In this document: one piece after another, positions 1 to 64,000 of the stretch
How positions within the stretch are numbered: the first letter of the stretch is position 1
How the letters are laid out: each line of letters opens with the position of its first letter
Assembly: GCF_003334305.1 (NCBI RefSeq)
Contig: NZ_QOWS01000003.1
DNA from: Escherichia coli
Lineage (GTDB): Bacteria; Pseudomonadota; Gammaproteobacteria; Enterobacterales; Enterobacteriaceae
Direction: 5' to 3' (one strand)
DNA: 64,000 bases
Notes under the pieces: model-generated
Seen by the model: only the letters and a program-made list of their open reading frames with translations
What the model was told of the DNA's origin: nothing
Database searches by the model: none
Translations under genes and position numbers: made by a program

Positions 1-10787: not shown

Positions 10788-11618
10788 CTATTTACCAATA
10801 TAATTCCATTCACCATTTTTTAATTCAAACAGTTCTGGAAGAGATGACGGTTGCAGAGTCATGCGTTTGAGTGGCGCATCTTCATCACCGGGGATAACGT
10901 TATATCCCATTTTTGCATGGATCTCCGCGGTACCGGGATAGGCTTCTATACCAATTATTGGGTCATTTCCCATTCCAATATTAGCATTAAGTAATGCGGC
11001 AAGGGCGAATCCGGAAGAATTTGCTACCCCTGAGACAGTTATTATCTGATCAATATAGATATCAATTCTTGGCTGCTCATTGGTCCATCTTTTTGCCTGA
11101 GAAACTGGAAGGGTTGAAATATATCCTATCGTGGTTCCGGCGTAACCTGGAACATTGCAACCAGGGCCTAATGTTATTTCATGAACTGTATAGTCCTCAA
11201 CAGGATCGAAAGGGCTCTTCATAAATAAATTTAGCCGTAAACCTTCTGCTAATTCTGTAGCAGCATGCGCCTTTTTACATATACCACCATATATTTCGTC
11301 TAAAGCTGAGGTGATTTTCAAGTTTCGATAGAGCATACGTCCTGTTGTTGTAATACCATCGGATTCTCTGCATGCTTCTGTCACATAATTAAATGGCCAG
11401 GACTCTTTACTAATATCAAGTTTTCTAATTTCGACAACGCTTTTTCCATCGTAATTATGGTTATTGCCACGAGCAAGAGGCAGAAGATAGATATTTTCCG
11501 TATCCAGGCGAGCTCGTTCATATTTACGTGTTAACTCATTGTCGACTTTTGGGTGATGAAGGAAGTGATTATCTGTAATAATTTGACTCTGAAGGGCATT
11601 GCTTAATGGCATAGACAT
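10788..11618 (-). CDS. yjiC: Uncharacterised protein YjiC
   Basis: 276-aa ORF; AT-rich coding sequence flanked by AT-rich non-coding DNA; same position as K-12 yjiC between uxuR and iraD. No recognisable domain by eye. Confidence 0.75.
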   Translation of the reverse strand: MSMPLSNALQSQIITDNHFLHHPKVDNELTRKYERARLDTENIYLLPLARGNNHNYDGKSVVEIRKLDISKESWPFNYVTEACRESDGITTTGRMLYRNLKITSALDEIYGGICKKAHAATELAEGLRLNLFMKSPFDPVEDYTVHEITLGPGCNVPGYAGTTIGYISTLPVSQAKRWTNEQPRIDIYIDQIITVSGVANSSGFALAALLNANIGMGNDPIIGIEAYPGTAEIHAKMGYNVIPGDEDAPLKRMTLQPSSLPELFELKNGEWNYIGK

Positions 11619-12290
11619 AATAGTTACCTTTTAGGAGTATTTCACTGATGTTTAGAAAAATAGATAAATTTTTCTGTAGTAAAAAGAGAAGTAAACAAAT
11701 GACATGCATGTTTCTGTTGTAGTGATATCAACTCTACACGGTGATATTAAAGGGTAGGAAACACTCTAAAGTATCAAAAAACGCTCATTTGAAATTATTT
11801 TCATGCAATTAAAAAGCATATCTTATTACTAATTGGAATTTGATGTTGCTATATTGATGTCTATATTAATAATGCCTGTGAATGGTATTTTTGATGTATT
11901 TGATATGTTATCAATTTATATTATTTACAAACTAATTGTTTCAAATAATACATGGCTGATTATGCGGAAATAAATAATTTCCCACCGGAATTAAGTAGCA
12001 GCGGTGACAAGTATTTTCATCTACGTAACTATTCGGAATATTCAGAATATACTAGCGGTTTTTTTTTGAGTTTGATGATTTTTATCAAATCATGACTTTT
12101 TTCCTGAAAAGTCAGTAGATATTCATAGGCAAGTAAGGTTTTATACTTTGCTGACAGGATTCAGGCCTGTCTCAGACTGACATGGATGTAATGAACAAAA
12201 GGGAATGGCTATGGAAAATGAGCATCAATACAGTGGTGCCCGGTGTTCAGGGCAAGCCGCATATGTTGCTAAACGTCAGGAGTGCGCAAA

Positions 12291-12683
12291 ATGATGCGCC
12301 AATCACTTCAGGCTGTTTTACCTGAAATTTCAGGCAATAAAACGTCATTGCTGCGTAAATCGGTATGCAGCGATCTCCTCACTCTTTTTAATTCTCCTCA
12401 TTCGGCATTACCGTCATTACTTGTTTCAGGCATGCCAGAGTGGCAAGTGCATAACCAGAGCGACAAACATCTCCAGAGCTGGTATTGCCGTCAGCTGCGT
12501 TCTGCACTGTTATTTCATGAGCCACGGATTGCGGCGTTGCAGGTTAATTTTAAAGAAGCGTACTGCCACACTCTGGCGATCAGCCTTGAGATAATGCTGT
12601 ACCACGACGGTGAACCGCTAACGTTTGATCTGGTCTGGGATAATGGCGGTTGGTGTAGTGCGATGCTGGAGAATGTCAGCTAA
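12291..12683 (+). CDS. iraD: Anti-adaptor protein IraD (inhibitor of RssB-mediated RpoS degradation)
   Basis: 130 aa starting [17 protein letters not shown]; recognised IraD; long AT-rich upstream leader region. Confidence 0.85.
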
Positions 12684-13587
12684 GCACAATCTCCAGCTCG
12701 CGCAGTTCACGCCAGAAGCGTTCGGCAACTGGATTCATGCGGGTATTCATTCGGTATGCATAGGCCTGAATCGGGATCACCAGTTCGTCCCGATTCAGTA
12801 CAACGAGCTTCCCGCTGCGAATTTCTTGTTGGATGGCGTACTCCGGCAGCCAGGCAATCCCACAGCCGTCGAGGGCAACCTGCTTTAAAAGCTCGCTCAT
12901 CGAAGAGACAAAAAAGGTGCTGAAACTTAACTCACTGTGGCGCGTCAGGGTGCGATTAATCAATCGCCCCATGTAGGAGTTGCGGCTGTAATTCAGTAAC
13001 GGAAAGTGTGGCTGCGCGAGGTTAAAAAGTGCTTCTCCGTGTTCGTCACTGGCGCAGACAGGGAACAATTGAGATTCAAATAAGCGAATGTGGTCAAACG
13101 GCGCTTCCAGCAAATCTTCGTCGTGAAAGGAAAAAATACAGTCACTTTGCCCTTCACGCAGTTTATCGACCGCTTCATCGACATCAATAGCTTCAATTGC
13201 CCAGGTAAAGAGCGGCGGCATCTGGCTGATAATGGACGGTAACAGCCCGAGGGAAAGAGAGTGTGCAGCGGCTATCTTGATTTTTCGTTGCGCGTAATCG
13301 CTGCCGCCACGCAGCTCTGCCAGATTGCTCTCTAACTGTTGCAACAGATGGCGGATCTGCGAATGGAAGATTTTCCCTTGTTCTGAGAGTTGCAGCGGCG
13401 TTACCTGGCGGTTAAACAATTCAACACCAATCGCCTGTTCCAGCGCACGGATGCGGCGGCTGAATGCCGGTTGCGAGACGTTGCGACTGACTGCCGCCTG
13501 GGAAAAATTGCGGCATTTTTCCAGGGTCAGAAAATCATAAAGCCATTTGGTTTCAATATTATGCAAAATCGCACCACAGTCATCCAT
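12676..13587 (-). CDS. hypT: LysR-family transcriptional regulator (hypochlorite-responsive HypT/YjiE)
   Basis: 303-aa ORF with N-terminal LysR HTH ([29 protein letters not shown]); 3' end overlaps the iraD 3' end by 8 nt (convergent). Confidence 0.85.
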
Positions 13588-13651
13588 TACGTTTTACTCT
13601 GTCAGCCGCCCTTGCGGGCATTCTACGTCCATTCGGGCGGCTGACAACCGT

Positions 13652-14824
13652 TTAAGCCGTTTCAAACGTTCCATTCACGCAGGCTTTGCCGTCTTTGACC
13701 ATCAGTTTGCCGCGAGCGTATACCTGCTCAATGCGCAGTTCTGGCGTCATGACCAGCAAGTCAGCATCATTGCCTGGCAGAATTTCGCCTTTCCCGGTCA
13801 GGTTAAGGAAACCGGCTACGCTACTGGTGAGCGGGCGCAGGGCATCGCTGATACTGAAATCATAGTCTTTGACCAGCACCTGCACGGTTTCCAGCAACGT
13901 TTCAAAACCGGCAACACCGATATGGGTTAAATTCCCTTCGTCATCGAAGAACGGCTGGCTACCGTTGCCGTCGGAGCTGAGGGTGACGCGTGCCAGCGGA
14001 ATACCCGCCTGAACGGCGCGGGCAATACCTTCGGCAGGGGCGACCGGTTCGTCAATGCTGCTGGTGATATCGATAGTGCCGCCTTTGCGCGCGAACTCCA
14101 GCGCCTGCTCAAACAACGGAACGTTGCGGTTAACGTGGGTCGGCAGCAACTTGCTGATCGGCACATCGCAGTTTTCCAGCAGGTCATAGACAGGCTGTAA
14201 CGCCTTTTTGCTGTCGCCCATGTGGAACACGGTGACGCCAGGTTTACCGCCGAGCAAACCGCCAACGCGGGATTCCGCCGCCATATTAGCCAGGTGATAA
14301 ACGTCCGGTGCGGCAGAACGGTGATCAGAGATGGCGCATTTCACGCCAATCACACGATCGATAATCGCCACGTCTTTTTCCACGGAACCTGTAATGGTGC
14401 GGGAAGGGACATGATAAGCGCCGGTCAGCATCCAGGCGCTGATGCCTTCTTCATTGAGCGCACGGGTCTTGGCGAGCAGGGATTCCGGGTGGCGAGAGAT
14501 AGAGTCGGTGCCCAGCAGACCAACCACTGACGTGACGCCCGCTTCCGTCAGGCGACTTAGCGCCACTTCTGGCGTGCGCGTCGTGGGACCTGCTTCGCCG
14601 CCACCACCAATCAAATGGACGTGTTGATCAATAAAACCAGGACAGAGGATCTGCCCGCTGAGATCGACAACCGTGCAGTCCGGTACAATGTCAGAAGGGA
14701 TATTGCTGGCAACGGCGATAATTTTGCCGTTAGCGACGAGGACATCGCAAATTCCCCGATCTTCCGGCGCATACAAATGCGCTCCCTGCAGCAGGGTAAA
14801 ACCGGCTGCGGTATAATCAATCAT
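13652..14824 (-). CDS. iadA: Isoaspartyl dipeptidase
   Basis: 390-aa ORF; amidohydrolase-superfamily features (HVHLIGGGGEAG metal-binding region); recognised IadA. Confidence 0.9.
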   Translation of the reverse strand: MIDYTAAGFTLLQGAHLYAPEDRGICDVLVANGKIIAVASNIPSDIVPDCTVVDLSGQILCPGFIDQHVHLIGGGGEAGPTTRTPEVALSRLTEAGVTSVVGLLGTDSISRHPESLLAKTRALNEEGISAWMLTGAYHVPSRTITGSVEKDVAIIDRVIGVKCAISDHRSAAPDVYHLANMAAESRVGGLLGGKPGVTVFHMGDSKKALQPVYDLLENCDVPISKLLPTHVNRNVPLFEQALEFARKGGTIDITSSIDEPVAPAEGIARAVQAGIPLARVTLSSDGNGSQPFFDDEGNLTHIGVAGFETLLETVQVLVKDYDFSISDALRPLTSSVAGFLNLTGKGEILPGNDADLLVMTPELRIEQVYARGKLMVKDGKACVNGTFETA

Positions 14825-14836
14825 GGTAACTCCTTG

Positions 14837-15298
14837 TTAAACAATAAGCTGCATAACCCAGATCGACAGCAATGCGTTAATCACGCAGACCGTAATGATA
14901 TGCGGGTAATATTTGGCATTCACTTCGGCTGTCCCCAGGCAGCGACCGACATTTTGCACCGGGTTGCCCATTAAATACATCGCGGGCAGTAAAACGGTGA
15001 CATCGTGACCGGTTAATGCGCCGGCGGTCGCCAGACTGGCGGCAACACCGACTGCGCCGCCCATACTCATTAATGCGGCTAAAAGGACGGTTGCCGCTTC
15101 ACCGGGTAATCCCCACAGCGCCATTACGGGTTCACAGATATGCCCCACCCAGTCGAGCAGGCCGGTAATTTTCAGCGCCTGAATGATGACAAACGCCATC
15201 ACCACGTTTGGCAGCAGGTTGGTCGTGGCGATAGTAAAGCCACGGCGCGCGCCATCGATAAACATATCCATGACGTTTTTGCGGACCTGAGTTGTCAT
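14837..15298 (-). CDS. yjiG: Inner-membrane protein YjiG (nucleoside-recognition/SpmB-like)
   Basis: 153-aa hydrophobic ORF directly downstream of iadA; 4-nt overlap with yjiH suggests translational coupling. Confidence 0.8.
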   Translation of the reverse strand: MTTQVRKNVMDMFIDGARRGFTIATTNLLPNVVMAFVIIQALKITGLLDWVGHICEPVMALWGLPGEAATVLLAALMSMGGAVGVAASLATAGALTGHDVTVLLPAMYLMGNPVQNVGRCLGTAEVNAKYYPHIITVCVINALLSIWVMQLIV

Positions 15299-15978
15299 GC
15301 TTGCGCTCCTTGCGTTGGGTTGCGACGTTCTTCGAAGTTAAGCCAGACGCGCAAAATGTTGGCTCCGACAAATTTAAACACCAGGATGACGGCTAAAGGT
15401 ACGATTACGGACGTGCCCAGAAAGGCGAACACCGCGACGCCGGAAGAGAAGTAGTTGGTGATGATGGCGCTACCGCTGGTTTGATATGCGGCGAAAATCA
15501 CTTTATCGCGTTCGGTAATTTCCCCTTCCTGCGCCAGCTCTTTGGTCATACCGGCGGCGGCATCAGTGTTTTGCAGGTTAGCGATCAGCGCCAGCGAGCA
15601 GATCCCTGGAATGCCCAACAACGGTTTTAGCACAGGCGTCATTAACTGCTGCGCGGCGCGTAATCCACCAAGACCATCGGTAATTGAAATAATCCCCAGA
15701 GAGAGAATGACTGACGGTGCCAGCTCCAGCGCAAAGAGAAAGCCATCTTTAGCCCCCGCGCCACCCGCCCCGCGAAATGAGGTGGTGGCTCCATTCGCAC
15801 CAGGCAGTTGCCCAAACGATCCGTTCAGAACGGAAAAATCAAAAACGCGCCACCAGCTGTCTGTCCCGGAAAAAACTCCGGAAAAAAAGATTATGGTGAG
15901 AAAAAAAGCCAGATACCCTTTAATGCCCACTTTTTCTGTCGCCAGCTCCCCGGCTACAGCATCCCCTTGTTGTGTCAT
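15295..15978 (-). CDS. yjiH: Inner-membrane protein YjiH (nucleoside-recognition/SpmA-like)
   Basis: Hydrophobic ORF 15295..15990; start assigned to the second Met (MTQQGD...), giving about 227 aa; start position uncertain by 12 nt. Confidence 0.75.
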   Translation of the reverse strand: MTQQGDAVAGELATEKVGIKGYLAFFLTIIFFSGVFSGTDSWWRVFDFSVLNGSFGQLPGANGATTSFRGAGGAGAKDGFLFALELAPSVILSLGIISITDGLGGLRAAQQLMTPVLKPLLGIPGICSLALIANLQNTDAAAGMTKELAQEGEITERDKVIFAAYQTSGSAIITNYFSSGVAVFAFLGTSVIVPLAVILVFKFVGANILRVWLNFEERRNPTQGAQA

Positions 15979-16227
15979 AACAATCCCCATTGTTTTTTTG
16001 TGTTTGTGTGTTGCTTGAGCCAGGAAAATTCCTGGAGCTGAAAAACCTTATCAGCCATGTGGGTATGGGGAAAATGCAAGTATGTTTCTTGCTATGCGTT
16101 TTTTGCATAGCGGAAAAATTACGCTGTGTAGAAAAGGCTCTGCGCAGGATTGAGTTGCAGAAAATTCATAAACCCAGTGACAATGACATCAGTAAATAAA
16201 AACAGAAAATCCAGGGACGAAAACGCG

Positions 16228-16782
16228 ATGGCAAAGTACAACGAAAAAGAGTTGGCGGATACGAGCAAGTTTTTAAGTTTTGTCCTCCGACACAAACCGG
16301 AGGCGATTGGTATCGTACTTGACCGTGAAGGATGGGCGGATATCGATAAGCTCATACTTTGTGCCCAAAAAGCGGGCAAGCGGTTAACCCGTGCATTGCT
16401 GGATACTGTGGTTGCCACCAGCGATAAAAAGCGTTTTAGTCATTCCAGTGATGGTAGGTGCATCCGCGCGGTTCAGGGGCATTCGACTTCGCAGGTCGCC
16501 ATTTCCTTTGCCGAAAAAACACCGCCACAGTTTCTCTACCACGGTACGGCAAGCCGTTTCCTTGACGAGATAAAAAAACAGGGGCTGATTGCAGGGGAGC
16601 GTCATTACGTACATCTCTCTGCTGATGAAGCAACGGCACGCAAAGTGGGAGCAAGACACGGATCGCCGGTTATCTTAACCGTCAAAGCACAGGAAATGGC
16701 GAAACGAGGCATCCCTTTCTGGCAAGCGGAAAACGGGGTCTGGCTGACATCAACGGTTGCTGTTGAGTTTCTTGAGTGGTAA
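16228..16782 (+). CDS. kptA: RNA 2'-phosphotransferase (Tpt1/KptA family)
   Basis: 184 aa from [29 protein letters not shown]; recognised KptA. Earlier in-frame Met codons in the 210-aa ORF are rejected. Confidence 0.85.
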
Positions 16783-16794
16783 GGGAAACACTCC

Positions 16795-17973
16795 TCATGA
16801 AGTGACCACTTGCAGCTTAAATAATTGTACTGTGCTGATAAGCGCAGCAATAAACAACGCCGCCGCGCCGCAGAGAGTGGCGCCGGCAAGCGCCGATGTT
16901 CCATTGCCGAGCATACTGGTCAGCGCCGGGCCGAGGATTTGTCCAATGCCGTAAATGAGCGTCACAAAGCCTAAAAGATTGAGATTTCCCGGAACGCTCA
17001 GTTGGCGGGCGATAGTCATCACCAGAGATGTCGTGCCCATAAAGGTACCGCCAAAACCGATACTACTAATGATAAGCAAGAGAGGAGAGTCGCTGGCGAG
17101 AGTAAGCAGCACACTGATAGCCTGCACCAGCAAATTCGCCGTCAGGCAAGGCAAAGCCCCCCAACGTTTTGCTGCCCATAGCCAGCCAAAGCAGCCTGGC
17201 ACAATTGATAAGCCGACTAACGTCCAGAGATGGGCGGTTAACAATGGTGAGCCTGCATCTTTCGCCATGAGCGGCAGGTAAGTCGCGACGATGATATAAC
17301 CAAATCCCGCAAGGCCGTACAGAATAGCCAGTAACCACCAGCTCATTATCTGTTGCTCCGTTTTTGCCAATGGCATTGGTGCGATGGCGTGTTTTTTCGA
17401 GGGCATTAAAAGCGTAAGTGCAATCAGCATCATGCCAGAAAGCGCCCCGGCGCCTTGCCATAACGTTTGCGAGGAGAAGGCAAAATGCAGGCCTGCCAGA
17501 ACATATTCGTTGCCCAGTGCAATGCCAATGCCAACGCCAGAAAACAAAGCTGCCAGCACAAAAGGATGGCGCGTGTGCTGCATAATCAGCGTCGAACCAA
17601 AAATCAGCATACCGGCGCTGGCGACACCCGCCAGGAAGCGAATCAATAACACCAGAATAAATGGCGGCAACCATGCCATTGCGAGGATCAACAACCCGCT
17701 CGCCAGGGCAGAAACCAACAGTAATGGGCGCAGGCGCGACGGCTGGTGAAATGCGCCAAACGAAAATAGCAGACTGCCAGCCAGATACCCCGCATAGTTG
17801 CCGCTGGCAATCCACGAGAGCTGGCTAAATGAAAACGCCCCTTCCGCCATCATGACGGGCAACATAGGCGTATAAAGGAAGCGACCTAATCCCATACCTA
17901 AGGTCAGAACCAGCATCCCGAAAAGCGCGGTGCTGAAAGAAAAGCGTTCTACGGGATGCGAGGACGAAGGCAT
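16795..17973 (-). CDS. yjiJ: MFS-type transporter YjiJ
   Basis: 392-aa polytopic membrane ORF; recognised YjiJ; convergent with kptA. Confidence 0.85.
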
Positions 17974-18040
17974 GTTTAACCTTGTATGTCATTTTTGTTG
18001 TTAACAAGTTAATAACAAAAAGGTGAAATATGCCAGCCTG

Positions 18041-19048
<1,008 letters not shown>

Positions 19049-19219
19049 TCACCCATTGTATTTCCTCGCCGGGGGGACAGGTCAGCCAAATGCATAACCC
19101 GCAGCCGCCGCGTAAATCACGGGGAATATCGCTGACGCGAAAAGTCATGCCCGCTGCCTGCAACGCCTTGCGGGTTTGTATGACGCCGACCGTGGAGTGA
19201 AATAAAAATAAAAACTCTT

Positions 19220-21148
<1,929 letters not shown>

Positions 21149-21263
21149 GATTTTCCTTCCCCGTACCACGGGAGATAATGAAAAGAGGCCACATTATTAC
21201 CATTCTTTTAGTGTGGTTTATTTGATCTCTCTCGCGGTTAGCTACTTAGTTTTTCATGGATTT

Positions 21264-22544
21264 CTAAAAATTGCCGAGGGGGAACAAGGCCGGGAGCTGC
21301 GACAACAAATATAAAATTAGCCCAATACAACCGCCAACCAGCGTACCGTTGACACGGATAAACTGCAGATCTTTGCCGATATTTAACTCTATTTGCCGCG
21401 ACATATCCCGCGCATCCCAGCTTTTTACCGTATCGCTGATATGGCGCGTCAGGAATGCGGAAAACTCAGGCGCGACGCGGTGCGCGGCTTGTTCCAGATG
21501 ACCATTTAACGACGCCCGCAAGGCATCATCGGCAATTAACGTTTCGCCAAACCATTGACCCGCCCGCGCGATACGTTCTTTCACACGAGAATCTTCACTG
21601 TTGATATCCGCTTTCAGCCATTCCCGTAAATCCCCCCACAATTCACTGAGATAGCGGTTAAAAGCTTCATCTTCTTTCAGATAGCTTTTTACGGCATCAG
21701 CTCGCGCTGCCATTTCAGGATCGTTTTTCAACTTGTCGATCAGGGCAAAAGTGGCGCGATCAAACGCATGGCGGATCTGATGCGCACGATCGCGGCTGAT
21801 ATCATCAAGCAAAGAATTCACCGCGTCAGAAACCAACTCCGCGCTATGTTCGCCCAGCCATTCGGTGGGGAGAATTTTGGCTTTTAGTGGATGCTCGCTC
21901 TCCAGCCAGCGAACAATTTGCTGGGCGATTAACTTGCGCGATTTATCGCGCTGGAGAAGGGCGATCAACTGTGCGATCAGCGTATCCAGCAGCACCTGAT
22001 GACGATCGTTTTTGGTCATACTCTCCAGCATCAACGCACTGGTGCCGGAAAGATCTACCTTATCAATCGCCCGATGGACCGCGCGCTTAAGCAGGCGCTG
22101 AATACGCGCATCATCGGTCAGTTCAAGAAAACCGCTCATGATCTGCAACAGATGCTGACCAACGCGGCGGGCGTTTTCTGGCTGACTAAACCAGTTGCCA
22201 ATCAACAACGCCGGTTCGTGACGTCGAATCAATGCCACCAGCGACTGGGTATCGAGAAATTTTTCCTGCACGAACTGGCCGAGATTTTCGCCAATCCGGT
22301 CTTTATTACGCGGGATAATCGCCGTATGACGAGAAATGATCGGAATCGGCACGCGGCGAAACAGCGCCACCACCGCAAACCAGTCCGCCAGCGCGCCGAC
22401 CATCGCCGCTTCAGCAATCGCCTTCACGCCGCTCACCCAAAAATTGGGCGGCAAAAACAGCGTAACGACAAAGGTAGCAGCGGCGATAAGCAGTAAAGAG
22501 AGCGCCAACATTTTGGCGCGTCTGAGTTCAATGAGTTTATTCAT
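21264..22544 (-). CDS. yjiN: Uncharacterised inner-membrane protein YjiN (DUF445)
   Basis: 426-aa ORF with N-terminal transmembrane segment; recognised YjiN. Confidence 0.85.
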
Positions 22545-22584
22545 AACGTTAAGAATAGAGCCTGACGGCAGGATCGCGCAAAAA

Positions 22585-23817
22585 TCACCGCTCCTCCGCC
22601 AGCTCGGCAGCCTGATGTTGGCGCACGCGATTGAGCAATCCTGCCAGGGTGAAAACGACGATAACGCCCGCCACGACGGCTAACAGATGAAACGGCAAGC
22701 GACCGCCGTTAAACCACAGCCAGCGGCCGATTTCGACCGAGACAGACATCACCATCAGGATCACCATATTCAGCGATGCGGAGACGGTTCCTTTCGGTAA
22801 GTTATTGGAAAAAAGCGTAAAGCGGAATAAGGTCGGGAAGATCAAACCAATCCCGAAAGCATACAAACTGGTGCCCAGCACCGACCACAGCCAGACGTGC
22901 GGTGACAGCAGATTGCCGATAATCAACAGCGCGAGGCCGACCAGTTGAATGGGTACAGCACGCCAGATAAAGCGCGGTTCGGTCGGATCTTTAACGAAAC
23001 GCGCCACGATGGCATTCGCGACAATCACCGCGCCGAACACCGGAACCTGTGTCCAGGCGAACTGCGAAGTTGTTAAGCCGCCTGCGTCAATCAGGATCAC
23101 CGGCGAGACAGCCACCCAACTCATCATCGGGATATAGCTTAAAGAGATGGTTGCTGCGCCAAAGAGGAACAGCCGGTTGCAAAAGACATTACGAAAATCG
23201 CGCAAGACGCTTTTGGCGCTAAATGGAACCGCGCCGCGCTTCACCGTCTCTGGCATCGCCAGCAGTAAGCCAACAAATGAGATAAACCCCATAACCGCAA
23301 TGATGGCAAAAAGGACTTTCCAGTGCACAAAGTGCATCAGAGCTGCGCCGGAAAGCGGGCCAATAATCGGCGCAATCAGTACGATGGAGGTGATAATCGC
23401 CATCAACTTAATCCCTTTTGTCTGTCCGAACGCCTCCTGCACCGTGACATAACCAACGGTAGCAATAAAACAGATACTGGTGCCCTGAATTGCACGCGCG
23501 ATAAGAAACTGTGTCATAGACGTTGTGAACATTGTCGCAGCGCAGGCAAGGGTAAATATTAGCGCCCCGGTAATCAGCACCGGCCTGCGGCCAATCCTGT
23601 CGGAAAGCGGCCCCAGCAGCCACTGTAACGCCATACCCCCCGCGAGATAGAGACTGACGGCAGCCGGAGCCAGACTGACATCGGCATTAAAATCACGGAC
23701 CACATTAATGATCCCCGGCTGGATCAGATCCGTCGAAAGATAGGCGGCAAAGTCATACAAAATCAACGCCATCGGGAAAAACAGCGTAGCGGCATGGCGG
23801 GCAAAAAAACGTGGCAT
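22585..23817 (-). CDS. mdtM: Multidrug efflux MFS transporter
   Basis: 410 aa from [26 protein letters not shown]; 12-TM MFS; recognised MdtM (YjiO). Confidence 0.85.
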
Positions 23818-24283
23818 AACAAACAACTCCTTGTCCGGAGAACCCCAACGGGGAAAACGAAATTCAATACCGTCGGTAATGACGAAAGGCAGGCGAGAAG
23901 GACAAATGTACTGAATTTCATGTAATCAACCACACTGCCTGTGAACACACAGACAGAGAAATACCTTCTGACTCCAGGTCAGAATGTATAACGATTACAA
24001 ATAGTCATCAGCACATTACACCTCTTTAATTGATGGGTTGCATAGAAAATATACACCTTAAGTGTAATTAAAATTTGCGGTTAATCAAAAGAGCGCGGTG
24101 GAAAGGGGAATATCTGCCGGGTACAGGAAATGTAAAACGCGAGCCTGTTTCCGGAAAAATGTATCGTTTGCAGAGGAACACAAATAGCCTGGAAAGCGCC
24201 TCGGGGAACGAGAAATTGCCGGGTGAGAATGGTTTTGTTAGTCGCTACAGTCGGGCCATCTTATCTACAGGTGACGGATCGCC

Positions 24284-25228
24284 ATGACAAACTTCACAAC
24301 CAGCACGCCGCATGACGCATTATTTAAATCCTTTCTCACGCACCCTGACACCGCGCGGGATTTTATGGAGATCCACTTACCCAAAGATTTACGTGAACTG
24401 TGCGATCTCGACAGCTTAAAACTGGAATCCGCCAGCTTCGTCGATGAAAAATTGCGGGCGCTACACTCCGATATTCTGTGGTCGGTAAAGACCCGTGAAG
24501 GTGATGGTTATATTTACGTAGTGATTGAACATCAGAGCCGCGAGGATATCCATATGGCCTTTCGCCTGATGCGATATTCCATGGCGGTGATGCAGCGCCA
24601 TATCGAGCATGATAAACGCCGGCCGCTACCGCTGGTCATCCCGATGCTGTTTTATCACGGTAGCCGTAGTCCTTATCCCTGGTCCCTGTGCTGGCTGGAC
24701 GAATTTGCTGACCCGACCACCGCACGGAAGCTTTATACCGCAGCGTTCCCGCTGGTGGATGTCACTGTCGTGCCAGACGACGAGATTGTGCAGCACCGCA
24801 GAGTCGCCCTGTTGGAGTTGATCCAAAAGCATATTCGCCAGCGCGATCTGATGGGGCTTATCGATCAACTGGTAATATTACTGGTTACAGAGTGTGCTAA
24901 TGACAGCCAGATAACTGCGCTGTTAAATTACATTTTACTGACTGGCGATGAAGCGCGTTTTAAGAAGTTTATCAGCGAACTTACCCGTCGAATGCCACAA
25001 CACAGGGAGCGAATAATGACGATTGCAGAGCGAATTTATAATGATGGATGGCTGTTGGGGATGGAAAAGGGGAAAGAAGAAGGGGAACAACGCCTCCTTA
25101 GATTGTTGTTGCAGAATGGGGCAGATCCTGAATGGATACAAAAGATTACCGGACTTTCGACAGAGCAAATGCAGGCATTAGAGCAGCCCTTGCCTGAAAT
25201 CAAGCGCGATCCATGGATCGAATACTAA
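24284..25228 (+). CDS. rpnD: Recombination-promoting nuclease RpnD (YjiP/YjiQ), apparently intact
   Basis: 314-aa uninterrupted ORF; PD-(D/E)XK-like N-terminal region and C-terminal repeats characteristic of the Rpn (transposase_31-like) family. Confidence 0.75.
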
Positions 25229-25255
25229 TCAGAGACGGATGACAAACGCAAAGCT

Positions 25256-25351
25256 GCCTGATGCGCTACGCTTATCAGACCTACATTTCCTCTGCAATCT
25301 ATTGAATTTGCGCGGTTTGTAGGCCGGATAAGGCGTTCACGCCGCATCCGG
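25256..25351. repeat. BIME (two REP palindromes)
   Basis: gcctgatgcgctacgcttatcagacctac and gtttgtaggccggataaggcgttcacgccgcatccgg between convergent rpnD and yjiR. Confidence 0.6.
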
Positions 25352-25469
25352 TATGAACGAAGCACACTTTGCCTAAGCCATGCTGGAACGTGGCGATGAC
25401 CCTGCAAAGATACAACGAGTTACAGGCGATTCGTGAGAGGAAATCAGGTGCTTCGCCACTAATTCGAAT

Positions 25470-26882
25470 TTATTCCATTGCCCGATACACGGCCTCGCCA
25501 ATTTGCTTTAGTGCTTCGCGATAGGTTTCGCTGAGCGGCAAAGCGCAGTTGATGCGTAGACAATTACGGTATTTGCCGGAAGCCGAGAAAATCGAGCCTG
25601 CTGCCACCTGGATATTCATGCGGCACAGCTGCCGCGCAACGCAGACCATATCGACCTGTTCAGGCAATTCTATCCACAGTAAAAATCCGCCTTTCGGGCG
25701 CGTAATACAGATTTCGCAGGGAAAATATTCCCGTATCCAGCAGGTATAAAGCGCCAAATTGCGCTGATAGCTCTGCCGCATCCGCCGGATATGGCGATGA
25801 TAGTGACCTTCCAGCACAAACGTTGCCGCCGCCATTTGCGTGGACGGCACATTAAAGCTGCTGATGGCGTATTTCATATGCATCAGTTTATCGTGATAAC
25901 GCCCCGGTGCGACCCAACCCACGCGCAGGCCTGGAGCAATACTTTTACTGAACGAGCTGCACAACAACACTCGCCCGTCGATATCCCATGAATGGATGGT
26001 CCGCGGGCGCGGATACTCCGTTGCCAGTTCGCCGTAGACATCATCTTCAAAAATCACAATATCATGACGCTGAGCGAGAGAGAGAACGGCCCGTTTGCGT
26101 GCGTCCGGCATAATAAATCCCAGCGGATTATTACAGTTTGGCACCAGAATGATGCCTTTAATCGGCCACTGTTCCAGCGCCAGTTCCAGTGCTTCAACGC
26201 TGATGCCAGTTTCTGGATCGGTTGGGATTTCAATCACTTTCACGCCCATGCCTCGCAGCATCTGCATCGAACCGTAATAACAGGGAGATTCGACCGCGAC
26301 AATATCGCCCGGTTTACACACCGCCATTAACGCCAGCGACATCGAGTTATGGCAGCCGCTGGTGATGATGATGTCATCGGCGGTGACCACCGAGCCGCTG
26401 TCGAGCATCAGGCGGGCAATCTGCTCCCGCAACACTCGCTGACCGGCTAACAAGTCATAACCGAGAACGGTTTGCAGATTATGCTGCACCACCCGGCTTA
26501 GCTCACGCCACAGCGGTTTCAGGCTGGGCGTTTCGACATCCGGCGTGCTTTTGCTTAACGGAACAATGGAATTGTCGCTATGCGCCTCCAGCATATCCAG
26601 CACCTGATCCCACTGGGTAATTTCCACCGGGCGCTGCACCGGACGCGTCATCGGCGGTACAGGCGGCTGGGCTTTACGTTGTGCGACAAAATAACCCGAA
26701 CGCGGCTGCGGAGTGATGAGCCTCATCGTTTCCAGCGTCTGATACGCCTGTTGCACGGTGCTGATGCTGACGCCGTGCTCCTGACTTAAGCTGCGCACCG
26801 ACGGCAATTTCTCCCCGTGACGATACAGCCCTTGCTCAATCCGCTCGGCAAGTAGAGTCGCCAGATGTTGATAACGCGTCAT
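25470..26882 (-). CDS. yjiR: MocR-type regulator (GntR HTH fused to aminotransferase domain)
   Basis: 470-aa ORF; N-terminal GntR-like HTH (SVRSLSQEHGVSISTVQQAYQTLE) plus class-I aminotransferase-like body. Confidence 0.85.
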   Translation of the reverse strand: MTRYQHLATLLAERIEQGLYRHGEKLPSVRSLSQEHGVSISTVQQAYQTLETMRLITPQPRSGYFVAQRKAQPPVPPMTRPVQRPVEITQWDQVLDMLEAHSDNSIVPLSKSTPDVETPSLKPLWRELSRVVQHNLQTVLGYDLLAGQRVLREQIARLMLDSGSVVTADDIIITSGCHNSMSLALMAVCKPGDIVAVESPCYYGSMQMLRGMGVKVIEIPTDPETGISVEALELALEQWPIKGIILVPNCNNPLGFIMPDARKRAVLSLAQRHDIVIFEDDVYGELATEYPRPRTIHSWDIDGRVLLCSSFSKSIAPGLRVGWVAPGRYHDKLMHMKYAISSFNVPSTQMAAATFVLEGHYHRHIRRMRQSYQRNLALYTCWIREYFPCEICITRPKGGFLLWIELPEQVDMVCVARQLCRMNIQVAAGSIFSASGKYRNCLRINCALPLSETYREALKQIGEAVYRAME

Positions 26883-27058
26883 GCTGTATTCCTTATTTGG
26901 CCCATACAGAAAGAAAAACCGGTACAGATGAGGCTAAAAAACCGGATGCAGATGCTGTTTTAACCTGTCTGTATGTTAAATAAAACTAATATTTGCATCT
27001 GTATTGTGAACTGCCAGAAGGCGGATGATGAAGCCTCTGAAAGATGAGGAGGCAGCAG

Positions 27059-27223
27059 ATGGAATTTCACGAAAACAAAGCCAAAACGCCGTTTATCAGA
27101 CTTGTGCAACTCTGGCATGCGGTGAGGCGTTGGCGGCGGCAAATGCAGACCCGACGAGTGTTACAGCAGATGAGTGATGAACGGTTGAGGGATATTGGGT
27201 TACGCAGGGAGGATGTGGAGTGA
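27059..27223 (+). CDS. yjiS: Small DUF1127 protein YjiS
   Basis: 54-aa ORF MEFHENKAKTPFIRLVQLWHAVRRWRRQMQTRRVLQQMSDERLRDIGLRREDVE; shorter than the ORF-track cutoff; GGAGG RBS about 8 nt upstream. Confidence 0.7.
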   Translation: MEFHENKAKTPFIRLVQLWHAVRRWRRQMQTRRVLQQMSDERLRDIGLRREDVE

Positions 27224-27574
27224 ACTATGGGCGGCGTGTTGGCAAATGCTGCCTGTCTGCATTCAAAATTGCTACAAAATCCAACCATAAAAGTCGTTTA
27301 CAACATATTTTTCTGATTTACATACAGATAATGACCTGAGCTGTCTCTCTGGGGGTCATCATCTATGCGTCCGGGGGATCTGTCACAAAAAGGAATAGAA
27401 CAAAATCATCAGCGGTGAATAAAGCGATTCGTTTTAGATCACATTAATGAAATTTTTGTATCAAAAATTAGTTATCGCGCTCACAGTTCATAATGAAACA
27501 ATTCTCTGCAAATAGATAACCGAAGCTTCGTTGCTAGTATCAATTCGCTAATTATACACCTGCCAGAGGATACA

Positions 27575-30115
27575 ATGAAAAATAGAAATCGTATGATCGT
27601 GAACTGTGTTACTGCTTCCCTGATGTATTATTGGAGCTTACCTGCACTGGCTGAGCAGTCGTCAAGTGAGATAAAGATTGTTCGCGATGAATACGGCATG
27701 CCGCATATTTATGCCAATGATACATGGCACCTATTTTATGGCTATGGCTATGTAGTAGCACAAGATCGCCTTTTTCAGATGGAAATGGCACGTCGCAGTA
27801 CTCAAGGGACTGTCGCGGAAGTGCTTGGCAAAGATTTTGTGAAATTTGATAAAGATATCCGTCGTAACTACTGGCCGGATGCTATCCGGGCGCAAATTGC
27901 TGCCCTTTCCCCAGAGGATATGTCCATTCTGCAAGGCTACGCTGATGGAATGAATGCCTGGATTGATAAGGTAAATACCAATCCAGAGACGCTCTTACCA
28001 AAACAGTTTAATACATTTGGCTTTACTCCTAAGCGCTGGGAACCGTTTGATGTCGCGATGATATTTGTGGGCACCATGGCAAACCGCTTCTCTGATAGCA
28101 CTAGCGAAATTGATAATCTGGCACTGCTAACGGCTTTAAAAGATAAATATGGTGTATCACAAGGCATGGCGGTATTTAATCAGTTGAAATGGCTGGTAAA
28201 CCCATCAGCGCCAACCACTATTGCCGTACAAGAGAGTAACTACCCACTTAAATTTAATCAGCAAAACTCGCAAACAGCAGCTCTGTTGCCACGCTACGAT
28301 TTACCTGCACCAATGCTTGACCGACCAGCAAAAGGGGCGGATGGCGCACTGCTGGCGTTAACAGCAGGGAAGAACCGGGAAACTATTGCTGCACAATTTG
28401 CACAGGGTGGTGCCAATGGTCTGGCGGGGTATCCAACGACCAGCAATATGTGGGTGATCGGCAAAAGCAAAGCCCAGGATGCGAAAGCAATCATGGTAAA
28501 TGGTCCGCAGTTTGGCTGGTATGCGCCTGCGTATACTTATGGTATTGGTCTGCACGGTGCTGGTTATGATGTCACTGGCAATACACCATTTGCCTATCCT
28601 GGGCTGGTTTTTGGTCATAATGGTGTGATTTCCTGGGGATCAACGGCAGGTTTCGGCGATGATGTCGATATTTTTGCTGAACGGCTGTCGGCAGAGAAAC
28701 CAGGCTACTACTTGCATAATGGTAAGTGGGTGAAAATGTTAAGCCGTGAGGAAACCATTACGGTGAAAAATGGTCAGGCAGAGACCTTTACTGTCTGGCG
28801 TACGGTGCATGGCAACATTCTCCAAACTGACCAGACGACACAAACGGCTTACGCTAAATCCCGCGCATGGGATGGTAAAGAGGTGGCGTCTTTGCTGGCC
28901 TGGACTCATCAGATGAAGGCCAAAAATTGGCAGGAGTGGACACAGCAGGCAGCGAAACAAGCACTGACCATCAACTGGTACTATGCTGATGTAAACGGCA
29001 ATATTGGTTATGTTCATACTGGTGCTTATCCAGATCGTCAATCAGGCCATGATCCGCGATTACCCGTTCCTGGTACGGGAAAATGGGACTGGAAAGGGCT
29101 ATTGCCTTTTGAAATGAACCCTAAGGTGTATAACCCCCAGTCGGGATATATTGCTAACTGGAACAATTCTCCCCAAAAAGATTATCCCGCTTCAGATCTG
29201 TTTGCCTTTTTGTGGGGTGGTGCAGATCGCGTTACGGAGATCGACCGACTGCTTGAGCAAAAGCCACGCTTAACTGCTGATCAGGCATGGGATGTTATTC
29301 GCCAAACCAGTCGTCAGGATCTTAACCTGAGGCTTTTTTTACCTACTCTGCAAGCAGCGACATCTGGTTTGACACAGAGCGATCCGCGTCGTCAGTTGGT
29401 AGAAACATTAACACGTTGGGATGGCATCAATTTGCTTAATGATGATGGTAAAACCTGGCAGCAGCCAGGCTCTGCCATCCTGAACGTTTGGCTGACCAGT
29501 ATGTTGAAGCGTACCGTAGTGGCTGCCGTACCTATGCCATTTGATAAGTGGTACAGCGCCAGTGGCTACGAAACAACCCAGGACGGCCCAACTGGTTCGC
29601 TGAATATAAGTGTTGGAGCAAAAATTTTGTATGAGGCGGTGCAGGGAGACAAATCACCAATCCCACAGGCGGTTGATCTGTTTGCTGGGAAACCACAGCA
29701 GGAGGTTGTGTTGGCTGCGCTGGAAGATACCTGGGAGACTCTTTCCAAACGCTATGGCAATAATGTGAGTAACTGGAAAACACCTGCAATGGCCTTAACG
29801 TTCCGGGCAAATAATTTCTTTGGTGTACCGCAGGCCGCAGCGGAAGAAACGCGTCATCAGGCGGAGTATCAAAACCGTGGAACAGAAAACGATATGATTG
29901 TTTTCTCACCAACGACAAGCGATCGTCCTGTGCTTGCCTGGGATGTGGTCGCACCCGGTCAGAGTGGGTTTATTGCTCCCGATGGAACAGTTGATAAGCA
30001 CTATGAAGATCAGCTGAAAATGTACGAAAATTTTGGCCGTAAGTCGCTCTGGTTAACGAAGCAGGATGTGGAGGCGCATAAGGAGTCGCAGGAAGTGTTG
30101 CACGTTCAGAGATAA
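27575..30115 (+). CDS. pac: Penicillin G acylase precursor (Ntn-hydrolase; signal peptide, alpha subunit, spacer, beta subunit)
   Basis: 846-aa ORF; N-terminal signal peptide; [10 protein letters not shown] motif containing the N-terminal nucleophile Ser of the beta subunit; recognised E. coli penicillin G amidase. Confidence 0.9.
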
Positions 30116-30128
30116 TTAAGCCCGAAAG

Positions 30129-30155
30129 CCCTCATATTCTGGAGGAATATGAGGG
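30129..30155. terminator. Stem-loop between convergent pac and yjiA
   Basis: Inverted repeat ccctcatattc-tggag-gaatatgaggg, 14 nt after the pac stop. Confidence 0.45.
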
Positions 30156-30192
30156 TGATAAAGTCTCAGGTATTGTGATGTTGGAGGGCTGG

Positions 30193-31149
30193 TTACTTTT
30201 TGAGTCCCGCAAACGCCGCCCGAATCTCATCCTCCGGCAACTGAATCCCGATAAACACCATCGTGCTATGCGGTGTTTCATCGCCCCATGGCCTGTCCCA
30301 GTCGGCGCTGTAGAGGCGCTGGACGCCCTGGAACAGCAGGCGGTTAGGTTCGCCGTCAATCCACAGCATCCCTTTGTAACGCAGCAGTTTATCCGCCGAT
30401 TCCAGCAGCAGGTTTTCCATCACCCGGGAAACTTCGCTGATATCTACCGGGTAATCCAGTTCCACCACAATCGACGAAATATCGTTTTGTTTGTCCGCGA
30501 TAAAATGGAAACGCGGTTTGGTGCTGACGACGTTTTCTTCCAGCATAAAACCGTTGGTGTTGAACAGCAGACCCAGGTCGATGTCGCCGTGGGTGACGGT
30601 GTAGACCGGTGCACGGGCGTTGATGCGTGCCAGACGTTCACGCAGTTTTTCTGCTTCGCCTGCGACGTCGGTTTTAGTCAGCAGAATACGGTCGGCGTAG
30701 CCCACCTGGGACTGGGCGATGGTGAACTGGTTCATCTGCTCATCGGCATGTACCGCATCCACCAGCGCAATCACGCCGTCCAGCAGGTAGCGCTGGCATA
30801 AAATCTCATGGGAGAAAAAGGTTTGAATAATCGGGCCAGGATCGGCCATGCCGGTGCATTCAATGACCAGACGATCGAACTGAATATTGCCCTTGTCGAG
30901 ATTATCCAGCAGGTCGAGTAGCGCGTCCTCCAGCTCGTTGGAGCGCGAACAGCAGATGCAGCCGTTGGTCAGCGTTTTGATCTGCGTTGCGCGATCACCA
31001 ATCAATTGATCATCAACGGAGACTTCGCCGAATTCGTTTTCAATCACGGCAATCTTGTAGCCGTGTTGTTCATTAAGAATATGGCGCAGCAGGGTGGTTT
31101 TGCCCGCGCCTAAAAAACCGGTGAGTAGGGTAACTGCAATCGGGTTCAT
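30193..31149 (-). CDS. yjiA: COG0523-family GTPase (metal chaperone-like) YjiA
   Basis: 318 aa from MNPIAVTLLTGFLGAGKTTLL (P-loop); the 346-aa ORF-track start is rejected. Confidence 0.9.
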   Translation of the reverse strand: MNPIAVTLLTGFLGAGKTTLLRHILNEQHGYKIAVIENEFGEVSVDDQLIGDRATQIKTLTNGCICCSRSNELEDALLDLLDNLDKGNIQFDRLVIECTGMADPGPIIQTFFSHEILCQRYLLDGVIALVDAVHADEQMNQFTIAQSQVGYADRILLTKTDVAGEAEKLRERLARINARAPVYTVTHGDIDLGLLFNTNGFMLEENVVSTKPRFHFIADKQNDISSIVVELDYPVDISEVSRVMENLLLESADKLLRYKGMLWIDGEPNRLLFQGVQRLYSADWDRPWGDETPHSTMVFIGIQLPEDEIRAAFAGLKK

Positions 31150-31159
31150 GCTCTCTCCA

Positions 31160-31363
31160 TTAACAACAGCGCATACCGCCTTTACCATCGCCGCCGTAGC
31201 GTGCGTTCTGGCGTTCGCGGAAGAATTCTTCATAGCTCATGTACGGCTTGTCGGGATGGTTGGTCTTCATATGCTCGACGTAGTTGTCGTAGTCTGGAAT
31301 GCCAATCAACATCTTCGCCGCCTGGCCGAGATATTTTTTTGCCTGTCCTAAGTTACCAAACAT
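31160..31363 (-). CDS. yjiX: Small DUF466 protein YjiX
   Basis: 67-aa [31 protein letters not shown]...; sits between btsT and yjiA as in K-12. Confidence 0.85.
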
Positions 31364-31384
31364 AGTTCACTCTGATAAGAACAA

Positions 31385-31404
31385 AGCCCCGCCGAAGCGG
31401 GGCT
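31385..31404 (-). terminator. Rho-independent terminator after btsT
   Basis: agccccgc-cgaa-gcggggct hairpin 9 nt downstream of the btsT stop, followed on the minus strand by a T-rich run. Confidence 0.6.
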
Positions 31405-31412
31405 AAATACGG

Positions 31413-33563
31413 TTAGTGGTGCGAAGAGATCTTCACGCCGCCTTCCGGGATTGGAACGTACGGTGTTTCTTTGTCAGTACGTTTGTCGCTGTTACGCACA
31501 TTCAGCCAGGTTTTGAAACCGTAGAAGATGATGCTGTACACCACAATCAGGAACAGAATACTCAGGCCTGCGTTGGTGTAGTTGTTCACAACGATGTGGT
31601 TCATGTTGGCAATCTGCTGCGCCGTCAGGTCAGTACCGTTAGCAATCTTCTCTTTGTACTGGCTTGCCATGTAGAAGAAGCCTTCCATCTGCGGGTTGGT
31701 GCTGAACAGTTTCAGACCCAGCGCCCAGGTGGTGCAGATAAGCAGCCATACAGCCGGAACAACAGTTACCCAGATGTATTGGGTGCGCTTCATCTTAATC
31801 AGCACAACGGTGCCCAGTACCAGCGCTACGGCTGCCAGCATCTGGTTGGAAATACCGAACAGCGGCCACAGGCTCTTAACGCCGCCCAGCGGATCGACCA
31901 CGCCCTGATACAGCAGGTAGCCCCACAGACCCACACAGCCCGCAGTACCGATGATACCGGCAACCAGAGAGTCGGTTTTTTTCAGGAACGGGATGAAGTT
32001 ACCCAGCAGGTCTTGCAGCATAAAGCGGCCAGAACGAGTACCCGCATCCAGCGCGGTCAGGATGAACAGGGCTTCGAACAGAATACCGAAGTGATACCAG
32101 AAGCCCATGTCAGCCATCGGCAGCACTTTGTGGAACACGTGAGCGATACCTACCGCCAGCGTTGGCGCACCACCTGCACGGTTCAGGACAGAAGGCTCAC
32201 CAATGTCTTTCGCGGTTTGCAGGATCTGCTCTGGCGAAATCACGAAGCCCCAGGAGCTGACGGTCGCTGCCGCGTGTGCGGTAACGTCTTTCAGCTGCGC
32301 CATGATGATCGGCGCGTTCTCGCCACCCATTTCATGCAGGTTAGGCATGGTGATGCCAAGGCCAGCAGGCGGGGTATTCATCGCGAAGTAAAGACCCGGT
32401 TCGATGATGGACGCTGCAACCAGCGCCATAATCGCCACGAAGGACTCCATCAGCATTGCGCCGTAGCCAATGAAACGCGCGTCGGTTTCGTTAGCCAGCA
32501 GTTTTGGCGTCGTACCGGAAGAGATCAGCGCGTGGAAGCCAGATACCGCACCACAGGCGATGGTGATGAACAGGAACGGGAACAGAGCGCCTTTCCACAG
32601 CGGGCCAGTACCGTCAATGTACTGGGTCGTCGCAGGCATTTTCAGTTCCGGGTTCAGCACCACGATACCCAGCGCCAGGCCGACGATAACGCCGATTTTC
32701 AGGAAGGTTGCCAGATAGTCGCGCGGTGCGAGGATCAGCCACACCGGCAGCAGTGCGGAAACAAACGCATAGCCAATCAGCGCGAAGGTAATGGTGGTGT
32801 CTTTAAAGGTCAGTGCCGGACCCCAGTACGGATCGTGAGCAATCACGCCACCGAAGTAGATAGAGGCAACCAGCAGCACGATACCAATGACAGAGACTTC
32901 ACCCACACGCCCCGGACGGATAAAGCGCATGTAGATACCCATAAACAGCGCAATCGGTACGGTTGAGCAAACGGTGAAAACACCCCACGGGCTTTCGGCC
33001 AGGGCTTTAACCACAATCAGCGCCAGGACGGCAAGGATGATGATCATGATTAAGAAACAGCCAAACAGCGCGATAGTCCCCGGTACTGGTCCCATCTCTT
33101 CTTTGATCATCTCACCGAGAGATGCGCCGTTACGGCGAGAGGAGATAAACAGCACCATAAAGTCCTGTACCGCACCGGCCAGTACTACCCCCGCCAGCAG
33201 CCACAGCGTGCCAGGTAGGTAGCCCATCTGCGCGGCGAGAACCGGACCAACCAGCGGACCAGCACCGGCGATAGCGGCGAAGTGGTGACCAAACAACACG
33301 TAACGGTTGGTCGGAACATAGTTCAGACCGTCGTTGTTAATAACCGCAGGCGTCGCGCGCGTGGGGTCGAGTTTCATCACCTTCTGGGCGATGTACAGAC
33401 TGTAGTAGCGATAAGCCACCAGATACACCGACACAGAGGCGACCACGATCCACAGGGCGCTGACGTGCTCCCCCCGACGTAATGCAACTACCGCGAGGCA
33501 GAATGCACCGATGATTCCGAGAATCACCCAGGGTATGTGCTTGAATAGTTTTTTCGTATCCAT
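31413..33563 (-). CDS. btsT: Pyruvate/H+ symporter (CstA family) BtsT/YjiY
   Basis: 716 aa from MDTKKLFKHIPWVILG; polytopic CstA-like transporter; recognised YjiY. Confidence 0.9.
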   Translation of the reverse strand: MDTKKLFKHIPWVILGIIGAFCLAVVALRRGEHVSALWIVVASVSVYLVAYRYYSLYIAQKVMKLDPTRATPAVINNDGLNYVPTNRYVLFGHHFAAIAGAGPLVGPVLAAQMGYLPGTLWLLAGVVLAGAVQDFMVLFISSRRNGASLGEMIKEEMGPVPGTIALFGCFLIMIIILAVLALIVVKALAESPWGVFTVCSTVPIALFMGIYMRFIRPGRVGEVSVIGIVLLVASIYFGGVIAHDPYWGPALTFKDTTITFALIGYAFVSALLPVWLILAPRDYLATFLKIGVIVGLALGIVVLNPELKMPATTQYIDGTGPLWKGALFPFLFITIACGAVSGFHALISSGTTPKLLANETDARFIGYGAMLMESFVAIMALVAASIIEPGLYFAMNTPPAGLGITMPNLHEMGGENAPIIMAQLKDVTAHAAATVSSWGFVISPEQILQTAKDIGEPSVLNRAGGAPTLAVGIAHVFHKVLPMADMGFWYHFGILFEALFILTALDAGTRSGRFMLQDLLGNFIPFLKKTDSLVAGIIGTAGCVGLWGYLLYQGVVDPLGGVKSLWPLFGISNQMLAAVALVLGTVVLIKMKRTQYIWVTVVPAVWLLICTTWALGLKLFSTNPQMEGFFYMASQYKEKIANGTDLTAQQIANMNHIVVNNYTNAGLSILFLIVVYSIIFYGFKTWLNVRNSDKRTDKETPYVPIPEGGVKISSHH

Positions 33564-33842
33564 AGTAAAACCTGGCATTTTACTCGTCGTCTTTTGGCTT
33601 ACAGGTGCGGCAGCTGCGTTCGTTCACCTCTGTCACTTACTGTTGCAAGCTCCCGGGGATTCACTCACTTGCTGCCTTCCTGCAAACCAAAATCCATAGA
33701 GTAATTTGTTAATCATAGGCCGAAGCCGTTCTAGGTTTGCGTTGCGTTTGAGGAGGTAAATTGACCGCTATCCTGCAGTGATGTTGCCAGAGATACGCGC
33801 GCGTAAAGTAAGGTAAATAACTGAGTGGTTATTTTAGGGATG

Positions 33843-33870
33843 TAAGCGGTCAGGAATGGCGGTGAGCGGT
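33843..33870 (-). promoter_or_regulatory. Putative BtsR (YehT, LytTR) binding site: direct repeat upstream of btsT
   Basis: On the btsT-sense strand reads ACCGCTCA-N12-ACCGCTTA, matching the ACC(G/A)CT(C/T)A direct repeat I recall for YehT at the yjiY promoter; about 280 nt upstream of the btsT start. Confidence 0.5.
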
Positions 33871-33922
33871 TGGGCAAGAATTATTCATCGGGTGGATATG
33901 TGATTGAGATCACAATAAAAAT

Positions 33923-33949
33923 GCCCCTTCGACGAATGCGTGAAGGGGC
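33923..33949 (-). terminator. Rho-independent terminator after hpaC
   Basis: gccccttc...gaaggggc hairpin immediately after the hpaC stop, followed on the minus strand by ATTTTTATT. Confidence 0.6.
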
Positions 33950-33955
33950 TGGAGC

Positions 33956-34468
33956 TTAAATCGCAGCTTCCATTTCCAGCATCACCGGATGGAAACGGCG
34001 TTTAAAGTAAATAAGTCCGTGACCTTCTGCACTGAGGATGATGTTTTTAATCTCCACCAGATACACCAGATGTGTGCCAATCGCCTGCACATCGCGGATC
34101 TCTCCTTCAAGACTGGCCAGCGAACCTTTCAGCACCGGCTGCGCCAGCGGACCTTTTTGCCAGCATGAGAGGCTAAAACGCTCTTCCATCGCCATGCCTG
34201 TCATGCCCGCGAAGTGGCGTGCCATCAGTTCCTGCTCATGGTTGAGGACGTTGACGCACAACTTACCGTTGCCCTGAAAAACCGGGTTCATCGCACTGTT
34301 GGCGTTAATGCACACCATCAGCGACGGTGGTGTATCCGTGACCGAGCAGACGGCCGTTGCCGTAATTCCGCATTGTCCGGCGTCGCCCTCGGTGGTGATA
34401 ATATTTACCGCTGCCGACAGGCTGGCCATTGCGTCACGAAAGCGCAGGCGTTGTTCATCTAATTGCAT
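33956..34468 (-). CDS. hpaC: 4-HPA 3-monooxygenase reductase component (flavin:NADH reductase)
   Basis: 170-aa ORF; recognised HpaC. Confidence 0.9.
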   Translation of the reverse strand: MQLDEQRLRFRDAMASLSAAVNIITTEGDAGQCGITATAVCSVTDTPPSLMVCINANSAMNPVFQGNGKLCVNVLNHEQELMARHFAGMTGMAMEERFSLSCWQKGPLAQPVLKGSLASLEGEIRDVQAIGTHLVYLVEIKNIILSAEGHGLIYFKRRFHPVMLEMEAAI

Positions 34469-34485
34469 CTTAACCTCCTGCTGCG

Positions 34486-36048
34486 TTATTTCAGCAGCTT
34501 ATCCAGCATGTTGATATCGTCGTTGTTGTGCAGGTGCGGCACAGTCCAGCCGTTCTGGTCGTATTCCGACAGGCAGCGATCAACCATCGCCATCATCTTG
34601 TCCATATTGCCGGAGCTTTGTGCCTGGCGCAGACACTGCAGGCGAATCTCATCCTGGCTACCGGAGTAGTTGATTTCATACAGTTCGTGACGACCACCAA
34701 ACTCGCTGCCAATGGCATCCCACATCAGTTTGAGGATCTTGATGCGCTGGACGTGATCCATACCGTTCGAACCGCGCACATACTTCGCCAGATACTGGTC
34801 GATCTGCGGATTGTTCAGGTCACGGGCACTGGAAGGGAGATAGATCAGGCCACTGGTAACGTTGCGTTCGATAATGTTTTTGATCTTCGCGTAGGCCATT
34901 GGTGCCAGTACGCGATAGGTTTGCAGTGCGGCATGATCCGGTAAATAAGCCCCGTTGACCCACGGCGTCGCTTCAGAACACATCGAGTCACTCAATGCCC
35001 AGAAGGTGTTGCGCCACGCCACCACTTCACCGAGATCGGCCTGCACACCACGGAACTCCAGGGTGCCGGTACATTCGAGTGATTTTTTCAGCAGTGCCGT
35101 AATGAAGTCGAGTTTCACTGCCAGGCGCACACAGGCTTGCAGCGGATACATACGGGCGAAACCGCCTTCCATCGTCCAGCGACGGCAGCGATCAAAATCG
35201 CGGTAGATCAGCACGTTTTCCCATGGGATCAGCACGTTATCCATCACCAGAATCGCATCGTTCTCATCGAAGCGGCTGGAGAGCGGGTAGTCGTACGGCG
35301 AGCCGGTAGCACCCGCGACCATCTCATAAGAGGCGCGGGAGATTAATTTCACGCCATCGGCATCCATTGGCGCAACGAACATCAGTGCGAAGTCCGGGTT
35401 TTCGCCCATTACTTGTGCCGAGCCGAAGCCAATCATGTTGTAGTGAGTCAGCGCCGAGTTGGTGGCAACCACTTTCGCACCGCTAACGATAATCCCGGCG
35501 TCAGTCTCTTTTTCCAGCTTGATGTAAACGTCTTTCACTTTATCGGTCGGCAAATGACGATCGATCGGTGGGTTAACAATCGCGTGGTTAAAGTAGAGGC
35601 CAGTTTCCTGAATACGGGTGTACCAGTTACGGGCGTTCTGCTCGAACTGACCGTAAAAGCCCGGATTCGCGCCCAGTGCGCAACCGAAAGCAGCTTTGTA
35701 GTCTGGGGTACGGCCCATCCAGCCATAGCTCAGGCGTGACCATTCAGCGATGGCGTCGCGTTGCTGGCGCAGGTCGTCGGCACTTTTCGCCACGCGGAAG
35801 AATTTATGGGTATAGCCGCCGCTGCCGGTGTCGGTGTTCCAACACAGAGAGTCCTGCATCTCCGGTTTGTGCAGCGCGTCGTACAGTTGGGCAACAGACG
35901 CTGCCGCATTACGAAATGCCGGATGAGTGGTGACGTCTTTCACTCGCTCGCCATAGATATAGATCTCGCGACCATCCTGCAGGCTTTTCAGATACTCTTC
36001 CCCGGTGAAAGGACGTTGGGTACTGGCGCGGAAATCTTCTGGTTTCAT
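34486..36048 (-). CDS. hpaB: 4-hydroxyphenylacetate 3-monooxygenase oxygenase component
   Basis: 520-aa ORF; recognised HpaB. Confidence 0.9.
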   Translation of the reverse strand: MKPEDFRASTQRPFTGEEYLKSLQDGREIYIYGERVKDVTTHPAFRNAAASVAQLYDALHKPEMQDSLCWNTDTGSGGYTHKFFRVAKSADDLRQQRDAIAEWSRLSYGWMGRTPDYKAAFGCALGANPGFYGQFEQNARNWYTRIQETGLYFNHAIVNPPIDRHLPTDKVKDVYIKLEKETDAGIIVSGAKVVATNSALTHYNMIGFGSAQVMGENPDFALMFVAPMDADGVKLISRASYEMVAGATGSPYDYPLSSRFDENDAILVMDNVLIPWENVLIYRDFDRCRRWTMEGGFARMYPLQACVRLAVKLDFITALLKKSLECTGTLEFRGVQADLGEVVAWRNTFWALSDSMCSEATPWVNGAYLPDHAALQTYRVLAPMAYAKIKNIIERNVTSGLIYLPSSARDLNNPQIDQYLAKYVRGSNGMDHVQRIKILKLMWDAIGSEFGGRHELYEINYSGSQDEIRLQCLRQAQSSGNMDKMMAMVDRCLSEYDQNGWTVPHLHNNDDINMLDKLLK

Positions 36049-36298
36049 GTCGACCTCTACAGTATTAATCGGAATACGATTGTTAATTTTGTGTGTTGTT
36101 TTTGTTATTTAATTGAAGCTTGCAGGGGCGATTACGGGAAGACACTTTTGGGACAATGGCTGGTACTTTTCAGGTCGGGTACGGTTTTGTGATCGAGGTC
36201 GCTTTTAGCGATTTTTAACGTTACTAAATCCCCTTGCTCCAGGCGGAGAAAGGGGAATAGCAGGTGGTGCCTGGTTTCCCGTTAAGGCTAAGGGATTT

Positions 36299-37189
36299 TC
36301 ACGTCACAGGTACTTTTTTGGCACGATAAGCACTGGGCGAGCAACCGACTAAGCGATTAAAAAAGCGCGCAAAATAAGCCGGATCTTTAAAACCGAGTTG
36401 CCAGGCAATATTGTTCACGGCGTTATCAGAAAACAGCAGCAGCCGCTTGGCTTCTCGTAGCTGCCTGTCGAAAATCAACCGTTTTGGCGGACGGTTGGCA
36501 AAGCGGCGGCAGATGTCCGTGAGTCGTGATTCGGTGATATGCAGTTCGTTAGCGTAATCCGGTACTGTCCAGTGCTGATGAAAATGGCTTTCAATCAGCA
36601 TATTAAAACGCTGGAACAGTTTTAATTCTCCGCGCATCCCGCTGGCGGCATGGTCGTCGAGTTTTGCATTACGCAGCAGTAGGGTGAACACTGCCTGTGC
36701 CAGTAGCGTCAGGGTGTGTTCCCGTCCAGGCAGTTGTTCCACCGATTCCCGCTCTATCAGTTGCCAATAGTGTTCCAGCGCCGCCAGTTCGTCGGGTTTA
36801 TCTGCCAGTGACAGGCAAATCCCCGGCAGGCCGAAGGTTTCCCGAGTGCCTGGATAAAGAACTTCCAGCAGGGGCCAGATCAGATCTTCCCGTACCGTCA
36901 ACACATGACCGTCGGCGTCAGACTCCGTAATAAACGCATGAGGTACTGACGGTGGCGTCAGGACAAACAGGGGCGCTTCCACCGAGTAGCGATGATCGTC
37001 AAGCTGTAGCTCAATCTGTCCGCTATTGAGGAAATGCATCTGAAAGTACTGTTCGTGGCGATGTGGCAGCATATGGCGGCCAAAAAAGGCCGCCATGCGG
37101 GCGAACGACTGATAATGCACATCGTCCGTGCCCAGGCTTTCATCGTACTCTTTGCTGATATCAATATTGGCAATCTGACGGTCACACAT
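36299..37189 (-). CDS. hpaA: AraC/XylS-family activator of hpaBC
   Basis: 296-aa ORF with C-terminal AraC-type HTH; cupin-like N-terminal region. Confidence 0.85.
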   Translation of the reverse strand: MCDRQIANIDISKEYDESLGTDDVHYQSFARMAAFFGRHMLPHRHEQYFQMHFLNSGQIELQLDDHRYSVEAPLFVLTPPSVPHAFITESDADGHVLTVREDLIWPLLEVLYPGTRETFGLPGICLSLADKPDELAALEHYWQLIERESVEQLPGREHTLTLLAQAVFTLLLRNAKLDDHAASGMRGELKLFQRFNMLIESHFHQHWTVPDYANELHITESRLTDICRRFANRPPKRLIFDRQLREAKRLLLFSDNAVNNIAWQLGFKDPAYFARFFNRLVGCSPSAYRAKKVPVT

Positions 37190-37198
37190 CGTCGTTCC

Positions 37199-38575
37199 TT
37201 ACGGGGTCGCTCGCGGACGGGAGGACTGCATTGGAATCGCCCAGATAATCCCCGCACCAATCACCAGCAGCGCGGCAACAAACCACAATCCACTGTTAAA
37301 GCTGCCGGTCAGATCTTTCAACCAGCCGATCATAAACGGACTTAACGCTGAACCAATGTTGCCAGTGGCGTTGATCACCGCAATACCGATCGCTCGTGCC
37401 CGCAGGCTGATGGACTGATCCGGTGTTGTCCAGAAAATCGCCATTGCGCTGAATGATCCGGTCGAAGCCATAATGATCCCCAGCATCTGGATCATGTTGT
37501 GATCAGTTGCCGAAGCCAGTAACCAACCTGCGGCAGCGAACAAATAAGGAAGGGCGGTGTGATGCCTTCGTTCCTGGCGGCGATCTGAGTGACGGCTCCA
37601 GTAGACCATCCCGAGAATGGTACAAATCTGCGGTACGGCGGCCAGCAGGCCGATGGTGATATTACTGCTGCCCTGATTAAAACTTTGCAGGATCTGCGGT
37701 GTCCAGATGCTGATCGCACTAAGTGTGTTGGTCAGGCAGAAATACGCCAGGGTATACATCATCACCACCGGAGTGAAGATCTCCCGCCACATACTGCGTT
37801 GTTGCATGGCGTGGTGGCTGATGGCTCCCTCTGGCTGAACCAGCGTCAGACGATCGTTATCCATCATCTCTTGCAGGCATTTTTTGTCTTCTTTCGTCAG
37901 CCACTTAGCTTTGTCCGGTGAGTCATCAAGCCAGAACCACACCATGACGCCGAGTAATACCGACGGGAAGCCTTCCAGCAAAAACAGCCACTGCCAGCCT
38001 TTTAATGCCATTACGCCATCCAGCGACAAAATGTAGCCGGAAACGAGCGATCCCAACGCTGTCGTTACCGGCATTGCAACCATAAACAAGGCGTTGGCAC
38101 GGGCGCGGAAATAGGCCGGAAACCAGAAGGTTAAATACAGCAGAATGCCAGGCAGAAAGCCGGCTTCGGTAATGCCAACCAGTATACGCAGTACGTACAA
38201 GCTGGTGGGGCCAGTGGCAAACATGGTGGCAGTAGAGGCGATGCCCCAGAGCACCATGATGGTGGCGATCCAGCGCCGCGCACCGACAATACTCAGCATA
38301 ATGTTGCTGGGAATGCCGAAGATGACATAAGCGGCATAGAACAGGGTGGTAGCGAGGCCAAACATGGTGGCGCTCAGACCGAGGTCGCGTCCCATCGTGA
38401 GTCCGGCAAAGCCGATGTTGATGCGATCAAGGAACGAGAAGATAAACAGCACGAACAGAAAGACGATCAGGCGGCGAAATAGCTTCTTAATAACCGCCTG
38501 TTGTCCGGCAGTCAGCGCTTTATGCTGATTCGCCGGATCGATACTCTCCGGTATGGCAGGTGAGGTGTCGCTCAT
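37199..38575 (-). CDS. hpaX: 4-hydroxyphenylacetate MFS transporter
   Basis: 458 aa from MSDTSPAIPESIDPANQ; 12-TM MFS permease; the longer ORF start is rejected. Confidence 0.85.
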   Translation of the reverse strand: MSDTSPAIPESIDPANQHKALTAGQQAVIKKLFRRLIVFLFVLFIFSFLDRINIGFAGLTMGRDLGLSATMFGLATTLFYAAYVIFGIPSNIMLSIVGARRWIATIMVLWGIASTATMFATGPTSLYVLRILVGITEAGFLPGILLYLTFWFPAYFRARANALFMVAMPVTTALGSLVSGYILSLDGVMALKGWQWLFLLEGFPSVLLGVMVWFWLDDSPDKAKWLTKEDKKCLQEMMDNDRLTLVQPEGAISHHAMQQRSMWREIFTPVVMMYTLAYFCLTNTLSAISIWTPQILQSFNQGSSNITIGLLAAVPQICTILGMVYWSRHSDRRQERRHHTALPYLFAAAGWLLASATDHNMIQMLGIIMASTGSFSAMAIFWTTPDQSISLRARAIGIAVINATGNIGSALSPFMIGWLKDLTGSFNSGLWFVAALLVIGAGIIWAIPMQSSRPRATP

Positions 38576-38624
38576 TTTTCTTCCTCTAATGGGATTTTTG
38601 TAGGGTACGACAAGGTTTATGGCG

Positions 38625-38745
<121 letters not shown>

Positions 38746-38749
38746 GGCA

Positions 38750-39538
38750 TTAATACACGCCGGGCTTCACGGCGGTGGCCTGCGCACCAAACCGTGCTGC
38801 CAGCGCTTCAGCGGCGCGGGCGAGCAGGGTGGTGTCAACGCCGACGGCGACAAACAGCGCGCCCAGTTCCAGATAGCGTTTTGCCAGTTGCTCATTGGCG
38901 ATCAGGATCCCCGGCGCTTTGCCCGCTTCGCGGATCTGCACGATCGCCTGCTCAATGGCGGCCTGTACTTCCGGGTGCTGCGGATTACCGGCATAACCCA
39001 TATCGGCGCTCAGATCCGCCGGGCCGATAAACACGCCGTCGACCCCTTCCACGTCCAGAATCTGCGGTAAGTTCTTCATTGCCTCACGCGTTTCGATCTG
39101 CACCAGCACGCACATTTGATCGTTGGCTTTTTGCAGGTAATCAGGAATGCGATTCCAGCGCGAGGCACGGGCCAGCGCACTGCCCACACCGCGAATACCG
39201 GCGGGGGGATAACGGGTGGCGCGTACCGCTTCACGGGCTTCGTCAGCGTTTTGAACCATCGGCACCAGTAAGGTTTGTGTGCCGACGTCCAGCAGTTGTT
39301 TGATTTGCACCGGATCGTTCCACGACGGACGTACTACCGGCTGGCTGGGGTAGGGCGCAATCGCCTGTAGCTGGGTGAGCACGGTTTGCACGTTATTCGG
39401 CGCGTGCTCACCGTCGATCAATAACCAGTCGAATCCTGCTCCGGCCAGTAACTCTGCGCTGTAGCTGCTACTTAGCCCCAGCCATAATCCGATCTGCGGG
39501 CGGCCTGCTTTCAGCGCCGCTTTAAAACTGTTTTCCAT
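38750..39538 (-). CDS. hpaI: 2,4-dihydroxyhept-2-ene-1,7-dioate aldolase (HpcH/HpaI)
   Basis: 262 aa from [20 protein letters not shown]; the ORF-track 5' extension is rejected. Confidence 0.85.
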
Positions 39539-39548
39539 CGTTCTCTCC

Positions 39549-40352
39549 TTAAACAAAGCGGCAGCTAATGGAGCCCATGTTGCCGTAATCGACGTGGAAG
39601 GTGTCGCCCTTACGCGCCGGAACCGGGCGGGTGAACGAACCGCCGAGAATGATTTGCCCGGCTTCCAGTTGTACGTCATACGGTGCGAGTTTGTTCGCCA
39701 GCCAGGCCACGCCGTTTGCCGGATGATTTAGCACGCCAGCGGCGACGCCGGTTTCTTCAATCACGCCATTGCGATACATCAGGGCGGAGATCCAACGCAG
39801 ATCCAGTTCGTCTGGTTTGATCGGACGACCGCCGAGGATCACTCCGGCGTTGGCGGCGTTATCAGAAATGGTGTCGAACACTTTGCGCGGGCGCTGGGTT
39901 TCCGGATCGATGTTGTGGCAGCGAGCGTCGATCAGCTCCAGCGCCGGGATCACGTAGTCCGTGGCGTTGTAGACGTCGAACAGCGTGCAGTTTGGCCCAC
40001 GCAGCGGTTTTGCCAGCACGAAAGCCAGCTCCACTTCAATGCGCGGCACGATAAAGCGATCGGTCGGGATATCGCTGCCATCGTGGAAGAACATGTCGTC
40101 CAGCAATGCACCGTAATCTGGTTCGCTGATTTGTGAGCTGGCCTGCATCGCTTTCGAGGTCAGACCGATTTTGTGGCCTTTCAGCGTACGGCCTTCGGCG
40201 ATTTTCAGTCGAACCCATTCACGCTGCACCGCGTAAGCGTCTTCGATGGTGATCTCCGGGTAATCCAGGGAGATCGCGCGGATCTGTTCGCGCTGTTTTT
40301 CTGCCTGATCCAGACGCTGGGCGATCAGGGTGTGGGTGTGTTTATCGAACAT
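39549..40352 (-). CDS. hpaH: 2-oxo-hept-4-ene-1,7-dioate hydratase
   Basis: 267 aa from [20 protein letters not shown]; recognised HpaH/HpcG. Confidence 0.85.
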
Positions 40353-40419
40353 AGCGATATCCTGTGGCATTGCCGGATGCGGCTGCGCCTTATCATCCGG
40401 CCTGGAAGCTGGTGCAAAT

Positions 40420-40800
40420 TTATTTAAACAACGCGTGCACGTTGTTTTGTTTAAAATTCAGCGTCGGGTGCAGCTCTGCAATCTCAAATGAAAGCGCCAG
40501 GTAACGGCTCTCCATCAGTGAGGCGAAGTGCGTTTTAATCAGATCAAACAGCATTTCGCCCACTTCCTGACGGCTTTCCAGGCTGCGCCCGCTGCCGATT
40601 TTTAGCGTCATATGCACAAAGGCGTAATCGTGCTTGCCATCAGCCATTTGCCAGGTATCGATCCAGTGCGCCCGGCTACGTATTCCCCCAAGCGGAAAAA
40701 TCCCCGTCGCCGCCAGTGCAGTGTTAACACTGGCAAACAGCTCAGGTAAGCGGGCTTCTTGACGAATATTTTCAGTACATTCCACGATAAAGTGCGGCAT
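40420..40800 (-). CDS. hpaF: 5-carboxymethyl-2-hydroxymuconate isomerase
   Basis: 126-aa ORF; recognised HpaF/HpcD. Confidence 0.85.
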
Positions 40801-40809
40801 GGTGGTTCC

Positions 40810-41661
40810 TTACGCGGGAAGCGGGAAAACAGCGTTAACCTGACCGGTGCCAGAGCTTGGGAATAGCTCGGTGATAAACTCCACCTTGCCGTCGTATTTA
40901 TCCCAGCCGAGCATCCCCAGCAGCATCACCGTGTCGTGCATATTGCCTTCGCCGTAGCAGTAGTCGGCGTACTCCGGCAGCATATTGCAGAACTCTTTGA
41001 ACTGGCCTTCGCGCCACAACTTCACCACGCGCTCGTCCATCTGGCGGTCGAACTCGCGGGTGTAGCTGTTCATCCCTTCTTCTGCACGCTGATCGTCAAT
41101 AAAGCGGTGCGATAACGAACCGCTGGCAAGGACCGCCACGGTGCCGTCGTACTGTTCGATCGCTTTCAGAATCGCTTCGCCCAGCTTGCGGCTGTCGGCA
41201 AAATCGTGAACCGTGCAGAAAGCCGAAATGGAGACCACTTTGAAGCGCTTGTCTTCATTCATGTAGCGCATCGGTACCAGCGTGCCGTATTCCAGTTTCA
41301 GGCTGGGAATGTTGTGCGCTTTTGCCCGCACGCCGAGCTTTAAGGCTTCATCGGCAATTAGCTGCCCCAACTCCGGGTTGCCCTCGTAGTTGTAGGTCAT
41401 GTCACGAATAAAATGCGGCAGCTCGTTGCTGGTGTAGACGCCTTCAAAATGGTCTGCACAGTTGATGTGATAAGCACTGTTGACCAGCCAGTGGGTATCG
41501 AAAACGATAATGGTATCGACGCCCATTTCCCGGCAACGCTTGCTGATCTCTTTATGCCCGTCGATCGCACCCTGGCGGCAACCGTGGTTTTTCCCTGGCA
41601 GTTCAGAGAGATACATCGACGGTACGTGCGTGATCTTGGCGGCTAACGCTAACTTACCCAT
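40810..41661 (-). CDS. hpaD: 3,4-dihydroxyphenylacetate (homoprotocatechuate) 2,3-dioxygenase
   Basis: 283-aa ORF; recognised HpaD/HpcB. Confidence 0.9.
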   Translation of the reverse strand: MGKLALAAKITHVPSMYLSELPGKNHGCRQGAIDGHKEISKRCREMGVDTIIVFDTHWLVNSAYHINCADHFEGVYTSNELPHFIRDMTYNYEGNPELGQLIADEALKLGVRAKAHNIPSLKLEYGTLVPMRYMNEDKRFKVVSISAFCTVHDFADSRKLGEAILKAIEQYDGTVAVLASGSLSHRFIDDQRAEEGMNSYTREFDRQMDERVVKLWREGQFKEFCNMLPEYADYCYGEGNMHDTVMLLGMLGWDKYDGKVEFITELFPSSGTGQVNAVFPLPA

Positions 41662-41662
41662 A

Positions 41663-43129
41663 TCAGACTCCCCATTTCGGAATTGGATGGTCGCCCATGG
41701 AAATGCAGACGTTCTTCATTTCCGCGAACACTTCGAAGCTGTACTCACCGCCTTCACGTCCGGTGCCGGAGGCTTTTACGCCGCCAAACGGCTGGCGCAG
41801 GTCGCGGACGTTCTGGGTGTTGACGAACACCATGCCTGCTTCAATGCCACGCGCCAGGCGTAACACTTTGCTGACATCCTGTGTCCAGATGTACGACGCG
41901 AGGCCGTACTCCACGTCGTTTGCCAGGCGTAAGCCTTCGGCTTCGTCTTTAAACGGCAGCAGGCAGGCGACCGGCCCGAAAATCTCTTCCTGGGCGACGC
42001 GCATACGGTTATCAACGTCTGCCAGCACCGTTGGGCGCAGGAAGTTGCCGCCTTTCAGGTGTGCAGGCAGGTCAGACGGTTTATCCGGGCCGCCCGCCAG
42101 CAGGGTTGCGCCTTCTTCAATGCCGAGACGGATATAGCCGGAGACTTTTTCCCAGTGTTGCTGGCTGATAAGCGCCCCAACCTGGGTATTTGGATCGTTC
42201 GGATCGCCCACGCGCAGACGGTTGGCGCGTTCGGCAAAGCGTTTAACGAATTCCGGGTAGATGCTCTGCTGAATAAAGATGCGCGAACCGGCGGTGCAGC
42301 GTTCGCCGTTGATCGAGAAGATGGTGAACAGGGCGGCGTCCAGCGCGCGTTCAATATCAGCATCTTCAAAAATCAGCACCGGCGATTTACCGCCCAGTTC
42401 CATGGAGTATTTTTTCAGCCCGGCGTTTTTCATGATGTTGCGCCCGGTGGCGGTACCGCCGGTGAACGACACGGCACGCACGTCATGATGACGAACCAGC
42501 GCATCCCCTGCGGTTGCGCCGTAGCCCTGTACCACGTTCAGCACGCCTGCCGGAATACCGGCTTCCAGCGCCAGCTCACCCAGGCGGTCAGCGGTCAGCG
42601 GGGAGAGTTCCGACATCTTCAGCACCGCGGTATTGCCCAGCGCCAGACACGGCGCGACCTTCCAGGTGGCGGTCATAAACGGCACGTTCCACGGCGATAC
42701 CAGCGCACAAACGCCCACCGGCTGCACCAGCGTGTAGTTGAGCATCTTGTCGTCAACCGGATAGGTCTTGCCGTTCATCTGCTGGCAGACTTCCGCGAAA
42801 AATTCAAAGTTGTGAGAAGCGCGTGGGATCAACACATTTTTGGTCTGATGGATCGGCAGGCCCGTGTCCGCGGTTTCCATCGCGGCGATCTCCGGTACGT
42901 TCTGGTCGATCAGATCGCCCAGACGGCGCATCAGGCGCGCGCGCTCTTTCATCGGCAGATTGGCCCATTTCGGGAACGCCTCTTTCGCTGCCGCTACCGC
43001 CTGATTGATCTCCGCTTCACCGCCGGAGGCCACATCCGCCAGCACTTCACCCGTTGCCGGATTGGTAGTCTGGAAGTAGTCGTTACCTGCAACATTTTTA
43101 CCGTTGATCCAATGATTTACTTTTTTCAT
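41663..43129 (-). CDS. hpaE: 5-carboxymethyl-2-hydroxymuconate semialdehyde dehydrogenase
   Basis: 488-aa ORF; aldehyde dehydrogenase family; 1-nt gap to hpaD and 4-nt overlap with hpaG. Confidence 0.9.
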   Translation of the reverse strand: MKKVNHWINGKNVAGNDYFQTTNPATGEVLADVASGGEAEINQAVAAAKEAFPKWANLPMKERARLMRRLGDLIDQNVPEIAAMETADTGLPIHQTKNVLIPRASHNFEFFAEVCQQMNGKTYPVDDKMLNYTLVQPVGVCALVSPWNVPFMTATWKVAPCLALGNTAVLKMSELSPLTADRLGELALEAGIPAGVLNVVQGYGATAGDALVRHHDVRAVSFTGGTATGRNIMKNAGLKKYSMELGGKSPVLIFEDADIERALDAALFTIFSINGERCTAGSRIFIQQSIYPEFVKRFAERANRLRVGDPNDPNTQVGALISQQHWEKVSGYIRLGIEEGATLLAGGPDKPSDLPAHLKGGNFLRPTVLADVDNRMRVAQEEIFGPVACLLPFKDEAEGLRLANDVEYGLASYIWTQDVSKVLRLARGIEAGMVFVNTQNVRDLRQPFGGVKASGTGREGGEYSFEVFAEMKNVCISMGDHPIPKWGV

Positions 43130-44415
43130 TTCGCTGTTTCCTCACTCACAATTCGGTTCACCAGGCGGCCCACGCCTTCTACTTCCACCACCACTTCATC
43201 GCCAGGCACCACGTCAGATAAGCCTTTTGGTGTGCCGGTGGCGATCATGTCGCCCGGATTCAGGGTCATAAATTCGCTTAAGTAGGCGATCAGGAAGGGC
43301 ACGCTGAAGATCAGATCGGCGGTGGTGCCTTGCTGGCGTAACTCGCCGTTGACGAAGGTGCGAAGGGTCAGATTATGCGGGTCCGGGATCGCCTCTTTCG
43401 GCACGATGGTTGAAAGCATCGGCGTCAGTCCGTCGCGGCTTTTGACCCGCAGGTTAGGGCGGTAGTAGTTTTCCAGATAGTCGCGAATGGCGTAGTCGTT
43501 ACACACGGTGTAGCCCGCGACATAATCCATGGCATCGGCTTCGCTGACGTTACGCGCCTGTTTGCCAATAACTACCACCAGCTCCGCTTCATAGTGCATG
43601 TATTCAATATTGTTTGGACGCACGGAGGTCTGGTTATCGCCAGTGAGGGTATTTGGCGCTTTCAGGAACACCAGCGGTTCTTCCGGTGGCTTAAATTCCA
43701 GTTCGCTGGCGTGGTCGGCGTAGTTCAGGCCGAGGGCAAACAGCGTGCCGTGCGGGTGTGGCTGCGTTGGGAAGCTCTTGCGCGTGGTCACTTCACGTTC
43801 GTCCACTACCGGATTTTCCAGCGGCGGGAAACCTTCTGCGAGAACACGAACGCGATCGCCTGGCTGTATTTCCACGCGCGCCTGTGGCGTGCCGAGCAGA
43901 ATGGCATCGCCTGGATTCAGTGTGGCAAATTCGCTCAGGGCGCTCAGCAACTGCGCGGCGTTACGTTGTAAATCGGCGGTATTCCAGTGATCGGCAGGAC
44001 GCCCGTTGATCTCGGTATAGATGGTCAGATTATCGACATTGCTGAGAGCCACGGTTTCGCCAATGGGGCAGAATCCATCACGACATTTTGCTTTGATTGC
44101 CGGGCGGTAAAAGCTCTCTTCCGGCAGGCTGACGTCGTTAGCCAGCGCATATCCGGCGATGTACTCTGCCGCATCTTCTTCACGTACTTTCGTCGCCGTT
44201 TTTCCCACAATCAGCGCAACAGTCGCACCGCTCAGTACCTTTTCACCCTGTGGAAAGGGAATCGGTTCACCGCAACCAATCACCGTATTGCGCGGTTTAA
44301 TAAACCAGACCGCAGTTTTAGGCGGGGCTTTGTAGGGGGATTGCTGGAACGCTTCCTGCCATGCATCAAGTTGGCTGCGATGGTTCAACGCTACGGCGAA
44401 GATAGTGCCTTTCAT
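43126..44415 (-). CDS. hpaG: Bifunctional OPET decarboxylase / HHDD isomerase
   Basis: 429 aa from MKGTIFAVALNHRSQ with GAGGAG RBS; two FAH-like halves. Confidence 0.9.
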   Translation of the reverse strand: MKGTIFAVALNHRSQLDAWQEAFQQSPYKAPPKTAVWFIKPRNTVIGCGEPIPFPQGEKVLSGATVALIVGKTATKVREEDAAEYIAGYALANDVSLPEESFYRPAIKAKCRDGFCPIGETVALSNVDNLTIYTEINGRPADHWNTADLQRNAAQLLSALSEFATLNPGDAILLGTPQARVEIQPGDRVRVLAEGFPPLENPVVDEREVTTRKSFPTQPHPHGTLFALGLNYADHASELEFKPPEEPLVFLKAPNTLTGDNQTSVRPNNIEYMHYEAELVVVIGKQARNVSEADAMDYVAGYTVCNDYAIRDYLENYYRPNLRVKSRDGLTPMLSTIVPKEAIPDPHNLTLRTFVNGELRQQGTTADLIFSVPFLIAYLSEFMTLNPGDMIATGTPKGLSDVVPGDEVVVEVEGVGRLVNRIVSEETAK

Positions 44416-44440
44416 TACCACTCCTCGGATTCGATCATTT

Positions 44441-44464
44441 TAATCATTAATATGTTAATGATTA
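44441..44464. promoter_or_regulatory. Perfect palindrome in the hpaG promoter region, probable HpaR (MarR-type) operator
   Basis: TAATCATTAA-TATG-TTAATGATTA, 26-50 nt upstream of the hpaG ATG; a partial copy (ATTAATGATTTT) occurs at about 44652..44667 near the hpaR start. Confidence 0.4.
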
Positions 44465-44686
44465 CTTTTATTCCCGATTGCGTAGTTTGGCAAAAGTAAG
44501 TGATGTAAATGTGATCTAATTAACAAACTATTTACATTTAAAGATAATAAAATATTAAATATCAGCAAGTTAACAAAACATGCTCAATTTTGATAAAATG
44601 AAGAATTGCAGGGGCAGCGCAGTCCCGGTAACGTGATGATTAACTGTTTCTATATTAATGATTTTGAATTTTTCAGGGGAAAGATA

Positions 44687-45133
44687 ATGCACGACTCTCT
44701 AACCATTGCGTTGCTCCAGGCGCGAGAAGCGGCGATGAGTTATTTTCGCCCAATCGTTAAACGGCATAATTTGACTGAGCAACAGTGGCGCATCGTGCGT
44801 ATTCTGGCGGAAAGCCCATCAATGGATTTTCACGATCTGGCGTATCGCGCCTGCATTTTGCGCCCAAGCCTGACCGGGATCCTTACGCGGATGGAACGCG
44901 ACGGTTTAGTGTTGCGATTAAAGCCGATCAATGATCAGCGGAAGCTCTATATCTCGCTAACCAAAGAGGGGCAGGCGCTGTATAACCGCGCTCAGACACA
45001 GATTGAAGAAGCCTATCGGCAGATTGAAGCTCAGTTTACTGCCGAGAAAATGCAACAGTTAACCCATCTGTTAGAGGAATTTATTGCTCTGGGCAATTCC
45101 CGACAAGAAGACATCCCGGGCGATAATGAATAA
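44687..45133 (+). CDS. hpaR: MarR-family repressor of the hpa meta-cleavage operon
   Basis: 148 aa from MHDSLTIALLQAREAAMSYF; winged-helix MarR-like; divergent from hpaG. Confidence 0.85.
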   Translation: MHDSLTIALLQAREAAMSYFRPIVKRHNLTEQQWRIVRILAESPSMDFHDLAYRACILRPSLTGILTRMERDGLVLRLKPINDQRKLYISLTKEGQALYNRAQTQIEEAYRQIEAQFTAEKMQQLTHLLEEFIALGNSRQEDIPGDNE

Positions 45134-45194
45134 CTTTTTAGTATCTGATAACCAGCGCCTGGTTTTTCCATGGATGGCGGGTTACACCTTTTCA

Positions 45195-45221
45195 TAAAGT
45201 TTTTGCTTTCCAGGCCGAAAA
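45195..45221 (+). promoter_or_regulatory. Sigma-28 (FliA) promoter of tsr
   Basis: TAAA-N15-GCCGAAAA matches the flagellar class-III consensus TAAA-N15-GCCGATAA; about 30 nt upstream of the tsr start. Confidence 0.6.
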
Positions 45222-45251
45222 TCTTGCATCGGTCCACAGGAAAGAGAAACC

Positions 45252-46916
45252 ATGTTAAAACGTATCAAGATCGTGACCAGCTTACTGCTGGTTTTGGCTG
45301 TTTTTGGCCTTTTACAACTGACATCAGGCGGTCTGTTCTTTAATGCCTTAAAGAATGACAAAGAAAATTTCACTGTTTTACAAACCATTCGCCAGCAGCA
45401 ATCCACGCTGAATGGCAGCTGGGTCGCGTTGTTGCAGACGCGTAACACCCTCAACCGCGCGGGTATCCGCTACATGATGGATCAGAATAATATTGGTAGC
45501 GGTTCAACCGTTGCTGAGCTGATGCAGAGTGCCAGTATTTCGCTGAAACAGGCGGAAAAAAACTGGGCGGATTACGAAGCGTTGCCGCGTGACCCGCGTC
45601 AGAGCACCGCCGCAGCGGCAGAGATCAAACGTAATTACGATATTTATCACAATGCGCTGGCGGAGCTGATCCAACTATTAGGGGCAGGCAAAATCAACGA
45701 GTTCTTTGATCAGCCGACCCAGGGATATCAGGACGGTTTCGAGAAGCAGTATGTGGCTTACATGGAGCAAAACGATCGGCTCTATGATATCGCCGTCAGC
45801 GATAACAATGCCTCCTACAGCCAGGCTATGTGGATTCTGGTGGGCGTGATGATCGTCGTACTGGCGGTCATCTTCGCCGTCTGGTTCGGTATTAAAGCCT
45901 CGCTGGTAGCGCCAATGAATCGCCTGATTGACAGCATTCGTCATATTGCAGGCGGCGATCTGGTGAAACCGATTGAGGTGGATGGCTCTAATGAGATGGG
46001 GCAACTGGCAGAGAGTTTGCGCCATATGCAGGGAGAGCTGATGCGTACCGTCGGTGATGTGCGCAACGGGGCCAATGCCATCTATAGCGGTGCCAGCGAA
46101 ATCGCCACCGGCAATAACGATCTCTCTTCGCGCACCGAGCAACAGGCCGCTTCGCTGGAAGAGACGGCAGCCAGCATGGAGCAACTGACCGCAACGGTGA
46201 AGCAGAACGCCGAAAATGCGCGCCAGGCCAGCCATCTGGCGTTAAGTGCTTCTGAAACGGCGCAACGCGGCGGCAAAGTGGTGGATAACGTGGTGCAGAC
46301 TATGCGCGATATCTCCACCAGTTCGCAGAAAATCGCCGATATTATCAGCGTAATTGACGGCATTGCCTTCCAGACCAATATTCTGGCTTTGAACGCGGCG
46401 GTTGAGGCTGCGCGTGCGGGTGAGCAAGGGCGCGGTTTTGCGGTGGTTGCGGGAGAAGTGCGTAATCTGGCCCAGCGTAGCGCCCAGGCGGCTCGTGAAA
46501 TTAAAAGCCTGATTGAAGACTCGGTGGGGAAAGTGGATGTTGGCTCTACGCTGGTCGAAAGCGCCGGGGAAACAATGGCGGAGATTGTCAGTGCTGTGAC
46601 CCGCGTGACGGACATTATGGGCGAAATAGCTTCTGCTTCTGATGAGCAGAGCCGTGGTATCGATCAGGTTGGCTTAGCGGTTGCTGAGATGGACCGGGTA
46701 ACTCAACAGAACGCCGCGCTGGTGGAAGAATCTGCCGCCGCCGCCGCCGCGCTGGAAGAGCAGGCCAGTCGCCTGACCGAAGCTGTGGCAGTGTTCCGGA
46801 TTCAGCAACAGCAGCAACAGCAGCGTGAAACATCGGCTGTGGTAAAAACCGTGACGCCAGCTACGCCGCGTAAAATGGCAGTGGCAGATAGCGGGGAGAA
46901 CTGGGAAACGTTTTAA
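45252..46916 (+). CDS. tsr: Methyl-accepting chemotaxis protein I (serine chemoreceptor)
   Basis: 554-aa ORF; two TM segments, HAMP, methylation helices, C-terminal NWETF pentapeptide; recognised Tsr. Confidence 0.9.
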
Positions 46917-46927
46917 TCGCCATAAAA

Positions 46928-46957
46928 ATGCCCGATAAGCAAAATGTTATCGGGCAT
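46928..46957. terminator. Bidirectional stem-loop terminator between tsr and lgoT
   Basis: atgcccgataa-gcaaaatg-ttatcgggcat hairpin; followed by a T-run in the lgoT sense. Confidence 0.6.
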
Positions 46958-46964
46958 AGGGAGA

Positions 46965-48326
46965 TTAATCTTTACGTGGGTCGTTGATCGGCTGACGAAC
47001 CAGGAAGATGTACGCCAGTGCCCCCGCTGCGGTGACGCAACCGCAGATGATTAGTGCCAGACGGAATGAGTGGGTGGTATCAACAATAAAACCAGTAATG
47101 ATCGGCGCAAAAGAGGCGCAGATGAAGCTGGCAAAGTTCTGGATACTGCCCACCGACGCAGTCATGCGAGAAGCAACTGCGACGTGGATCAAGCCCCAGC
47201 AGGATGTTCCGGCAAAGTGAATACAGAACAGTGCCATGCCAATCAGCAGAACCGCTGTCATGGATGTTGTCGCTTGCGGTACGACCAGCGTAAAGGCGGC
47301 AGAACAGAACATCCCGGCAATAATGCAGATCTTACGGCTTTTAATCGGAGCCATTCCCCCTTTGACCAGCCAGTCAGTAACGTAACCGTTGACCAGCATC
47401 CCGGCAGCCCCAAACAGGAAAGGGATAGCCGCCATCAACCCTGTGCTTTTTAAATCCAGGTTATAGGCTGTTTGCAGGTAACCAGGAAGCCAGGCCAGAT
47501 ACAGCCACGCAGTGTAGTTGATGCCACTGAATCCGAGCATCATTCCCCACATTGTGCGGTTACGGAACAGGCTGCGCCATTCGGCAAAACTGAGCGGATC
47601 TCGGCGGGCATTGACGCTACCTGCATTGAGATAAGCTTGTTCAACGGCAGTCAGTTCTACGTGCTCGCGGTTGCGATAGAGCATATACCAGCCAATGGCG
47701 AGAAAAATCCCCAGCACACCAATGGTAATAAACATCCCACGCCAGCCCATCACCAGCATCATCGCCGCCAGAATCGGTGGGCTTACGGCAACGCCAATGG
47801 TAGAAGCTGCGTTGAAGAAGCCCATCGGGCGTCCGCGCTCTTTGATGTTGAACCAGTCGTTAATGACTTTTACGCCACATGGGTTCATCGGCGCTTCACC
47901 AATCCCCATACCGATACGCACCAACACGAACTGCGTAAAGCTGTGCACCATGCCAGACATGGCCTGGAACAGTGACCAGAAGAACATCCCCAGTCCCAGC
48001 ATCAGGCGTGGGCCTTTACGATCCAATAGTGGGCCGCAAGGAAGTTGCGCAATCCCGTAAGCGAGTGAAAACACGGAGAGCAAAGCGCCGATTTCGGTGG
48101 CACTTAATCCCAATTCTTCACGAATCGTTAAATTTGCTACCGACAGCGAACTGCGGTCGAGATAATTGATTACCGCCGCAAAAAATAATAACAACATGGC
48201 GGTGGTTTGAATGCGTTTAATTCGGGTACTGCGTTGAACTAATCCATCTGGTGGCACGGGAATATCTGCCGACGAAGATGGAGTAAATGAAGAACGCGGA
48301 TCGAGGGTGATATTTTCTTTTTCCAC
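46965..48326 (-). CDS. lgoT: L-galactonate MFS transporter
   Basis: 453-aa polytopic ORF; recognised LgoT (YjjL). Confidence 0.85.
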   Translation of the reverse strand: MEKENITLDPRSSFTPSSSADIPVPPDGLVQRSTRIKRIQTTAMLLLFFAAVINYLDRSSLSVANLTIREELGLSATEIGALLSVFSLAYGIAQLPCGPLLDRKGPRLMLGLGMFFWSLFQAMSGMVHSFTQFVLVRIGMGIGEAPMNPCGVKVINDWFNIKERGRPMGFFNAASTIGVAVSPPILAAMMLVMGWRGMFITIGVLGIFLAIGWYMLYRNREHVELTAVEQAYLNAGSVNARRDPLSFAEWRSLFRNRTMWGMMLGFSGINYTAWLYLAWLPGYLQTAYNLDLKSTGLMAAIPFLFGAAGMLVNGYVTDWLVKGGMAPIKSRKICIIAGMFCSAAFTLVVPQATTSMTAVLLIGMALFCIHFAGTSCWGLIHVAVASRMTASVGSIQNFASFICASFAPIITGFIVDTTHSFRLALIICGCVTAAGALAYIFLVRQPINDPRKD

Positions 48327-48540
48327 GCCGGACTCCTGTATTTATAATTTTAATTGTTTACGTAATTGTGAATTACGCAAGGTTGACATTAACGGCAGGT
48401 TAAAGTTTTAGGACTTTACTACCGCTCACAAAAAAATTTTTAGTCGACTGATTGTGAGCATAGGTAAGCGGGAATTTCCCGGTATTTATCTTTTGATAAA
48501 ACCGTGCACCCGCTAATAGTTTGCTGTTTTTAATCCGTAC

Positions 48541-49455
48541 TTAATGAGCATAACGCGTGTTCTCATTAATGGATCGAATCATTGATTGTTTAGCTGAATT
48601 CAAATGGTTACGGAGCGCAAGGGTGGCATCAAGGTCACTGCGGCAAATCAGAGCGCTGAGAATGGTCATATGCTCATCGACGGCAATGATATTGCGCTGT
48701 TTAAGATCGCTTTCGTCCCATTGATAGTGAAAATGAAAGATGACTGAGATGATCTCAAGCGATTGATCAAAAAAGATATTGTCGGCAGCTGAAAGCAGTA
48801 AGGAGTGAAAATCTCTGTCAAGTTGCGAGAACATGCGAAAGCTATTGCCGATGTTGTCACGCAGTAGCCGATGACGTTCGAGCATGGTTTTCGCCTGCAG
48901 CCAGCGGGGATCATGATCAGGCAGGTTGAGAAAGTGCTGAAGTGAATGTGTTTCGAGCATTTCGCGTAGCTCAAACAGCTGCTCGGCGTAGGATTGATCG
49001 AATTGCTTCATGCTCCACTGGCCGCGTTTTTCGCTTTGAATAAGATTATAACGGCCGAATTTTAAAAGATATTCTCTTACAACCACCGGGCTGACACCCG
49101 CGGCCCGAGCCAGTTGCAGTTCAGAAAAAGTTTCCCCAGGGCGTAACTGACGCTGGTTTATCATCGTGAAAAAAGCCTGCTCAAACACTTTGTTTTGTTC
49201 ACTCATTGAAGCGGTAGTACAGGCGAAACCGTCATCATGGTCAGGTTTACGCGCAATAACATAGTCGTTTCCAACCTGCGTTAAGACGCCGCATTCGCGT
49301 AAGTGGCTGAGAATATGACGCACTGTTGTGCGGCTGATGTTGTACATTTCCGCCAGCGCACTTTGCGATGGAAGTGGGGAAGGGATATGACCCCGCGCCA
49401 TATCATCAATGACCTGGTTAATCACATTGTGGCGTAAATTTTGTGAACGACTCAT
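48541..49455 (-). CDS. lgoR: GntR-family regulator of L-galactonate catabolism
   Basis: 304-aa ORF with N-terminal GntR HTH; recognised LgoR (YjjM). Confidence 0.85.
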   Translation of the reverse strand: MSRSQNLRHNVINQVIDDMARGHIPSPLPSQSALAEMYNISRTTVRHILSHLRECGVLTQVGNDYVIARKPDHDDGFACTTASMSEQNKVFEQAFFTMINQRQLRPGETFSELQLARAAGVSPVVVREYLLKFGRYNLIQSEKRGQWSMKQFDQSYAEQLFELREMLETHSLQHFLNLPDHDPRWLQAKTMLERHRLLRDNIGNSFRMFSQLDRDFHSLLLSAADNIFFDQSLEIISVIFHFHYQWDESDLKQRNIIAVDEHMTILSALICRSDLDATLALRNHLNSAKQSMIRSINENTRYAH

Positions 49456-49593
49456 ATTTTCCTCCTTGTGAGTCCATTAAAACCCGATTTAAAACATTTT
49501 TATGCGTGTGTTTTCACAAAACAGATTTTCCGTTCCGCTGCCATTTTTCATTTTCATTGATATCTAAGGCAACAAAAAATGGAGAGCCGAATC

Positions 49594-50616
49594 ATGTCTA
49601 CGATGAATGTTTTAATTTGCCAGCAGCCGAAAGAATTAGTCTGGAAACAACGCGAGATACCTATTCCGGGTGACAATGAAGCATTAATAAAAATTAAGTC
49701 TGTCGGGATTTGCGGTACCGATATTCATGCCTGGGGTGGAAATCAACCATTTTTTAGTTATCCACGTGTTTTAGGCCATGAAATATGTGGGGAGATTGTT
49801 GGGCTGGGTAAAAATATTGCTGATCTTAAAAATGGTCAGCAAGTTGCTGTGATCCCTTATGTTGCCTGTCAGCAATGCCCGGCGTGTAAAAGCGGGCGTA
49901 CCAATTGCTGTGAAAAAATTTCAGTCATTGGCGTGCATCAGGATGGCGGTTTTAGTGAGTATTTGAGCGTGCCGGTGGCGAACATTTTGCCCGCAGACGG
50001 TATTGACCCGCAGGCGGCCGCATTGATTGAACCTTTCGCTATTAGCGCTCATGCGGTGCGTCGCGCAGCCATTGCTCCCGGCGAGCAGGTGCTGGTGGTC
50101 GGGGCGGGGCCAATCGGTCTGGGCGCGGCGGCAATCGCTAAAACCGATGGCGCACAGGTGGTGGTGGCGGATACCAGTCCGGCGCGCCGTGAACATGTGG
50201 CAACGCGTCTGGAATTACCTTTACTGGACCCGTCAGCCGAAGATTTTGACGCGCAGCTACGGGCGCAGTTTGGTGGTTCGCTGGCGCAGAAAGTGATCGA
50301 CGCGACAGGTAATCAACATGCGATGAATAACACCGTGAATTTGATTCGTCACGGCGGCACGGTGGTATTTGTCGGCCTGTTTAAAGGTGAGTTGCAGTTT
50401 TCCGATCCGGAATTCCATAAAAAAGAAACGACGATGATGGGCAGCCGCAACGCCACGCCGGAAGATTTTGCTAAAGTCGGTCGACTGATGGCGGAAGGAA
50501 AAATCACTGCCGACATGATGTTAACCCATCGCTATCCGTTCGCCACGCTGGCAGAAACCTACGAGCGCGATGTGATTAACAATCGTGAGTTGATTAAGGG
50601 TGTAATTACTTTCTGA
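49594..50616 (+). CDS. lgoD: L-galactonate-5-dehydrogenase (Zn-dependent MDR family)
   Basis: 340 aa from MSTMNVLICQQPKEL with GGAGAG RBS; Zn-ADH motifs (GHE, CGTD); divergent from lgoR. Confidence 0.85.
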   Translation: MSTMNVLICQQPKELVWKQREIPIPGDNEALIKIKSVGICGTDIHAWGGNQPFFSYPRVLGHEICGEIVGLGKNIADLKNGQQVAVIPYVACQQCPACKSGRTNCCEKISVIGVHQDGGFSEYLSVPVANILPADGIDPQAAALIEPFAISAHAVRRAAIAPGEQVLVVGAGPIGLGAAAIAKTDGAQVVVADTSPARREHVATRLELPLLDPSAEDFDAQLRAQFGGSLAQKVIDATGNQHAMNNTVNLIRHGGTVVFVGLFKGELQFSDPEFHKKETTMMGSRNATPEDFAKVGRLMAEGKITADMMLTHRYPFATLAETYERDVINNRELIKGVITF

Positions 50617-50714
50617 TAAGGCGAGATTATTAAAGTTGCCATGCAGCGTCCGGGGAAGTGTTGGGCGCTGTTTTTTTTCTGTTTCTCAATGATGTTTTGT
50701 AGGCCGGAGAAGGT

Positions 50715-50743
50715 GTGTAGGTCGCACCTTATGCGACCTACAC
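50715..50743. terminator. Strong hairpin between convergent lgoD and opgB
   Basis: Perfect 12-bp stem gtgtaggtcgca / tgcgacctacac with 5-nt loop, directly adjacent to the opgB stop; REP-like sequence gtaggccgg just upstream. Confidence 0.5.
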
Positions 50744-50755
50744 ATCAGTCAGGAA

Positions 50756-53047
50756 TTACCCTTCACGTTCCACAACTTTAATTTCCACCATGCCGATCCC
50801 GAGCTTACGCGGCGAGTGTCCGAGGATATTCCCTTCGTTGGTTGAGACAGGTTCCGGCGGCACAATTACCAGTGTGTCGGCATCGGTTGGGTTATCGAAA
50901 TGCAGTGTGGTGGTGGTCACTTCATTGCCCAGCACAAGAGTTTGTTCTTCATTGCCTACGCGTACCGGAATAGGACGGCTGGCGTTATTGCCGTATGCTT
51001 TGGCGGTAATCACCAGGTCAAATTTCTTCGGCAGCGGATGCTTGTACTCGATTTTTACTTCATCGCCCAGCTGCGCGTTGGACCAGCGGCCCCACGACTC
51101 TGGACGGGAAATCCCACTAAACTGTTTCACCTCTTCAGGCGCACCGGCGACGTTGAAGATGAAACTGTCGGCTTTGTAGCGAATATCGTTATCAACAATT
51201 TTCAGCGTATCGACATTGCCTTTATAACGCGCCATGTCGATGACCGTATCTTTAAATGCCGTTTTGCCCTGCCATGTTGTTTTGTCAACATGCTGAACAA
51301 TTTGCTGACCGCCAAGCTGCCCTTGCGAGACACACCAGTCGGTGGAGAGTGCCAGTTCCGGAGCCCAGAGTTGTGCCATCTTATAGCAACGGTCAACCCA
51401 GACGAAATTGTCGCGTGGAGCGAAATCGGCCAGCTGGAAACGCAGCGGTGCTGAGTATTCGCTTTCCGGCAGCGGTTCTACGCGCTTGTCTGAAACCCGC
51501 AACAGCAGCGGCAAACGGAAATGGCTACCCGAGAAGGCAATCATGTTTTTCTGCTGGTCGATAGTGAACTCTTTCATCTCTTTAGGGAATTTCCACAGGC
51601 GGATGATATCCGGCTTCCACGCCAATGTTTTCTCTTTGATATTGAGGAAGATTTCCGACATCGACTGCCCGGATAAACTGCTACGACCAAGTCCGAGATA
51701 GTTATCGCCACCGAGAATGTCCAGCACCGTCGCGCCGTTATCCATCGTGTTACGCTTCACTGCCAGCGTCTCTTGCTGCGGCTTGTCGCCACGAATGACA
51801 AAAAACAGGTTATTGCGATCCTGCTTATTAAGGTATTTCCACGCCGTGTTGTTCATCGCTAAATGGTCAGAAGAGACGACGATGACGGTATCTTTAAACC
51901 ACGGTGACGCTTTGATTTTGTTGATAAACGCCGCGATATTCTCCTGGCTGCAACTTACCGCGCTGAATGACTGGTTCGGCTTACCGTCAAAATCATATTT
52001 TTTGCGGTTACAGGTACGCGAGATAAAACCATCCGGGTGATGGGTATCGACTGTCAGGGTAAACAGTGAGAATCGCTGACCTGAGCGGGAAAGCTCTTCA
52101 AACTTTTTCCACGCTTCATCGAGAACGGTATCGTCGTAGAATCCCCAGTCGTTGCGATAGTGCGGGTCGGCCACCACGCTTTTCAGCTCTTCTGAGCCGT
52201 ATAAGTGGTCGAAGCCATGCGACTTCAGGAACACATCTTTACCGGCAAAACGCAGATTCGCGCCCTGCACGAAATAGTTCTGATAACCCGAGTTTTTCAG
52301 GATATCGCCCAGACAGATGTTCTGCGGGAAGAAGCTGGAGACAGAGGCGGAGGCGTTGCCTTCAAAGGGGGCAAACAGCGGTATGCCGCACTGAGAAGCC
52401 ACCATGCCCGCAATCGTGTAATCCGTTCCTGGCAGCTGCTGCGTGTGGCTGAAATCCAGGCCTTCATTTTTCAACGCGCCCAGTTCAGGCGTGAGATCCG
52501 GGAAAGCTTCGTTATCAAAATAGGTCCGCTCGAGACTTTCGCCGTAGATATAAACCAGGTTGAGTTTCGGGTCAGGGATAGTTTTCGACGGCTCTTTATA
52601 ATAAGCCGCAAAGTCCGGGTCGCCATCGCGTGACTGGGATTTCACCAGTTCCGTTATCTGACGAAATGCCGGGCTGGCGTCCACCGAACCCAGCGCCAGT
52701 AAGAGCGCCAGCAGGCTGTAACCAAAATGGTGCGGATGATGGCGACGACGGCGCAGGATCCAGCCCAGCGCACCGAACACCGCTGTCAGCCCCAGCACAA
52801 TGCCGATACCCGGCAGGATGTATTTGCTGACGCCAGCACCGGTCAGGCTGTTGGTTAAGGTATAGAGAACCGCGTCGTTAATACCATCGCCAGTAAAATA
52901 GTCGCTGGCAAACAGGGTGATATTTAAAACGACAAATAGCCCCAGCACCGTTAATGTGGCTGCAAACCACCAGGTGTTACGTCCCGCTTTCCATGCGTAA
53001 ATCAGCACAGAGGCGAGAAAAAGGGCGAAAGAGAGTAGTTCTGACAA
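50756..53047 (-). CDS. opgB: Phosphoglycerol transferase I (osmoregulated periplasmic glucan biosynthesis)
   Basis: 763-aa ORF; N-terminal TM segments plus sulfatase-like domain; recognised OpgB (MdoB). Confidence 0.9.
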
Positions 53048-53300
53048 CGGGCGATCCTCACTAAACCGGGCCGTTTAGCCAACGTTTAAGCTTTTTGAGA
53101 AGCACAATGTAATGGCGTCGCCATATTGCTGCAATTCTAGTGTCAAAAAAATGCGATGTTGTTAGGAATTAGTTTATAAACAGACTTTTTTGATCGCGGT
53201 CGCTTCCCGTGTAACAGGGGGAAAACCGTCCAGGAGCAGGGAAAAGGGCAGGAGAGAGCCGCGTCAGCCGGGTAACAGCTAAAACGCGGCGTTTCGCGGT

Positions 53301-53798
53301 TCAGGAAATGAAGTTCAGCCCCTGCTTTAACACCAGATCGCAGGCTTTGGTTTTCACCTTTTCTGCCAGCGGAGTCGTTCCGATGTTATCCAGATTGAGT
53401 TGCTGACCATCTTTGGTTTTCAGCAAACCCTGAATGCCGTCCAGATAGTTGGTGTCTTCTTTTTGCTCTTCACTGTTCAGGCCCAGCTTTTCCAGCATCT
53501 GGTTCTTGATGTTTTCGGCATCGGTTACCGAAGCCAGCTTTTGCTTCGCGCAGTATTGCAGAATGCCTGCGGCATTGTTCATGTTATCTGCGCTTAAGGC
53601 CTGGTTTCCGCTGCTAAGCAAGTTAGTTAATGACGCGAGCGACCAACCGCCTTCCTGTGTCGTACTGTTTTGGTTGCCAAGTTCGCTGGCGGCGCTGGAG
53701 AGCGCATCTTTCCAGGACGCAGCATGCACCCCGGTGGAAATTAATGCGCTGGCGGCAATGGCACAGCACAGAAGATGTTTAACAGTTTTCATCATCAT
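53301..53798 (-). CDS. yjjA: Uncharacterised secreted protein YjjA
   Basis: About 164 aa with signal peptide (KTVKHLLCCAIAASALISTGVHA); which of the three N-terminal Met codons is the start is unresolved. Confidence 0.75.
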   Translation of the reverse strand: MMMKTVKHLLCCAIAASALISTGVHAASWKDALSSAASELGNQNSTTQEGGWSLASLTNLLSSGNQALSADNMNNAAGILQYCAKQKLASVTDAENIKNQMLEKLGLNSEEQKEDTNYLDGIQGLLKTKDGQQLNLDNIGTTPLAEKVKTKACDLVLKQGLNFIS

Positions 53799-53843
53799 TA
53801 CTCAAGGTGGAATTGTGTCGGAGTATACCGCCAGAAACGGGGA

Positions 53844-54581
53844 TTAATACTCTTTACCTGTTACCCGGCTACGGTAGCTATCCCAGTTGAAGATCACCCA
53901 CAAACTGTTACCCAGGCGCATACGGTCCATCACGCGTTCGCCCAGCAACTTGGTCATCTCTTCCATATTACTGTTGGTCAGCATCCCGGTTGGGCGTTTG
54001 GAAGAAGAGCGGCGATCGACGATCTGGTTGATGATCACTTTTTCGTATTTCGATTCGGTCTGCACGCCGATCTCATCGATCACCAGCAGATCAACGTTGC
54101 TCAGATCGTTAAGCAGTTGTTCTTCACTGGTACCGCTATTCCTGAAGGTATCTTTCATCGCCGACATAATATCGGCCACGGTGATGATCAATACGGATTT
54201 ACCGCGTAGCAGCAGCTCGTTGCAGATTGCCGCCGCCAGATGGTTTTTGCCGGTTCCTGGCTTACCAGAAAAGATAAAGCTGGCGATGTTGCCGTCAAAC
54301 TCTTCGACATACTGGCGCGCTTTGCTTAACGCATTCATCTGCCCTTCACACTCAACGCGATAGTTCTCAAAGGAGCAGTTCTGATGCAGTGGACGAATAC
54401 CGGAGCGGTTAAAGGTGCGCTGCATTTTCATCGCCCGATTTTCACGTTCGAGAGCGGCGGAGCGGATCGCCCCTTGTTCTTTTTGCCAGGCCAGTAGTTC
54501 TTCACCCGTTTTGAATGCGGGTTTGATATGGGCAGGCATCATTTTTTGCAGGCGTTGCATCAGGTCGCCAACGTTTTTCAT
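53844..54581 (-). CDS. dnaC: DNA replication protein DnaC (helicase loader)
   Basis: 245-aa ORF with Walker A motif GKPGTGKNHLAAA; recognised DnaC. Confidence 0.9.
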   Translation of the reverse strand: MKNVGDLMQRLQKMMPAHIKPAFKTGEELLAWQKEQGAIRSAALERENRAMKMQRTFNRSGIRPLHQNCSFENYRVECEGQMNALSKARQYVEEFDGNIASFIFSGKPGTGKNHLAAAICNELLLRGKSVLIITVADIMSAMKDTFRNSGTSEEQLLNDLSNVDLLVIDEIGVQTESKYEKVIINQIVDRRSSSKRPTGMLTNSNMEEMTKLLGERVMDRMRLGNSLWVIFNWDSYRSRVTGKEY

Positions 54582-54583
54582 CG

Positions 54584-55123
54584 TTACCCTCTGAATCCTG
54601 GTGGAATTTGGCTGTCAGGTTCACTGACCGTATTCACATCTCGTTTCGGCAGTCCGCCGTTGCTGGCACGACCGATTTGCAGGCTGCGCGCCAGTTTTTG
54701 TTGCCACTGTACATGGTGAAAGACTTTACCTTCCGCCTGCCAGTAGGCAATGAATGAGGTCAGTTCTTCGGTGGTCACCGGCTCTCTTAGCGCCACGCCC
54801 CATAGCGCCGCCAGGCGGATAAAGTCGGCATCGGGTTGCCAGTCCGGATACATGGCGAATTTCCCCATGGGTACAGCAACGGGAGCAGCTTGCGGTTCCT
54901 GATAGAGTTGATCGTCCAGAGCGACATCGCTTCCCGGACGCGCCAGCTTTTCTTCCAGCGCCAGCAGTTCAGCCAGGCGTGCAGGCGTGACGGCATAAAA
55001 CGCCGGGGCATTGTTAGCAAATACGGCAACCACACCGCCTTCAGCTTTTGCCAGAACGGTTTGGTGATCGTGTACCAGGGCGTCAATACCAACGACGTCC
55101 GGGGTCAAAACTCTGGAAGACAT
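54584..55123 (-). CDS. dnaT: Primosomal protein DnaT
   Basis: 179 aa from [16 protein letters not shown]; 2-nt gap to dnaC indicates the dnaTC operon. Confidence 0.9.
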
Positions 55124-55230
55124 ACTGTTTCTCAAATATGGAACGATGAACGAGAAGGGAGATAACTTTTATAGTAACACACGGAGGAGAGGTGGCTGTC
55201 TCTCATCCGCGTGCTTTAAGCGAGGCAATT

Positions 55231-55704
55231 TTATACGCGAGGGCGCTTGCGGTACAACCATAATCCAGGAATGGAAAGACCGATGGATAACGCACCAACA
55301 ATCGATGAAGCTGTAAGAAAGTTGGTTAACAGGGTAATCATCAACGGTTCGCTGTAACCTAACTGGCTGATTTTTACCGCCGAAATCATTGCGGTATAAG
55401 CCGATATGCCCGGGAACATAGGGATAACGGCCGCCACGGTAAACACTTTCGGATGCGCCAGATACCAGCGCGACCATTGAATACCAATGGTGCCGACCAG
55501 CATAGAAGCCATAAAGGTTGACCACTCAATATTCAGCCCGCTGGTCATTAAGATCATTCGTGAACCATGACCAATCGCGCCAAGCAGCGCACACCAGCGT
55601 AATGCCCGAACGGGAACGTTGAACACCATCGCAAAGCCGACCGCTGGAATGGCGGCGAGGATCATATCCTGCGCCAATGCAAACAGAAACTCGATCACAC
55701 CCAT
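55231..55704 (-). CDS. yjjB: Inner-membrane protein YjjB (putative succinate exporter subunit)
   Basis: 157 aa from [16 protein letters not shown]; hydrophobic; overlaps the yjjP 3' end by 10 nt. Confidence 0.8.
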
Positions 55705-56465
55705 CCGCGTAGCCCCCAAATCGTCAGTGCCATCACCACGCCGACGCAGGTAGCCAGTGTCAGCAGACTGGCGATCGCCCAGCGTGCCAGTCCGGTATTG
55801 ATGTGGCCTTTAAACATATCGGCGACGGCATTTATCAACGGAAATCCCGGCACCAGCAGCAGAACGCTGGCGGCCATCGCAATGGTGGGTGTATTGCTGA
55901 AGGTGGGAAGTTGCAAAAGCAAACCGGAAATAGTGGTGGCGGCGAAAGCGGTGAGGCAAAAGTTGATCTGTGGATGAAGATGACGTTGTGCCAGTAGCTG
56001 GCGGATATACATCGCGGCCGTACTGGCAAAGAAGGTGATGACGGCACCATCCCAGCCACCTTTATTGAGTTTACAGAAACAGGCGCAGGAAAGGCCAACC
56101 ATTAAGGCTACCAGCCATCTTGGGTAACGTAATGGCTGAATTTGGCTAAATCGTTTCTCTACGCCTTTGTAATCCAGCAGATGGTGCTCCGCCAGAATCA
56201 CAATGTGCTGGACTTCAGTCACCACATGCATATTAATGCCGCGATCGTGATTTTTACGTGTCGATGTCAGGCATTGCCCATCTTTAATGGTTGTCAGCAC
56301 TATGGCGTTCGAAGAGATAGAACTTTCAACGCTGTCCATTCCCAGCGCCCGACCCAGTCGTGAGGAAAGCTCATCAACCAACGCGCTTTCCGCACCATGT
56401 TGCAGAAGAAATAATCCACACTGGATACAAAGCCGTGTTACGGCTCGCTGTTGCTCAGTTTGCAT
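55695..56465 (-). CDS. yjjP: Inner-membrane protein YjjP (putative succinate exporter subunit)
   Basis: 256 aa from [18 protein letters not shown]; the longer ORF start is rejected. Confidence 0.8.
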
Positions 56466-57083
56466 AACTCGCCCTTTGTCATAGACGTGCTGCGTATTGT
56501 TCAGATAATGAGAATCCATTTGTATCATGAAGCACGGTTGTTTTGCGGTAGGTTAAGATCAAAATTGCGCTGATTAATCCTGGTTATCGGGACAAGCTCG
56601 GTGATAAAAAGCGAATTATCTCTCGCCGCAAACAAACTATCACATGAATATTATCACTATAATGAATTTATTGTTTGGCCTTTACGAATTAGGATAATAG
56701 ATAACCGGGCACGTTTTTTAATGTTAACAAGTTAAAACCATCAGATTTCATTGAATAAATATTGGTTGTGTGATTTTTCATTCTGCGGGAAGGGATATCA
56801 TTTAATTATAAATTAAATGAATGTGATTTCTGTTTTTCATTAAGTATTCCTAACAACTTAATGTAGATATTTTAAATGTCTCCAGGCTATTTCACCAGGT
56901 TATCATTTGATGCTAACCTTCTGACACATGCAGTGGAGTTGTTGTGCAGCAGGAGTATGCTGATATGAAAGTGAATGCTAAGGATAATTTATTCGCTTAA
57001 TCTATTAATTTGCTGGAAACATTTAAGGAATGAATATCCTGAATAAACCATCATGATTTTTAGACAGTGGATGTGGAGGAAAT

Positions 57084-64000: not shown

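Follow-up and report, generated by a model that had tools for sequence, protein, structure and literature searches.

The convergent genes iraD and hypT of Escherichia coli share the last 8 nt of their coding sequences, and we found that this overlap lies in the middle of an imperfect palindrome from which either strand can form a 17-bp hairpin whose loop holds both stop codons. We tentatively propose that the iraD and hypT transcription units both end at this palindrome, as a shared 3′ boundary. The proposal draws on the stability and rarity of the hairpin, on the hairpins found at other convergent junctions, and on what is known of convergent termination in E. coli.

An overlap embedded in a coding palindrome

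We analyzed a 64,000-nt stretch of E. coli DNA, referred to below as the window. The features at and around the junction are as follows.

12211–12294, + strand: idlP leader peptide, translationally coupled to iraD (RefSeq annotation; PMC5574718, PMC11228462)
12291–12683, + strand: iraD CDS, anti-adapter protein IraD, 130 aa, with a TAA stop at 12681–12683 (sequence, ORF list, RefSeq annotation)
12596–12675, − strand: C-rich, G-poor stretch (C 36%, G 17%; composition), corresponding to the initial 80 nt that read-through from hypT would produce, antisense to the 3′ end of iraD
12658–12703, both strands: imperfect palindrome, a 17-bp hairpin on either strand (folding and repeat search)
12676–12683, both strands: convergent CDS overlap of 8 nt, TCAGCTAA (sequence and RefSeq annotation)
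12676–13587, − strand: hypT (yjiE) CDS, LysR-type hypochlorite-response regulator, 303 aa (sequence, ORF list, RefSeq annotation)
12765–12799, both strands: second, perfect 12-bp inverted repeat, CUGAAUCGGGAU...GUCCCGAUUCAG, within the hypT CDS, 82–116 nt beyond the iraD stop (−19.4 / −18.7 kcal/mol)

A sequence-only reading of this DNA had placed the iraD stop codon 8 nt inside the 3′ end of the oppositely oriented hypT, and the sequence, the ORF list and the RefSeq annotation all confirmed this arrangement. The TGA stop of hypT is the complement of 12676–12678 in the raw sequence. On the IraD side, the overlap TCAGCTAA comprises the last two bases of codon 129, codon 130 and the stop; on the HypT side, it comprises the last two bases of codon 302, codon 303 and the stop. 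The annotated iraD start is the ATG at 12291, and the GTG at 12282 given in the ORF listing sits upstream of it. IraD residues 21–106 matched the Pfam family GPW_gp25, and HypT matched HTH_1 (residues 14–72) and LysR_substrate (residues 99–297). The pair therefore consists of two genuine genes on opposite strands, with Pfam domains and curated names, that share 8 nt of coding sequence. iraD is transcribed as part of the unit ytiCD-idlP-iraD (PMC5574718; PMC11228462), in which AZT raised ytiC 260-fold and iraD 14-fold (PMC11228462).

RefSeq/PGAP also has both CDSs overlapping by these 8 nt in NZ_CP027342.1 and in one K-12-like strain. A 1.6-kb query around the junction was 100% identical to NZ_CP027342.1 and found matches in 5,396 of 5,426 complete E. 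coli genomes. At greater distance from this locus, the coordinates of NZ_CP027342.1 drift by up to ~130 nt relative to the window, and the two are not identical throughout. Elsewhere in the window are a gene for penicillin G acylase (~27.6–30.2 kb) and the hpa (4-hydroxyphenylacetate) operon (~34–45 kb), neither of which is known from K-12, so that the DNA comes from a strain other than K-12. The iraD–hypT overlap is already known, in that it stands in the public annotation of thousands of genomes at a published locus. Among the ten annotated convergent junctions in the window it is the single case of overlapping CDSs; the next tightest, yjiJ/kptA, has a 12-nt gap.

The palindrome is made entirely of coding sequence. 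Its left arm (12658–12676) corresponds to IraD codons 123–128, its 9-nt loop (12677–12685) contains the stop codons of both genes, and its right arm (12686–12703) corresponds to HypT codons 301–296 plus one base of codon 295. The 46-nt hairpin core (12658–12703) folded with −25.3 kcal/mol on the + strand and −24.2 kcal/mol on the − strand. A 50-nt segment around it gave −26.8 and −24.3 kcal/mol (z = −6.0 and −4.35), and none of 200 shuffled sequences was equally stable. When every 46-nt window of the 64-kb sequence was folded on both strands, four sites (0.04% of the 46-nt windows) proved equally stable on both, and the junction hairpin was the sole coding one. The other three are all intergenic; they lie in the iadA–hypT spacer (13601), in a REP-like pair (38691) and between the convergent lgoD and opgB (50701). 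When 5,000 random 18-mers drawn from the window were substituted for the left arm, none matched the energy of the junction hairpin, which indicates that the hairpin is not a chance feature. The arms encode protein tails that lie beyond the Pfam domains or right at their margins and that differ between genera, so that the coding sequence here is able to accommodate a palindrome. We rejected the idea that the two ORFs had been extended into an ancient intergenic terminator, since both proteins keep a conserved length and every overlap-type lineage has the arms within coding sequence.

The sequence-only reading had overlooked the palindrome, and the literature that we searched contains no description of it. 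At most it would be a further case of a hairpin-type bidirectional terminator, unusual only in its all-coding make-up with both stop codons in the loop.

Junction forms and hairpin variation across Escherichia

The junction coincides with the GimA locus, which lies between yjiD (iraD) and yjiE (hypT) and for which GimA+, remnant and GimA-negative patterns have been described (Homeier et al. 2010, PMC2878320). The window has the GimA-negative pattern, as does K-12: iraD adjoins hypT, and neither pptE/ptsP nor ibeA sequence intervenes. A contiguous overlap-type junction was present in 4,880–4,881 of the 5,426 complete E. coli genomes. In 512 genomes, ptsP/pptE sequence lies between iraD and hypT and there is no overlap; some of these carry a ~420-nt pseudogene remnant and others the full 20-kb island, which contains nhaC, ibeA, dhaR, gcl, dhaKL and ptsP. 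These counts (~4,880 / 512) agree with the three published patterns. The overlap and the two-armed palindrome occur together in the GimA-negative pattern only. Homeier et al. 2010 (PMC2878320) mention neither the CDS overlap, nor the palindrome, nor the altered C-termini of both proteins. They also reported that direct repeats are absent at GimA, whereas we found a short imperfect repeat, GCAG(T)AAATG / GCAGAATAATG, shared by the two island borders, which bears on the question of insertion versus deletion of GimA. The sequence signatures of the island-free junction would fit both an ancestral state and a deletion product.

Remnant and GimA+ strains have a divergent IraD allele of 127 aa with about 75% identity, which ends in ...WHRTMPQ. 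We considered residual pairing between the iraD end of these strains and the hypT end and rejected it, as its −7.1 kcal/mol is at background level. The two iraD alleles are ~75% identical at the amino acid level, yet the flanking hypT is ~96% identical between the window and five loci of the other type. K-12-type iraD has yjiC-ytiCD-idlP upstream, and the type found in GimA+/remnant E. coli and in other Escherichia species adjoins uxuR directly. This allele pattern suggests that the whole uxuR–hypT segment was replaced through recombination. Three GimA+ strains carry an orphan 'AATGTCAGCTAA' beside hypT, 20 kb from their own iraD, and this orphan corresponds to the final codons of K-12-type iraD together with the stop.

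In all junction variants, the breakpoints of homology fall inside the palindrome (12672–12687). Together with the orphan beside hypT and the border repeat, they could be taken to mean that the palindrome is a DNA-level site, either a protein-binding operator or a GimA insertion target or scar, instead of an RNA element. We give this explanation little credence: GimA contains no integrase or mobility genes (island gene content; PMC2878320), no protein is known to bind the palindrome, and only the island-free form has the two-armed palindrome, which therefore cannot be an intact attachment site flanking the island.

We identified hypT orthologues at 73 species loci, and iraD was the neighbor of hypT in Escherichia only; IraD homologues are essentially restricted to this genus. 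In Citrobacter and in Salmonella enterica subsp. arizonae and diarizonae, hypT is convergent with a racemase-like gene across a 7-nt gap. E. whittamii has a 21-nt iraD–hypT overlap and no junction hairpin, and at one Escherichia locus iraD is mostly deleted. In E. albertii and three Escherichia-like contigs (L092–L094), hypT is deleted, with 'GTCAGCTAA' and the last four hypT codons retained. Judging from this distribution, the overlap signature is old in Escherichia and the junction is evolutionarily labile. The second inverted repeat at 12765–12799 (codons LNRD...IPIQ) was found in Escherichia hypT only and extends to 13 bp in E. whittamii. In Citrobacter, Salmonella and Hafnia, the orthologues lack it, and it is missing from those of genera without a convergent iraD. 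A 605-nt contig labelled Bacillus coahuilensis m4-4 (NZ_ABFU01000118.1) encodes E. coli IraD at 95% identity and the C-terminal 29 residues of HypT at 100%, and it is almost certainly E. coli contamination of that assembly.

We then compared the hairpin across six distinct alleles, all from E. coli, a sample that gives a covariation test little power. Among the 17 base pairs, 15 were invariant, two were broken by SNPs and none showed a compensatory change. The commonest stem-breaking change is synonymous (CTG to CTT or CTC in IraD codon 126) and lowers the stability to about −16 kcal/mol; the identity band of the weakened-stem alleles holds roughly a quarter of the overlap-type genomes. SNP density was equal in the hairpin (4/46) and in the flanking coding DNA (57/670). 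These comparative data give no support for selection on the hairpin structure. In the E. coli genome NZ_CP117020.1, a natural change of CTCC to CTAC creates a TAG in hypT, so that HypT has 298 aa, a 7-nt gap replaces the overlap and the hairpin is reduced to −12.7 / −15.5 kcal/mol.

The uncompensated stem SNPs and their background-level density favor a neutral origin, in which both features of this rearrangement-prone junction, overlap and palindrome, arose by accident and have no role. They would then be by-products of island gain or loss, and possibly of template-switch 'correction' of a quasi-palindrome, and the two weakly expressed transcripts would continue into the opposite gene until terminated by Rho, to no measurable effect. 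We regard this account as nearly as likely as a shared boundary. It is in keeping with the high plasticity of the junction, where the genes overlap by 8 nt or, in E. whittamii, by 21 nt, are separated by a 420-nt remnant or a 20-kb island, or are reduced to one by deletion of hypT or of iraD, and where a hypT nonsense allele abolishes the overlap. The data sets that we searched record no 3′ ends or dsRNA at the locus, and most convergent E. coli operons have overlapping 3′ ends anyway. What speaks against a neutral origin is that a hairpin of a strength seen in 0.04% of the 46-nt windows lies exactly on the junction, that no random left arm reproduces it, and that each alternative junction has a hairpin of its own.

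Hairpins are indeed common at convergent junctions. At eight of the ten in the window, we found a hairpin of −16 kcal/mol or below on both strands. Of the two alternative convergent junctions that the island creates, iraD/ptsP has an unrelated hairpin, AACGCGATACG...CGTATCGCGTT (−20.9 / −22.0 kcal/mol), and the nhaC/hypT junction of GimA+ strains has another, CCGGATGGA...TCCATCCGG (−22.4 / −21.0 kcal/mol). From these sequences, the presence of a separate hairpin at every alternative junction of the GimA locus looks like a recurring requirement. The yjiJ/kptA junction (16782–16795), with its 12-nt gap, has no strong hairpin (best −13.1 / −12.0 kcal/mol) and provides a contrast case for near-spacerless convergent pairs.

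At the other end of hypT, the spacer between the iadA stop and the hypT start contains a very strong hairpin at 13601–13646, GTCAGCCGCCC...GGGCGGCTGAC (−30.1 / −27.3 kcal/mol). It is kept in Escherichia lineages without hypT (L089 and L092–L094), and there it becomes the point at which iraD and iadA converge. The hairpin includes the region's best sigma-70-like site, TTGTCA-16-TAGAAT (13647–13620, − strand). This spacer hairpin could act as the iadA terminator, as a control on hypT transcription, or as both.

Transcript ends at the junction

A scan of 11600–14000 for canonical intrinsic terminators returned no terminator-like site. The junction hairpin has the G+C-rich stem-loop of an intrinsic bidirectional terminator and lacks the U tract, which is absent directly 3′ of the stem on both strands (flanks ...GGTGTAGT and CAGTTCACG...). 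Rfam at a permissive threshold detected no family in 10.5–15 kb; the lone match was a chance hit to a snoRNA (E = 0.13). The sequence-only reading had argued that each transcript must enter the partner gene. This is borne out: each stop codon lies within the partner CDS, so a complete mRNA cannot end before the partner gene and extends at least 8 nt into it. As 11600–14000 contains no canonical intrinsic terminator, the real 3′ ends must lie within the partner gene.

The same reading had raised the possibility of mutual antisense interference. This holds as a matter of logic, but a regulatory effect is unsupported, with no paper linking the two genes and no dsRNA or 3′-end entry. Our literature search for a link between iraD and hypT/yjiE, including expression coupling, returned nothing relevant. 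Neither gene has an entry in the p19 dsRNA-capture tables, and both are weakly expressed in those conditions; likewise, the tables of Adams 2021 Term-seq, SMRT-Cappable-seq and TRS contain no entry for iraD or hypT. Complementary 3′ ends occur in 276 of 370 E. coli K-12 convergent operons, with a mean of 286 nt (Conway et al. 2014, PMC4161252). Such complementarity is the norm in E. coli, and the arrangement alone therefore implies no regulation.

We accordingly consider it unlikely that convergent transcription couples iraD and hypT negatively, whether by polymerase collision or by RNase III cleavage of a sense/antisense duplex, such that iraD induction (DNA damage, starvation) would lower HypT and vice versa. 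Coupling of this kind would be consistent with the obligatory entry of both transcripts into the partner CDS with no canonical terminator, with the strong inducibility of the iraD unit by AZT (PMC11228462), and with the excludon-type and convergent interference established elsewhere. Against it stand the lack of any data connecting the two genes, p19 capture tables included, and the short overlaps predicted from the hairpin and the Rho-type composition described below. In addition, the genes lie 0.4–20 kb apart in ~10% of E. coli genomes, mainly of GimA+/remnant lineages, and some Escherichia lineages lack hypT entirely. With the junction so labile, any iraD–hypT coupling must be dispensable.

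The sequences show the overlap, a rare hairpin that the other junction types lack, and analogous hairpins in those types; from these we infer all that we say of transcription at the iraD/hypT junction. The 8-nt overlap is the usual state of the junction in E. coli strains without the GimA (ibeA) island. There, no intergenic spacer remains and the two reading frames run into each other, both ending in the loop of a 17-bp palindrome made of the variable C-terminal codons of IraD and HypT. The hairpin, present in both transcripts, may pause RNA polymerase and position head-on collisions; alternatively or additionally, it may stop 3′–5′ exonucleases. In that case, the stable mRNAs of the two genes would share only ~45 nt of complementarity. 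Polymerases that pass the hairpin would make untranslated antisense RNA, which Rho would terminate within a few hundred nt. The stretch at 12596–12675, which hypT read-through would transcribe first, resembles a Rho loading site in its base composition. Such an arrangement would insulate iraD and hypT instead of coupling them. If the junction hairpin is like those at other convergent junctions, it would limit rather than promote read-through.

Several findings count against a shared boundary. Neither gene has experimental 3′ ends in the Term-seq, SMRT-Cappable-seq and TRS data. The stem shows no covariation and background-level SNP density, and it is weakened in natural alleles. E. whittamii combines a 21-nt overlap with the lack of a junction hairpin. 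Moreover, both arms are translated, so a ribosome at the stop codon would melt the hairpin, and any co-transcriptional action should be weakened accordingly.

Relation to known convergent systems

One described class of bidirectional terminators between convergent E. coli genes encodes hairpins, has no likeness to intrinsic terminators, and works independently of Rho by pausing polymerases and positioning head-on collisions (bioRxiv 10.1101/2022.10.23.513370). The model case of the overlapping type is ynaJ-uspE (Wang et al., bioRxiv 10.1101/2022.10.23.513370). The iraD/hypT junction resembles these overlapping bidirectional terminators (Ju, Li & Liu 2019; Wang et al.) in being a convergent junction with a hairpin in both transcripts and no U tracts. 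It differs from them in that there is no intergenic DNA, the arms are coding, the stop codons lie in the loop and ribosomes must melt the hairpin. The likeness is one of sequence, and collision dependence and Rho independence belong to the known class.

Convergent units with overlapping transcripts are the rule in E. coli (Conway et al. 2014, PMC4161252), and iraD/hypT follows it. The overlaps in that study are those of transcripts running across intergenic terminators, whereas at iraD/hypT the CDSs themselves overlap. Excludons and RNase III-processed pairs (PMC12288877, PMC7154746, PMC7373196) share with iraD/hypT the opposite orientation of neighbors and an obligatory transcript overlap. 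Their long overlap, reciprocal expression and RNase III products were not found for iraD/hypT in the p19 tables or in the literature searched.

As it stands, the iraD/hypT overlap is of little consequence: it is a catalogued feature of a well-studied locus, in an organism in which overlapping 3′ transcript ends are the norm. The published work on iraD regulation that we found used 5′ fusions without the iraD 3′ end (PMC5574718), and for this reason an effect of the 3′ hairpin on the fate of iraD or hypT mRNA would have escaped notice. The boldest explanation, which we consider improbable, would make the palindrome a bidirectional terminator that is under selection, responds to translation and is built wholly from the last codons of two genes. 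If this were true, a ribosome at either stop codon would melt the hairpin, and read-through would scale with translation of the upstream gene. Translation of iraD, set by CsrA via idlP coupling, would then provide a condition-dependent antisense link from RpoS stabilization to HypT. Meanwhile, the natural forms of the junction, with a strong hairpin, a weakened hairpin, a remnant or an island, offer ready isogenic-like comparisons for the study of spacerless convergent termination.

What the first reader, a model, noticed from the sequence alone, without database searches (positions are those of the whole stretch)
13652..15978. iadA-yjiG-yjiH: isoaspartyl dipeptidase translationally coupled to two small membrane proteins, possibly a split transporter for damaged peptides
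The three genes are co-directional with 12-nt and overlapping (ATGA-type, 4 nt) junctions. yjiG and yjiH are short polytopic proteins resembling the two halves (SpmB/SpmA-like) of nucleoside-recognition 'Gate' domain transporters. A dedicated importer for isoAsp-containing dipeptides feeding IadA would make functional sense, but as far as I know this has not been shown.
Basis: inference. Interest (0 to 1): 0.45.

Follow-up and report, generated by a model that had tools for sequence, protein, structure and literature searches.

The report
Split transporter coupled to isoaspartyl dipeptidase
In E. coli, two small membrane proteins of unknown function (YjiH and YjiG) are very likely the two halves of one transporter, and across bacteria their genes almost always sit directly in front of a cytoplasmic dipeptide-type hydrolase, so the best guess, still untested, is that they import the damaged (isoaspartyl) dipeptides that IadA cleaves.

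Summary
The window is E. coli chromosome and carries yjiH (15978..15295), yjiG (15298..14837) and iadA (14824..13652), all on the minus strand. yjiH and yjiG overlap by ATGA. A 12-nt spacer holding an AAGGAG Shine-Dalgarno separates yjiG from iadA. The operon is already annotated (RegulonDB unit yjiHG-iadA); YjiH and YjiG remain uncharacterised.

The "split transporter" idea is well supported:
- Both proteins carry one Gate repeat and are homologous to each other.
- At least 10 divergent natural YjiH-YjiG fusion proteins exist.
- yjiG directly follows yjiH in all 79 testable genomes.

The substrate idea is supported only by association. In 80 species-level loci the next gene is IadA (45) or an M20 amidohydrolase (19, plus 4 nearby). 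These hydrolases have no signal peptide. IadA-linked transporters carry a private motif (YjiG G-N-P-V-Q-N) at a predicted helix break. No conserved Cys or His argues against metal transport.

Import of beta-Asp dipeptides is the most likely function (about 0.55), but no experiment shows it. Verdict: a reasonable, testable hypothesis about an orphan transporter family; moderate interest.

The parts
15295..15978 (-). yjiH CDS (227 aa): N-terminal half of the predicted transporter; TM1, a short beta-hairpin, then the first Gate repeat (hairpin tip GIPG 122-125, invariant Q136/D139, K202, R210)
15979..15990 (-). alternative in-frame ATG start for yjiH (MGIV- extension); RefSeq uses 15978
15295..15298 (-). 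ATGA overlap: yjiG start codon overlapping the yjiH stop codon (translational coupling)
   Evidence: the same -4 overlap in Escherichia, Citrobacter and Salmonella loci
15306..15311 (-). AAGGAG Shine-Dalgarno for yjiG, inside the 3' end of yjiH, 7 nt before the ATG
   Evidence: read from the sequence
14837..15298 (-). yjiG CDS (153 aa): C-terminal half of the predicted transporter; second Gate repeat (hairpin tip GLPGE 63-67, Q115, R119, and the IadA-specific motif G-N-P-V-Q-N at 111-116)
14825..14836 (-). 12-nt yjiG-iadA spacer caaggagttacc containing AAGGAG (14835..14830), 5 nt before the iadA ATG
13652..14824 (-). iadA CDS (390 aa): isoaspartyl (beta-aspartyl) dipeptidase; no signal peptide
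   Evidence: (TIGR01975, 620.7 bits)
15979..16227 (.). yjiH-kptA divergent intergenic region, presumed site of the operon promoter. No promoter-like match on the minus strand, no sigma-54 box and no Rfam element were found here

Best explanation
YjiH and YjiG assemble into one heteromeric inner-membrane secondary transporter. Each subunit supplies one of two homologous Gate repeats (re-entrant hairpin plus broken helix). Together they form a fold like that of concentrative nucleoside transporters, so transport probably works by an elevator-type, cation-coupled mechanism. The three genes are made from one mRNA with coupled translation, which keeps the two halves stoichiometric. The transporter takes up beta-aspartyl (isoAsp) dipeptides from outside the cell; such peptides survive ordinary peptidases. 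Cytoplasmic IadA then splits them into Asp plus an amino acid, for nutrition or salvage, mainly in stationary phase. Shown here: gene layout, homology of the halves, existence of fusions, conserved pairing with hydrolases, predicted fold. Inferred: physical heterodimer, direction of transport, substrate, energy coupling.
Against: There are no transport or growth data. Published yjiG phenotypes (antibiotic fitness, biofilm, valine yield) are mild, unrelated to peptides and uninformative. IadA was originally explained as clearing isoAsp dipeptides made inside the cell from damaged proteins (own knowledge: Gary and Clarke 1995), which needs no importer. Some genomes keep yjiHG without any adjacent hydrolase: Endozoicomonas, two Vibrio species, and three Enterobacteriaceae that lack iadA at this site. 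The partner-specific motif follows a clade, so it is not independent of phylogeny. The 80 loci are the closest of 490 relatives, which biases the sample. An RpoD-binding site at the yjiG/iadA boundary hints at separate iadA transcription. The heterodimer model comes from an artificial concatenation.
Confidence: 0.55

Rival explanations
1. YjiHG is a real two-subunit transporter, but its substrate is not the IadA substrate (for example a nucleoside, an amino acid such as Asp, or ordinary alpha-dipeptides). The linkage to iadA would reflect shared regulation only.
For: The closest solved folds are nucleoside transporters. Some genomes keep yjiHG without a hydrolase. CRISPRi data suggest YjiG affects the entry of diverse antibiotics (PMC12063145).
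Against: The next gene switches between two unrelated hydrolase families (amidohydrolase-superfamily IadA versus M20), both of which cleave dipeptide-like or N-acyl amino-acid amides, while the flanking genes are otherwise unrelated. The transporter motif changes with the partner. There is no sequence-level match to the CNT family.
Confidence: 0.17
2. YjiHG works outward: it exports the hydrolysis products or toxic non-canonical peptides, rather than importing substrate.
For: Direction cannot be read from sequence. IadA substrates can arise inside the cell from damaged proteins (own knowledge).
Against: A cytoplasmic hydrolase makes export of its substrate redundant, and its products (Asp plus an amino acid) are ordinary metabolites. 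Control by sigma-54 activators, the tested one PrdR-like, suggests a catabolic operon. Known analogues pair an importer with a hydrolase: aotJQMP with aotO (PMC9974463); abgT with abgAB and gsiABCD with iaaA (own knowledge).
Confidence: 0.1
3. YjiHG imports a divalent metal (as the Gate domains of FeoB do for Fe2+) to load the binuclear metal centres of the co-encoded IadA or M20 enzymes.
For: All partner enzymes are metallo-hydrolases. Gate is the FeoB membrane-domain family, and YjiG gives a weak feoB hit of 19 bits.
Against: No alignment column has Cys or His in 50% or more of the sequences. The conserved polar set is D, E, K, R, Q and N, which suits a zwitterionic organic substrate. No G-domain is present. 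No FeoB entry appears among the listed PDB fold hits, which are CNT and other organic or anion elevator transporters. The partner-specific motif is hard to explain for a shared metal.
Confidence: 0.06
4. The three genes are simply neighbours transcribed independently, and YjiH and YjiG act separately.
For: An RpoD-holoenzyme site is reported at the yjiG/iadA boundary (PMC3946193), and a weak promoter-like match lies at 14840..14813.
Against: The ATGA overlap and 12-nt spacer, with no terminator-like site at either junction. Gene order is conserved in distant phyla and natural fusions exist. The weak -10 match lies inside iadA, so it could not drive a full-length iadA message.
Confidence: 0.04

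Closest known systems
Concentrative nucleoside transporters (CNT/NupC family; vcCNT 3TIJ/4PD5, CNTnw 5L26, bovine CNT3 8TZ1)
   Different: About 10-16% identity, and no sequence-level hit with a 33-sequence profile. No Nucleos_tra2_N/C domains. Split into two polypeptides whose repeats are still recognisably homologous. Genomic partners are peptidases, not nucleoside-metabolism genes.
FeoB membrane domain (two Gate domains, Fe2+ uptake)
   Same: The same Pfam family (Gate) occurs twice per functional unit; YjiG gives a weak feoB hit.
   Different: No GTPase domain, no conserved Cys or His, and no FeoB entry among the listed fold hits.
SpmA/SpmB spore-maturation proteins of Bacillus (two adjacent small Gate-domain membrane proteins)
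   Same: The same idea of two adjacent genes each encoding one Gate protein. Databases name YjiG-type proteins and the fusions 'SpmB' (InterPro assignment quoted in PMC12063145).
   Different: An exhaustive phmmer search with YjiH finds only 327 clusters, so the YjiH family appears small and distinct; whether any of those clusters is SpmA was not checked. SpmAB sit in the dacB sporulation operon, not next to hydrolases (own knowledge). SpmAB function is also unknown. Not compared directly here.
AbgT with AbgA/AbgB (p-aminobenzoyl-glutamate transporter plus M20 hydrolases, E. coli)
   Different: A different transporter family; a single polypeptide; a different substrate.
Other isoAsp-dipeptide hydrolase plus importer operons: aotJQMP with aotO (CphZ) in P. 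aeruginosa; iaaA with gsiABCD in E. coli
   Same: A hydrolase for beta-Asp dipeptides encoded with an importer. [quoted passage not shown] The iaaA-gsi linkage is from own knowledge.
   Different: Those importers are ABC systems with periplasmic binding proteins; YjiHG is a small binding-protein-independent secondary carrier.

Membership tests
Isoaspartyl dipeptidase IadA (TIGR01975, MEROPS M38) | Full-length match above the curated equivalog cutoff | tested here: met
   620.7 bits against a cutoff of 331.25, residues 9-388
YjiG family (NCBIfam NF007811) | Full-length match above the curated cutoff | tested here: met
   263.2 bits against a cutoff of 111. Firmicutes-type partners score 224-228 bits
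Gate-domain superfamily (Pfam PF07670) | Significant Gate domain in each protein | tested here: met
   YjiH 88-183, E 2.8e-8; YjiG 27-111, E 4.8e-12. The two repeats are mutually homologous, hhalign 95.9%
Concentrative nucleoside transporter family (CNT/NupC) | Sequence membership (Nucleos_tra2_N/C domains or a significant sequence match to CNTs) | tested here: not met
   Only Gate is found by Pfam. There are no PDB sequence hits with single proteins or with the profile
Concentrative nucleoside transporter family (CNT/NupC) | CNT-like fold over the whole protein | tested here: met
Concentrative nucleoside transporter family (CNT/NupC) | Single polypeptide, homotrimer, nucleoside substrate with Na+/H+ coupling | not testable with these tools
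   The protein is split into two genes in E. coli. Oligomeric state, substrate and coupling ion need experiments
FeoB-type ferrous iron transporter | N-terminal G-domain and conserved Cys in the Gate motifs | tested here: not met
   No G-domain. No column has Cys or His in 50% or more of the sequences. The feoB model scores 19 bits against a cutoff of 315
SpmA/SpmB spore maturation proteins | Orthology to B. subtilis SpmA (for YjiH) and SpmB (for YjiG) | not tested
   No SpmA or SpmB reference sequence was available. Only database names point this way. The YjiH phmmer search returned a small family of 327 clusters
Polycistronic, translationally coupled operon | Same strand, overlapping or abutting ORFs with SD sequences, no terminator at the junctions | tested here: met
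   ATGA overlap, 12-nt spacer, AAGGAG before both downstream starts, and no terminator-like site at either junction
Polycistronic, translationally coupled operon | One transcript demonstrated experimentally | not testable with these tools
   Listed as the unit yjiHG-iadA in tables of PMC6469107 and PMC3946193. The latter also reports an RpoD site at the yjiG/iadA boundary

The most novel reading that the evidence does not exclude
YjiH/YjiG-type 'split Gate' proteins are a previously uncharacterised family of heterodimeric (sometimes fused) elevator-type secondary carriers. They would be dedicated to the uptake of protease-resistant amides: isoAsp dipeptides when paired with IadA, and N-acyl amino acids or unusual dipeptides when paired with M20 enzymes. 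This would give gut and marine bacteria a salvage route for damaged-protein debris, with substrate specificity readable from a short motif at the helix breaks (YjiG 111-116 and YjiH 134-141).
Probability: 0.5. Interest if true: 0.6.

Novelty: new variant of a known kind. Interest (0 to 1): 0.48.

Why it matters
If the hypothesis is right, several things follow.
- YjiH and YjiG, two long-standing E. coli genes of unknown function present in more than 99% of complete genomes, would get a function.
- It would define a small orphan transporter family (about 330 clusters at 50% identity).
- It would show that a CNT-like elevator carrier can be built from two separately encoded homologous halves.
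- It would recast IadA from a purely internal clean-up enzyme to part of an uptake-and-salvage pathway for isoaspartyl peptides, which resist normal peptidases and accumulate in aged dietary and host proteins.
- The partner-specific motif would give a handle for predicting the substrates of the M20-linked relatives.

Tried and rejected
- A 39-sequence YjiH alignment (A1) was too diverse for the locus scan, so it was replaced by the 11-sequence A2.
- Sequence searches of the PDB with YjiH, YjiG and the 33-sequence paired profile found nothing meaningful.
- Rfam found no riboswitch or other RNA element between 12400 and 17000.
- A search for a sigma-54 box upstream of E. coli yjiH was negative, although such boxes exist in the Firmicutes-type loci.
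- Genes beyond the trio are not conserved between lineages (MocR-type regulator, LctP-type permease, GroEL, MCP, NRAMP-type transporter). No cyanophycinase turned up among the neighbours examined, so a dedicated cyanophycin-utilisation locus is not supported.
- Literature searches found no functional study of YjiG or YjiH. The phenotypes reported (antibiotic fitness, biofilm, valine yield) do not bear on the substrate.
- PMC3266929 lists yjiGH among deleted two-component systems; the Gate-domain content of these proteins is not what a two-component system would show.
- Ben Hania et al. 2017, on a cyanophycin utilisation locus containing iadA and a transporter, is not held, so the type of that transporter could not be checked.
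- Model coordinates are not exposed to scripts, so 3D clustering of the specificity residues could be inferred only from secondary-structure breaks.

Full report
**1. What is in the window**

The segment is E. coli chromosome. It is 100% identical to several complete genomes and is present in 5390 of 5426 complete E. coli genomes. RefSeq annotates it as hypT - iadA - yjiG - yjiH on one strand, with kptA diverging.

In window coordinates all three genes of the finding are on the minus strand:
- yjiH 15978..15295
- yjiG 15298..14837
- iadA 14824..13652

The yjiH stop and yjiG start overlap as ATGA. An AAGGAG lies 7 nt before the yjiG ATG. The yjiG stop is followed by 12 nt (caaggagttacc), with AAGGAG 5 nt before the iadA ATG. 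The two terminator-like matches on that strand lie inside iadA and inside yjiH, not at the junctions, and the scan found no more sites than shuffles give.

**2. Identities**

- IadA is an unambiguous isoaspartyl dipeptidase (TIGR01975, 620.7 bits against a cutoff of 331).
- YjiG matches its own NCBIfam family (263 bits against 111).
- YjiH has no curated family.
- Each small protein contains one Pfam Gate domain.
- Neither has a sequence relative among solved structures.
- The unit is listed as yjiHG-iadA in transcription-unit tables. IadA and YjiG are both reported as Crl-dependent by mass spectrometry (PMC6469107).
- Papers up to 2026 still describe YjiG as uncharacterised (PMC12063145, PMC13311989, PMC9836088). 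No paper in the library reports a test of isoAsp-dipeptide transport by these proteins.

**3. Are YjiH and YjiG two halves of one protein? Four independent lines say yes.**

- *Natural fusions.* An exhaustive phmmer search of 1.84 billion representatives finds a small family (327 clusters at E <= 1e-3). At least ten divergent members of 374-412 aa have an N-half 38-49% identical to YjiH and a C-half 33-50% identical to YjiG, in the same order as the genes. These fusions recur on independent contigs. One from a named organism, Succinivibrio dextrinosolvens, is in AFDB.
- *Adjacency.* In 80 species-representative genomes recovered with a YjiH profile, yjiG directly follows yjiH in every one of the 79 loci where the DNA continues. 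Gaps run from -32 to +65 nt.
- *Homology of the halves.* YjiH 74-175 aligns with YjiG 15-116 at hhalign probability 95.9%, E 5e-9. The pair is a duplicated repeat, each copy with a G-[IL]-P-G hairpin-tip motif.
- *Predicted fold.* An AlphaFold2 model of the E. coli concatenation, built on a paired alignment of 33 pairs and fusions, is confident (pLDDT 83.6, pTM 0.78). It is disordered only at the N-terminus, one loop and the artificial junction. It superposes on the AFDB model of the natural fusion at TM 0.83.

**4. What kind of transporter**

YjiH plus YjiG therefore together reconstitute a CNT-like fold, with one Gate repeat contributed by each subunit. Membership of the CNT family at the sequence level is not met. 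This is a structural relative, not a NupC paralogue.

**5. What does it carry?**

Only association evidence is available, but it is consistent.

*The next gene.* Of the 80 species-level loci, the gene immediately downstream on the same strand is:

| Downstream gene | Loci |
|---|---|
| IadA | 45 |
| M20 peptidase | 19 |
| M20 gene nearby | 4 |
| Neither | 11 (3 are contig ends) |
| Contig ends inside yjiH | 1 |

Three loci carry both IadA and M20.

*The partners.* The M20 partners fall into two groups. One is TIGR01891 'amidohydrolases' (the M20D aminoacylase/carboxypeptidase type, above cutoff). The other is glutamate-carboxypeptidase-like. The fusions and members only 29-34% identical are also flanked by M20 genes. 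In Firmicutes-type and Negativicutes loci the partner is a true IadA (521-530 bits).

*The surroundings.* Genes further out are unrelated between lineages, so the conserved module is the transporter plus one hydrolase. None of the hydrolases has a signal peptide, so their substrates must reach the cytoplasm. Many Firmicutes-type loci are preceded by a sigma-54 activator (the one tested is PrdR-like) with a good -24/-12 box in front of yjiH. This suggests an inducible, catabolic-type operon. E. coli has no such box.

*Conserved residues.* Conserved polar residues are D47, D139, E158, K202, R210, Q136, Q166 and N207 in YjiH, and N31, Q115 and R119 in YjiG. No alignment column has Cys or His in at least half the sequences. 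This fits a zwitterionic organic substrate and argues against FeoB-like metal transport.

*A partner-specific motif.* All 42 distinct IadA-linked pairs carry G-N-P-[VI]-Q-N at YjiG 111-116, and none of 21 M20-linked pairs does (they have G-[SA]-x-[IVL]-Q-Y). Parallel switches occur at YjiH 134, 141, 167 and 170. YjiG 112-116 and YjiH 134/141 sit at breaks between predicted helices, next to the invariant Q/D/R residues. From my own knowledge of CNT structures, that is where CNTs bind substrate. The signature follows a clade, so it is suggestive, not independent proof. M20-linked pairs of similar overall divergence (53-58% identity to E. coli YjiH) have the other motif.

**6. Most likely mechanism**

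One mRNA is made from a promoter in the yjiH-kptA intergenic region. Translational coupling gives matched amounts of YjiH and YjiG. The heteromer imports beta-aspartyl dipeptides by a cation-coupled elevator mechanism, and cytoplasmic IadA releases Asp and the second amino acid.

- Shown: layout, homology, fusions, conserved pairing, predicted fold.
- Inferred: heterodimer, direction, substrate, coupling ion.

Confidence is about 0.9 for 'one two-subunit transporter' and about 0.55 for 'imports IadA substrates'.

**7. Caveats and rivals**

- IadA's classical role, degrading internally generated isoAsp dipeptides (own knowledge), needs no importer.
- Some lineages keep yjiHG with no hydrolase nearby: Endozoicomonas, two Vibrio species, and three Enterobacteriaceae in which iadA is missing beside groEL.
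- A reported RpoD-binding site at the yjiG/iadA boundary (PMC3946193) leaves room for separate iadA transcription.
- The 80 loci are the closest of 490 relatives.
- Rivals considered: unrelated substrate (0.17), exporter (0.10), metal supply to the metallo-hydrolases (0.06), independent genes (0.04).

**8. Novelty and score**

The operon and its genes are known and annotated.

New here:
- the fusion evidence;
- the CNT-like fold of the pair;
- the family-wide pairing with IadA or M20 hydrolases;
- the partner-specific motif.

I class this as a new variant of a known kind: an elevator carrier of CNT-like fold, split into two homologous subunits and tied to peptide-like substrates. It would be useful and directly testable for workers on uncharacterised E. 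coli genes and on transporters, but not startling. Interest 0.48.

Noticed in passing
window 13588-13651 and 12676-13587 (-): hypT (yjiE, LysR-type) lies only 64 nt downstream of iadA on the same strand. A 10/12 sigma-70-like match (13647..13620) sits in the gap and there is no terminator-like site. The same LysR gene follows iadA in 14 Escherichia, Citrobacter, Salmonella and Hafnia-type loci. Read-through from the operon into hypT is possible.
   Followed up: partly
window 14813-14840 (-): A weak promoter-like match straddles the yjiG/iadA junction, with its -10 inside iadA. Shimada et al. 2014 list an RpoD-holoenzyme site at this boundary without giving a hexamer sequence.
   Followed up: partly
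window 15979-15990 (-): A second in-frame ATG four codons upstream of the annotated yjiH start (MGIV-MTQQ...). Which start is used is not known.
   Followed up: no
L001-L008, L055, L061, L067, L074, L075, L082 (35-180 nt upstream of yjiH): Near-consensus sigma-54 -24/-12 boxes (TGGCA[CT]-N5-TTGC[AT]) lie in front of yjiH wherever a sigma-54 activator gene is adjacent (the one tested is PrdR-like). The signal sensed by these activators could reveal the substrate.
   Followed up: partly
L033, L047, L050 against L049, L051, L064: In Enterobacter, Lelliottia, Huaxiibacter and Kluyvera the yjiHG locus lies next to groEL. Three species keep yjiHG, still with the IadA-type NPVQN motif, but have no iadA at this site. 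This looks like recent loss of the hydrolase.
   Followed up: partly
L058:1861-4307 and L098:1752-6390: Tandem duplicate yjiH-yjiG pairs in one locus. In L098 they are separated by an M20 gene and a LysR regulator. This suggests diversification of substrate specificity.
   Followed up: no
L068, L070, L096: Loci that carry both an IadA and one or two M20 genes around a single yjiHG pair with the M20-type motif.
   Followed up: no
L001, L005, L056 and others against the window: YjiH and YjiG of Negativicutes and Firmicutes-type genomes are 58-62% and 56-71% identical to the E. coli proteins, but their IadA is only 45-49% identical. This suggests horizontal spread of the module among gut bacteria, or stronger constraint on the transporter.
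   Followed up: no
L009:1-4889: BREX-type defence genes (BrxL, a PglX-like methyltransferase, a PLD nuclease) lie upstream of a fused yjiHG-M20 pair in a metagenome contig. Probably coincidental.
   Followed up: no
PMC3266929 (Salmonella): yjiGH is listed there among deleted 'two-component systems'. The Gate-domain content of these proteins is not what a two-component system would show.
   Followed up: yes

Follow-up and report, generated by a model that had tools for sequence, protein, structure and literature searches.

The kptA gene and its surroundings

The 64-kb stretch of Escherichia coli DNA analysed here (hereafter the window), to which E. coli strain H15 is 99.98% identical over the whole length, carries on its plus strand an intact open reading frame running from an ATG at 16228 to a TAA ending at 16782 (184 codons plus stop). 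It encodes KptA, an NAD+-dependent RNA 2'-phosphotransferase of the Tpt1/KptA family. Downstream lies the MFS transporter gene yjiJ (16795-17973, minus strand), convergent with kptA, the stop codons of the two genes being separated by a spacer of 12 nt (16783-16794). On the other side, across an intergenic region of 249 nt (15979-16227) where divergent promoters are expected, lies the yjiH-yjiG-iadA operon (13652-15978, minus strand), which codes for two Gate-domain membrane proteins and an isoaspartyl dipeptidase. This arrangement, convergent with yjiJ and divergent from the operon, is the one described in the initial annotation and is correct.

Within the 249-nt region, only the yjiH-proximal part (around 15995-16111) is conserved by blastn in Salmonella (79.5% over 122 nt) and [Enterobacter] lignolyticus (88% over 68 nt), and since it is also conserved in genomes that have no kptA at this site, it belongs to the yjiH-yjiG-iadA side and not to kptA. 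One promoter-like site was identified just 5' of the kptA ATG (16183-16210), which is no more than shuffled controls give. A terminator scan fitted no convincing terminator into the 12-nt spacer towards yjiJ, and the sole match of an Rfam scan of 15000-18200 at a permissive threshold was at chance level (E = 0.79). The kptA gene stands alone and is probably transcribed on its own. Genes for potential partners in RNA repair or in the turnover of ADP-ribosylated products (RNA ligase, polynucleotide kinase-phosphatase, 2H phosphoesterase, Macro, Nudix or NADAR) do not lie beside it in E. coli; likewise, no kinase gene is annotated at the E. coli locus, and no ligase gene anywhere in the 64-kb window.

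The features of the Tpt1/KptA family are all found in the encoded protein, namely a full-length profile match, the catalytic tetrad, the HGT motif and a two-lobe alignment. It matches the NCBIfam equivalog NF002012 ('RNA 2'-phosphotransferase') with 425.4 bits, against a cut-off of 233 bits, residues 1-184 of 184 covering profile positions 1-184, as well as Pfam PF01885 (PTS_2-RNA, E = 1.1e-47). The closest solved relative is Runella Tpt1 (7kw8, E = 1.7e-43, residues 10-182 aligned), and the Clostridium thermocellum Tpt1 structures 6e3a and 6ede are also matched (E around 1.5e-33); judged from sequence alignment to 7kw8 and 6e3a, both lobes would be preserved almost without gaps (one single-residue gap). 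[quoted passage not shown] The HGT motif, as read from the translation, corresponds to His105-Gly106-Thr107 (16540-16548), a contact of the NAD+ ribose (PMC6333775). Alanine at any of the four tetrad positions abolishes the function of E. coli KptA (Sawaya 2005, as cited in PMC6097658).

The kptA genes annotated by RefSeq in several E. coli strains are 100% identical in DNA to that of the window. Compared with the K-12 gene (b4331, formerly yjiI), which has the same locus and gene order, nucleotide identity is 98.4%, 182 of 184 residues are identical, including the tetrad and the HGT motif, and the only substitutions are H72Y and I162L, so that there is no reason to expect an altered activity. 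The K-12 protein is reportedly the bacterial Tpt1 orthologue that was characterised by Spinelli, Steiger, Phizicky, Sawaya and Shuman, and it is for this protein that NAD+-dependent removal of internal RNA 2'-phosphates has been demonstrated by experiment. With profiles, structures, tetrad and motif all in agreement, the initial identification of the gene as kptA, a Tpt1 orthologue, is borne out, and we regard both this identity and the enzyme chemistry that goes with it as practically certain. The gene is thus an already known one, and the window adds nothing on the enzyme itself.

Gene context within and beyond Escherichia

The initial annotation proposed the neighbouring genes as a lead to the role of KptA, i.e., that kptA works with yjiH-yjiG-iadA or with yjiJ, whose substrates would explain it. 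Several observations are in line with this proposal: the genes are adjacent and their order is kept within Escherichia, a 'nucleoside recognition' (Gate) domain is found in YjiH as well as in YjiG, and the transcripts of kptA and yjiJ overlap, the pair being listed as a convergent overlapping ('excludon') pair (PMC12288877), which is the only published connection. The suggested check of synteny across Enterobacterales, however, showed that the linkage is not conserved across genera but limited to Escherichia and one close relative, represented by a Logan contig (L027), in a small sample of about a dozen non-E. coli loci collected protein by protein.

A cryptic-clade Escherichia genome (L002) displays a gene order identical to that of the window. 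In the Logan contig the order is hypT-iadA-yjiG-yjiH, then kptA, then yjiJ-yjiK-ytiA-yjiL-yjiM; identity to the window is 73% for KptA and 75-99% for these neighbours, KptA being more diverged than the adjacent iadA, yjiG, yjiH and yjiJ (84-99%) and about as diverged as yjiK and ytiA. In Salmonella enterica, yjiJ is followed by a gap of 871 nt and then by yjiH-yjiG-iadA-hypT; tblastn detected no trace of kptA in this gap, of which only the approximately 120 nt adjoining yjiH are conserved with the window. The yjiH-yjiG-iadA genes are also kept without kptA in [Enterobacter] lignolyticus and Citrobacter.

The reverse situation is found outside Escherichia, where the closest KptA homologues (57-66% identity) lie at eight loci, each in a different and unrelated context and without any of the E. 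coli neighbours. The gene follows a short-chain dehydrogenase in Leminorella, a SorC-type regulator in Superficieibacter and a small HTH gene near a contact-dependent inhibition locus in Limnobaculum; it stands beside a LysE exporter in Xenorhabdus and beside an amidohydrolase in Gilliamella, while Apibacter and a metagenome contig each display yet another context that differs from the rest. An RNA ligase, 2H, Macro, Nudix or kinase partner is absent at all eight of these loci, and no conserved neighbour of kptA was found in any context examined.

Even within E. coli the junction with yjiJ is not fixed, as in 644 of 5393 genomes (about 12%) the alignment stops exactly at the kptA stop codon (query position around 880), i.e., at the 12-nt spacer. 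In both break-point genomes inspected, the 5.2-kb inverse-autotransporter gene iatD lies between kptA and yjiJ; one of them codes for an intact KptA of 194 aa with 10 extra C-terminal residues, ending ...EFLEWSFMPAGVQKQ, and the other has a frameshifted kptA. In addition, an inspected strain of sequence type ST69 carries a frameshifted kptA, yet its YjiG and YjiH proteins are identical to those of strain H15. The synteny data therefore contradict a coupling of kptA to its neighbours, which we consider highly improbable: a functional partnership with iadA-yjiGH or yjiJ is not supported, and these genes say nothing about the substrate.

These results also bear on the origin of the gene. In our view kptA was inserted on its own before the E. 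coli radiation, entering this site in an ancestor of Escherichia, a gain specific to that lineage. A recent horizontal transfer was considered on the basis of base composition and rejected, kptA bearing no compositional signature; its GC content (50.6%) and GC3 (50.8%) match the host (window mean 51.4%), indicating that the acquisition is old.

Distribution, constraint and inactivation in E. coli

Complete E. coli genomes carry the kptA sequence almost without exception (5390 of 5426, or 99.3%). Among intact alleles, which differ by up to 7% at the DNA level, dN/dS is 0.08-0.09, indicative of purifying selection, and the catalytic residues are intact in divergent alleles as well as in the KptA of the window. 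Sequences on E. coli records labelled as plasmids were discounted as evidence that kptA is plasmid-borne, most of these records being 0.37-4.9 Mb in size and looking like mis-assigned chromosome; one further record is of 22 kb.

At the same time, -1 frameshifts at three poly-A tracts of the gene, fixed in their lineages, occur in at least 616 genomes (11%). Four frameshifts were probed, and the counts were obtained with short exact probes unable to seed on the wild-type run. Contraction of the A5 tract at 16426-16430 to A4, seen in the alignment of strain 2009C-4687, is fixed in 287 complete genomes, among which are O157 strains (exact 40-nt probe); contraction of the A6 tract at 16514-16519 to A5 occurs in 102 complete genomes with the allele of the EcPF14 or 'clone D i14' type; and contraction of the A7 tract at 16572-16578 to A6 is found both in an ST69-type allele (218 genomes) and in a K-12-like allele (9 genomes), all on the plus strand. 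The products of the A7 contraction are truncated at 119 aa, ending in ...EIKNKG in ST69 and in ...EIKNRG in the K-12-like case (P0052). The frameshift examples inspected are labelled 'frameshifted' by PGAP. Sequencing errors were considered as their source and rejected, since three of the variants are exactly common to 102-287 genomes from different laboratories, and one of them also corresponds to a large cluster of truncated proteins from independent assemblies. Further E. coli strains bear kptA deletions, and the whole kptA region is absent from the genome-reduced strain DGF-298.

Such a pattern could be read as that of a horizontally acquired relic, functionless in E. coli and slowly decaying. 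The gain in one lineage, a knockout without laboratory phenotype (PMC6333775), at least four independent frameshift events over at least 616 genomes together with the deletions, and the stronger divergence of KptA relative to its adjacent genes in the Logan contig would all be consistent with decay. The dN/dS value, however, reveals clear purifying selection among intact alleles and contradicts this reading. Moreover, about 88% of complete genomes are free of any of the four probed frameshifts at a locus that is almost universally retained, the catalytic residues have been preserved, and the host-like composition speaks for an old acquisition. We therefore regard a decaying relic as very unlikely. 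Purifying selection combined with repeated, lineage-fixed inactivation rather indicates a gene that is selected for and can be dispensed with under some conditions; kptA looks useful but conditionally dispensable. The presence, constraint and frameshift data are new but minor points.

Candidate substrates and comparison with known systems

E. coli KptA performs the same two-step NAD+-dependent 2'-phosphotransfer as yeast Tpt1, and complements a yeast tpt1-delta mutant in a manner dependent on Arg21, His22, Arg69 and Arg125, according to the account in PMC6097658. A trinucleotide with an internal 2'-phosphate is dephosphorylated by the enzyme, whereas removal of a terminal 2'-phosphate was undetectable (Steiger 2001, as cited in PMC6573784), and 2'-phospho-U47 installed on E. 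coli tRNA by the foreign kinase ArkI is erased by E. coli KptA in vivo (PMC9095486). However, E. coli has neither a Trl1-type ligase nor intron-containing tRNAs (PMC6333775, PMC10622864), nor does it possess ArkI or the 2'-phospho-U47 mark on its tRNAs (PMC10622864). The premise of the initial annotation that the host has no known pathway producing internal RNA 2'-phosphates thus agrees with the literature (PMC6333775, PMC10622864). The same holds for its view that the substrate is unassigned: a defined physiological substrate of E. coli KptA was looked for in the literature up to late 2025, and no paper assigning one was found, PMC6333775 (2019), PMC10622864 (2023) and PMC12621583 (November 2025) all leaving the matter unsettled. 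The role of bacterial KptA has been called a 'longstanding conundrum' (PMC6333775, 2019). Recombinant Tpt1 made in E. coli was purified with ADP-ribose-1''-phosphate bound (PMC6333775), which means that there is some endogenous phospho-substrate. The candidates raised in papers from 2023 to late 2025 are undiscovered RNAs with internal 2'-phosphates, NADP(H) and 5'-phosphate capping, and use of NADP(H) (PMC10622864) and of 5'-phosphate ends (PMC12678800, PMC6573784) has been reported for members of the Tpt1 family. These activities, like the erasure of 2'-phospho-U47, are later biochemistry that the initial annotation did not mention.

The removal of 2'-phosphates from RNA ranks first among these candidates, because E. 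coli KptA is efficient and specific for internal 2'-phosphates both in vitro and in vivo. In the mechanism that we favour, the 2'-phosphate of an internal RNA nucleotide attacks C1'' of NAD+, a step shown by others for E. coli KptA, and the enzyme would, without partners, erase or repair internal 2'-phosphates that RNAs sporadically gain. These RNAs would probably arise conditionally or from an exogenous source, as the population pattern suggests, and the gene would be useful enough for purifying selection to retain it, although many niches would allow its loss. Against this stand the facts that internal 2'-phosphorylated RNA has never been found in E. coli, that the endogenous substrate inferred from crystals may be NADP(H) and not RNA (PMC10622864), and that the genomic context gives no pointer to RNA metabolism. 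Taken as a whole, and including its RNA substrate, the statement that kptA encodes a known, stand-alone, active Tpt1-family enzyme that erases internal RNA 2'-phosphates is a tentative one, to which we give not quite an even chance.

The second-ranked possibility, which we regard as doubtful, is that what KptA really acts on in E. coli is the metabolite NADP(H) or a similar 2'-phospho-nucleotide, whose 2'-phosphate would be passed to NAD+. Archaeal Tpt1 enzymes convert both NADP+ and NADPH quantitatively, NADP+ occupies the RNA lobe exactly like the RNA nucleotide bearing the 2'-phosphate, and the authors of that work suggest that NADP(H) is the reason why organisms like E. coli have Tpt1 (PMC10622864). 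This would explain the crystal ligands, and a stand-alone kptA devoid of RNA-repair partners would suit a metabolite substrate. However, the activity was seen for archaeal enzymes only, at 20 uM enzyme over hours (PMC10622864), and no gene for a receptor or hydrolase of the cyclic product, ADP-ribose cyclic phosphate, lies near kptA. A role in NADP(H) homeostasis is further at odds with the lack of kptA at the syntenic site of Salmonella and relatives, with the fixed frameshifts in at least 11% of E. coli genomes and with the knockout that has no phenotype.

Ranked third, and improbable in our view, is a function in capping, whereby KptA would ADP-ribosylate RNA or DNA 5'-monophosphate ends in one step, as a reversible mark in stress or inter-organism conflict. 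Several Tpt1 enzymes, as well as Streptomyces coelicolor KptA and human TRPT1, modify 5'-phosphate ends in this way in vitro (PMC12678800, PMC6573784), but the activity is confined to a subset of the family: Runella Tpt1 and human Tpt1 were inactive in the assays of Munir et al., as summarised in PMC6573784, and the literature holds no report for E. coli KptA. Such capping would leave the cyclic-phosphate-derived crystal ligand unexplained (PMC10622864), and in none of the contexts examined does a Macro, NADAR or other reversing hydrolase lie beside kptA.

The first-ranked eraser role also agrees with the population pattern, since a gene gained in one lineage, kept under constraint and repeatedly lost is more in keeping with a conditional or conflict-related function than with core metabolism. 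A more specific version of RNA 2'-phosphate removal, which we consider a rather unlikely one, is that KptA serves as a conditional guard clearing host RNA of 2'-phosphates put on by a phage enzyme, by a toxin or by ligated ThpR-generated ends. If this were the case, the frameshifted lineages (O157-type, ST69-type and two others) would no longer meet the challenge, and these natural knock-outs, at least 11% of complete genomes, would be ready material for a substrate hunt.

The role of Tpt1 in bacteria and mammals, which do without tRNA splicing of the fungal type, has been a standing question since 1998, and its solution would expose either a hidden class of 2'-phosphorylated RNA or a new pathway of NAD+-derived metabolites. 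The window does not make the question of the KptA substrate more tractable. What the comparative results do provide is that the neighbouring genes are ruled out as a lead to the role of KptA, that the gain of kptA was particular to the Escherichia lineage, where selection has kept the gene, and that large lineages with a natural pseudogene, O157 and ST69 strains among them, are possible controls in a substrate hunt, a modest practical lead.

Members of the family also occur in phages, with KptA homologues of 40-46% identity in 98 phage genomes, mostly of jumbo phages of Erwinia, Klebsiella, Dickeya, Serratia and Yersinia, in addition to the Clostridioides difficile phiCD211 group. According to a published proposal, phage KptA contributes to the repair of tRNAs that host nucleases have cut (PMC9503650), and this set of genomes agrees with it. 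These proteins belong to the same family as E. coli KptA but have diverged too far for the E. coli gene to have come from them recently. The phage kptA neighbourhoods examined consist mostly of hypothetical or unannotated genes, and no partner was found among them; by PHROG assignment, a generic phosphohydrolase is encoded two genes away.

Among cellular systems, the archaeal ArkI/KptA pair, writer and eraser of tRNA 2'-phospho-U47, involves the same enzyme family, whereas E. coli has no ArkI orthologue (PMC10622864). Runella Tpt1 is a bona fide internal 2'-phosphotransferase that is idle on terminal phosphates, as E. coli KptA is on the available evidence; in contrast with E. coli kptA, which has no RNA-repair neighbour, the Runella gene lies in an RNA repair cluster (PMC6097658). 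Finally, Saccharomyces cerevisiae Tpt1, an example of the fungal and plant enzymes of tRNA splicing, and E. coli KptA share the fold family, the Arg-His-Arg-Arg tetrad and the two-step NAD+ chemistry. In yeast the Trl1 ligase makes the substrate of Tpt1, which is essential, whereas E. coli has no such ligase and kptA is dispensable; nevertheless, the yeast enzyme can be replaced in vivo by E. coli KptA (PMC6333775, PMC6097658).

Frameshifts and the 3' boundary of kptA

Within kptA (16228-16782, + strand) there are three poly-A tracts, and at every one of them some E. coli have a -1 frameshift that is fixed in the lineage: at 16426-16430 in 287 complete genomes, at 16514-16519 in 102, and at 16572-16578 in 218+9. 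The gene is therefore a pseudogene in at least 11% of complete E. coli genomes, O157 and ST69 strains being among those with frameshifts.

The downstream junction with yjiJ (16783-16794) is also variable, the alignment breaking exactly at the kptA stop codon in ~12% of E. coli genomes. In both of the break-point genomes inspected, kptA and yjiJ are separated by iatD, a 5.2-kb inverse-autotransporter gene (junction loci L025 8036-13277 and L026 8037-14613); one copy of iatD has a frameshift and the other an IS2 insertion. One of these two iatD genomes has an intact kptA that has gained a 10-residue C-terminal tail, while in the other kptA is frameshifted.

Haplotype depth and intergenic conservation at yjiH-kptA

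Across yjiH-kptA, dS reaches 0.2-0.27 between E. coli strains (this part of the window compared with L013, L015, L017 and L018), as deep as the divergence from a cryptic-clade Escherichia (L002). Despite this, the YjiG and YjiH proteins (14837-15978) are nearly invariant, with dN/dS <=0.02, a pattern that suggests the presence of old, recombining haplotypes here. In the yjiH-kptA intergenic region, the yjiH-proximal part (~15995-16111) is conserved, being 79.5% identical to Salmonella over 122 nt and 88% identical to [Enterobacter] lignolyticus over 68 nt. This segment matches no Rfam family; probably it serves the yjiH-yjiG-iadA operon as promoter or leader.

KptA outside Escherichia

Where Escherichia has kptA, in Salmonella enterica (L019 5130-6000) yjiJ and yjiH are separated by 871 nt in which no gene is called; the same contig lacks yjiK-ytiA-yjiL-yjiM, and yjiN directly adjoins yjiJ. 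KptA homologues that share 57-60% identity with E. coli KptA are encoded by two metagenome-assembled genomes from the bee gut, one labelled Apibacter (L004 6524-7066) and one labelled Gilliamella (L003 7784-8326), which belong to different phyla. This pair could reflect either horizontal transfer within that community or the assignment of a contig to the wrong genome.

Differences from K-12 elsewhere in the window

Between yjiS and yjiA this strain is without the "immigration control region" of K-12 (mcrBC, hsdRMS, mrr and symE), and a pseudogene of penicillin G acylase, broken by an internal stop codon, occupies its place (~27575-30115); positions in this region (~24280-33560) were mapped from the annotation of strain H15 (L001 28385-37664). 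The btsT-tsr interval holds a full set of genes for 4-hydroxyphenylacetate catabolism (hpaC, B, A, X, I, H, F, D, E, G and R), clustered at ~33950-45130 and likewise mapped from the H15 annotation (L001 38057 onward and L024 680-9514). In the K-12 gene list for this interval, yjiY is followed directly by tsr, without hpa genes.

Follow-up and report, generated by a model that had tools for sequence, protein, structure and literature searches.

A common intact allele of Escherichia coli rpnD with a predicted nested antitoxin frame and four C-terminal repeat units

Two lines of work describe the closest relatives of the gene considered here. Zhong et al. (2023) reported that rpn genes are toxin-antitoxin pairs carried in one reading frame, in which an internal start yields a small protein, RpnS, equal to the C-terminus of the long product, RpnL (PMC10400941). 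RpnS binds RpnL and blocks it, provided that the two have matching repeat numbers; what counts for this specificity is how many 4-aa repeats the first helix contains, a figure that varies between strains (PMC10400941). Each of the five K-12 rpn genes was found to have an internal start and to give a small RpnS protein, transcription was also seen to begin inside all rpn genes, and the long forms RpnA_L and RpnD_L went undetected in MG1655 (PMC10400941). Neutralisation was demonstrated for RpnA, RpnB and RpnC, and phage defence for the plasmid-borne RpnP2 only (PMC10400941).

The second line concerns the activity of the long proteins. RpnA (YhgA), the biochemically characterised member, is a divalent-cation-dependent endonuclease in vitro that leaves 3'-OH ends by hydrolysis; its substitutions D11A, D63A, E82A and Q84K abolish all three phenotypes, Q84A and R94A abolish recombination alone, and D165A, within the PDDEI motif, is hyperactive (PMC5350276). 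In the case of RpnD, the K-12 gene had to be repaired, and the repaired version, yjiPc, was synthesised by Kingston et al. in 2015 (PMC4498929). When it was induced, RecA-independent recombination rose about 5-fold and about 90% of recA cells died (PMC4498929, PMC4664550), and in the 2017 study the repaired K-12 RpnD gave 4.7-fold recombination and 94% killing and ranked with the earliest inducers of SOS (PMC5350276). Basal K-12 recombination stayed unchanged when the four active rpn genes, including rpnD, were deleted (PMC5350276), a result to be read with the caveat that K-12 rpnD is already null.

In this study, we have analysed an rpnD gene lying in a 64,000-nucleotide stretch of E. coli DNA, hereafter the window, to whose positions the coordinates below refer; gene features are on the plus strand. 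The ORF listing and the sequence show an uninterrupted frame of 314 codons at 24284..25228, with an ATG start and a TAA stop at 25226-25228, which we call RpnD_L. Its product matches the Pfam family Transposase_31 (PF04754, YhgA-like) at residues 8-210 (24305..24913), covering positions 1-202 of the 203 of the model with E=1.3e-86 and containing the PD-(D/E)XK nuclease core, and it scores 173 bits with TIGR01784, the NCBIfam model of the Rpn family, for which the curated cut-off is 52.1. As these two family matches are accompanied by identical annotated coding sequences elsewhere, the frame is not a chance ORF. The protein is WP_000181170.1 of RefSeq, present in E. coli W, where the coding sequence has the same relative coordinates, and in strain CH4799. 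Its exact sequence recurs among unrelated isolates. At the DNA level, at least 30 complete genomes carry an rpnD that is 100% identical to the 945 nt of the window (all 30 among the matches listed, including W, HS and SE11, with an intact coding sequence there), and 246 genomes carry one that is at least 99% identical. The original prediction, made from the letters of the DNA alone, was right to describe a single continuous 314-aa frame and to assign it to rpnD of the Rpn/Transposase_31 PD-(D/E)XK family. A sequence search of the full protein against solved structures gave no match at E<=0.01, and the PADLOC 2.0 defence models gave none to the window RpnD.

The gene is the ortholog of K-12 b4584. 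The order mdtM-rpnD-yjiR-yjiS is the same in the window, in MG1655 and in E. coli W, and the protein is closest to K-12 RpnD (93% identity) among the paralogs compared, the other two being RpnA (57% identity) and RpnC (48%). RpnA itself is a paralog found elsewhere, between feoC and bioH; it shares with the window protein the domain, the tested residues and an aligned internal start, but the window protein reaches 379 bits with the RpnA equivalog model against a cut-off of 583.

Comparison with K-12 has highlighted two structural differences, a nonsense codon at position 104 and, towards the 3' end, an indel of 24 nt. MG1655 rpnD (b4584, formerly yjiP b4338 plus yjiQ b4339) is 921 nt long, is flagged as a pseudogene, and breaks into ORFs of 103 and 190 aa that correspond to the former yjiP and yjiQ. 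That the K-12 locus is split in this manner and inactive had been given correctly in the original prediction. The suggestion made there of a frameshift was not upheld, as pairwise DNA alignment and the translations keep the window and K-12 genes in frame throughout and place the lesion in a single C to T change, by which the Gln104 codon CAG (window 24593..24595) becomes an in-frame amber TAG; one base therefore splits the K-12 gene. The same allele exists with CAG in strain C51, a bovine isolate, which is one base from K-12 and is annotated with an intact coding sequence. The amber codon would also explain why RpnD_L was undetected in MG1655. In supE44/glnV44 cloning strains Gln should be inserted at this codon (L001 7308-7310), and such strains would be expected to restore the toxic RpnD_L in part.

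Apart from these differences, K-12 RpnD occupies the same slot, its catalytic residues do not differ from those of the window protein, and the internal Shine-Dalgarno sequence and ATG are shared. It has 306 aa rather than the 314 aa of the window protein, which carries two extra 4-aa repeat units, and seven of the last nine residues differ (IKRDPWIEY in the window, RERYSWLKS in K-12). The divergence is concentrated at the C-terminus, where, of the 29 alignment positions that differ, 22 fall within the part shared with the short product, the 8-residue indel being counted. In general terms, the window protein is a common RefSeq allele, and it is chiefly the repeat number and the C-terminal tail that set the other natural alleles apart from it.

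The nuclease domain retains every position for which function has been tested in RpnA. By alignment to RpnA, Asp11 (24314..24316) corresponds to D11, whose change to alanine abolishes RpnA activity, and Asp63 (24470..24472) to D63, whose D63A mutant lacks activity in vivo as well as in vitro (PMC5350276). Glu82-His83-Gln84 (24527..24535) forms the (D/E)XK-type motif, in which a family-specific Q stands in place of K, Arg94 (24563..24565) corresponds to R94, and the PDDEI motif at residues 164-168 (24773..24787) lies in a non-core part of the domain (PMC5350276). The conservation of catalytic residues, which the original prediction had named as one of the checks to be made, is complete for D11, D63, E82, Q84, R94 and PDDEI alike. 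Neither an intact K-12 gene of equal length nor a loss of catalytic residues from the window copy, the two observations on which that prediction was to have been abandoned, was found.

Against two intact alleles of other backgrounds, residues 1-244 show dN/dS of 0.055-0.076 (dS about 0.19, dN about 0.01), as compared with 0.3-0.8 for the C-terminal 70 residues in the same comparisons. Purifying selection on the nuclease domain is strong, and the sequence evidence as a whole favours an active nuclease in the window RpnD_L. The synonymous divergence between rpnD alleles over residues 1-244 is about 0.18-0.23, a high figure for E. coli against typical values, and the alleles look mosaic; both features are consistent with frequent recombination at rpnD.

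The original prediction described the nuclease gene correctly and overlooked both a second frame nested inside it and the difference in repeat number from K-12. An AGGGAG sequence resembling a Shine-Dalgarno element, read at 25004..25009, lies 6 nt upstream of an in-frame ATG, from which a 70-aa frame runs to the common stop (25016..25228). This frame, rpnD_S, encodes a predicted antitoxin that is the C-terminal domain shared with RpnD_L. Its first residue, Met245, aligns with Met244 of RpnA, where the internal start has been confirmed by mutation, and the internal ATG is invariant in all eight rpnD alleles aligned. An in-frame internal start preceded by a ribosome-binding site and opening a 70-aa ORF is the arrangement that distinguishes the RpnL-RpnS systems, and at the sequence level rpnD of the window has it.

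The repeats follow shortly after this start. Four 12-nt units, encoding four 4-aa repeats, occupy 25046..25093, where K-12 has two (GYIK GEQR), the 24 extra nucleotides lying at about 25051-25074. The block begins at Gly255, 10 residues past Met245 and within the published range of 8-20 residues from the internal Met, and its number of units varies from strain to strain as in the described systems: two in K-12 and C51, three in 08-3918, four in the window and five in EcN_Sk. The lengths of the alleles step accordingly by 12 nt, with 921, 933, 945 and 957 nt for 2, 3, 4 and 5 units. Judging from these alleles, the 24-nt difference from K-12 is an instance of the known hypervariability of rpn genes and no defect. 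Tandem Repeats Finder found nothing in 24900-25250, the 12-nt units being too few and too diverged, and the repeat structure becomes visible only when alleles are compared.

A possible promoter for a short transcript is found upstream of the internal ATG by 87 nt, in the form of a sigma-70-like site (24900..24929, ATGACA and TAAATT with an 18-nt spacer and an upstream TG). It is a consensus match at a level not above chance, the promoter scan having returned two sigma-70-like sites where 2.5 were expected.

When RpnD_S was compared with solved structures, the sole family member retrieved was RpnA_S (7TH0), the one structure yet solved for the family, to which RpnD_S is barely alignable (E=0.2, non-significant). 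Residues 19-40 of RpnD_S (window 25070-25130) gave summed phmmer matches to designed ankyrin-repeat proteins, with whole-sequence E down to 9e-8. Ankyrin homology was considered for these higher-ranked matches and rejected, as they cover a short 'LLLQNGADP' stretch and each stretch is non-significant; they are best read as a resemblance to a short helix-turn motif and not as homology.

All together, these data make us highly confident that the window gene is chromosomal rpnD in its common, unbroken form, with a predicted toxin, RpnD_L, and a nested antitoxin, RpnD_S. The intact frame, the orthology, the catalytic residues, the purifying selection, the conserved internal start and the repeat polymorphism are observed directly in the DNA compared here. 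The nuclease activity and toxicity of RpnD, its neutralisation by RpnD_S and a role in defence are expected by analogy with RpnA, RpnB, RpnC, RpnP2 and the repaired K-12 RpnD. The likeness to the RpnL-RpnS systems extends to the long nuclease, the nested in-frame small ORF and the strain-variable 4-aa repeats about 10 residues past the internal Met; the difference is that neutralisation has been demonstrated with RpnA/B/C and defence with RpnP2, whereas RpnD of the window is known from its sequence.

On this basis a model can be proposed for the roles of the two products. RpnD_L would be a PD-(D/E)XK-type endonuclease that requires Mg2+ to cut DNA and, like other such enzymes when overproduced, could damage DNA, induce the SOS response and raise RecA-independent recombination. 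Translation from the internal Shine-Dalgarno sequence and ATG at Met245 would give RpnD_S, a 70-aa, presumably helical protein equal to the C-terminus of RpnD_L, which would bind RpnD_L and keep it inactive, so that a single gene could encode a complete toxin-antitoxin pair of the kind proposed for phage defence. The specificity between partners would depend on how many 4-aa repeats the first helix carries, four units in the window and two in K-12.

How usual such an intact copy is was judged from complete E. coli genomes, 4243 of 5426 of which contain rpnD. When 30-mers centred on codon 104 were used with megablast, under conditions in which only the exact allele can seed a match, CAG was found in 3446 genomes and TAG in 339; the remaining rpnD genomes, about 460, have other SNPs inside the 30-mer and were left unclassified. 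In the evenly spaced sample of TAG genomes that was listed, nearly all are laboratory derivatives of K-12 (MG1655, W3110, DH5-alpha, J53, C600, JM109, TOP10, BW25113, MC4100 and NEB strains). Twelve further records, picked from an evenly spaced listing among the rows without known status, comprised 11 intact coding sequences (921, 945 or 957 nt) and one that is frameshifted. The intact rpnD is the norm of the species and the broken K-12 copy the exception, as Kingston et al. had already reported in 2015 (PMC4498929). The view taken in the original prediction, in which the intact copy of this strain was what deserved attention, has to be turned round.

Loss of the long frame is nevertheless not confined to K-12. 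The amber TAG at codon 104 is also present in strains EcN_Sk (L007) and H10 (L006). In EcN_Sk the first 732 nt of rpnD equal those of K-12, whereas the 3' end is of another kind, with five units, and this combination suggests that recombination within rpnD lies behind the allele. H10 has a window-type 945-nt allele with the amber codon, and the nearest SNPs on either side of the codon change, 19 nt before and 11 nt after it, are of the window type; these flanks suggest either an independent C to T event or a conversion tract shorter than 30 nt. In the O157:H7-type gene, shared by 279 genomes including EDL933, a 25-nt tandem duplication (CGATTGCAGAGCGAATTCATAATGA, present twice) directly follows the internal ATG of rpnD_S. 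It was seen in E. coli O157 strain 10671 (L009, positions 1033-1083), and its junction is common to all 279 genomes. The duplication truncates RpnD_L at 260 aa and leaves a complete RpnD_S-like ORF (MTIAERIHNDGWLL...) in the +1 frame, starting from the duplicated ATG at position 1058 of L009. In PGAP annotation the O157:H7 gene is labelled merely 'frameshifted'.

Two further lesions are individual. The rpnD of strain CT265 is frameshifted, and that of strain BS-01 is interrupted after codon 151 by a 117-nt insertion (L010, about 754-870) containing GTGAATCCCCAGGAGCTTACA, which we take to be an ERIC/IRU-like element. The K-12 and O157 lesions together account for 618 of the 4243 genomes, a count in which both lineages are heavily over-sampled, as they are among complete genomes generally.

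The recurrence of these lesions invites a more adventurous reading, which we consider rather unlikely and offer as speculation: that E. coli lineages repeatedly and non-randomly disarm rpnD, removing the toxin and keeping an 'orphan' RpnD_S antitoxin, perhaps directed against incoming or paralogous Rpn toxins. The grounds for it are that the same CAG to TAG change at codon 104 occurs in K-12 and, apparently independently, in H10, and that the O157:H7 duplication spares the RpnD_S frame. In that case the intact four-repeat pair of the window might be a working defence module, tuned in its specificity and placed beside the restriction-island slot.

The same lesions bear on an improbable explanation, namely that the window gene is open but silent or decaying, being little transcribed or translated, or crippled by some allele-specific substitution, and as non-functional as the K-12 pseudogene. 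The losses of rpnD_L by amber codon (K-12, EcN_Sk, H10), by the 25-nt duplication (279 O157:H7-type genomes), by the ERIC-like insertion (BS-01) and by frameshift (CT265) imply that rpnD_L is dispensable; in addition, the promoter scan gave no sigma-70-like site upstream of the RpnD_L frame, and the Shine-Dalgarno sequence before the ATG at 24284 is weak. However, a nuclease-domain dN/dS of about 0.06 at a dS of about 0.19 records long-term selection on the protein, every functionally tested residue is kept, the coding sequence is intact in 11 of the 12 further records, and the exact protein is encoded by unrelated isolates. We conclude that silence or decay is improbable, and the reading as an intact nested toxin-antitoxin gene is retained.

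This gene is an ordinary allele, already annotated and already published, the intact form in 2015 and the nested layout in 2023. Beyond correct annotation its significance is slight; RefSeq already holds the exact protein as an intact coding sequence. The comparison is of more use for the reference strains: K-12 and O157:H7 both carry lineage-specific knock-outs of rpnD_L, and neither represents the species at rpnD. Rpn genes should be read as nested toxin-antitoxin pairs with a repeat number that varies between strains, and not as transposases.

That rpnD is, as many annotations have it, a mobile-element transposase (Transposase_31 or 'ISNCY family transposase'), which moves itself or had a part in moving the pac and hpa islands nearby, is very hard to credit: its names in Pfam and NCBIfam, its position adjoining two variable regions and a weak 23-nt inverted repeat around it (24156-24178 and 25287-25309, 78% complementary) speak for it, but all genomes examined have the gene in one and the same slot, between mdtM and yjiR, the number of copies per genome being 1 in the median and 2 at most, and the 'ISNCY family transposase' equivalog model NF007418 gives 392 bits against a curated cut-off of 583. 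The inverted repeat was rejected as a pair of transposon ends, since K-12 does not conserve the right arm and no target-site duplication was seen. The gene accordingly shows none of the marks of an insertion-sequence transposase, be it terminal repeats, target duplication, variable location or score. Zhong et al. likewise saw neither terminal repeats nor duplications at rpn genes, nor any autonomous transposition of them (PMC10400941), and RpnA cuts by hydrolysis to 3'-OH ends, strand-transfer activity being without report (PMC5350276).

The variable surroundings of the gene are real, as the original prediction had it, and comparison with the gene order of K-12 and W confirms that rpnD lies near the pac/ICR and hpa regions. 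In K-12 the interval between yjiS and yjiA holds the restriction island (ICR) of about 16 kb, with yjiT, yjiV', mcrCB, symER, hsdSMR and mrr. In the window this slot (27575-30115) is filled by a single ORF for penicillin G acylase (pac, 846 aa), as in E. coli W. Further on, the hpa cluster for 4-hydroxyphenylacetate, of about 11 kb (about 33950-45180), lies between btsT and tsr, again as in W, and these two genes are adjacent in K-12. Kingston et al. stated that rpnD is not part of the restriction island (PMC5350276), and between rpnD and these neighbouring regions we found no evidence of a causal tie.

The window is collinear with E. coli W, but with only 98.0-99.6% identity outside rpnD, and so stems from a strain close to W and distinct from it. 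The convergent spacer between rpnD and yjiR, outside the gene, contains REP-type repeats (25277..25358, no strand assigned), matched by the Rfam families ES036/CssrF at 25277-25319 on the minus strand (39.9 bits, just above the gathering score of 37.6) and naRNA4 at 25322-25358 (34.4 bits, below the gathering score). The right-hand part of this spacer (window 25240-25360) differs from K-12. In the yjiR-yjiS spacer, at about 26920-26962, the window is longer than E. coli W by about 45 nt, as judged from the change of offset between BLAST blocks.

Follow-up and report, generated by a model that had tools for sequence, protein, structure and literature searches.

Penicillin G acylase gene pac in place of the restriction cluster between yjiS and yjiA of Escherichia coli

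Results

A single gene lies between yjiS and yjiA

The window, which is the whole 64-kb stretch of E. coli DNA that we analysed, carries yjiN (21264-22544), mdtM, rpn, yjiR, yjiS, pac and yjiA in that order. The slot between yjiS and yjiA spans 2,969 bp, from the first base past the yjiS stop (27224) to the last base ahead of the yjiA stop (30192), and its sole gene is pac (27575..30115, + strand, 846 aa). That pac stands alone here had been proposed in a first-pass annotation of this DNA, and both the annotation of matching genomes and alignment with K-12 bear it out. The coordinates of yjiS, pac and yjiA are those of the RefSeq annotation of a genome that is 100% identical over window positions 25400-32000. 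The features of the locus are listed below, each with its basis in brackets.

27059..27223, + strand: yjiS, DUF1127, 54 aa, the left conserved anchor (annotation transferred from NZ_CP010132.1; junction alignments)
27224..27417, no strand assigned: distal upstream spacer, in pac-bearing E. coli only (blastn, tblastx, genome matches)
27418..27574, + strand: conserved pac regulatory region (cross-genus alignment)
27531-27536 and 27553-27558, + strand: candidate core promoter, TTGCTA, 16 nt, TATACA (within the conserved region)
27566-27570, + strand: SD sequence GAGGA (upstream of the pac start)
27575..30115, + strand: pac, penicillin G acylase precursor, 846 aa (PF01804 and PDB chain alignments)
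27575-27652, + strand: signal peptide, residues 1-26 (left over from the PDB chain alignments)
27653-28279, + strand: alpha chain, residues 27-235 (PDB alpha chains align here)
28280-28441, + strand: spacer peptide, residues 236-289, 54 residues (left over from the PDB chain alignments)
28442-30112, + strand: beta chain, residues 290-846, first residue the nucleophile Ser290 (PDB beta chains align here)
30116..30192, no strand assigned: 77-bp spacer between the convergent pac and yjiA, specific to the pac cassette (alignments)
30129..30155, no strand assigned: perfect 11-bp stem with a 5-nt loop, CCCTCATATTC / GAATATGAGGG (inverted-repeat search)
30193..31149, - strand: yjiA, GTPase, 318 aa, the right conserved anchor (RefSeq annotation transfer; junction alignments)

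In K-12 MG1655 the same slot holds a block of 15,993 bp in the order yjiS-yjiT-yjiV'-mcrC-mcrB-symE-hsdS-hsdM-hsdR-mrr-yjiA, and the annotation of that genome agrees with the position that the first-pass annotation gave for the restriction cluster. BLAST homology between the window and K-12 ends at 27223 and restarts at 30206. Searching with 20 cassette proteins of the K-12, O157 and ST131 alleles gave no tblastn match (E <= 1e-3) anywhere in the 64-kb window, in line with the proposal that McrBC/EcoKI-type restriction may be lacking at this locus. As the pac allele holds no defence gene, the locus adds no Type I or Type IV restriction. This absence applies to the window and not to the whole genome, since strain C10, which bears pac, has an ICE with Wadjet and phosphorothioate-type restriction genes immediately beyond the window.

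Such an arrangement might in principle reflect an assembly artefact in which a restriction cluster that is really present was collapsed out of the window. This reading is refuted: 1,068 independent complete genomes have the same unbroken junctions, many of them being 100% identical over 6.6 kb, and all 64 kb of the window are collinear with a closed chromosome.

pac is one of several cassettes that share common junctions

The pac segment was present in 1,075 of 5,426 complete E. coli genomes, and in 1,068 of these (19.7% of the complete genomes, about one in five) it was contiguous with both flanks in the order yjiR-yjiS-pac-yjiA-btsT. Of the 1,075 carriers, 1,060 share the segment at 99% identity or more. 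No second chromosomal site and no true plasmid or phage carriage of pac was found among the 5,426 genomes and 72,556 plasmid records. The plasmid search did return three E. coli records of 0.4-4.8 Mb, which are most likely mislabelled chromosomal sequence, and one 147-bp Acinetobacter match.

Unrelated cassettes occupy the same position in other strains, and the K-12, O157, O26, ST131 and pac alleles share common junctions. The K-12 allele encodes Type IA hsd, mcrBC and mrr, the O157 (10,517 bp) and O26 (9,962 bp) alleles encode GmrSD and Type IB hsd, and the ST131 allele (8,903 bp) encodes hsdRSM, a REase and brnTA. Short alleles, with no more than 2 kb between the anchors, are rare (72 genomes), and remnants of IS1 and DUF262 are present in those listed. 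Like the pac allele, the 'empty' or IS-scarred alleles of E. coli C and Crooks lack restriction genes in this slot; in contrast to the short IS-scarred alleles, the pac allele is intact, IS-free and about 15 times commoner. One further match from the K-12 cassette search (H110) has nothing to do with this region: it is a repeat element of 127 bp located between puuR and puuC.

The pac product matches the crystallised penicillin G acylase

The Pfam family PF01804 (Penicil_amidase) matches Pac over its full length (residues 33-834 against model positions 2-675 of 675, E = 1.5e-138). The beta chain is identical at 557 of 557 residues to crystallised E. coli penicillin G acylase (1GK9_B/1PNK/1GM9), and the alpha chain aligns with 1AI4_A at 470.9 bits across 209 residues. 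Because the solved chains cover residues 27-235 and 290-846, residues 1-26 are assigned as the leader and 236-289 as the spacer, so that the precursor has the full layout of signal peptide, alpha chain, spacer and a beta chain that opens with Ser290. The crystallised enzyme presumably comes from the strain W line, and in E. coli W pac shows map linkage to hpa.

From its identity to the characterised enzyme, Pac is predicted to be a periplasmic Ntn-hydrolase that matures autocatalytically and hydrolyses penicillin G and phenylacetyl amides. Upon export of the precursor, the signal peptide would be removed and the 54-residue spacer would then be cut out autocatalytically, exposing the Ser290 nucleophile. 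According to the literature, the natural role of the enzyme is the scavenging of phenylacetylated amides and esters, with phenylacetate freed for the paa pathway.

The pac upstream region combines a private spacer with a conserved promoter region

The region upstream of pac had been described as AT-rich and about 350 bp long, and it measures 351 bp; its GC content is 0.37 over 27250-27549, whereas the flanking genes have about 0.50-0.59. It falls into two parts. The distal spacer (27224..27417) is private to pac-bearing E. coli: the 1,075 pac genomes match it, whereas K-12, the remaining E. coli cassettes and other genera have nothing that corresponds to it. We looked in it for a remnant of an AraC-family gene such as lies upstream of Kluyvera pac and found none. 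Matches to the Kluyvera, Lelliottia and Silvania loci begin no earlier than position 168-203 of a query starting at 27224 (blastn and tblastx; blastn matches start at 195-203). Beyond this point the promoter region is conserved across genera for about 175 bp, at about 80% identity to Kluyvera and about 75-79% to an Enterobacter MAG, Lelliottia and Silvania.

A sigma-70 promoter scan called no + strand promoter upstream of pac; the conserved TTGCTA-N16-TATACA went uncalled because the scan rule demands T at position 6 of the -10 hexamer. PaaX-like (27421-27435) and CRP-like (27428-27443, 27470-27485) matches overlap at the block GATTCGTTTTAGATCACATT (27425-27444). These matches fall inside blocks conserved across genera, and their frequency is no better than chance: the PaaX operator consensus WWTRTGATTCGYGWT gave 22 matches against 32 expected in shuffled sequence, the CRP consensus gave 195 against 221 expected, and the best PaaX-like match (27421-27435) has 3 mismatches. 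We therefore dropped the motif matches as evidence. PMC9493321 cites the pac promoter as repressed by PaaX and activated by cAMP-CRP, and with the motifs at chance level our assignment of PaaX and CRP sites rests on that published regulation together with the consensus sequences.

The 3' spacer holds a hairpin with no T-run on the pac strand

No blastn or tblastx match to 30100-30200 was found in other genera, and K-12 likewise has no counterpart of the 3' spacer. A hairpin terminator had been proposed downstream of pac. The hairpin itself stands, with 11 perfect pairs of which 5 are G-C; the 86-nt stretch around it (30110-30195) folds at -27.6 kcal/mol (+ strand, z = -2.75), and its - strand gives z = -4.65. 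Its reading as an intrinsic terminator is unconfirmed, because no T-run follows it on the + (pac) strand, with only CTTTCGGGCTT on the - strand, and because a terminator scan made no call at 30129-30155. Transcription coming from pac or from yjiA could be halted at the hairpin. Within the pac cassette, an Rfam search of 23500-34500 (E <= 1) returned nothing. A REP-derived sRNA family at 25277-25319 was the only match above gathering in that interval.

The right junction lies within the last codons of yjiA

All five compared alleles break at the yjiS stop and the yjiA stop, and the K-12, O157, ST131, O26 and pac cassettes begin 0-5 nt from the former and end at the latter. The right junction of the pac allele falls inside the last codons of yjiA, and the cassette takes in the final 13 nt of the gene. 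These 13 nt (30193-30205) differ by 6 substitutions from all four restriction-type alleles and change the C-terminus from AGLRK to AGLKK. In a 60-genome spread sample, 11 of 60 matched a query with the yjiA tip from position 1, about the frequency of pac, and the others matched only from position 14. The 13-nt tip thus travels with pac.

Over its first 250-750 nt, the yjiA that accompanies pac shares 94-96% identity with the other alleles, a value that climbs to about 99% past 1 kb. A whole yjiA allele exclusive to pac genomes was ruled out, as a 99%-identical body occurs in some genomes that lack the tip (H120 and H123). Because the yjiA body is also found in genomes without the pac-type tip, linkage to pac is tight only for the last 13 nt.

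The absence of an integrase, IS or direct repeats at the junctions had been noted in the first-pass annotation, and annotation and a repeat search concur; the only repeat pair spanning the junctions (D7) agrees at 18 of 23 nt and looks like chance. More broadly, we found no integrase or transposase gene, flanking repeat, tRNA or att site, genuine plasmid copy or second locus that would mark a mobile island. The accompanying suggestion, that the exchange took place by homologous recombination in the flanking core genes, fits the common breakpoints and the divergence gradient in yjiA, and given the absence of other signatures it is probably correct. The pac allele has no mobility gene of its own. 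It is inherited vertically and, as with the other cassettes of this slot, would move between lineages by homologous recombination in flanking core genes.

These observations bear on the reading of pac as a recent genomic islet that arrived by a mobile element or by site-specific recombination and deleted the restriction cluster. Low GC3 and an AT-rich upstream region, as seen here, are what horizontally acquired DNA typically shows, a gene for an Rpn-family recombination-promoting nuclease (24284..25228) lies 2 kb to the left, and IS1-scarred short alleles occur at the slot in the 72 genomes noted above. However, the rpn gene accompanies every allele, K-12 included, and the junctions are free of integrase and transposase genes, IS ends, tRNA genes and flanking direct repeats. 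Genuine plasmids lack pac, and all 1,068 genomes have it at one and the same position, which it also occupies in other genera. A recent islet is accordingly highly improbable, and this reading is already largely refuted.

pac homologues occupy the same slot in other genera

In seven Kluyvera species, in Silvania and Lelliottia, and in an Enterobacter MAG, a pac homologue (80-87% amino acid identity) is likewise found between yjiA and either yjiS or yjiN; Leclercia has one there as a pseudogene. Its companions in these genera encode a putative aldehyde dehydrogenase, a LysE-family exporter and an AraC-family regulator; restriction genes are absent. The Kluyvera acylase shares the processing architecture and the yjiS-yjiA slot of its E. 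coli counterpart, with proteins 86-87% identical, but the Kluyvera slot has extra genes: upstream of pac it encodes an AraC-family regulator and a LysE-family exporter, and downstream of it a putative aldehyde dehydrogenase and a secreted protein of 181 aa. We take the structures 4PEM and 4PEL to be those of the acylase of Kluyvera cryocrescens (formerly K. citrophila).

Because pac homologues and a conserved promoter share the slot in five other genera, to say that pac 'replaced' the restriction cluster may have the direction backwards. The polarity would then be reversed: within this part of the Enterobacteriaceae, pac and other metabolic genes would be the older residents of the yjiN/yjiS-yjiA slot, the restriction cassettes of K-12, O157 and others would have arrived later and displaced pac, and the window would retain an ancestral-type allele. 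In addition to the shared slot without restriction genes and the conserved promoter of about 175 bp, dN between E. coli and Kluyvera is 0.076 for pac, between the values for yjiA (0.05) and yjiR (0.13), as expected of same-age orthologues. Synonymous sites in this comparison are saturated (pS 0.72-0.74), so the split of E. coli and Kluyvera pac cannot be dated from dS. Against the reversed polarity, searches with exact peptide patterns in one genome per species recovered no pac locus from other Escherichia species, Salmonella or Citrobacter, and pac, at least 99% identical in nearly all carriers, varies less than its flanks do, a sign that it may have been in the species for a shorter time. 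The GC3 of E. coli pac (0.45) is also off the E. coli equilibrium, below that of the flanking genes (0.58-0.68) and of Kluyvera pac (0.71), and this composition speaks against a recent transfer from a sampled genus and likewise against a long stay at E. coli composition. Weighing both sides, we regard the reversed polarity as a tentative and somewhat doubtful proposal.

Discussion

At the E. coli immigration control region (ICR), a hypervariable slot flanked by the core genes yjiS and yjiA, the window very probably holds a 'pac allele' in the form of a self-contained 3-kb unit. The yjiN/yjiS and yjiA anchors bracket pac, and unrelated cassettes alternate with it at the same junctions; the defence gene that would otherwise characterise a cassette of this region is absent. 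The unit would comprise an E. coli-specific spacer of about 195 bp, a promoter/operator of about 175 bp, pac, and a 77-bp tail with the hairpin.

The presence of pac in the ICR slot is real but ordinary, and has been known since 2011, when the genome paper on strain W (Archer et al. 2011, BMC Genomics 12:9, PMC3032704) described pac as standing where the hsd/mcr/mrr cluster would be. The ICR of E. coli W (ATCC 9637 / ATCC 11105) has the same gene in the same slot, with nothing of substance different. A 2025 review (PMC12707154) names a 'penicillinase' among non-defence ICR genes. The ICR described there is likewise a variable cassette between yjiN and yjiA whose alleles swap as blocks at common junctions, but its alleles are mostly Type I and Type IV (36% Type I and 22% Mrr in Table 3, over Enterobacteriaceae), whereas the pac allele has no defence gene between yjiS and yjiA; our 19.7% refers to the complete E. 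coli genomes counted here. Among the papers covered by our literature search, none gave the frequency of the pac allele or its cross-genus synteny. What is added here is the pac allele count, the synteny of slot and promoter across genera, the junction within yjiA codons and the hairpin without a U-tract.

At about 20%, twice the frequency of the full K-12 configuration, pac is no peculiarity of strain W; it might be both the commonest non-defence ICR allele and an ancient orthologous resident of the slot, although we put this forward with some doubt. If true, a metabolic allele and several restriction alleles would have coexisted for a long time as a polymorphism at the 'defence island', with the restriction cassettes as the invaders. 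The synteny across genera makes the modest evolutionary point that a 'defence island' can hold a stable metabolic allele, here the gene for one of the best-studied industrial enzymes. Strains with the pac allele, about a fifth of sequenced E. coli, are without EcoKI-, McrBC- and Mrr-type restriction at the ICR, and this lack partly explains the easy uptake of foreign DNA by W-type strains.

pac in the yjiS-yjiA slot

Many complete E. coli chromosomes were 100% identical to the 6.6-kb query 25400-32000, and their RefSeq gene order reads yjiR, yjiS, penicillin G acylase (pac), yjiA, yjiX, btsT. The pac ORF and its neighbors, the latter from transferred RefSeq annotation, are as follows.

yjiS: 27059..27223
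pac ORF: 27575..30115, + strand, 846 codons
yjiA: 30193..31149

The segment delimited in the first-pass annotation, 27224-30192, is thus exactly the intergenic and pac sequence between both stop codons. The order given there for K-12, with the restriction cluster between yjiS and yjiA, matches the MG1655 record: yjiS, yjiT, yjiV (pseudogene), mcrC, mcrB, symE/symR, hsdS, hsdM, hsdR, mrr, yjiA. In K-12, 15,993 bp separate the two stop codons, and in BLAST of the window against K-12, homology is lost at 27223 and returns at 30206. The whole 64-kb window, which runs from fimC to prfC, is collinear with the closed chromosome of the pac-bearing strain C10 (NZ_CP010132.1). Misassembly was ruled out, as identical contiguous junctions recur in 1,068 complete genomes.

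A profile search gave a full-model match of the pac product to Pfam Penicil_amidase (E = 1.5e-138). When solved chains of E. coli penicillin G acylase were aligned, the beta chain was identical at 557/557 positions (1GK9_B/1PNK), establishing that the slot holds a penicillin G acylase gene. The chain alignments, together with a beta chain whose first residue is the nucleophile Ser, point to the classical precursor layout.

Residues 1-26: leader
Residues 27-235: alpha chain
Residues 236-289: spacer peptide
Residues 290-846: beta chain

That pac is the sole occupant of the K-12 restriction slot was therefore confirmed as an observation and supported as an interpretation. This central claim is already published: E. 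coli W carries pac in place of the restriction cluster at this site, the immigration control region (ICR) (Archer et al., PMC3032704). The ICR between yjiA and yjiN was the first defence island studied, and its non-defence cargo includes ‘hydrolytic enzymes (penicillinase)’ and ‘aldehyde dehydrogenase’ (2025 EcoSal Plus restriction-modification review, PMC12707154).

Slot alleles across E. coli

Of 5,426 complete E. coli genomes, 1,075 contain the pac segment. It is essentially complete and joined to both flanks in 1,068, and 1,060 have it at 99% identity or more; a small number of copies are interrupted by an IS or truncated. At a coverage of 80% or more, 538 genomes have the complete K-12 cassette, and many of these are laboratory derivatives. 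In addition to DUF262/GmrSD, symE and Type IB hsd, the O157:H7 and O26 cassettes encode an HNH protein or a hypothetical protein accompanied by an antitoxin. The ST131 cassette carries symE, hsdR/S/M, a restriction endonuclease and brnTA. Short alleles (at most 2 kb between anchors) occur in only 72 genomes and are IS1-scarred among the matches listed.

K-12, O157 and ST131 cassette proteins gave zero tblastn matches in the 64-kb window, so neither Type I nor Type IV restriction comes from this slot. The earlier suggestion that the strain may lack McrBC/EcoKI-type restriction here thus holds for the slot; strain-wide status lies beyond the window's reach. In C10, an ICE just left of fim, next to the window's fimC end (NZ_CP010132.1 1546000-1595990), carries a Wadjet JetD-domain gene, a phosphorothioated-DNA-binding restriction endonuclease and a DUF4007/ATPase/PAPS-reductase trio, so a pac allele at the ICR does not imply a defenceless genome.

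Junctions and proposed exchange

We compared the junctions of five alleles (window, K-12, O157:H7, ST131 and O26). On the left, all share yjiS through its TGA stop, after which the four restriction-type alleles share GGGG before diverging, whereas the pac allele diverges at once. On the right, homology of all alleles resumes at the yjiA stop. The final 13 nt of yjiA differ at six positions in the pac allele (TTACTTTTTGAGTCC versus TTACTTCCTCAACCC), which gives a C-terminus of AGLKK instead of AGLRK. Of 60 genomes in a spread sample, 11 matched the pac-type yjiA tip from position 1, near the frequency of pac itself, and the remainder matched only from position 14; the tip thus travels with pac. 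Identity of the pac-linked yjiA to other alleles is 94-96% over the first 250-750 nt and ~99% beyond 1 kb; some genomes that lack the pac-type tip also have the body of this yjiA allele, at 99% identity.

Annotation and a repeat search revealed no direct repeats bracketing the segment and no IS elements, integrase or tRNA genes, bearing out the first-pass reading, and a plasmid search found no pac on genuine plasmids. The junction positions, tip linkage, divergence gradient and absent mobility signatures fit exchange by homologous recombination, with probable breakpoints in the flanking core genes.

Spacers flanking pac

The upstream region, first described as AT-rich and about 350 bp long, measures 351 bp with a GC of 0.37 (27250-27549). 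Only pac-bearing E. coli had a counterpart of its distal ~195 bp (27224-27417). Next to pac, a proximal stretch of ~175 bp (about 27400-27574) shows ~80% identity to the Kluyvera pac upstream region, with blastn matches starting at 27418-27426, and 75-79% identity to the corresponding regions of an Enterobacter MAG, Lelliottia and Silvania. Alignment of these regions yielded the following conserved features.

27425-27443: cross-genus block GATTCG...GATCACA
Proximal spacer: cross-genus block CTCACAGTTC
27531-27536 and 27553-27558: near-invariant TTGCTA and TATACA/CATACA, 16 nt apart
27566-27570: SD sequence GAGGA, 3′ of TATACA/CATACA

According to published work, the repressor PaaX binds the pac promoter, phenylacetyl-CoA relieves the binding, and the gene is regulated by cAMP-CRP (PMC9493321). 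PaaX-like and CRP-like matches sit in the conserved blocks; their window-wide frequency is no higher than chance, so site assignment draws on the literature only.

The 77-bp spacer 3′ of pac contains a perfect 11-bp stem with a 5-nt loop (30129-30155), between convergent pac and yjiA. Of the ‘hairpin terminator’ proposed earlier, the hairpin stands and the terminator is unproven, there being no T-run 3′ of it on the pac strand and no call from a terminator scan; this putative terminator could serve pac or yjiA.

Neighboring features

An eleven-gene hpa cluster (4-hydroxyphenylacetate catabolism; 33870-45190) lies between btsT and tsr, 3.8 kb from pac.

hpaC: 33956-34468
hpaB: 34486-36048
hpaR: about 44687-45133

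K-12 lacks hpa (PMC3032704), and its homology leaps from window position 33869 to 45191. Linkage between hpa and pac is not strict, since O26 carries the cluster and no pac. The btsT-hpaC intergenic region contains, upstream of btsT, a perfect CRP consensus (TGTGATTGAGATCACA, 33899-33914), the sole zero-mismatch match in the 64-kb window.

A second hypervariable ICR patch (about 24970-25470) covers the rpn 3′ end (rpn, 24284-25228) and the rpn-yjiR spacer, and is 77-88% identical to K-12, O157 and ST131 versus 99.5-100% to O26. rpnD is intact in the window (314 aa), a pseudogene in K-12 and frameshifted in O157. REP-type repeats lie at 25277-25358 and 33613-33685; the latter, a 73-nt element 3′ of btsT, has an 85% match in the K-12 hsdM-hsdR spacer, and a puuR-puuC spacer holds a similar repeat. 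Rfam ES036/CssrF scored above gathering at 25277-25319 (- strand), with a sub-threshold naRNA4 match adjoining.

pac in other genera

Scanning one genome per species, we found pac homologues of 80-87% amino acid identity in seven Kluyvera species, Silvania confinis, Lelliottia nimipressuralis, Leclercia adecarboxylata (fragmented) and an Enterobacter MAG, and more distant ones (72%) in Buttiauxella. The Leclercia adecarboxylata NCTC13032 homologue (7061-9478 of the extracted locus) is split into three ORFs of 183, 370 and 224 aa and appears to be a pseudogene in that species representative. All except Buttiauxella have pac in the same slot, between yjiS or yjiN and yjiA-yjiX-btsT, accompanied by a LysE-family exporter, an AraC-family regulator, a putative NADP-dependent aldehyde dehydrogenase and a small secreted protein. 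Two of these loci also have BrnT-like toxin ORFs, and none has restriction genes.

In the comparison of E. coli with Kluyvera, synonymous sites are saturated, and pac has a dN of 0.076, higher than yjiA (0.05) and lower than yjiR (0.13). E. coli pac has a GC3 of 0.45, versus 0.58-0.68 in yjiR, yjiS, yjiA, yjiX and btsT and 0.71 in Kluyvera, Silvania and Lelliottia pac, a gap explained neither by vertical descent nor by transfer from a sampled genus. Divergence and GC3 together argue against a recent import from any sampled genus; pac in the E. coli slot is either ancestral or derived from an unsampled relative that shares this synteny. With both origins possible, ‘replacement’ may have run in either direction; that pac is the older resident and the restriction cassettes later arrivals is a reading we hold only tentatively and consider rather unlikely. 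The literature searched contained no statement of how frequent pac is in E. coli (20%), of a junction lying within yjiA or of synteny across genera together with a conserved promoter, and these are incremental additions to what is known of pac at the ICR.

What the first reader, a model, noticed from the sequence alone, without database searches (positions are those of the whole stretch)
33843..33870. BtsR (YehT) type direct repeat retained upstream of btsT at the edge of the hpa insertion
On the btsT-sense strand the sequence reads ACCGCTCA-N12-ACCGCTTA, fitting the ACC(G/A)CT(C/T)A direct-repeat motif I recall for the LytTR regulator YehT/BtsR at the yjiY promoter (the published spacing is 13 bp as I remember it; here I count 12). 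It lies about 280 nt upstream of the btsT ATG, implying a long leader, and only about 50 bp from the hpaC terminator.
Basis: partly seen in the sequence, partly recalled or inferred. Interest (0 to 1): 0.35.

Follow-up and report, generated by a model that had tools for sequence, protein, structure and literature searches.

The report
btsT promoter: three BtsR boxes
The flagged repeat is real and belongs to the already-known pyruvate-responsive btsT promoter, but it pairs one published BtsR box with a third upstream box that is conserved across enteric bacteria and that I did not find described in the papers I could read.

Summary
The sequence is exactly as described: ACCGCTCA-N12-ACCGCTTA on the minus strand at 33843-33870. 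The published YehT/BtsR site (direct repeat, 13-bp spacer) is ACCGCTTA-N13-ACCACTCA at 33822-33850, identical to K-12.

The distal box is not chance. In 78 other Enterobacterales species, chosen through the BtsT protein, every btsT promoter has three tandem ACCRCTYA boxes with 12/13-bp spacers. The distal box is as conserved as the proximal one (1.63 vs 1.66 bits per column; spacers and flanks 0.3-0.8). A CRP-type palindrome lies 28 bp upstream (33899-33914) and abuts the hpaC terminator. That is the real hpa junction.

The 280-nt distance to the ATG is inflated by a ~125-bp ERIC repeat in the leader that K-12 lacks. hpaC-btsT adjacency occurs in 16 other species, so "insertion" is doubtful.

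Verdict: a known promoter, intact. The modest new point is a conserved three-box operator. BtsR binding to the distal box is inferred, not shown.

The parts
33863..33870 (-). Distal (third) BtsR-type box, ACCGCTCA. K-12 has GCCGCTCA here.
   Evidence: Conserved in all 78 species loci with usable upstream sequence (1.63 bits per column; 56 of 80 sequences match perfectly, 23 have one mismatch, one has two).
33851..33862 (-). Spacer 1, 12 nt (CCGCCATTCCTG). The sequence varies but the length is conserved.
   Evidence: Two alleles within E. coli. N12 in 75 of 80 sequences; 0.48 bits per column.
33843..33850 (-). Middle box, ACCGCTTA.
   Evidence: Identical to the K-12 oligo. 1.79 bits per column.
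33830..33842 (-). Spacer 2, 13 nt (CATCCCTAAAATA), the published 13-bp spacer.
   Evidence: Most other genera have 12 nt here (54 of 80 sequences).
33822..33829 (-). Proximal box, ACCACTCA.
   Evidence: 1.66 bits per column.
33899..33914 (.). CRP-type palindrome TGTGATCTCAATCACA (10/10 of TGTGA-N6-TCACA), 28 bp upstream of the distal box.
   Evidence: Present with <=2 mismatches in all 80 sequences, with a 28-bp gap in 69. cAMP-CRP dependence of yjiY is reported in PMC5431176.
33915..33949 (-). hpaC intrinsic terminator: stem-loop 33923-33949 and U-tract 33915-33922, directly abutting the CRP site. This is the true junction of the hpa block.
   Evidence: Fold -18 kcal/mol, z = -4.1. Sequence left of TGTGAT differs in the hpa+, K-12 and O157 types.
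33956..34468 (-). hpaC (4-hydroxyphenylacetate 3-monooxygenase reductase subunit), last gene of the hpa block (about 33915-45190).
   Evidence: ORF list. RefSeq annotation of identical E. coli loci. K-12 tsr-side homology resumes at 45191.
33781..33789 (-). Inferred extended -10 element TGGCAACAT (TGnCAnnAT in other genera). The inferred transcription start is near 33774.
   Evidence: Conserved block in 72 aligned promoters. No consensus sigma-70 promoter was found. This is an inference only, and the TSS was not verified.
33718..33728 (-). Small conserved UUCG hairpin (CGGCUUCGGCC) in the leader.
   Evidence: Compensatory changes in Salmonella and Kluyvera (CAGCUUCGGCUG).
33580..33708 (-). ERIC/IRU repeat inserted in the btsT 5' leader (net +123 nt versus K-12), ending about 17 nt before the ATG.
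   Evidence: Gap relative to K-12, SCU-124 and O157. Dispersed at a median of 8 places per genome in 5426 genomes. Hairpin -54.7 kcal/mol, z = -7.1. Matches the ERIC1R/ERIC2 cores at 19/22 and 18/22.
31413..33563 (-). btsT (yjiY), pyruvate/H+ symporter, 716 aa. An in-frame ATG 5 codons upstream at 33578 is also present in K-12.

Best explanation
Window 33781-33914 (minus strand) is the native btsT (yjiY) promoter, complete and unaltered next to the hpa cluster. It consists of a CRP-type site, then three phased LytTR-type BtsR boxes (ACCGCTCA-N12-ACCGCTTA-N13-ACCACTCA, centre-to-centre 20 and 21 bp, about two helical turns), then a weak core promoter of the extended -10 type.

Inferred mechanism: when BtsS senses external pyruvate, activated BtsR occupies the boxes and, together with cAMP-CRP, recruits or activates RNA polymerase at a promoter that has no good -35. 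The middle and proximal boxes are the published YehT site. It most likely binds a further BtsR protomer, or offers an alternative dimer register at the ancestral 12-bp spacing, and so adds cooperativity.

The transcript then carries a ~211-nt leader (inferred) instead of ~88 nt, because an ERIC repeat sits just upstream of the Shine-Dalgarno region.

What is shown here: the sequence anatomy, identity to the K-12 site, conservation, and the ERIC insertion. What is inferred: BtsR binding to the distal box, the TSS and box positions (-51.5, -72.5, -92.5; CRP -132.5), and any effect of the ERIC.

The confidence of 0.7 is for the whole statement. The identity of the promoter and of the published pair is about 0.95. 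The distal box being a functional BtsR contact is about 0.65.
For: - Anatomy.
- K-12 comparison: the K-12 oligo named 'yjiY YehT bs' contains the same three-box layout. The published spacing is 13 bp, and only the middle plus proximal pair fits both ACC[G/A]CT[C/T]A and N13 in K-12.
- Within E. coli: CCGCTCA of the distal box is invariant in four lineages, while the 12-nt spacer and the 28-nt upstream flank diverge at constant length.
- Across species: all 78 loci with usable upstream sequence, chosen through the BtsT protein, have three boxes with <=3 total mismatches. Spacer pairs (counting also the window and K-12) are 12/12 in 53, 12/13 in 22, 13/13 in 4 and 13/12 in 1.
- Controls: 0 of 395 dinucleotide shuffles reach <=4 mismatches. 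All 120 triple hits in 1.25 Mb lie within 400 nt upstream of btsT on its strand.
- Information content per column: distal 1.63, middle 1.79, proximal 1.66; spacers 0.48-0.82; flank 0.31.
- CRP-type site at a fixed 28-bp gap in 69 of 80 sequences. CRP and Csr control are reported in PMC5431176.
- LytTR sites are generally repeats separated by 11-13 nt (PMC4847170), so both N12 and N13 are in range.
Against: - No binding data for the distal box were available to me. Kraxenberger 2012 could not be read, so the authors may have tested that box and found it dispensable, or may already have described it.
- In K-12, where the site was mapped, the distal box is imperfect (GCCGCTCA), yet the promoter works. 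About half of E. coli genomes carry the K-12-type flank.
- The species are related, so the conservation counts are not independent events. The low conservation of the intervening spacers argues against mere lack of divergence.
- The core-promoter assignment rests on conservation only, and the consensus scan found nothing.
Confidence: 0.7

Rival explanations
1. The flagged pair (ACCGCTCA-N12-ACCGCTTA) is itself the published YehT/BtsR site, shifted from 13 to 12 bp in this strain.
For: The motif fits ACC[G/A]CT[C/T]A, and the location is upstream of btsT.
Against: - The exact published-type pair with N13 (ACCGCTTA-CATCCCTAAAATA-ACCACTCA) sits immediately downstream and is 29/29 identical to the K-12 oligo.
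- The [G/A] in the consensus requires ACCACTCA.
- K-12 has the same 12-nt distance to its own distal box, so nothing has shifted.
Confidence: 0.03
2. The distal box is a non-functional relic, an old tandem duplication of a box that persists by descent or chance. BtsR acts only through the two published boxes.
For: - The published description mentions only two repeats.
- K-12 works with an imperfect distal box.
- A further degenerate fourth box appears and disappears among lineages (23 of 80 sequences), showing that box-like sequence can decay here.
Against: - The distal box is kept in 78 of 78 species, with information content equal to the proximal box, while the spacers and flank around it are nearly randomised.
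- Its spacer length is the most constrained (N12 in 75 of 80).
- Within E. coli, CCGCTCA is invariant amid diverged flanks.
Confidence: 0.12
3. The distal box is functional but not as a simple extra activator site. It could be a regulatory register for BtsR, for example sequential binding and clearance that gives the transient btsT expression pulse, as in the YpdB 'AB-BA' model. It could also be bound by another factor.
For: - btsT expression is a sharp transient pulse (PMC5431176; PMC9504724).
- The paralogue YpdB shows sequential cooperative binding and rapid clearance at two sites (PMC4847170).
- The three boxes offer two overlapping dimer registers.
Against: - No kinetic data exist for BtsR.
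- The box sequence is the BtsR motif itself, so a different factor is unlikely.
- The sequence alone cannot distinguish this from the main explanation.
Confidence: 0.15

Closest known systems
YehT/BtsR binding site in the E. coli K-12 yjiY (btsT) promoter (Kraxenberger et al. 2012, as cited in PMC4222967 and PMC4847170)
   Same: It is the orthologous promoter. The middle box, 13-nt spacer and proximal box are 29/29 identical to the K-12 oligo. The CRP-type site and the downstream promoter blocks are shared.
   Different: - The distal box is a perfect ACCGCTCA here versus GCCGCTCA in K-12.
- Spacer 1 and the 28-nt flank are a different allele.
- The upstream neighbour is the hpaC terminator instead of the tsr control region.
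- The leader carries an ERIC insert.
- K-12 additionally has a degenerate fourth box, GTCACTTA, which is absent here.
YpdB operator of yhjX (sites A and B, 'AB-BA' mechanism; PMC4847170)
   Same: It is the paralogous LytS/LytTR pyruvate system, with direct repeats at a spacing of about two helical turns upstream of a transporter gene, and binding is cooperative.
   Different: The motif is different (GGCATTTCAT) and only two sites are described. A possible degenerate third copy upstream in the published oligo is my own observation and was not tested.
Generic LytTR operators (AgrA P2/P3, PlnC/D, VirR): two 9-11-nt repeats separated by 11-13 nt (PMC4847170 introduction)
   Same: Repeat length, direct orientation and 12/13-nt spacers fit both adjacent pairs here.
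   Different: There are three equally conserved tandem boxes rather than two, plus a CRP site at a fixed distance.
ERIC / IRU elements (enterobacterial repetitive intergenic consensus)
   Same: About 125 nt, a long imperfect palindrome, dispersed intergenic copies in every E. coli genome, and matches to both ERIC primer cores.
   Different: Nothing unusual about the element itself. The position is notable: inside the btsT 5' leader, just upstream of the ribosome-binding site of a CsrA-controlled mRNA.

Membership tests
Published YehT/BtsR operator of btsT (yjiY) | Direct repeat of ACC[G/A]CT[C/T]A on the btsT-sense strand upstream of btsT | tested here: met
   Three perfect copies at 33822-33829, 33843-33850 and 33863-33870 on the minus strand.
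Published YehT/BtsR operator of btsT (yjiY) | 13-bp spacer between the two repeats | tested here: not met
   For the flagged pair (33843-33870) the spacer is 12. The feature is met by the neighbouring pair 33822-33850, whose spacer is 13 and identical to K-12.
Published YehT/BtsR operator of btsT (yjiY) | Sequence identity with the experimentally used K-12 site | tested here: met
   ACCGCTTACATCCCTAAAATAACCACTCA is identical to the 'yjiY YehT bs' oligo of PMC4847170.
Published YehT/BtsR operator of btsT (yjiY) | Binding by purified BtsR and BtsR-dependent activation | not testable with these tools
   This needs EMSA, SPR, footprinting and reporter assays. The original paper could not be read.
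LytTR-type operator | Repeats of about 9-11 nt separated by 11-13 nt | tested here: met
   8-nt cores with a conserved flanking base, and spacers of 12 and 13. In 80 sequences the spacers are only 12 or 13.
LytTR-type operator | Two repeats per operator | tested here: not met
   Three equally conserved boxes in all 80 sequences, and a degenerate fourth in 23.
CRP (cAMP receptor protein) site | TGTGA-N6-TCACA palindrome at a conserved position in a CRP-dependent promoter | tested here: met
   33899-33914 matches 10/10. It is conserved in 80 of 80 sequences, mostly 28 bp from the distal box. CRP dependence comes from the literature. Binding was not tested.
ERIC / IRU repeat | An imperfect palindrome of about 127 bp, in dispersed intergenic copies, matching the ERIC consensus core | tested here: met
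   The primer sequences are from my own knowledge, and one was confirmed as present in PMC2947995.

The most novel reading that the evidence does not exclude
The BtsR operator is not a two-repeat site. It is a tripartite array of three phased boxes, ancestrally 12/12 spacing, at a fixed 28 bp from a CRP site, and it is conserved throughout Enterobacterales. The distal box is a functional BtsR contact that has not been described. E. coli would then be polymorphic for its quality: a perfect A-allele in the hpa+ and O157 types, and a G-allele in the K-12 type. That polymorphism could tune pyruvate-responsive btsT induction between lineages.
Probability: 0.4. Interest if true: 0.45.

Novelty: already known. 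Interest (0 to 1): 0.3.

Why it matters
The BtsS/BtsR-BtsT system is the high-affinity pyruvate sensing and uptake module of enteric bacteria, and it is one of the few LytTR regulators studied in Gram-negatives. This analysis shows that the whole promoter module (CRP site plus boxes) travels intact whether the neighbour is hpa, tsr or another insert. hpa+ strains should therefore regulate btsT normally.

The useful extension is a concrete, cheap experiment. One conserved third box, with natural A and G alleles in E. coli, can be mutated to ask whether LytTR activators use more than a dimer's worth of sites. The ERIC insert in the leader of a CsrA-controlled mRNA, present in about 38% of E. coli genomes, is a second natural variant worth a translational-fusion test.

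Tried and rejected
- Reading the primary paper (Kraxenberger 2012) and two companion papers by DOI or PMC id failed because they are not held. The published site was reconstructed from the K-12 oligo in PMC4847170 and the '13-bp spacer' statement in PMC4222967.
- Other Jung-lab papers (PMC5552118, PMC10653868, PMC9504724, PMC5431176) give no box sequences and no mention of a third box.
- My first cross-species scan, with a fixed N13 anchor, mis-registered most loci. I replaced it with a flexible three-box search.
- The consensus promoter/terminator scan found nothing in 33540-33980. The hpaC terminator was missed by its loop-size rule and was confirmed by folding instead.
- For the conserved CTGGCA block I considered a sigma-54 reading (TGGCA-N7-TGCA in E. 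coli) and a -35 reading. I rejected the first because other genera lack the GG and GC elements. I rejected the second because no -10 follows at a workable spacing.
- The Rfam search gave only a sub-threshold hit (V_AS5, 25.5 bits versus a gathering score of 96) on the ERIC element, so there is no known leader RNA family.
- The leader fold with the ERIC does not consistently sequester the SD: pairing appears only in a low-frequency MFE structure and not in the centroid. I therefore make no claim about translation.

Full report
**1. Observation**

On the + strand, 33843-33850 reads TAAGCGGT and 33863-33870 reads TGAGCGGT. On the minus strand, which is the sense strand of btsT, this is ACCGCTCA, 12 nt, ACCGCTTA, exactly as reported.

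The 8-mer ACCRCTYA occurs 13 times in the 64-kb window on both strands, against 6.3 expected. Three of these sit in the same orientation within 49 bp. A window-wide scan finds no other pair (total <=1 mismatch, spacer 10-15) and no other triple.

**2. Which part is the published site**

The primary paper could not be read. Two accessible papers fix the answer.
- PMC4222967 states that YehT binds a direct repeat separated by a 13-bp spacer.
- PMC4847170 lists the K-12 'yjiY YehT bs' oligo: CCTTTGCCGCTCAACCGCAAAACTGACCGCTTACATCCCTAAAATAACCACTCAGTTA.

In K-12 the only pair that fits ACC[G/A]CT[C/T]A with N13 is ACCGCTTA-N13-ACCACTCA. The [G/A] and [C/T] positions of the consensus are exactly the two differences between those boxes. 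That 29-nt unit is identical in the window at 33822-33850.

In K-12 that distal box sits at the same 12-nt distance but reads GCCGCTCA.

**3. Is the distal box meaningful**

Within E. coli, I aligned this window with K-12, a B2-type strain and O157. From the middle box downstream the sequence is almost invariant. Upstream of it, the 12-nt spacer exists as two very different alleles and the 28 nt beyond the distal box are nearly unalignable. The lengths are nevertheless constant and CCGCTCA is invariant.

For an unbiased wider sample I fetched loci through the BtsT protein rather than through the motif. This gave 80 species representatives with BtsT >=90% identical, spanning Escherichia, Salmonella, Citrobacter, Klebsiella, Raoultella, Kluyvera, Enterobacter, Kosakonia, Lelliottia, Pluralibacter, Trabulsiella, Pantoea, Erwinia, Mixta, Rahnella and Leminorella.

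All 78 loci with usable upstream DNA carry three tandem ACCRCTYA boxes. The counts below also include the window and K-12, 80 sequences in all.

| Total mismatches | Sequences |
|---|---|
| 0 | 38 |
| 1 | 31 |
| 2 | 8 |
| 3 | 3 |

| Spacer pair (distal/proximal) | Sequences |
|---|---|
| 12/12 | 53 |
| 12/13 | 22 |
| 13/13 | 4 |
| 13/12 | 1 |

Controls:
- None of 395 dinucleotide shuffles reached even 4 mismatches.
- In 1.25 Mb of locus sequence on both strands, all 120 triple hits lie within 400 nt upstream of btsT on its strand.

Information content per column:

| Element | Bits per column |
|---|---|
| Distal box | 1.63 |
| Middle box | 1.79 |
| Proximal box | 1.66 |
| Spacers | 0.48-0.82 |
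| Upstream flank | 0.31 |

The distal box is thus as constrained as a published box. Its 12-nt spacing is the most constant feature (75 of 80 sequences). The 13-nt proximal spacer of E. coli is the minority state, and E. albertii has 12.

A degenerate fourth box at N12 further upstream occurs in 23 of 80 sequences, against about 3 expected. K-12 has one (GTCACTTA) but this window does not.

**4. Surroundings**

*CRP site and terminator.* A perfect CRP-type palindrome, TGTGATCTCAATCACA, lies at 33899-33914, 28 bp upstream of the distal box. An equivalent site (<=2 of 10 mismatches) is present in all 80 sequences, with a 28-bp gap in 69. This fits the reported cAMP-CRP dependence of yjiY (PMC5431176). 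The U-tract of the hpaC terminator (33915-33922; stem-loop 33923-33949, -18 kcal/mol) abuts this palindrome.

*The hpa junction.* To the left of TGTGAT the hpa+, K-12 (tsr) and O157 (a hypothetical ORF) contexts are unrelated. The junction of the variable region is therefore at the CRP site, not at the BtsR boxes. K-12 homology resumes at window 45191 on the tsr side.

*Insertion or deletion.* hpaC lies directly upstream of btsT, in the same orientation, in 16 other species: Klebsiella, Raoultella, Enterobacter, Lelliottia, Pseudocitrobacter and some Citrobacter. One Escherichia lineage retains only a 37-aa hpaC remnant. Loss in K-12-type lineages is therefore at least as plausible as insertion here.

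*Frequencies in E. coli.* 2066 of 5426 complete genomes have this hpaC-terminator/CRP/box junction. About 2756 have the K-12-type flank.

**5. The 'long leader'**

The distance from the proximal box to the ATG is 258 nt here and 135 nt in K-12. The difference is a block at about 33580-33708 that K-12, SCU-124 and O157 lack.

This block has the properties of an ERIC/IRU element:
- It is a dispersed repeat, at a median of 8 places per genome in all 5426 genomes.
- It folds into a long imperfect hairpin (-54.7 kcal/mol, z = -7.1).
- It matches the two ERIC primer cores back-to-back, at 19/22 and 18/22.

It ends about 17 nt before the ATG, so it lies inside the 5' UTR of an mRNA reported to be under Csr control. 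In E. coli it is almost perfectly linked to hpa: 2061 of the 2066 hpa+ genomes carry it. It also sits at the same site in E. albertii and in a cryptic Escherichia clade that lack a full hpaC. It is predicted to fold autonomously, and I make no claim about an effect on translation.

**6. Mechanism (inference)**

No consensus sigma-70 promoter is present, as expected for an activator-dependent promoter. The conserved blocks downstream of the proximal box include T-TGGCAAGAT. The most coherent reading of this block is an extended -10 element, which in E. coli is TGGCAACAT at 33781-33789.

With a start near 33774, the boxes centre at about -51.5, -72.5 and -92.5, and the CRP site at about -132.5. 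All are separated by roughly two or four helical turns. The likely mechanism is that BtsR activated by pyruvate-bound BtsS occupies the phased boxes cooperatively and, with cAMP-CRP, activates RNA polymerase. The distal box would add a third protomer or a second dimer register. LytTR operators are normally described as two repeats 11-13 nt apart (PMC4847170), and both adjacent pairs here satisfy that. Binding to the distal box and the TSS are not shown.

**7. Comparison and novelty**

This is the orthologue of a known, characterised promoter, and the published site is intact. In that sense the finding is already known and ordinary. What I did not find in any accessible paper is the third box and its conservation across the order. 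I cannot exclude that the unread 2012 paper covers it. The natural A/G polymorphism of the distal box and the ERIC-bearing leader are ready-made variants for testing.

**8. Verdict**

- Observation: confirmed.
- Interpretation: partly supported. The regulator and promoter are right. The pair is the wrong one for the published site. The leader length and the 'edge of insertion' were both misattributed.
- Interest is low to moderate.

Noticed in passing
window 33580-33708 (minus strand): An ERIC/IRU repeat is inserted in the btsT 5' leader about 17 nt before the ATG, and K-12 lacks it. In E. coli it is almost perfectly linked to hpa (2061 of 2066 hpa+ genomes). The same insert is at the same site in E. 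albertii (L006) and Escherichia sp. E1V33 (L004), with a partial copy in Citrobacter portucalensis (L020).
   Followed up: partly
window 33899-33922; L001 (K-12), L003 (O157): The variable region between tsr and btsT ends exactly at the left edge of the CRP-type palindrome. Three unrelated left-hand contexts abut the same TGTGAT: the hpaC terminator, the tsr control region, and an O157 hypothetical ORF of 180 aa.
   Followed up: partly
L013, L014, L021-L023, L025, L031, L035, L037, L042, L044, L047-L049, L053, L069; L005: hpaC lies directly upstream of btsT in 16 other species of several genera. L005 (Escherichia sp. MOD1-EC7003) keeps only a 37-aa hpaC 3' remnant, and an E. coli genome (H65) matches from inside the terminator onward. 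This suggests hpa loss rather than hpa insertion in hpa-minus lineages.
   Followed up: partly
L001 (K-12) upstream of GCCGCTCA; 23 of 80 sequences: A degenerate fourth box lies 12 nt upstream of the distal box (K-12 GTCACTTA; Citrobacter CCCACTCA; Phytobacter GCCGCTTA). It is enriched over chance and over other offsets, and it is absent in this window. L022 and L055 have four good boxes.
   Followed up: partly
window 33718-33728 (minus strand): A small conserved UUCG-loop hairpin (CGGCUUCGGCC) lies in the btsT leader, with compensatory stem changes in Salmonella and Kluyvera (CAGCUUCGGCUG). A conserved UACCUCCUCAAAC block lies upstream of it.
   Followed up: no
PMC4847170 Table 1 (yhjX YpdB oligo): The paralogous YpdB operator oligo also seems to carry a degenerate third copy upstream (GTCATTCAT-N11-GGCATTTCAT-N11-GGCATTTCAT). 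This hints that three-box arrays may be common to both pyruvate LytTR systems.
   Followed up: no
window 33863-33870 vs L001, L002, L003: The first base of the distal box is polymorphic in E. coli: A (a perfect box) in the hpa+ and O157 types, G in the K-12 and B2 types. The adjacent 12-nt spacer has two very different alleles that are not linked to that base.
   Followed up: partly
window 33576-33578: An in-frame ATG lies five codons upstream of the annotated btsT start, giving a 721-aa ORF. It is also present in K-12, so it is not created by the ERIC insertion.
   Followed up: no

What the first reader, a model, noticed from the sequence alone, without database searches (positions are those of the whole stretch)
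33871..45194. The 11-gene hpa (4-hydroxyphenylacetate) catabolic cluster is inserted precisely between the btsT regulatory region and the tsr promoter
The arrangement hpaR / hpaGEDFHI / hpaX / hpaA / hpaBC matches the E. coli W-type hpa cluster, which K-12 lacks. Its left edge falls within about 50 bp of a BtsR-like direct repeat upstream of btsT; its right edge (hpaR stop at 45133) is about 60 bp from the tsr sigma-28 promoter. Both flanking promoters appear intact despite an insertion of about 11.3 kb. No mobility genes are present; an internal BIME cluster lies between hpaI and hpaX. Together with pac about 4 kb away (whose products include phenylacetate), this makes a regional concentration of aromatic-acid metabolism.
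Basis: partly seen in the sequence, partly recalled or inferred. Interest (0 to 1): 0.5.

Follow-up and report, generated by a model that had tools for sequence, protein, structure and literature searches.

The report
Known hpa cluster, ancestral not inserted
This is the well-known 11-gene E. coli cluster for breaking down 4-hydroxyphenylacetate; it sits where related genera also carry it, so strains like K-12 most likely lost it rather than this strain having gained it.

Summary
Eleven hpa genes (hpaC, B, A, X, I, H, F, D, E, G on the minus strand, hpaR on the plus strand) lie between btsT and tsr. All pass curated NCBIfam cut-offs. There are no mobility genes, three REP elements lie between hpaI and hpaX, and pac is 3.8 kb to the left.

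The "precise insertion" reading is not supported. The order tsr-hpaR-hpaG…hpaC-btsT-yjiA recurs in Citrobacter, Enterobacter, Lelliottia, Klebsiella and Raoultella. Synonymous divergence of the hpa genes is at least as large as that of the flanking genes, and GC3 is unremarkable. The cluster is therefore ancestral at this site, and K-12 carries a derived replacement: an unrelated filler of about 84 bp.

Among 5,426 complete E. coli genomes, at least four alleles share the same borders:
- hpa: 2,065 genomes
- K-12-type filler: 2,754
- an O157-type 775-bp segment with an orphan ORF: 363
- a roughly 16-kb hydroxyproline/D-amino-acid island: 35

The borders fall just after a conserved CRP site (33899-33914) and about 5 bp before the tsr sigma-28 -35 element (45195).

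The flanking cis elements are intact. However, hpa-positive strains also carry a linked ERIC-like hairpin of about 124 bp in the btsT leader. The cluster itself is already known, so interest is low.

The parts
27575..30115 (+). pac (penicillin G acylase), 846-codon open ORF; it takes the place of the K-12 immigration-control region between yjiS and yjiA
   Evidence: present in 1,075 of 5,426 genomes, 1,072 of them contiguous with hpa; PMC3032704 reports the same replacement in strain W
31413..33563 (-). btsT (yjiY), pyruvate/H+ symporter; left flanking core gene
33579..33702 (.). ERIC/IRU-like imperfect palindrome of about 124 bp inserted in the btsT 5' leader, 15 nt upstream of the ATG; absent from K-12, UTI89, O55:H7, the hydroxyproline-island allele and the other genera
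   Evidence: indel; hairpin -54.8 kcal/mol, z -7.5; dispersed repeat, median 8 copies per genome; at this site in 2,063 genomes, against 2,065 hpa-positive
33822..33870 (-). three direct repeats, ACCRCTYA on the btsT strand (33822-33829, 33843-33850, 33863-33870); this is the BtsR/YehT-binding region
   Evidence: conserved across genera; overlaps the published YehT-binding probe sequence (PMC4847170)
33871..33898 (.). spacer between the repeats and the CRP site; same length in all alleles but three unrelated sequence types in E. coli
33899..33914 (.). CRP site TGTGATTGAGATCACA; conserved in all E. coli alleles and in all genera examined; marks the true left border of the variable block
   Evidence: CRP dependence of btsT is reported in PMC5431176 and PMC7730263
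33923..33949 (-). intrinsic terminator hairpin of hpaBC, followed by a U-run that extends to the edge of the CRP site
   Evidence: -18 kcal/mol, z -3.8
33956..36048 (-). hpaB (34486-36048) and hpaC (33956-34468): two-component 4-HPA 3-monooxygenase
36299..37189 (-). hpaA, AraC-family activator
37199..38575 (-). hpaX, MFS 4-HPA permease
38621..38750 (.). three REP elements (two in one orientation, one inverted), a BIME-like cluster between hpaI and hpaX
38750..44415 (-). hpaGEDFHI meta-cleavage operon: hpaG 43126-44415, hpaE 41663-43129, hpaD 40810-41661, hpaF 40420-40800, hpaH 39549-40352, hpaI 38750-39538
44416..44686 (.). AT-rich divergent hpaG/hpaR control region with sigma-70-like promoter matches on both strands
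44687..45133 (+). hpaR, MarR-family repressor
45134..45190 (.). hpaR-tsr spacer; right end of the variable block; homology with every other allele resumes at about 45189-45194
45195..45221 (+). tsr sigma-28 promoter, TAAAGTTT-N11-GCCGAAAA
   Evidence: conserved in all alleles and genera
45252..46916 (+). tsr, serine chemoreceptor; right flanking core gene

Best explanation
The block 33915-45190 is the classical chromosomal hpa cluster of E. coli B, C and W.

Function, from established knowledge of the pathway (Prieto et al. 1996; Diaz et al. 2001; summarised in PMC7201708). HpaX imports 3- or 4-hydroxyphenylacetate. HpaBC hydroxylates it to homoprotocatechuate. HpaD, E, F, G, H and I carry out extradiol ring cleavage and convert the product to pyruvate and succinic semialdehyde. 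HpaA (AraC family) activates hpaBC, and HpaR (MarR family) represses hpaGEDFHI.

Origin (inferred). The cluster is not a recent insertion. It occupies its ancestral position between btsT and tsr, which it shares with other Enterobacteriaceae. The hpa-minus state of K-12 is a derived and old allele in which the whole block was replaced by about 84 bp of unrelated DNA.

The locus (shown). The btsT-tsr spacer is multi-allelic, with at least four unrelated contents.

Borders (coincidence shown, cause inferred). All the alleles share the same borders because those borders are the edges of selected cis elements. On the btsT side these are the BtsR repeats plus the CRP site; on the tsr side, the sigma-28 promoter. 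Only variants that leave these elements untouched persist.

Spread (inferred). Alleles move between lineages by homologous recombination in the flanking core genes. This carries linked markers along: the ERIC-like element in the btsT leader, and pac 3.8 kb away.
For: - All 11 proteins exceed NCBIfam equivalog cut-offs.
- The order tsr-hpaR-hpaGEDFHI-hpaX-hpaA-hpaBC-btsT-yjiA is found in Citrobacter, Enterobacter, Lelliottia, the Klebsiella oxytoca group and Raoultella, and tsr-hpaR-hpaG... in a divergent Escherichia lineage (dS about 0.2).
- dS of the hpa genes against these genera is 0.6-1.9 (higher for hpaR), against 0.5-1.4 for the flanks btsT, yjiA and tsr, so there is no sign of recent transfer.
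- GC3 of the hpa genes is 0.56-0.72, against 0.61-0.68 for the flanks.
- hpa-positive E. coli differ by 1.1-1.9% over 13.4 kb, which is core-like diversity.
- Allele counts: hpa 2,065, K-12 filler 2,754, O157 type 363, hydroxyproline island 35.
- All alleles diverge immediately after the CRP site and re-converge at the sigma-28 -35 element.
- The BtsR repeats, CRP site and sigma-28 promoter are conserved across genera while the sequence between them is not.
- There are no terminal direct or inverted repeats beyond chance and no mobility genes.
- The ERIC-like element is present at this site in 2,063 genomes.
- pac is confined to the hpa-positive haplotype: 1,072 of 1,075 genomes.
- The literature already proposes loss in K-12 (PMC7201708).
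Against: - The K-12 filler shows no recognisable remnant of hpaC, hpaR or their spacers (p 0.3-0.7). The deletion polarity therefore rests on outgroup synteny alone, not on relics.
- The hpa-minus filler allele is the majority (51%) and is itself old: copies differ by up to 6-10%. The polymorphism is therefore ancient, and the state of the last common ancestor of E. coli is not observed directly.
- In Salmonella arizonae and diarizonae the cluster is arranged differently and is not flanked by btsT or tsr within the 10-kb flanks retrieved.
- No expression data were available, so "promoters intact" means only that the sequence motifs are intact.
Confidence: 0.8

Rival explanations
1. True insertion or re-acquisition. 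The ancestor of E. coli had an empty, K-12-like btsT-tsr spacer. The hpa block was brought in from another enterobacterium that has the same synteny, by homologous recombination through btsT and tsr.
For: The K-12-type allele is the most common (2,754 of 5,426 genomes). It occurs in distant phylogroups (K-12 and UTI89). Its filler is not a relic of hpa. Mosaic patterns in the spacer show that recombination does occur here.
Against: dS of the hpa genes against every genus sampled is as high as or higher than that of the flanks, so no donor is apparent. hpa-positive E. coli show core-like 1-2% diversity. A divergent Escherichia lineage also has hpa next to tsr. The hpa-positive spacer begins with the same 12 bases (one mismatch) as the Klebsiella spacers.
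Confidence: 0.12
2. The block is a mobile genomic island or site-specific cassette that targets the btsT-tsr spacer. That would explain why several unrelated cassettes share identical borders.
For: Four unrelated contents have borders that coincide to within a few bp. In Enterobacter and Lelliottia an extra gene also sits directly beyond the CRP site.
Against: No integrase, transposase, tRNA or att-like repeat lies in or beside the block. Composition is native. Rfam finds nothing. The borders coincide with the edges of selected regulatory sites, which is enough to explain them.
Confidence: 0.03
3. Independent recurrent deletions. hpa-minus strains arose many times through separate deletions that happened to end at the same places.
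For: hpa-minus strains are scattered over several phylogroups.
Against: All 2,754 K-12-type genomes share the same filler sequence, and all 363 O157-type genomes share the same 775-bp segment. This points to single origins followed by spread.
Confidence: 0.05

Closest known systems
hpa (4-hydroxyphenylacetate / homoprotocatechuate) cluster of E. coli W ATCC 11105, B and C (Prieto, Diaz and Garcia 1996; Diaz et al. 2001)
   Same: The same 11 genes in the same order and orientation, with the same two regulators and permease, REP elements between hpaI and hpaX, pac nearby, and absence from K-12 (PMC3032704; PMC7201708).
   Different: Nothing material. The window is 100% identical to strain H15 over 13.4 kb.
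Orthologous hpa clusters of Citrobacter, Enterobacter, Lelliottia, Klebsiella oxytoca group and Raoultella
   Same: The same position between tsr and btsT-yjiA. The BtsR repeats, CRP site and sigma-28 promoter are conserved.
   Different: Protein identity is 69-98%. hpaX comes in two forms (about 70% and about 90% identity). Some genera have an extra 305-aa HTH gene between hpaC and the btsT CRP site. None has the ERIC-like element in the btsT leader.
ERIC / IRU dispersed repeats of enterobacteria
   Same: An imperfect palindrome of about 124 bp, intergenic but probably transcribed, and multi-copy. From memory, it matches the ERIC1R primer with 2 mismatches in 20 and the ERIC2 primer with 4 in 22.
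   Different: This copy is polymorphic and almost perfectly linked to hpa presence.
E. coli immigration-control region (hsd-mcr-mrr), a multi-allelic replacement locus about 4 kb away
   Same: Alternative unrelated gene sets at one chromosomal site between conserved core genes, exchanged by flanking homologous recombination.
   Different: The btsT-tsr alleles are catabolic or empty rather than defence genes, and their borders coincide with regulatory sites.

Membership tests
E. coli hpa catabolic cluster | All 11 genes present: hpaB, C, A, X, I, H, F, D, E, G and R | tested here: met
   Each protein scores above the curated NCBIfam equivalog cut-off.
E. coli hpa catabolic cluster | Organisation hpaR / hpaGEDFHI / hpaX / hpaA / hpaBC | tested here: met
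   Coordinates and strands; organisation as described in PMC7201708.
E. coli hpa catabolic cluster | Confers growth on 3- or 4-hydroxyphenylacetate | not testable with these tools
   All ORFs are intact, so function is expected, but this needs a growth assay.
Horizontally acquired genomic island | Composition or codon bias deviates from the flanks | tested here: not met
   Gene GC is 0.50-0.60 and GC3 0.56-0.72, against GC3 0.61-0.68 for the flanks.
Horizontally acquired genomic island | Integrase or transposase, tRNA target, flanking direct repeats | tested here: not met
   None found.
Horizontally acquired genomic island | Absent from the orthologous site in related genera | tested here: not met
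   Present at the same site in at least five genera.
ERIC/IRU element (btsT leader, 33579-33702) | Imperfect palindrome of about 127 bp forming a long hairpin | tested here: met
   -54.8 kcal/mol, z -7.5.
ERIC/IRU element (btsT leader, 33579-33702) | Dispersed multi-copy family in enterobacterial genomes | tested here: met
   2-14 copies per genome, median 8, at 60-90% identity.
ERIC/IRU element (btsT leader, 33579-33702) | Match to the published ERIC consensus | tested here: inconclusive
   Compared only with the ERIC1R and ERIC2 primer sequences recalled from memory. No curated model is available, and Rfam gave no hit.
BIME / REP cluster | Several REP palindromes in alternating orientation in an intergenic region | tested here: met
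   Three REPs at 38621-38750, with the last one inverted.
BtsR (YehT)-dependent, CRP-dependent btsT promoter | Direct repeats of the LytTR-type motif plus an upstream CRP site | tested here: met
   Repeats at 33822, 33843 and 33863; CRP site at 33899-33914; the region matches the published probe. Binding itself was not tested.
FliA (sigma-28) class 3 promoter of tsr | TAAAGTTT-N11-GCCGATAA-like motif upstream of tsr | tested here: met
   45195-45221; -35 and -10 elements identical to K-12, with one substitution in the spacer between them.

The most novel reading that the evidence does not exclude
The btsT-tsr spacer may be more than a passive indel site. It could be a recurrent cassette-replacement locus whose borders, the distal edge of a CRP palindrome and the -35 of a sigma-28 promoter, are re-used to within a few bp by at least four unrelated contents in E. 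coli. A fifth content uses the left border in Enterobacter and Lelliottia. That would suggest either a recombination mechanism favoured at these sites or functional coupling. On the coupling side, hpa catabolism ends in pyruvate, btsT imports pyruvate, and hpa-positive haplotypes carry a linked ERIC hairpin 15 nt upstream of the btsT start codon that could alter CsrA control, translation or mRNA stability of btsT.
Probability: 0.12. Interest if true: 0.45.

Novelty: already known. Interest (0 to 1): 0.18.

Why it matters
The cluster and its absence from K-12 are textbook knowledge, so little hinges on it. What this check adds:

- It corrects the polarity. The cluster is ancestral synteny and K-12 carries a derived replacement, so this is not an insertion. 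That matters for anyone using the locus as an example of horizontal gain.
- It shows that apparently "precise" indel borders can simply mark the edges of selected promoter elements.
- It documents that the site is multi-allelic in E. coli.
- It shows that hpa presence is almost perfectly linked to an ERIC-like hairpin in the btsT leader, and that pac occurs almost only on the hpa haplotype. Both should be treated as confounders when btsT or tsr expression is compared between hpa-positive and hpa-negative strains.

Tried and rejected
- Target-site duplication or terminal inverted repeats at 33860-33960 versus 45125-45200. Only one 8-mer inverted match was found, close to the shuffle expectation. 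Rejected.
- K-12 filler as a remnant of hpaC, hpaR or any other part of the cassette. Local alignments were no better than shuffles, p 0.3-0.7. Rejected.
- K-12 filler as a remnant of the O157-type insert or of the ends of the hydroxyproline island. p 0.1-0.4. Rejected.
- Structured RNA families in 31.0-47.5 kb. Rfam gave no hits at gathering thresholds.
- Identity of the O157-type 180-aa ORF. Only sub-threshold hits: PADLOC oMTase E 9e-4 over 65 residues, and Pfam TnsA-like N-terminal domain E 0.11. It remains uncharacterised.
Folding recovered it.
- A weak hairpin after hpaR (45151-45170) is not better than shuffles, z -0.2. I therefore do not claim an hpaR terminator.
- The original papers (Prieto 1996, Diaz 2001, Kraxenberger 2012) are not held in the library. 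Statements about them rest on my own knowledge or on papers that cite them.
- The look-up of exact YjiX-encoding contigs gave more E. coli-type contexts but no named outgroup.

Full report
**1. Observation**

The region 33.9-45.2 kb holds eleven intact genes. Each scores above the curated cut-off of an NCBIfam equivalog model: hpaC, hpaB, hpaA, hpaX, hpaI, hpaH, hpaF, hpaD, hpaE and hpaG on the minus strand, and hpaR on the plus strand.

The window is 100% identical over 13.4 kb to E. coli strain H15. The RefSeq annotation of that strain gives the same coordinates. The flanking genes are btsT (31413-33563, minus) and tsr (45252-46916, plus).

Other points from the finding also check out:
- pac is an open 846-codon ORF at 27575-30115.
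- The hpaI-hpaX spacer holds three REP palindromes at 38621-38750, two in one orientation and one inverted.
- No ORF in the block is anything other than an hpa gene.
- K-12 has a 377-bp btsT-tsr spacer and no hpa genes.

**2. Borders**

Alignment with K-12 and UTI89 shows homology from btsT up to 33869/33870. It resumes at about 45189-45191, roughly 5 bp before the -35 element of the sigma-28 promoter TAAAGTTT-N11-GCCGAAAA (45195-45221).

On the btsT strand, three direct repeats of ACCRCTYA lie at 33822-33829, 33843-33850 and 33863-33870. They fall within the sequence used as the YehT/BtsR-binding probe in PMC4847170. Next comes a spacer (33871-33898) of constant length but unrelated sequence in the window, K-12 and O55:H7. 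After it lies a perfect CRP site, TGTGATTGAGATCACA (33899-33914), which all alleles share. btsT expression is reported to depend on CRP (PMC5431176, PMC7730263).

The true left border of the variable block is therefore 33914/33915. The hpaBC terminator hairpin (33923-33949; -18 kcal/mol, z -3.8) lies only 8 bp beyond the CRP site.

There is no target duplication or terminal inverted repeat beyond chance.

**3. Insertion or ancestral?**

A scan of one genome per species using HpaA returned 26 loci. Locating the window's proteins in them gave the order tsr-hpaR-hpaGEDFHI-hpaX-hpaA-hpaBC-btsT-yjiA in Enterobacter, Lelliottia and one Citrobacter locus (L006). The btsT-yjiA side was also found in further Citrobacter loci, the Klebsiella oxytoca group and Raoultella. 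The tsr-hpaR-hpaG side was found in a divergent Escherichia lineage (dS about 0.2). Salmonella arizonae and diarizonae have a rearranged cluster without btsT or tsr in the flanks retrieved.

Three further measures argue against recent transfer:
- Nei-Gojobori dS between the window and nine outgroup loci is 0.6-1.9 for the hpa genes (higher for hpaR). For yjiA, btsT and tsr it is 0.5-1.4. The cluster is thus at least as diverged as its neighbours.
- GC3 is 0.56-0.72 inside the block and 0.61-0.68 in the flanks. The GC profile shows no step, apart from the AT-rich hpaG/hpaR control region.
- Among hpa-positive E. coli, the block plus flanks differ by 1.1-1.9%, which is like core genes.

The most economical reading is that the cluster is ancestral at this site and the hpa-minus alleles are derived. 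This agrees with the loss hypothesis cited in PMC7201708.

**4. A multi-allelic site**

Among 5,426 complete E. coli genomes:

| Allele between btsT and tsr | Genomes |
|---|---|
| Contiguous hpa locus (hpaB present in 2,072) | 2,065 |
| K-12-type filler of about 84 bp | 2,754 |
| 775-bp AT-rich segment with an unassigned 180-aa ORF (O157:H7 / O55:H7 type) | 363 |
| Island of about 16 kb with hydroxyproline epimerase, oxidoreductases, D-aminoacylase, a deaminase, two transporters and two regulators | 35 |
| Not classified | about 200 |

All four alleles diverge directly after the CRP site and re-converge at the sigma-28 -35 element.

Across genera, the three repeats, the CRP site and the sigma-28 promoter are conserved, while the DNA between them is not alignable. 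In Enterobacter, hpaR ends only about 30 bp from the -35 element. In Enterobacter and Lelliottia an extra 305-aa HTH gene sits directly beyond the CRP site.

I infer that the "precision" of the borders reflects purifying selection on the two flanking promoters rather than a site-specific insertion mechanism.

The K-12 filler is shared by all 2,754 genomes, so it has a single origin. Its copies differ by up to 6-10%, so it is old. It has no significant similarity to the hpa block, the O157 segment or the island ends. The polarity argument therefore rests on outgroup synteny, not on relics.

**5. Are the flanking regulatory regions intact?**

The motifs are intact. Two of the three repeats are identical to K-12. 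In the distal repeat, K-12 differs at the outgroup-conserved first base, reading GCCGCTCA, whereas the window, O55:H7 and the outgroups read ACC there. The CRP half-sites are perfect. The sigma-28 -35 and -10 elements are identical to K-12, with one substitution in the spacer between them.

The btsT leader is not the same, however. An element of about 124 bp (33579-33702) is inserted 15 nt upstream of the ATG. It folds into a long imperfect hairpin (-54.8 kcal/mol, z -7.5). It belongs to a dispersed family with a median of 8 copies per genome. From my memory of their sequences, it matches the ERIC1R and ERIC2 primers.

The element is absent from K-12, UTI89, O55:H7, the hydroxyproline-island allele and the other genera. 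It is present at this site in 2,063 genomes, almost exactly the number that are hpa-positive. Any comparison of btsT expression between hpa-positive and hpa-negative strains would be confounded by this element.

**6. pac**

pac replaces the K-12 immigration-control region between yjiS and yjiA. The same replacement was described for strain W (PMC3032704). It occurs in 1,075 genomes, and in 1,072 of them it is contiguous with hpa. About half of the hpa-positive genomes carry it. Its diversity is lower than that of hpa: 1,062 of the 1,075 copies are at least 99% identical. The "regional concentration of aromatic-acid metabolism" is real, but it is already described.

**7. How it works**

The following rests on established knowledge of the pathway and was not tested here. 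HpaX imports 3- or 4-HPA. HpaBC, a flavin-dependent two-component monooxygenase, produces homoprotocatechuate. HpaD cleaves the ring. HpaE, F, G, H and I convert the product to pyruvate and succinic semialdehyde. HpaA activates hpaBC, and HpaR represses hpaGEDFHI from the AT-rich divergent region (44416-44686), which contains sigma-70-like matches on both strands.

**8. Verdict**

The object is already known. The "precise insertion" interpretation should be replaced by [quoted passage not shown]. The new details are incremental: the shared borders of four alleles, the conserved CRP site, and the linkage of the ERIC-like element and of pac. Interest is low.

Noticed in passing
window 33579-33702: An ERIC/IRU-like hairpin of about 124 bp sits in the btsT 5' leader, 15 nt upstream of the ATG. 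It is present at this site in 2,063 of 5,426 E. coli genomes, almost exactly the hpa-positive set (2,065). It is absent from hpa-minus alleles and from other genera.
   Followed up: yes
L003 2494-3268 (E. coli O55:H7 DEC5A; same site as window 33915-45190): O157:H7 / O55:H7-type strains (363 genomes) carry a 775-bp AT-rich segment in place of hpa. It holds an uncharacterised 180-aa ORF with only sub-threshold hits: PADLOC orphan methyltransferase E 9e-4, and Pfam TnsA-like N-terminal domain E 0.11.
   Followed up: partly
L033 1300-17500 (E. coli L2_E1649, NZ_LR882973.1; same site): A fourth allele: an island of about 16 kb and 14 genes between btsT and tsr. It encodes 4-hydroxyproline epimerase, FAD oxidoreductases, N-acyl-D-amino-acid deacylase, an amino acid deaminase, an aldehyde dehydrogenase, two transporters, and AraC- and RpiR-type regulators. 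It is found in 35 genomes and has the same borders as hpa.
   Followed up: partly
L032 10281-16115 (E. coli DG342-2, NZ_OZ392464.1): A variant hpa haplotype with an extra MBL-fold metallo-hydrolase gene between hpaB and hpaA, and divergent hpaA, hpaX and hpaI. Among the other genera hpaX likewise comes in two forms, about 70% and about 90% identical to the window's.
   Followed up: no
window 27575-30115: RefSeq annotates pac in the identical strain H15 as a pseudogene ("internal stop"), yet the window shows an uninterrupted 846-codon ORF. pac occupies the place of the K-12 hsd-mcr-mrr immigration-control region. It is found almost only on hpa-positive chromosomes (1,072 of 1,075) and shows very low diversity (at least 99% identity in 1,062 of the 1,075 pac-positive genomes).
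   Followed up: partly
window 33871-33898: The spacer between the BtsR repeats and the CRP site keeps its length but exists as three unrelated sequence types in E. coli: window and hydroxyproline-island type, K-12/UTI89 type, and O55 type. The window type begins with the same 12 bases (one mismatch) as Klebsiella. O55:H7 has BtsT and Tsr proteins identical to the window's but a different spacer, which indicates a mosaic produced by recombination within the intergenic region.
   Followed up: partly
L007 13379-14296 (Enterobacter sichuanensis); similar extra DNA in L011 and L016: In Enterobacter and Lelliottia a 305-aa HTH-type ORF is inserted between hpaC and btsT. Its end abuts the conserved btsT CRP site.
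   Followed up: no
L034-L043, btsT-yjiX spacer (window 31364-31412): The gap between the btsT stop and the yjiX start is 49, 117 or 130 bp in different E. coli contigs. This suggests another small indel or repeat polymorphism.
   Followed up: no

What the first reader, a model, noticed from the sequence alone, without database searches (positions are those of the whole stretch)
44441..44464. Perfect 10-4-10 palindrome in the hpaG promoter: candidate HpaR operator
TAATCATTAA-TATG-TTAATGATTA lies 26-50 nt upstream of the hpaG start codon in the divergent hpaG/hpaR region. MarR-type repressors bind such dyads. A degenerate second copy (ATTAATGATTTT, about 44652..44667) sits just before the hpaR ATG, suggesting autoregulation.
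Basis: partly seen in the sequence, partly recalled or inferred. Interest (0 to 1): 0.35.

Follow-up and report, generated by a model that had tools for sequence, protein, structure and literature searches.

The report
Known HpaR operator in E. coli

Summary
The perfect 10-4-10 palindrome TAATCATTAA-TATG-TTAATGATTA is at 44441-44464, in the 271-bp AT-rich spacer between divergent hpaG (minus strand, ATG 44415) and hpaR (plus strand, ATG 44687) of an E. coli chromosome. It is not chance: 0 of 100 window shuffles, and p about 0.006 for any such palindrome in the shuffled spacer. It abuts a predicted Pg -10 hexamer and so covers the transcription start. A weight-matrix scan puts the second-best match in all 64 kb at 44641-44664, 200 bp away. 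That is about +47 of the predicted hpaR promoter, the position the literature gives for the second HpaR operator. The 7-4-7 core TCATTAA-YATR-TTAATGA lies between hpaG and hpaR in 39 species of about 20 enterobacterial genera, at a fixed offset from -10. A second site lies 196-201 bp away in 32 of the 39. Galan et al. 2003 (Nucleic Acids Res 31:6598) mapped HpaR operators OPR1 and OPR2 here and proposed a repression loop. I could not open that paper and rely on two citing papers plus memory. Verdict: observation confirmed, interpretation supported, already known, low interest. The only modest addition is the conserved spacing of about 199 bp.

The parts
44441..44464 (.). Primary HpaR operator (OPR1 of the literature): perfect 10-4-10 dyad TAATCATTAA-TATG-TTAATGATTA
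   Evidence: It is the best weight-matrix hit in the whole window, 37.5 bits. The 40-mer around it matches in 2034 of 2073 hpa-positive E. coli genomes; the two sampled variants differ only at 44439, outside the dyad.
44444..44461 (.). Conserved 7-4-7 core TCATTAA-TATG-TTAATGA (consensus TCRTTAA-YATR-TTAAYGA)
   Evidence: Longest invariant block in the E. coli/Klebsiella/Erwinia spacer alignment. Present between hpaG and hpaR in 39 species.
44641..44664 (.). Auxiliary HpaR operator (OPR2 of the literature): TAACTGTTTCTATATTAATGATTT, with a good right half TTAATGATT and a degenerate left half
Evidence: 75% identical to OPR1 in the register 44640-44663, 200 bp away. Second-best weight-matrix hit in all 64 kb. 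Centre is about +47 of the predicted Pr start, matching PMC6888825. Unchanged in the divergent allele L043.
44465..44470 (-). Predicted Pg -10 hexamer TAAAAG, directly abutting the dyad
   Evidence: Read from the minus strand. TAAAA(G/C) is conserved 3-4 nt upstream of the dyad core in most of the 39 species. Prediction only: the consensus scan did not call it because it lacks the final T.
44488..44493 (-). Predicted Pg -35 hexamer TTGCCA, 17-nt spacer to the -10
   Evidence: TTGC(C/G/T)(A/T) is conserved at the same spacing across species.
44570..44599 (+). Predicted hpaR promoter Pr: -35 TTAACA (44570-44575), 18-nt spacer, TG-extended -10 TAAAAT (44594-44599); start near 44606
   Evidence: 10 of 12 consensus matches, TG before the -10. 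It places the OPR2 centre (44652.5) at about +47.
43126..44415 (-). hpaG, first gene of the hpaGEDFHI meta-cleavage operon (the repressed target)
   Evidence: NCBIfam NF011750, 979 bits against a cutoff of 811, full length. RefSeq annotation of identical loci.
44687..45133 (+). hpaR, MarR-family repressor (the protein that binds the dyad)
   Evidence: TIGR02337 HpaR equivalog, 201 bits against a cutoff of 121. Closest solved relatives are NadR 5aip, 2fbi, and A. baumannii HpaR 7el2/7el3.

Best explanation
The dyad is the high-affinity operator (OPR1) of the MarR-family repressor HpaR in the Pg promoter of the hpaGEDFHI homoprotocatechuate meta-cleavage operon of E. coli. One HpaR dimer places its two winged-helix domains on the two TCATTAA half-sites. 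The dyad begins immediately downstream of the -10 hexamer and spans the transcription start, so bound HpaR blocks RNA polymerase. A weaker, half-degenerate site (OPR2, 44641-44664) lies 200 bp away at about +47 of the hpaR promoter. Its occupancy gives autoregulation of hpaR and probably cooperates with OPR1 through a DNA loop of about 19 helical turns. The pathway substrates 4-HPA, 3-HPA and 3,4-dihydroxyphenylacetate release HpaR and de-repress both promoters. Shown here: the sequence anatomy, gene identities, non-randomness, conservation of both sites, conserved offset from the promoter, and conserved inter-site spacing. Taken from the literature: HpaR binding, repression, the +47 position, the loop proposal and the inducers. 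Inferred: the exact Pg start site and steric occlusion.
For: - The perfect dyad is unique in the window and absent from shuffles.
- The divergent neighbours are HpaR (TIGR02337, 201 bits) and HpaG.
- The matrix scan ranks 44441 first and 44641 second in the whole 64 kb.
- The predicted Pr start near 44606 puts the OPR2 centre at about +47. PMC6888825 reports that position for HpaR binding in the hpaR promoter, citing Galan 2003, and also reports repression of both hpaG and hpaR and a proposed loop between two sites.
- PMC7180172 footprinted Yersinia HpaR on two TTAA-N4-TTAA sites 'similar to E. coli W'.
- Protein-based, motif-independent retrieval of orthologous loci found the core upstream of the hpaG homologue in Klebsiella and in two Erwinia, with a second site near hpaR in Klebsiella (200 bp) and Erwinia sp. 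E602 (186 bp).
- The pattern scan found the core between hpaG and hpaR in 39 species, always 3-4 nt downstream of a conserved TAAAA(G/C) -10 and a TTGCNN -35, while the distance from dyad to ATG varies.
- The best second site lies 196-201 bp away in 32 of 39 species, although its distance to the hpaR start varies from 23 to 83 nt in those species.
- In a divergent E. coli allele with about 35 changes across the 271-bp spacer, all 20 arm positions and all 24 OPR2 positions are intact.
Against: - No binding experiment can be done here, and the primary paper (Galan et al. 2003, PMC275547) could not be opened. The identification of this exact 24-mer with 'OPR1' therefore rests on secondary descriptions plus my recollection of its abstract (a perfect palindrome overlapping the Pg +1).
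- The Pg -10 TAAAAG is a weak hexamer that the consensus scan did not call, so the start site is only predicted.
- The 39-species set was selected by the motif itself, so it demonstrates linkage to hpa genes and positional conservation, not how often the motif is present.
- Proteus and Photobacterium hpaR loci showed no such core.
- Conserved spacing could partly reflect shared ancestry rather than selection for looping.
- Serratia plymuthica HpaR did not bind 4-HPA or 3,4-HPA by ITC in one study (PMC10364317), so inducer details may differ between species.
Confidence: 0.93

Rival explanations
1. The dyad is primarily the site of a different DNA-binding protein (for example FabR, IHF, Fis, CRP or another nucleoid-associated or global factor known to act on this AT-rich spacer), and HpaR binds elsewhere.
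For: Salmonella FabR gave a ChIP-chip/ChIP-qPCR signal in the hpaR/hpaG intergenic region (PMC4804515). That paper's reference list also cites work on FIS control of the meta-hpa operon. The spacer is 30% GC, typical of nucleoid-protein targets.
Against: The proposed FabR core ACAnnTGTnnnnT is not the dyad, and hpaR/hpaG expression did not change in the fabR mutant. The dyad carries the TTAA-N4-TTAA motif footprinted for HpaR. The same dyad travels with HpaR-like genes even in distant lineages with unrelated neighbours, such as Granulosicoccaceae MAGs and Rugamonas, which ties it to the regulator rather than to enterobacterial global factors.
Confidence: 0.03
2. The palindrome acts as a nucleic-acid hairpin: a 5'-UTR structure in hpaG mRNA, a terminator or attenuator, or a cruciform, rather than as a protein operator.
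For: Both strands can form a 10-bp stem with a 4-nt loop. The plus-strand version is followed by CTTTTATT and folds better than all 200 shuffles (z = -3.2).
Against: The stem is almost pure A-U (-6.7 kcal/mol). No terminator-like site was called and there was no credible Rfam match (best E = 0.64, far below the gathering score). On the hpaG strand the fold is not significant (z = -1.6). With the predicted start inside the dyad, only part of it would be transcribed. Across species the half-site sequence itself is invariant rather than co-varying, and the outer arm positions are not kept complementary. The dyad keeps a fixed offset from the -10 but a variable distance to the start codon.
Confidence: 0.02
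3. A chance palindrome in AT-rich intergenic DNA with no function.
For: AT-rich, low-complexity DNA produces short palindromes more often than average sequence. The window has other perfect palindromes.
Against: p is about 0.006 within the shuffled spacer. The core is invariant across about 20 genera, while the surrounding spacer aligns at about 55% column identity. It is preserved in a divergent E. coli allele.
Confidence: 0.01

Closest known systems
HpaR operators OPR1/OPR2 of the E. coli W hpa-meta (Pg) and hpaR (Pr) promoters (Galan, Kolb, Sanz, Garcia, Prieto 2003, Nucleic Acids Res 31:6598)
   Same: Same species, same genes, same intergenic region. Two sites, one a palindrome at the Pg start and one at about +47 of Pr; repression of both promoters; proposed repression loop (PMC6888825; PMC7180172). 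I consider the window's dyad to be this element.
   Different: Nothing substantive. The window comes from a different E. coli strain. I could not read the primary figure to confirm base-for-base identity with the strain W sequence (Z37980.2). The names OPR1/OPR2 and the 'perfect palindrome overlapping +1' wording are from my memory of the abstract.
Yersinia pseudotuberculosis HpaR sites 1 and 2 in the hpaG1 promoter (Wang et al. 2020, PMC7180172)
   Same: Two footprinted 15-bp sites with TTAA-N4-TTAA. One overlaps the core promoter, the other is distal, and HpaR represses the operon.
   Different: In Yersinia the proximal site is centred at -8 (overlapping the -10) and the distal one is at -189, giving about 181 bp rather than 196-201 bp. 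Yersinia HpaR also activates T6SS4 from an unrelated, GC-richer imperfect site.
Acinetobacter baumannii HpaR-DNA complex (PDB 7EL3; Permsirivisarn et al. 2022, FEBS J 289:3217)
   Same: Homologous MarR-type HpaR (E = 1e-32 to the window protein) bound as a dimer to a pseudo-palindromic operator with symmetric base contacts (as described in PMC12541388).
   Different: More distant protein. I could not inspect its operator sequence or genomic arrangement.
Neisseria meningitidis NadR (PDB 5AIP), the 4-HPA-responsive repressor of nadA
   Same: Closest solved relative of the window's HpaR (E = 5.7e-44). PMC2791445 reports 50% identity to HpaR. It is released from multiple operators by 4-HPA.
   Different: It controls an adhesin gene, not a catabolic operon, and its operator layout is coupled to a phase-variable repeat.

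Membership tests
E. coli HpaR operator OPR1 (Pg promoter) | Lies in the spacer between divergent hpaG and hpaR of an E. coli hpa cluster | tested here: met
   HpaG and HpaR equivalog hits; 100% identical spacer in many E. coli chromosomes annotated hpaG/hpaR.
E. coli HpaR operator OPR1 (Pg promoter) | Perfect palindromic sequence containing the HpaR motif TTAA-N4-TTAA | tested here: met
   The motif is as described in PMC7180172.
E. coli HpaR operator OPR1 (Pg promoter) | Overlaps the transcription start / core promoter of Pg | tested here: inconclusive
   Supported only by prediction. TTGCCA-17-TAAAAG ends at 44465, 1 nt from the dyad, and this architecture is conserved in 39 species. There are no mapped start-site data in hand, and the consensus scan did not call this weak -10.
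E. coli HpaR operator OPR1 (Pg promoter) | Companion weaker operator (OPR2) at about +47 of the hpaR promoter | tested here: met
   Site 44641-44664. The predicted Pr start near 44606 gives a centre of about +47, as stated in PMC6888825.
E. coli HpaR operator OPR1 (Pg promoter) | Physically bound by purified HpaR and released by 4-HPA, 3-HPA or 3,4-dihydroxyphenylacetate | not testable with these tools
   Requires EMSA or footprinting. Reported in the literature (Galan 2003, as cited).
MarR-family operator (general) | Dyad of about 16-24 bp next to, and usually divergent from, the gene for a MarR-family regulator, overlapping promoter elements | tested here: met
   General description of the family in PMC8070244.
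Intrinsic (rho-independent) terminator | G+C-rich stem followed by a T run on the transcribed strand | tested here: not met
   No site called. Only one G-C pair per stem, -6.7 kcal/mol.
Any curated structured RNA (Rfam 15) | Covariance-model match at or above the gathering score | tested here: not met
   best hits 20.6 and 12.9 bits against gathering scores of 67 and 39; E = 0.64-0.67.

The most novel reading that the evidence does not exclude
The primary and auxiliary HpaR operators are held 196-201 bp apart (about 19 helical turns) in 32 of 39 enterobacterial species examined. This holds despite heavy sequence divergence of the DNA between them and variable distances to both start codons. 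It would mean that a looped complex of two HpaR dimers is an obligatory, selected part of the switch, which is unusual for MarR-family repressors. In addition, the same dyad marks further targets in some lineages: hpaX and an MFS transporter in Serratia, and regulator-hpaB operons of distant HpaR-like proteins.
Probability: 0.45. Interest if true: 0.35.

Novelty: already known. Interest (0 to 1): 0.12.

Why it matters
For the scan it matters as a calibration point. A reader working from sequence alone correctly recovered an experimentally mapped operator, its regulator and the autoregulatory second site. Biologically the element is the switch that lets hpa-positive E. coli (2073 of 5426 complete genomes here) and relatives turn on catabolism of 4-hydroxyphenylacetate, a tyrosine-derived aromatic compound. 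The HpaR/Pg pair could also serve as a sensor part. The only increment beyond the literature is comparative. It consists of a consensus TCRTTAA-YATR-TTAAYGA, its fixed offset from the -10, and a conserved inter-operator distance of about 199 bp. These give independent support to the published loop model and make it directly testable with phasing mutants.

Tried and rejected
1. **Primary paper.** I tried to read it by DOI and by PMC id, and tried a review by PMC id. None is held. A full-text search for HpaR with OPR1 found nothing, so operator names and some details rest on memory plus two citing papers.
2. **Spacer inversion.** I considered that the CATA (rather than TATG) spacer in E. coli L043 was a palindrome-mediated inversion. 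I rejected this. That allele differs at about 35 positions of the spacer, and both spacer positions vary independently (Y-AT-R) across genera.
3. **Hairpin, terminator or RNA reading.** Rejected.
4. **FabR site.** Rejected as the main function.
5. **Other genera.** The Proteus mirabilis and Photobacterium hpaR loci showed no TTAA-N4-TTAA core near hpaR. I did not pursue whether their operators have diverged.
6. **Further HpaR-type sites in the window** (for example upstream of hpaX, hpaA or hpaBC). None scored above the weak OPR2.
7. **Motif-independent genome scan.** I did not run a peptide-based scan of genome contigs.

Full report
**Observation.** Window 44441-44464 reads TAATCATTAATATGTTAATGATTA. 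It has two perfectly complementary 10-nt arms around the 4-nt spacer TATG. The 10-N4-10 pattern occurs once in the 64-kb window even with three mismatches allowed, and never in 100 dinucleotide shuffles. The surrounding DNA is AT-rich (271-bp spacer, 30% GC against 51% for the window), so I also used a local null. A perfect inverted repeat with 10-nt arms and a spacer of 0-8 nt arises in 125 of 20,000 shuffles of the spacer. The window holds six such loci against 0.57 expected from Markov simulations.

**Context.** The window is E. coli. The 341 bp around the dyad are 100% identical to many E. coli chromosomes, where the flanking genes are annotated hpaG and hpaR, and the region is present in 2073 of 5426 complete genomes. 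The minus-strand gene ending at 44415 is HpaG (NF011750, 979 bits, full length). The plus-strand gene from 44687 is HpaR (TIGR02337 equivalog, 201 bits against a cutoff of 121). The closest solved relatives of HpaR are the 4-HPA-responsive NadR (5aip), 2fbi, and A. baumannii HpaR, whose DNA complex is 7el3.

**Anatomy of the control region.** Read on the hpaG strand, a TTGCCA hexamer (44493-44488) is followed after 17 nt by TAAAAG (44470-44465), and the dyad starts at the very next base. A start site about 7 nt downstream of that -10 would fall inside the first half-site, so a bound dimer would cover roughly -6 to +18. On the other strand, the consensus scan finds TTAACA-18-TG-TAAAAT (44570-44599), which puts the hpaR start near 44606.

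The repeat finder aligned a second element to the dyad at 75% identity exactly 200 bp away, in the register 44640-44663 against 44440-44463. It also found a perfect 12-nt match, AATCATTAATAT/ATATTAATGATT. In the matrix register the element is 44641-44664, TAACTGTTTCTATATTAATGATTT. A weight matrix built from orthologous sites ranks the dyad first (37.5 bits) and this second element second (3.7 bits) among all positions of the 64-kb window. Its centre lies at about +47 of the predicted hpaR promoter.

**Literature.** I remember this region as the subject of Galan, Kolb, Sanz, Garcia and Prieto (2003) Nucleic Acids Res 31:6598. As I recall it, they purified HpaR, showed that it represses Pg and its own promoter Pr, and identified 4-HPA, 3-HPA and 3,4-dihydroxyphenylacetate as inducers. 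They mapped two operators: OPR1, a perfect palindrome overlapping the Pg start, and OPR2, downstream of the Pr start. They also proposed cooperative binding through a loop. The tools do not hold that paper, so those details are from memory. Two papers that are held corroborate the essentials.
- PMC6888825 states that HpaR binds the hpaR-hpaGEDFHI intergenic region and represses the hpaG operon and hpaR. [quoted passage not shown]
- PMC7180172 footprinted Yersinia HpaR on two sites with TTAA-N4-TTAA 'similar to E. coli W', one overlapping the -10.
- PMC12541388 describes the A. baumannii HpaR-DNA structure as a dimer making symmetric contacts on a pseudo-palindrome.

The sequence features in the window match each of these statements.

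**Independent comparative test.** Orthologous hpaR loci retrieved by protein similarity from the plasmid collection do not depend on the motif.
- The core lies just upstream of the hpaG homologue in Klebsiella (ATTTCGTTAATATATTAATGATCA), Erwinia sp. E602 and E. persicina.
- Klebsiella has a second TTAA-N4-TTAA site next to hpaR, again 200 bp from the first. Erwinia sp. E602 has a second site at 186 bp.
- In the MAFFT alignment of these spacers, the longest invariant block is TC.TTAA.AT.TTAATGA (44444-44461), while mean column identity is 55%.

Within E. coli, the 40-mer around the dyad matches in 2034 of 2073 hpa-positive genomes, and the 40-mer around the second site in 1955. Sampled variants differ at 44439 and 44637, outside the elements. 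A strongly divergent allele (L043, about 35 differences in the spacer) keeps all 20 arm positions and all 24 positions of the second site. Only the two outer spacer bases changed, TATG to CATA.

About 50 lie directly between HpaR and HpaG homologues, and the rest are mostly scattered hits in AT-rich MAGs. I analysed 39 species from about 20 genera, including Enterobacter, Klebsiella, Raoultella, Citrobacter, Salmonella, Kluyvera, Leclercia, Lelliottia, Pseudocitrobacter, Trabulsiella, Shimwellia, Serratia, Erwinia, Budvicia, Chimaeribacter and Entomohabitans. HpaR identity falls to 64% in this set. The set is motif-selected, so it cannot show how often the motif is present, but it does show three things.
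1. The dyad sits 3-4 nt downstream of a conserved TAAAA(G/C) hexamer and a TTGCNN hexamer 17 nt further up in most species. The distance from the dyad to the hpaG ATG varies from about 20 to 60 nt. The element is therefore positioned relative to the promoter, not to the ribosome-binding site.
2. Only the inner 7+7 nt are conserved. The outer 3 nt that make the E. coli arms a perfect 10 are lineage-specific and not kept complementary. That is what a protein-binding site predicts, and a hairpin does not.
3. The best second site, searched anywhere between the dyad and hpaR, lies 196-201 bp from the dyad in 32 of 39 species. Its distance to the hpaR start ranges from 23 to 83 nt in those species. 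Exceptions are some Serratia (114 bp), a weak E. persicina NBRC hit (110), Budvicia (168), Chimaeribacter (186) and Entomohabitans (193).

A distance of 199.5 bp is 19 turns of 10.5 bp, so the result fits the published loop model. Shared ancestry is an alternative explanation that I cannot exclude.

**Rival readings.** No Rfam family matches. No terminator-like site is called. The hairpin is a 10-bp, almost pure A-U stem of -6.7 kcal/mol, and its fold on the hpaG strand is not significant. Salmonella FabR gives a ChIP signal somewhere in this spacer, but its proposed motif is different and the fabR mutant shows no change in hpaR or hpaG expression. Chance is excluded by the null tests and by conservation.

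**Mechanism.** An HpaR dimer binds the TCATTAA/TTAATGA half-sites at the Pg start and excludes RNA polymerase. This step is inferred from position. The binding itself comes from the literature. A second, weaker site at +47 of Pr is filled, probably cooperatively through a loop of about 200 bp, which gives autoregulation. This part comes from the literature, supported here by the conserved spacing. Hydroxyphenylacetates release the repressor (literature). I put confidence that the dyad is the HpaR operator at 0.93.

**Novelty and score.** Its interest as a discovery is low (0.12). The comparative consensus, the fixed promoter offset and the conserved inter-operator distance are small additions. 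Extra copies of the dyad may hint at a wider regulon, but I only partly followed these up. They lie upstream of hpaX in Serratia grimesii (HpaX 658 bits), upstream of an MFS transporter in S. marcescens and S. bockelmannii, and upstream of distant HpaR-like regulators in Granulosicoccaceae MAGs and Rugamonas.

Noticed in passing
L045:319-336 (Serratia grimesii); L070:5379, L054:5560, L116:714 (S. marcescens / S. bockelmannii); L011:1596 (S. oryzae): The same HpaR-type dyad occurs away from hpaG/hpaR. It lies about 30 nt upstream of hpaX (TIGR02332, 658 bits against a cutoff of 615), about 105 nt upstream of an uncharacterised MFS transporter (aromatic-acid/H+ symporter-like, below family cutoffs), and 256 nt upstream of a Bcr/CflA efflux gene. 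This suggests extra HpaR targets in Serratia.
   Followed up: partly
L013:5104-5121 and L119:1756-1773 (Granulosicoccaceae MAGs); L072:2079-2096 (Rugamonas); L005:32-43 (P. aeruginosa plasmid): Distant HpaR-like MarR genes (33-36% identity, TIGR02337 scores just below the cutoff) carry the identical dyad immediately upstream. In L013 the regulator is followed by hpaB (TIGR02309, 533 bits). In P. aeruginosa a TTAA-N4-TTAA core lies upstream of the bcr-1/hpaR-like gene pair. The operator sequence seems far more conserved than the protein.
   Followed up: partly
L007:601-811 (E. coli BS-04 chromosome): About 210 bp of the hpaG-hpaR spacer (88% identical, lacking the OPR1 end) survive between btsT and tsr in a strain with no hpa genes. 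This looks like a scar of loss of the hpa cluster.
   Followed up: no
window 56798-56820: Another perfect AT-rich palindrome, 10-3-10, TCATTTAATTATAAATTAAATGA. It lies in the spacer between a yjjP-like membrane-protein gene (55695-56528, minus) and a LuxR-type regulator gene (57084-57809, plus). It is the third-best hit of the HpaR matrix (2.6 bits) but has different half-sites. Function not examined.
   Followed up: no
window 44506-44527 and 44556-44577: A 22-nt direct repeat (77% identical, 50 bp apart) inside the hpaG-hpaR spacer. The first copy contains TGTGATCTAATTAACA (44510-44525), a CRP-like site centred about 60-61 bp upstream of the predicted Pg start. This fits the catabolite control of Pg that I recall from the literature (not verified here).
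   Followed up: no
window 46929-46956; also 5220-5240, 30129-30155, 50716-50742: Other perfect inverted repeats with arms of at least 10 nt. The one at 46929-46956 lies between the convergent stop codons of tsr (46916) and an MFS transporter gene (46965) and is probably a bidirectional terminator. The others were not examined.
   Followed up: no
L028-L032 (Bacteroidales MAG KTt_bin-0938, five contigs): The search pattern occurs about 85-118 nt from a contig end on five contigs of one MAG. That is the signature of a repeated mobile element breaking the assembly, and it is unrelated to hpa genes.
   Followed up: no
L001:1272-1436 (Klebsiella pneumoniae plasmid pKLP00155_3): The record annotates a 54-aa hypothetical protein across the hpaG-hpaR spacer, starting within the primary operator. 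It is probably a spurious gene call. The whole hpa cluster is plasmid-borne here.
   Followed up: no
L009:4316-4333 and L021:2950-2967 (Citrobacter werkmanii, C. youngae): A 24-nt near-perfect version of the dyad (TCGTTAATATATTAACGA core) lies about 280-290 nt upstream of a TolC-family outer-membrane gene in two Citrobacter species, with no hpa gene nearby. It could be chance or another target.
   Followed up: no
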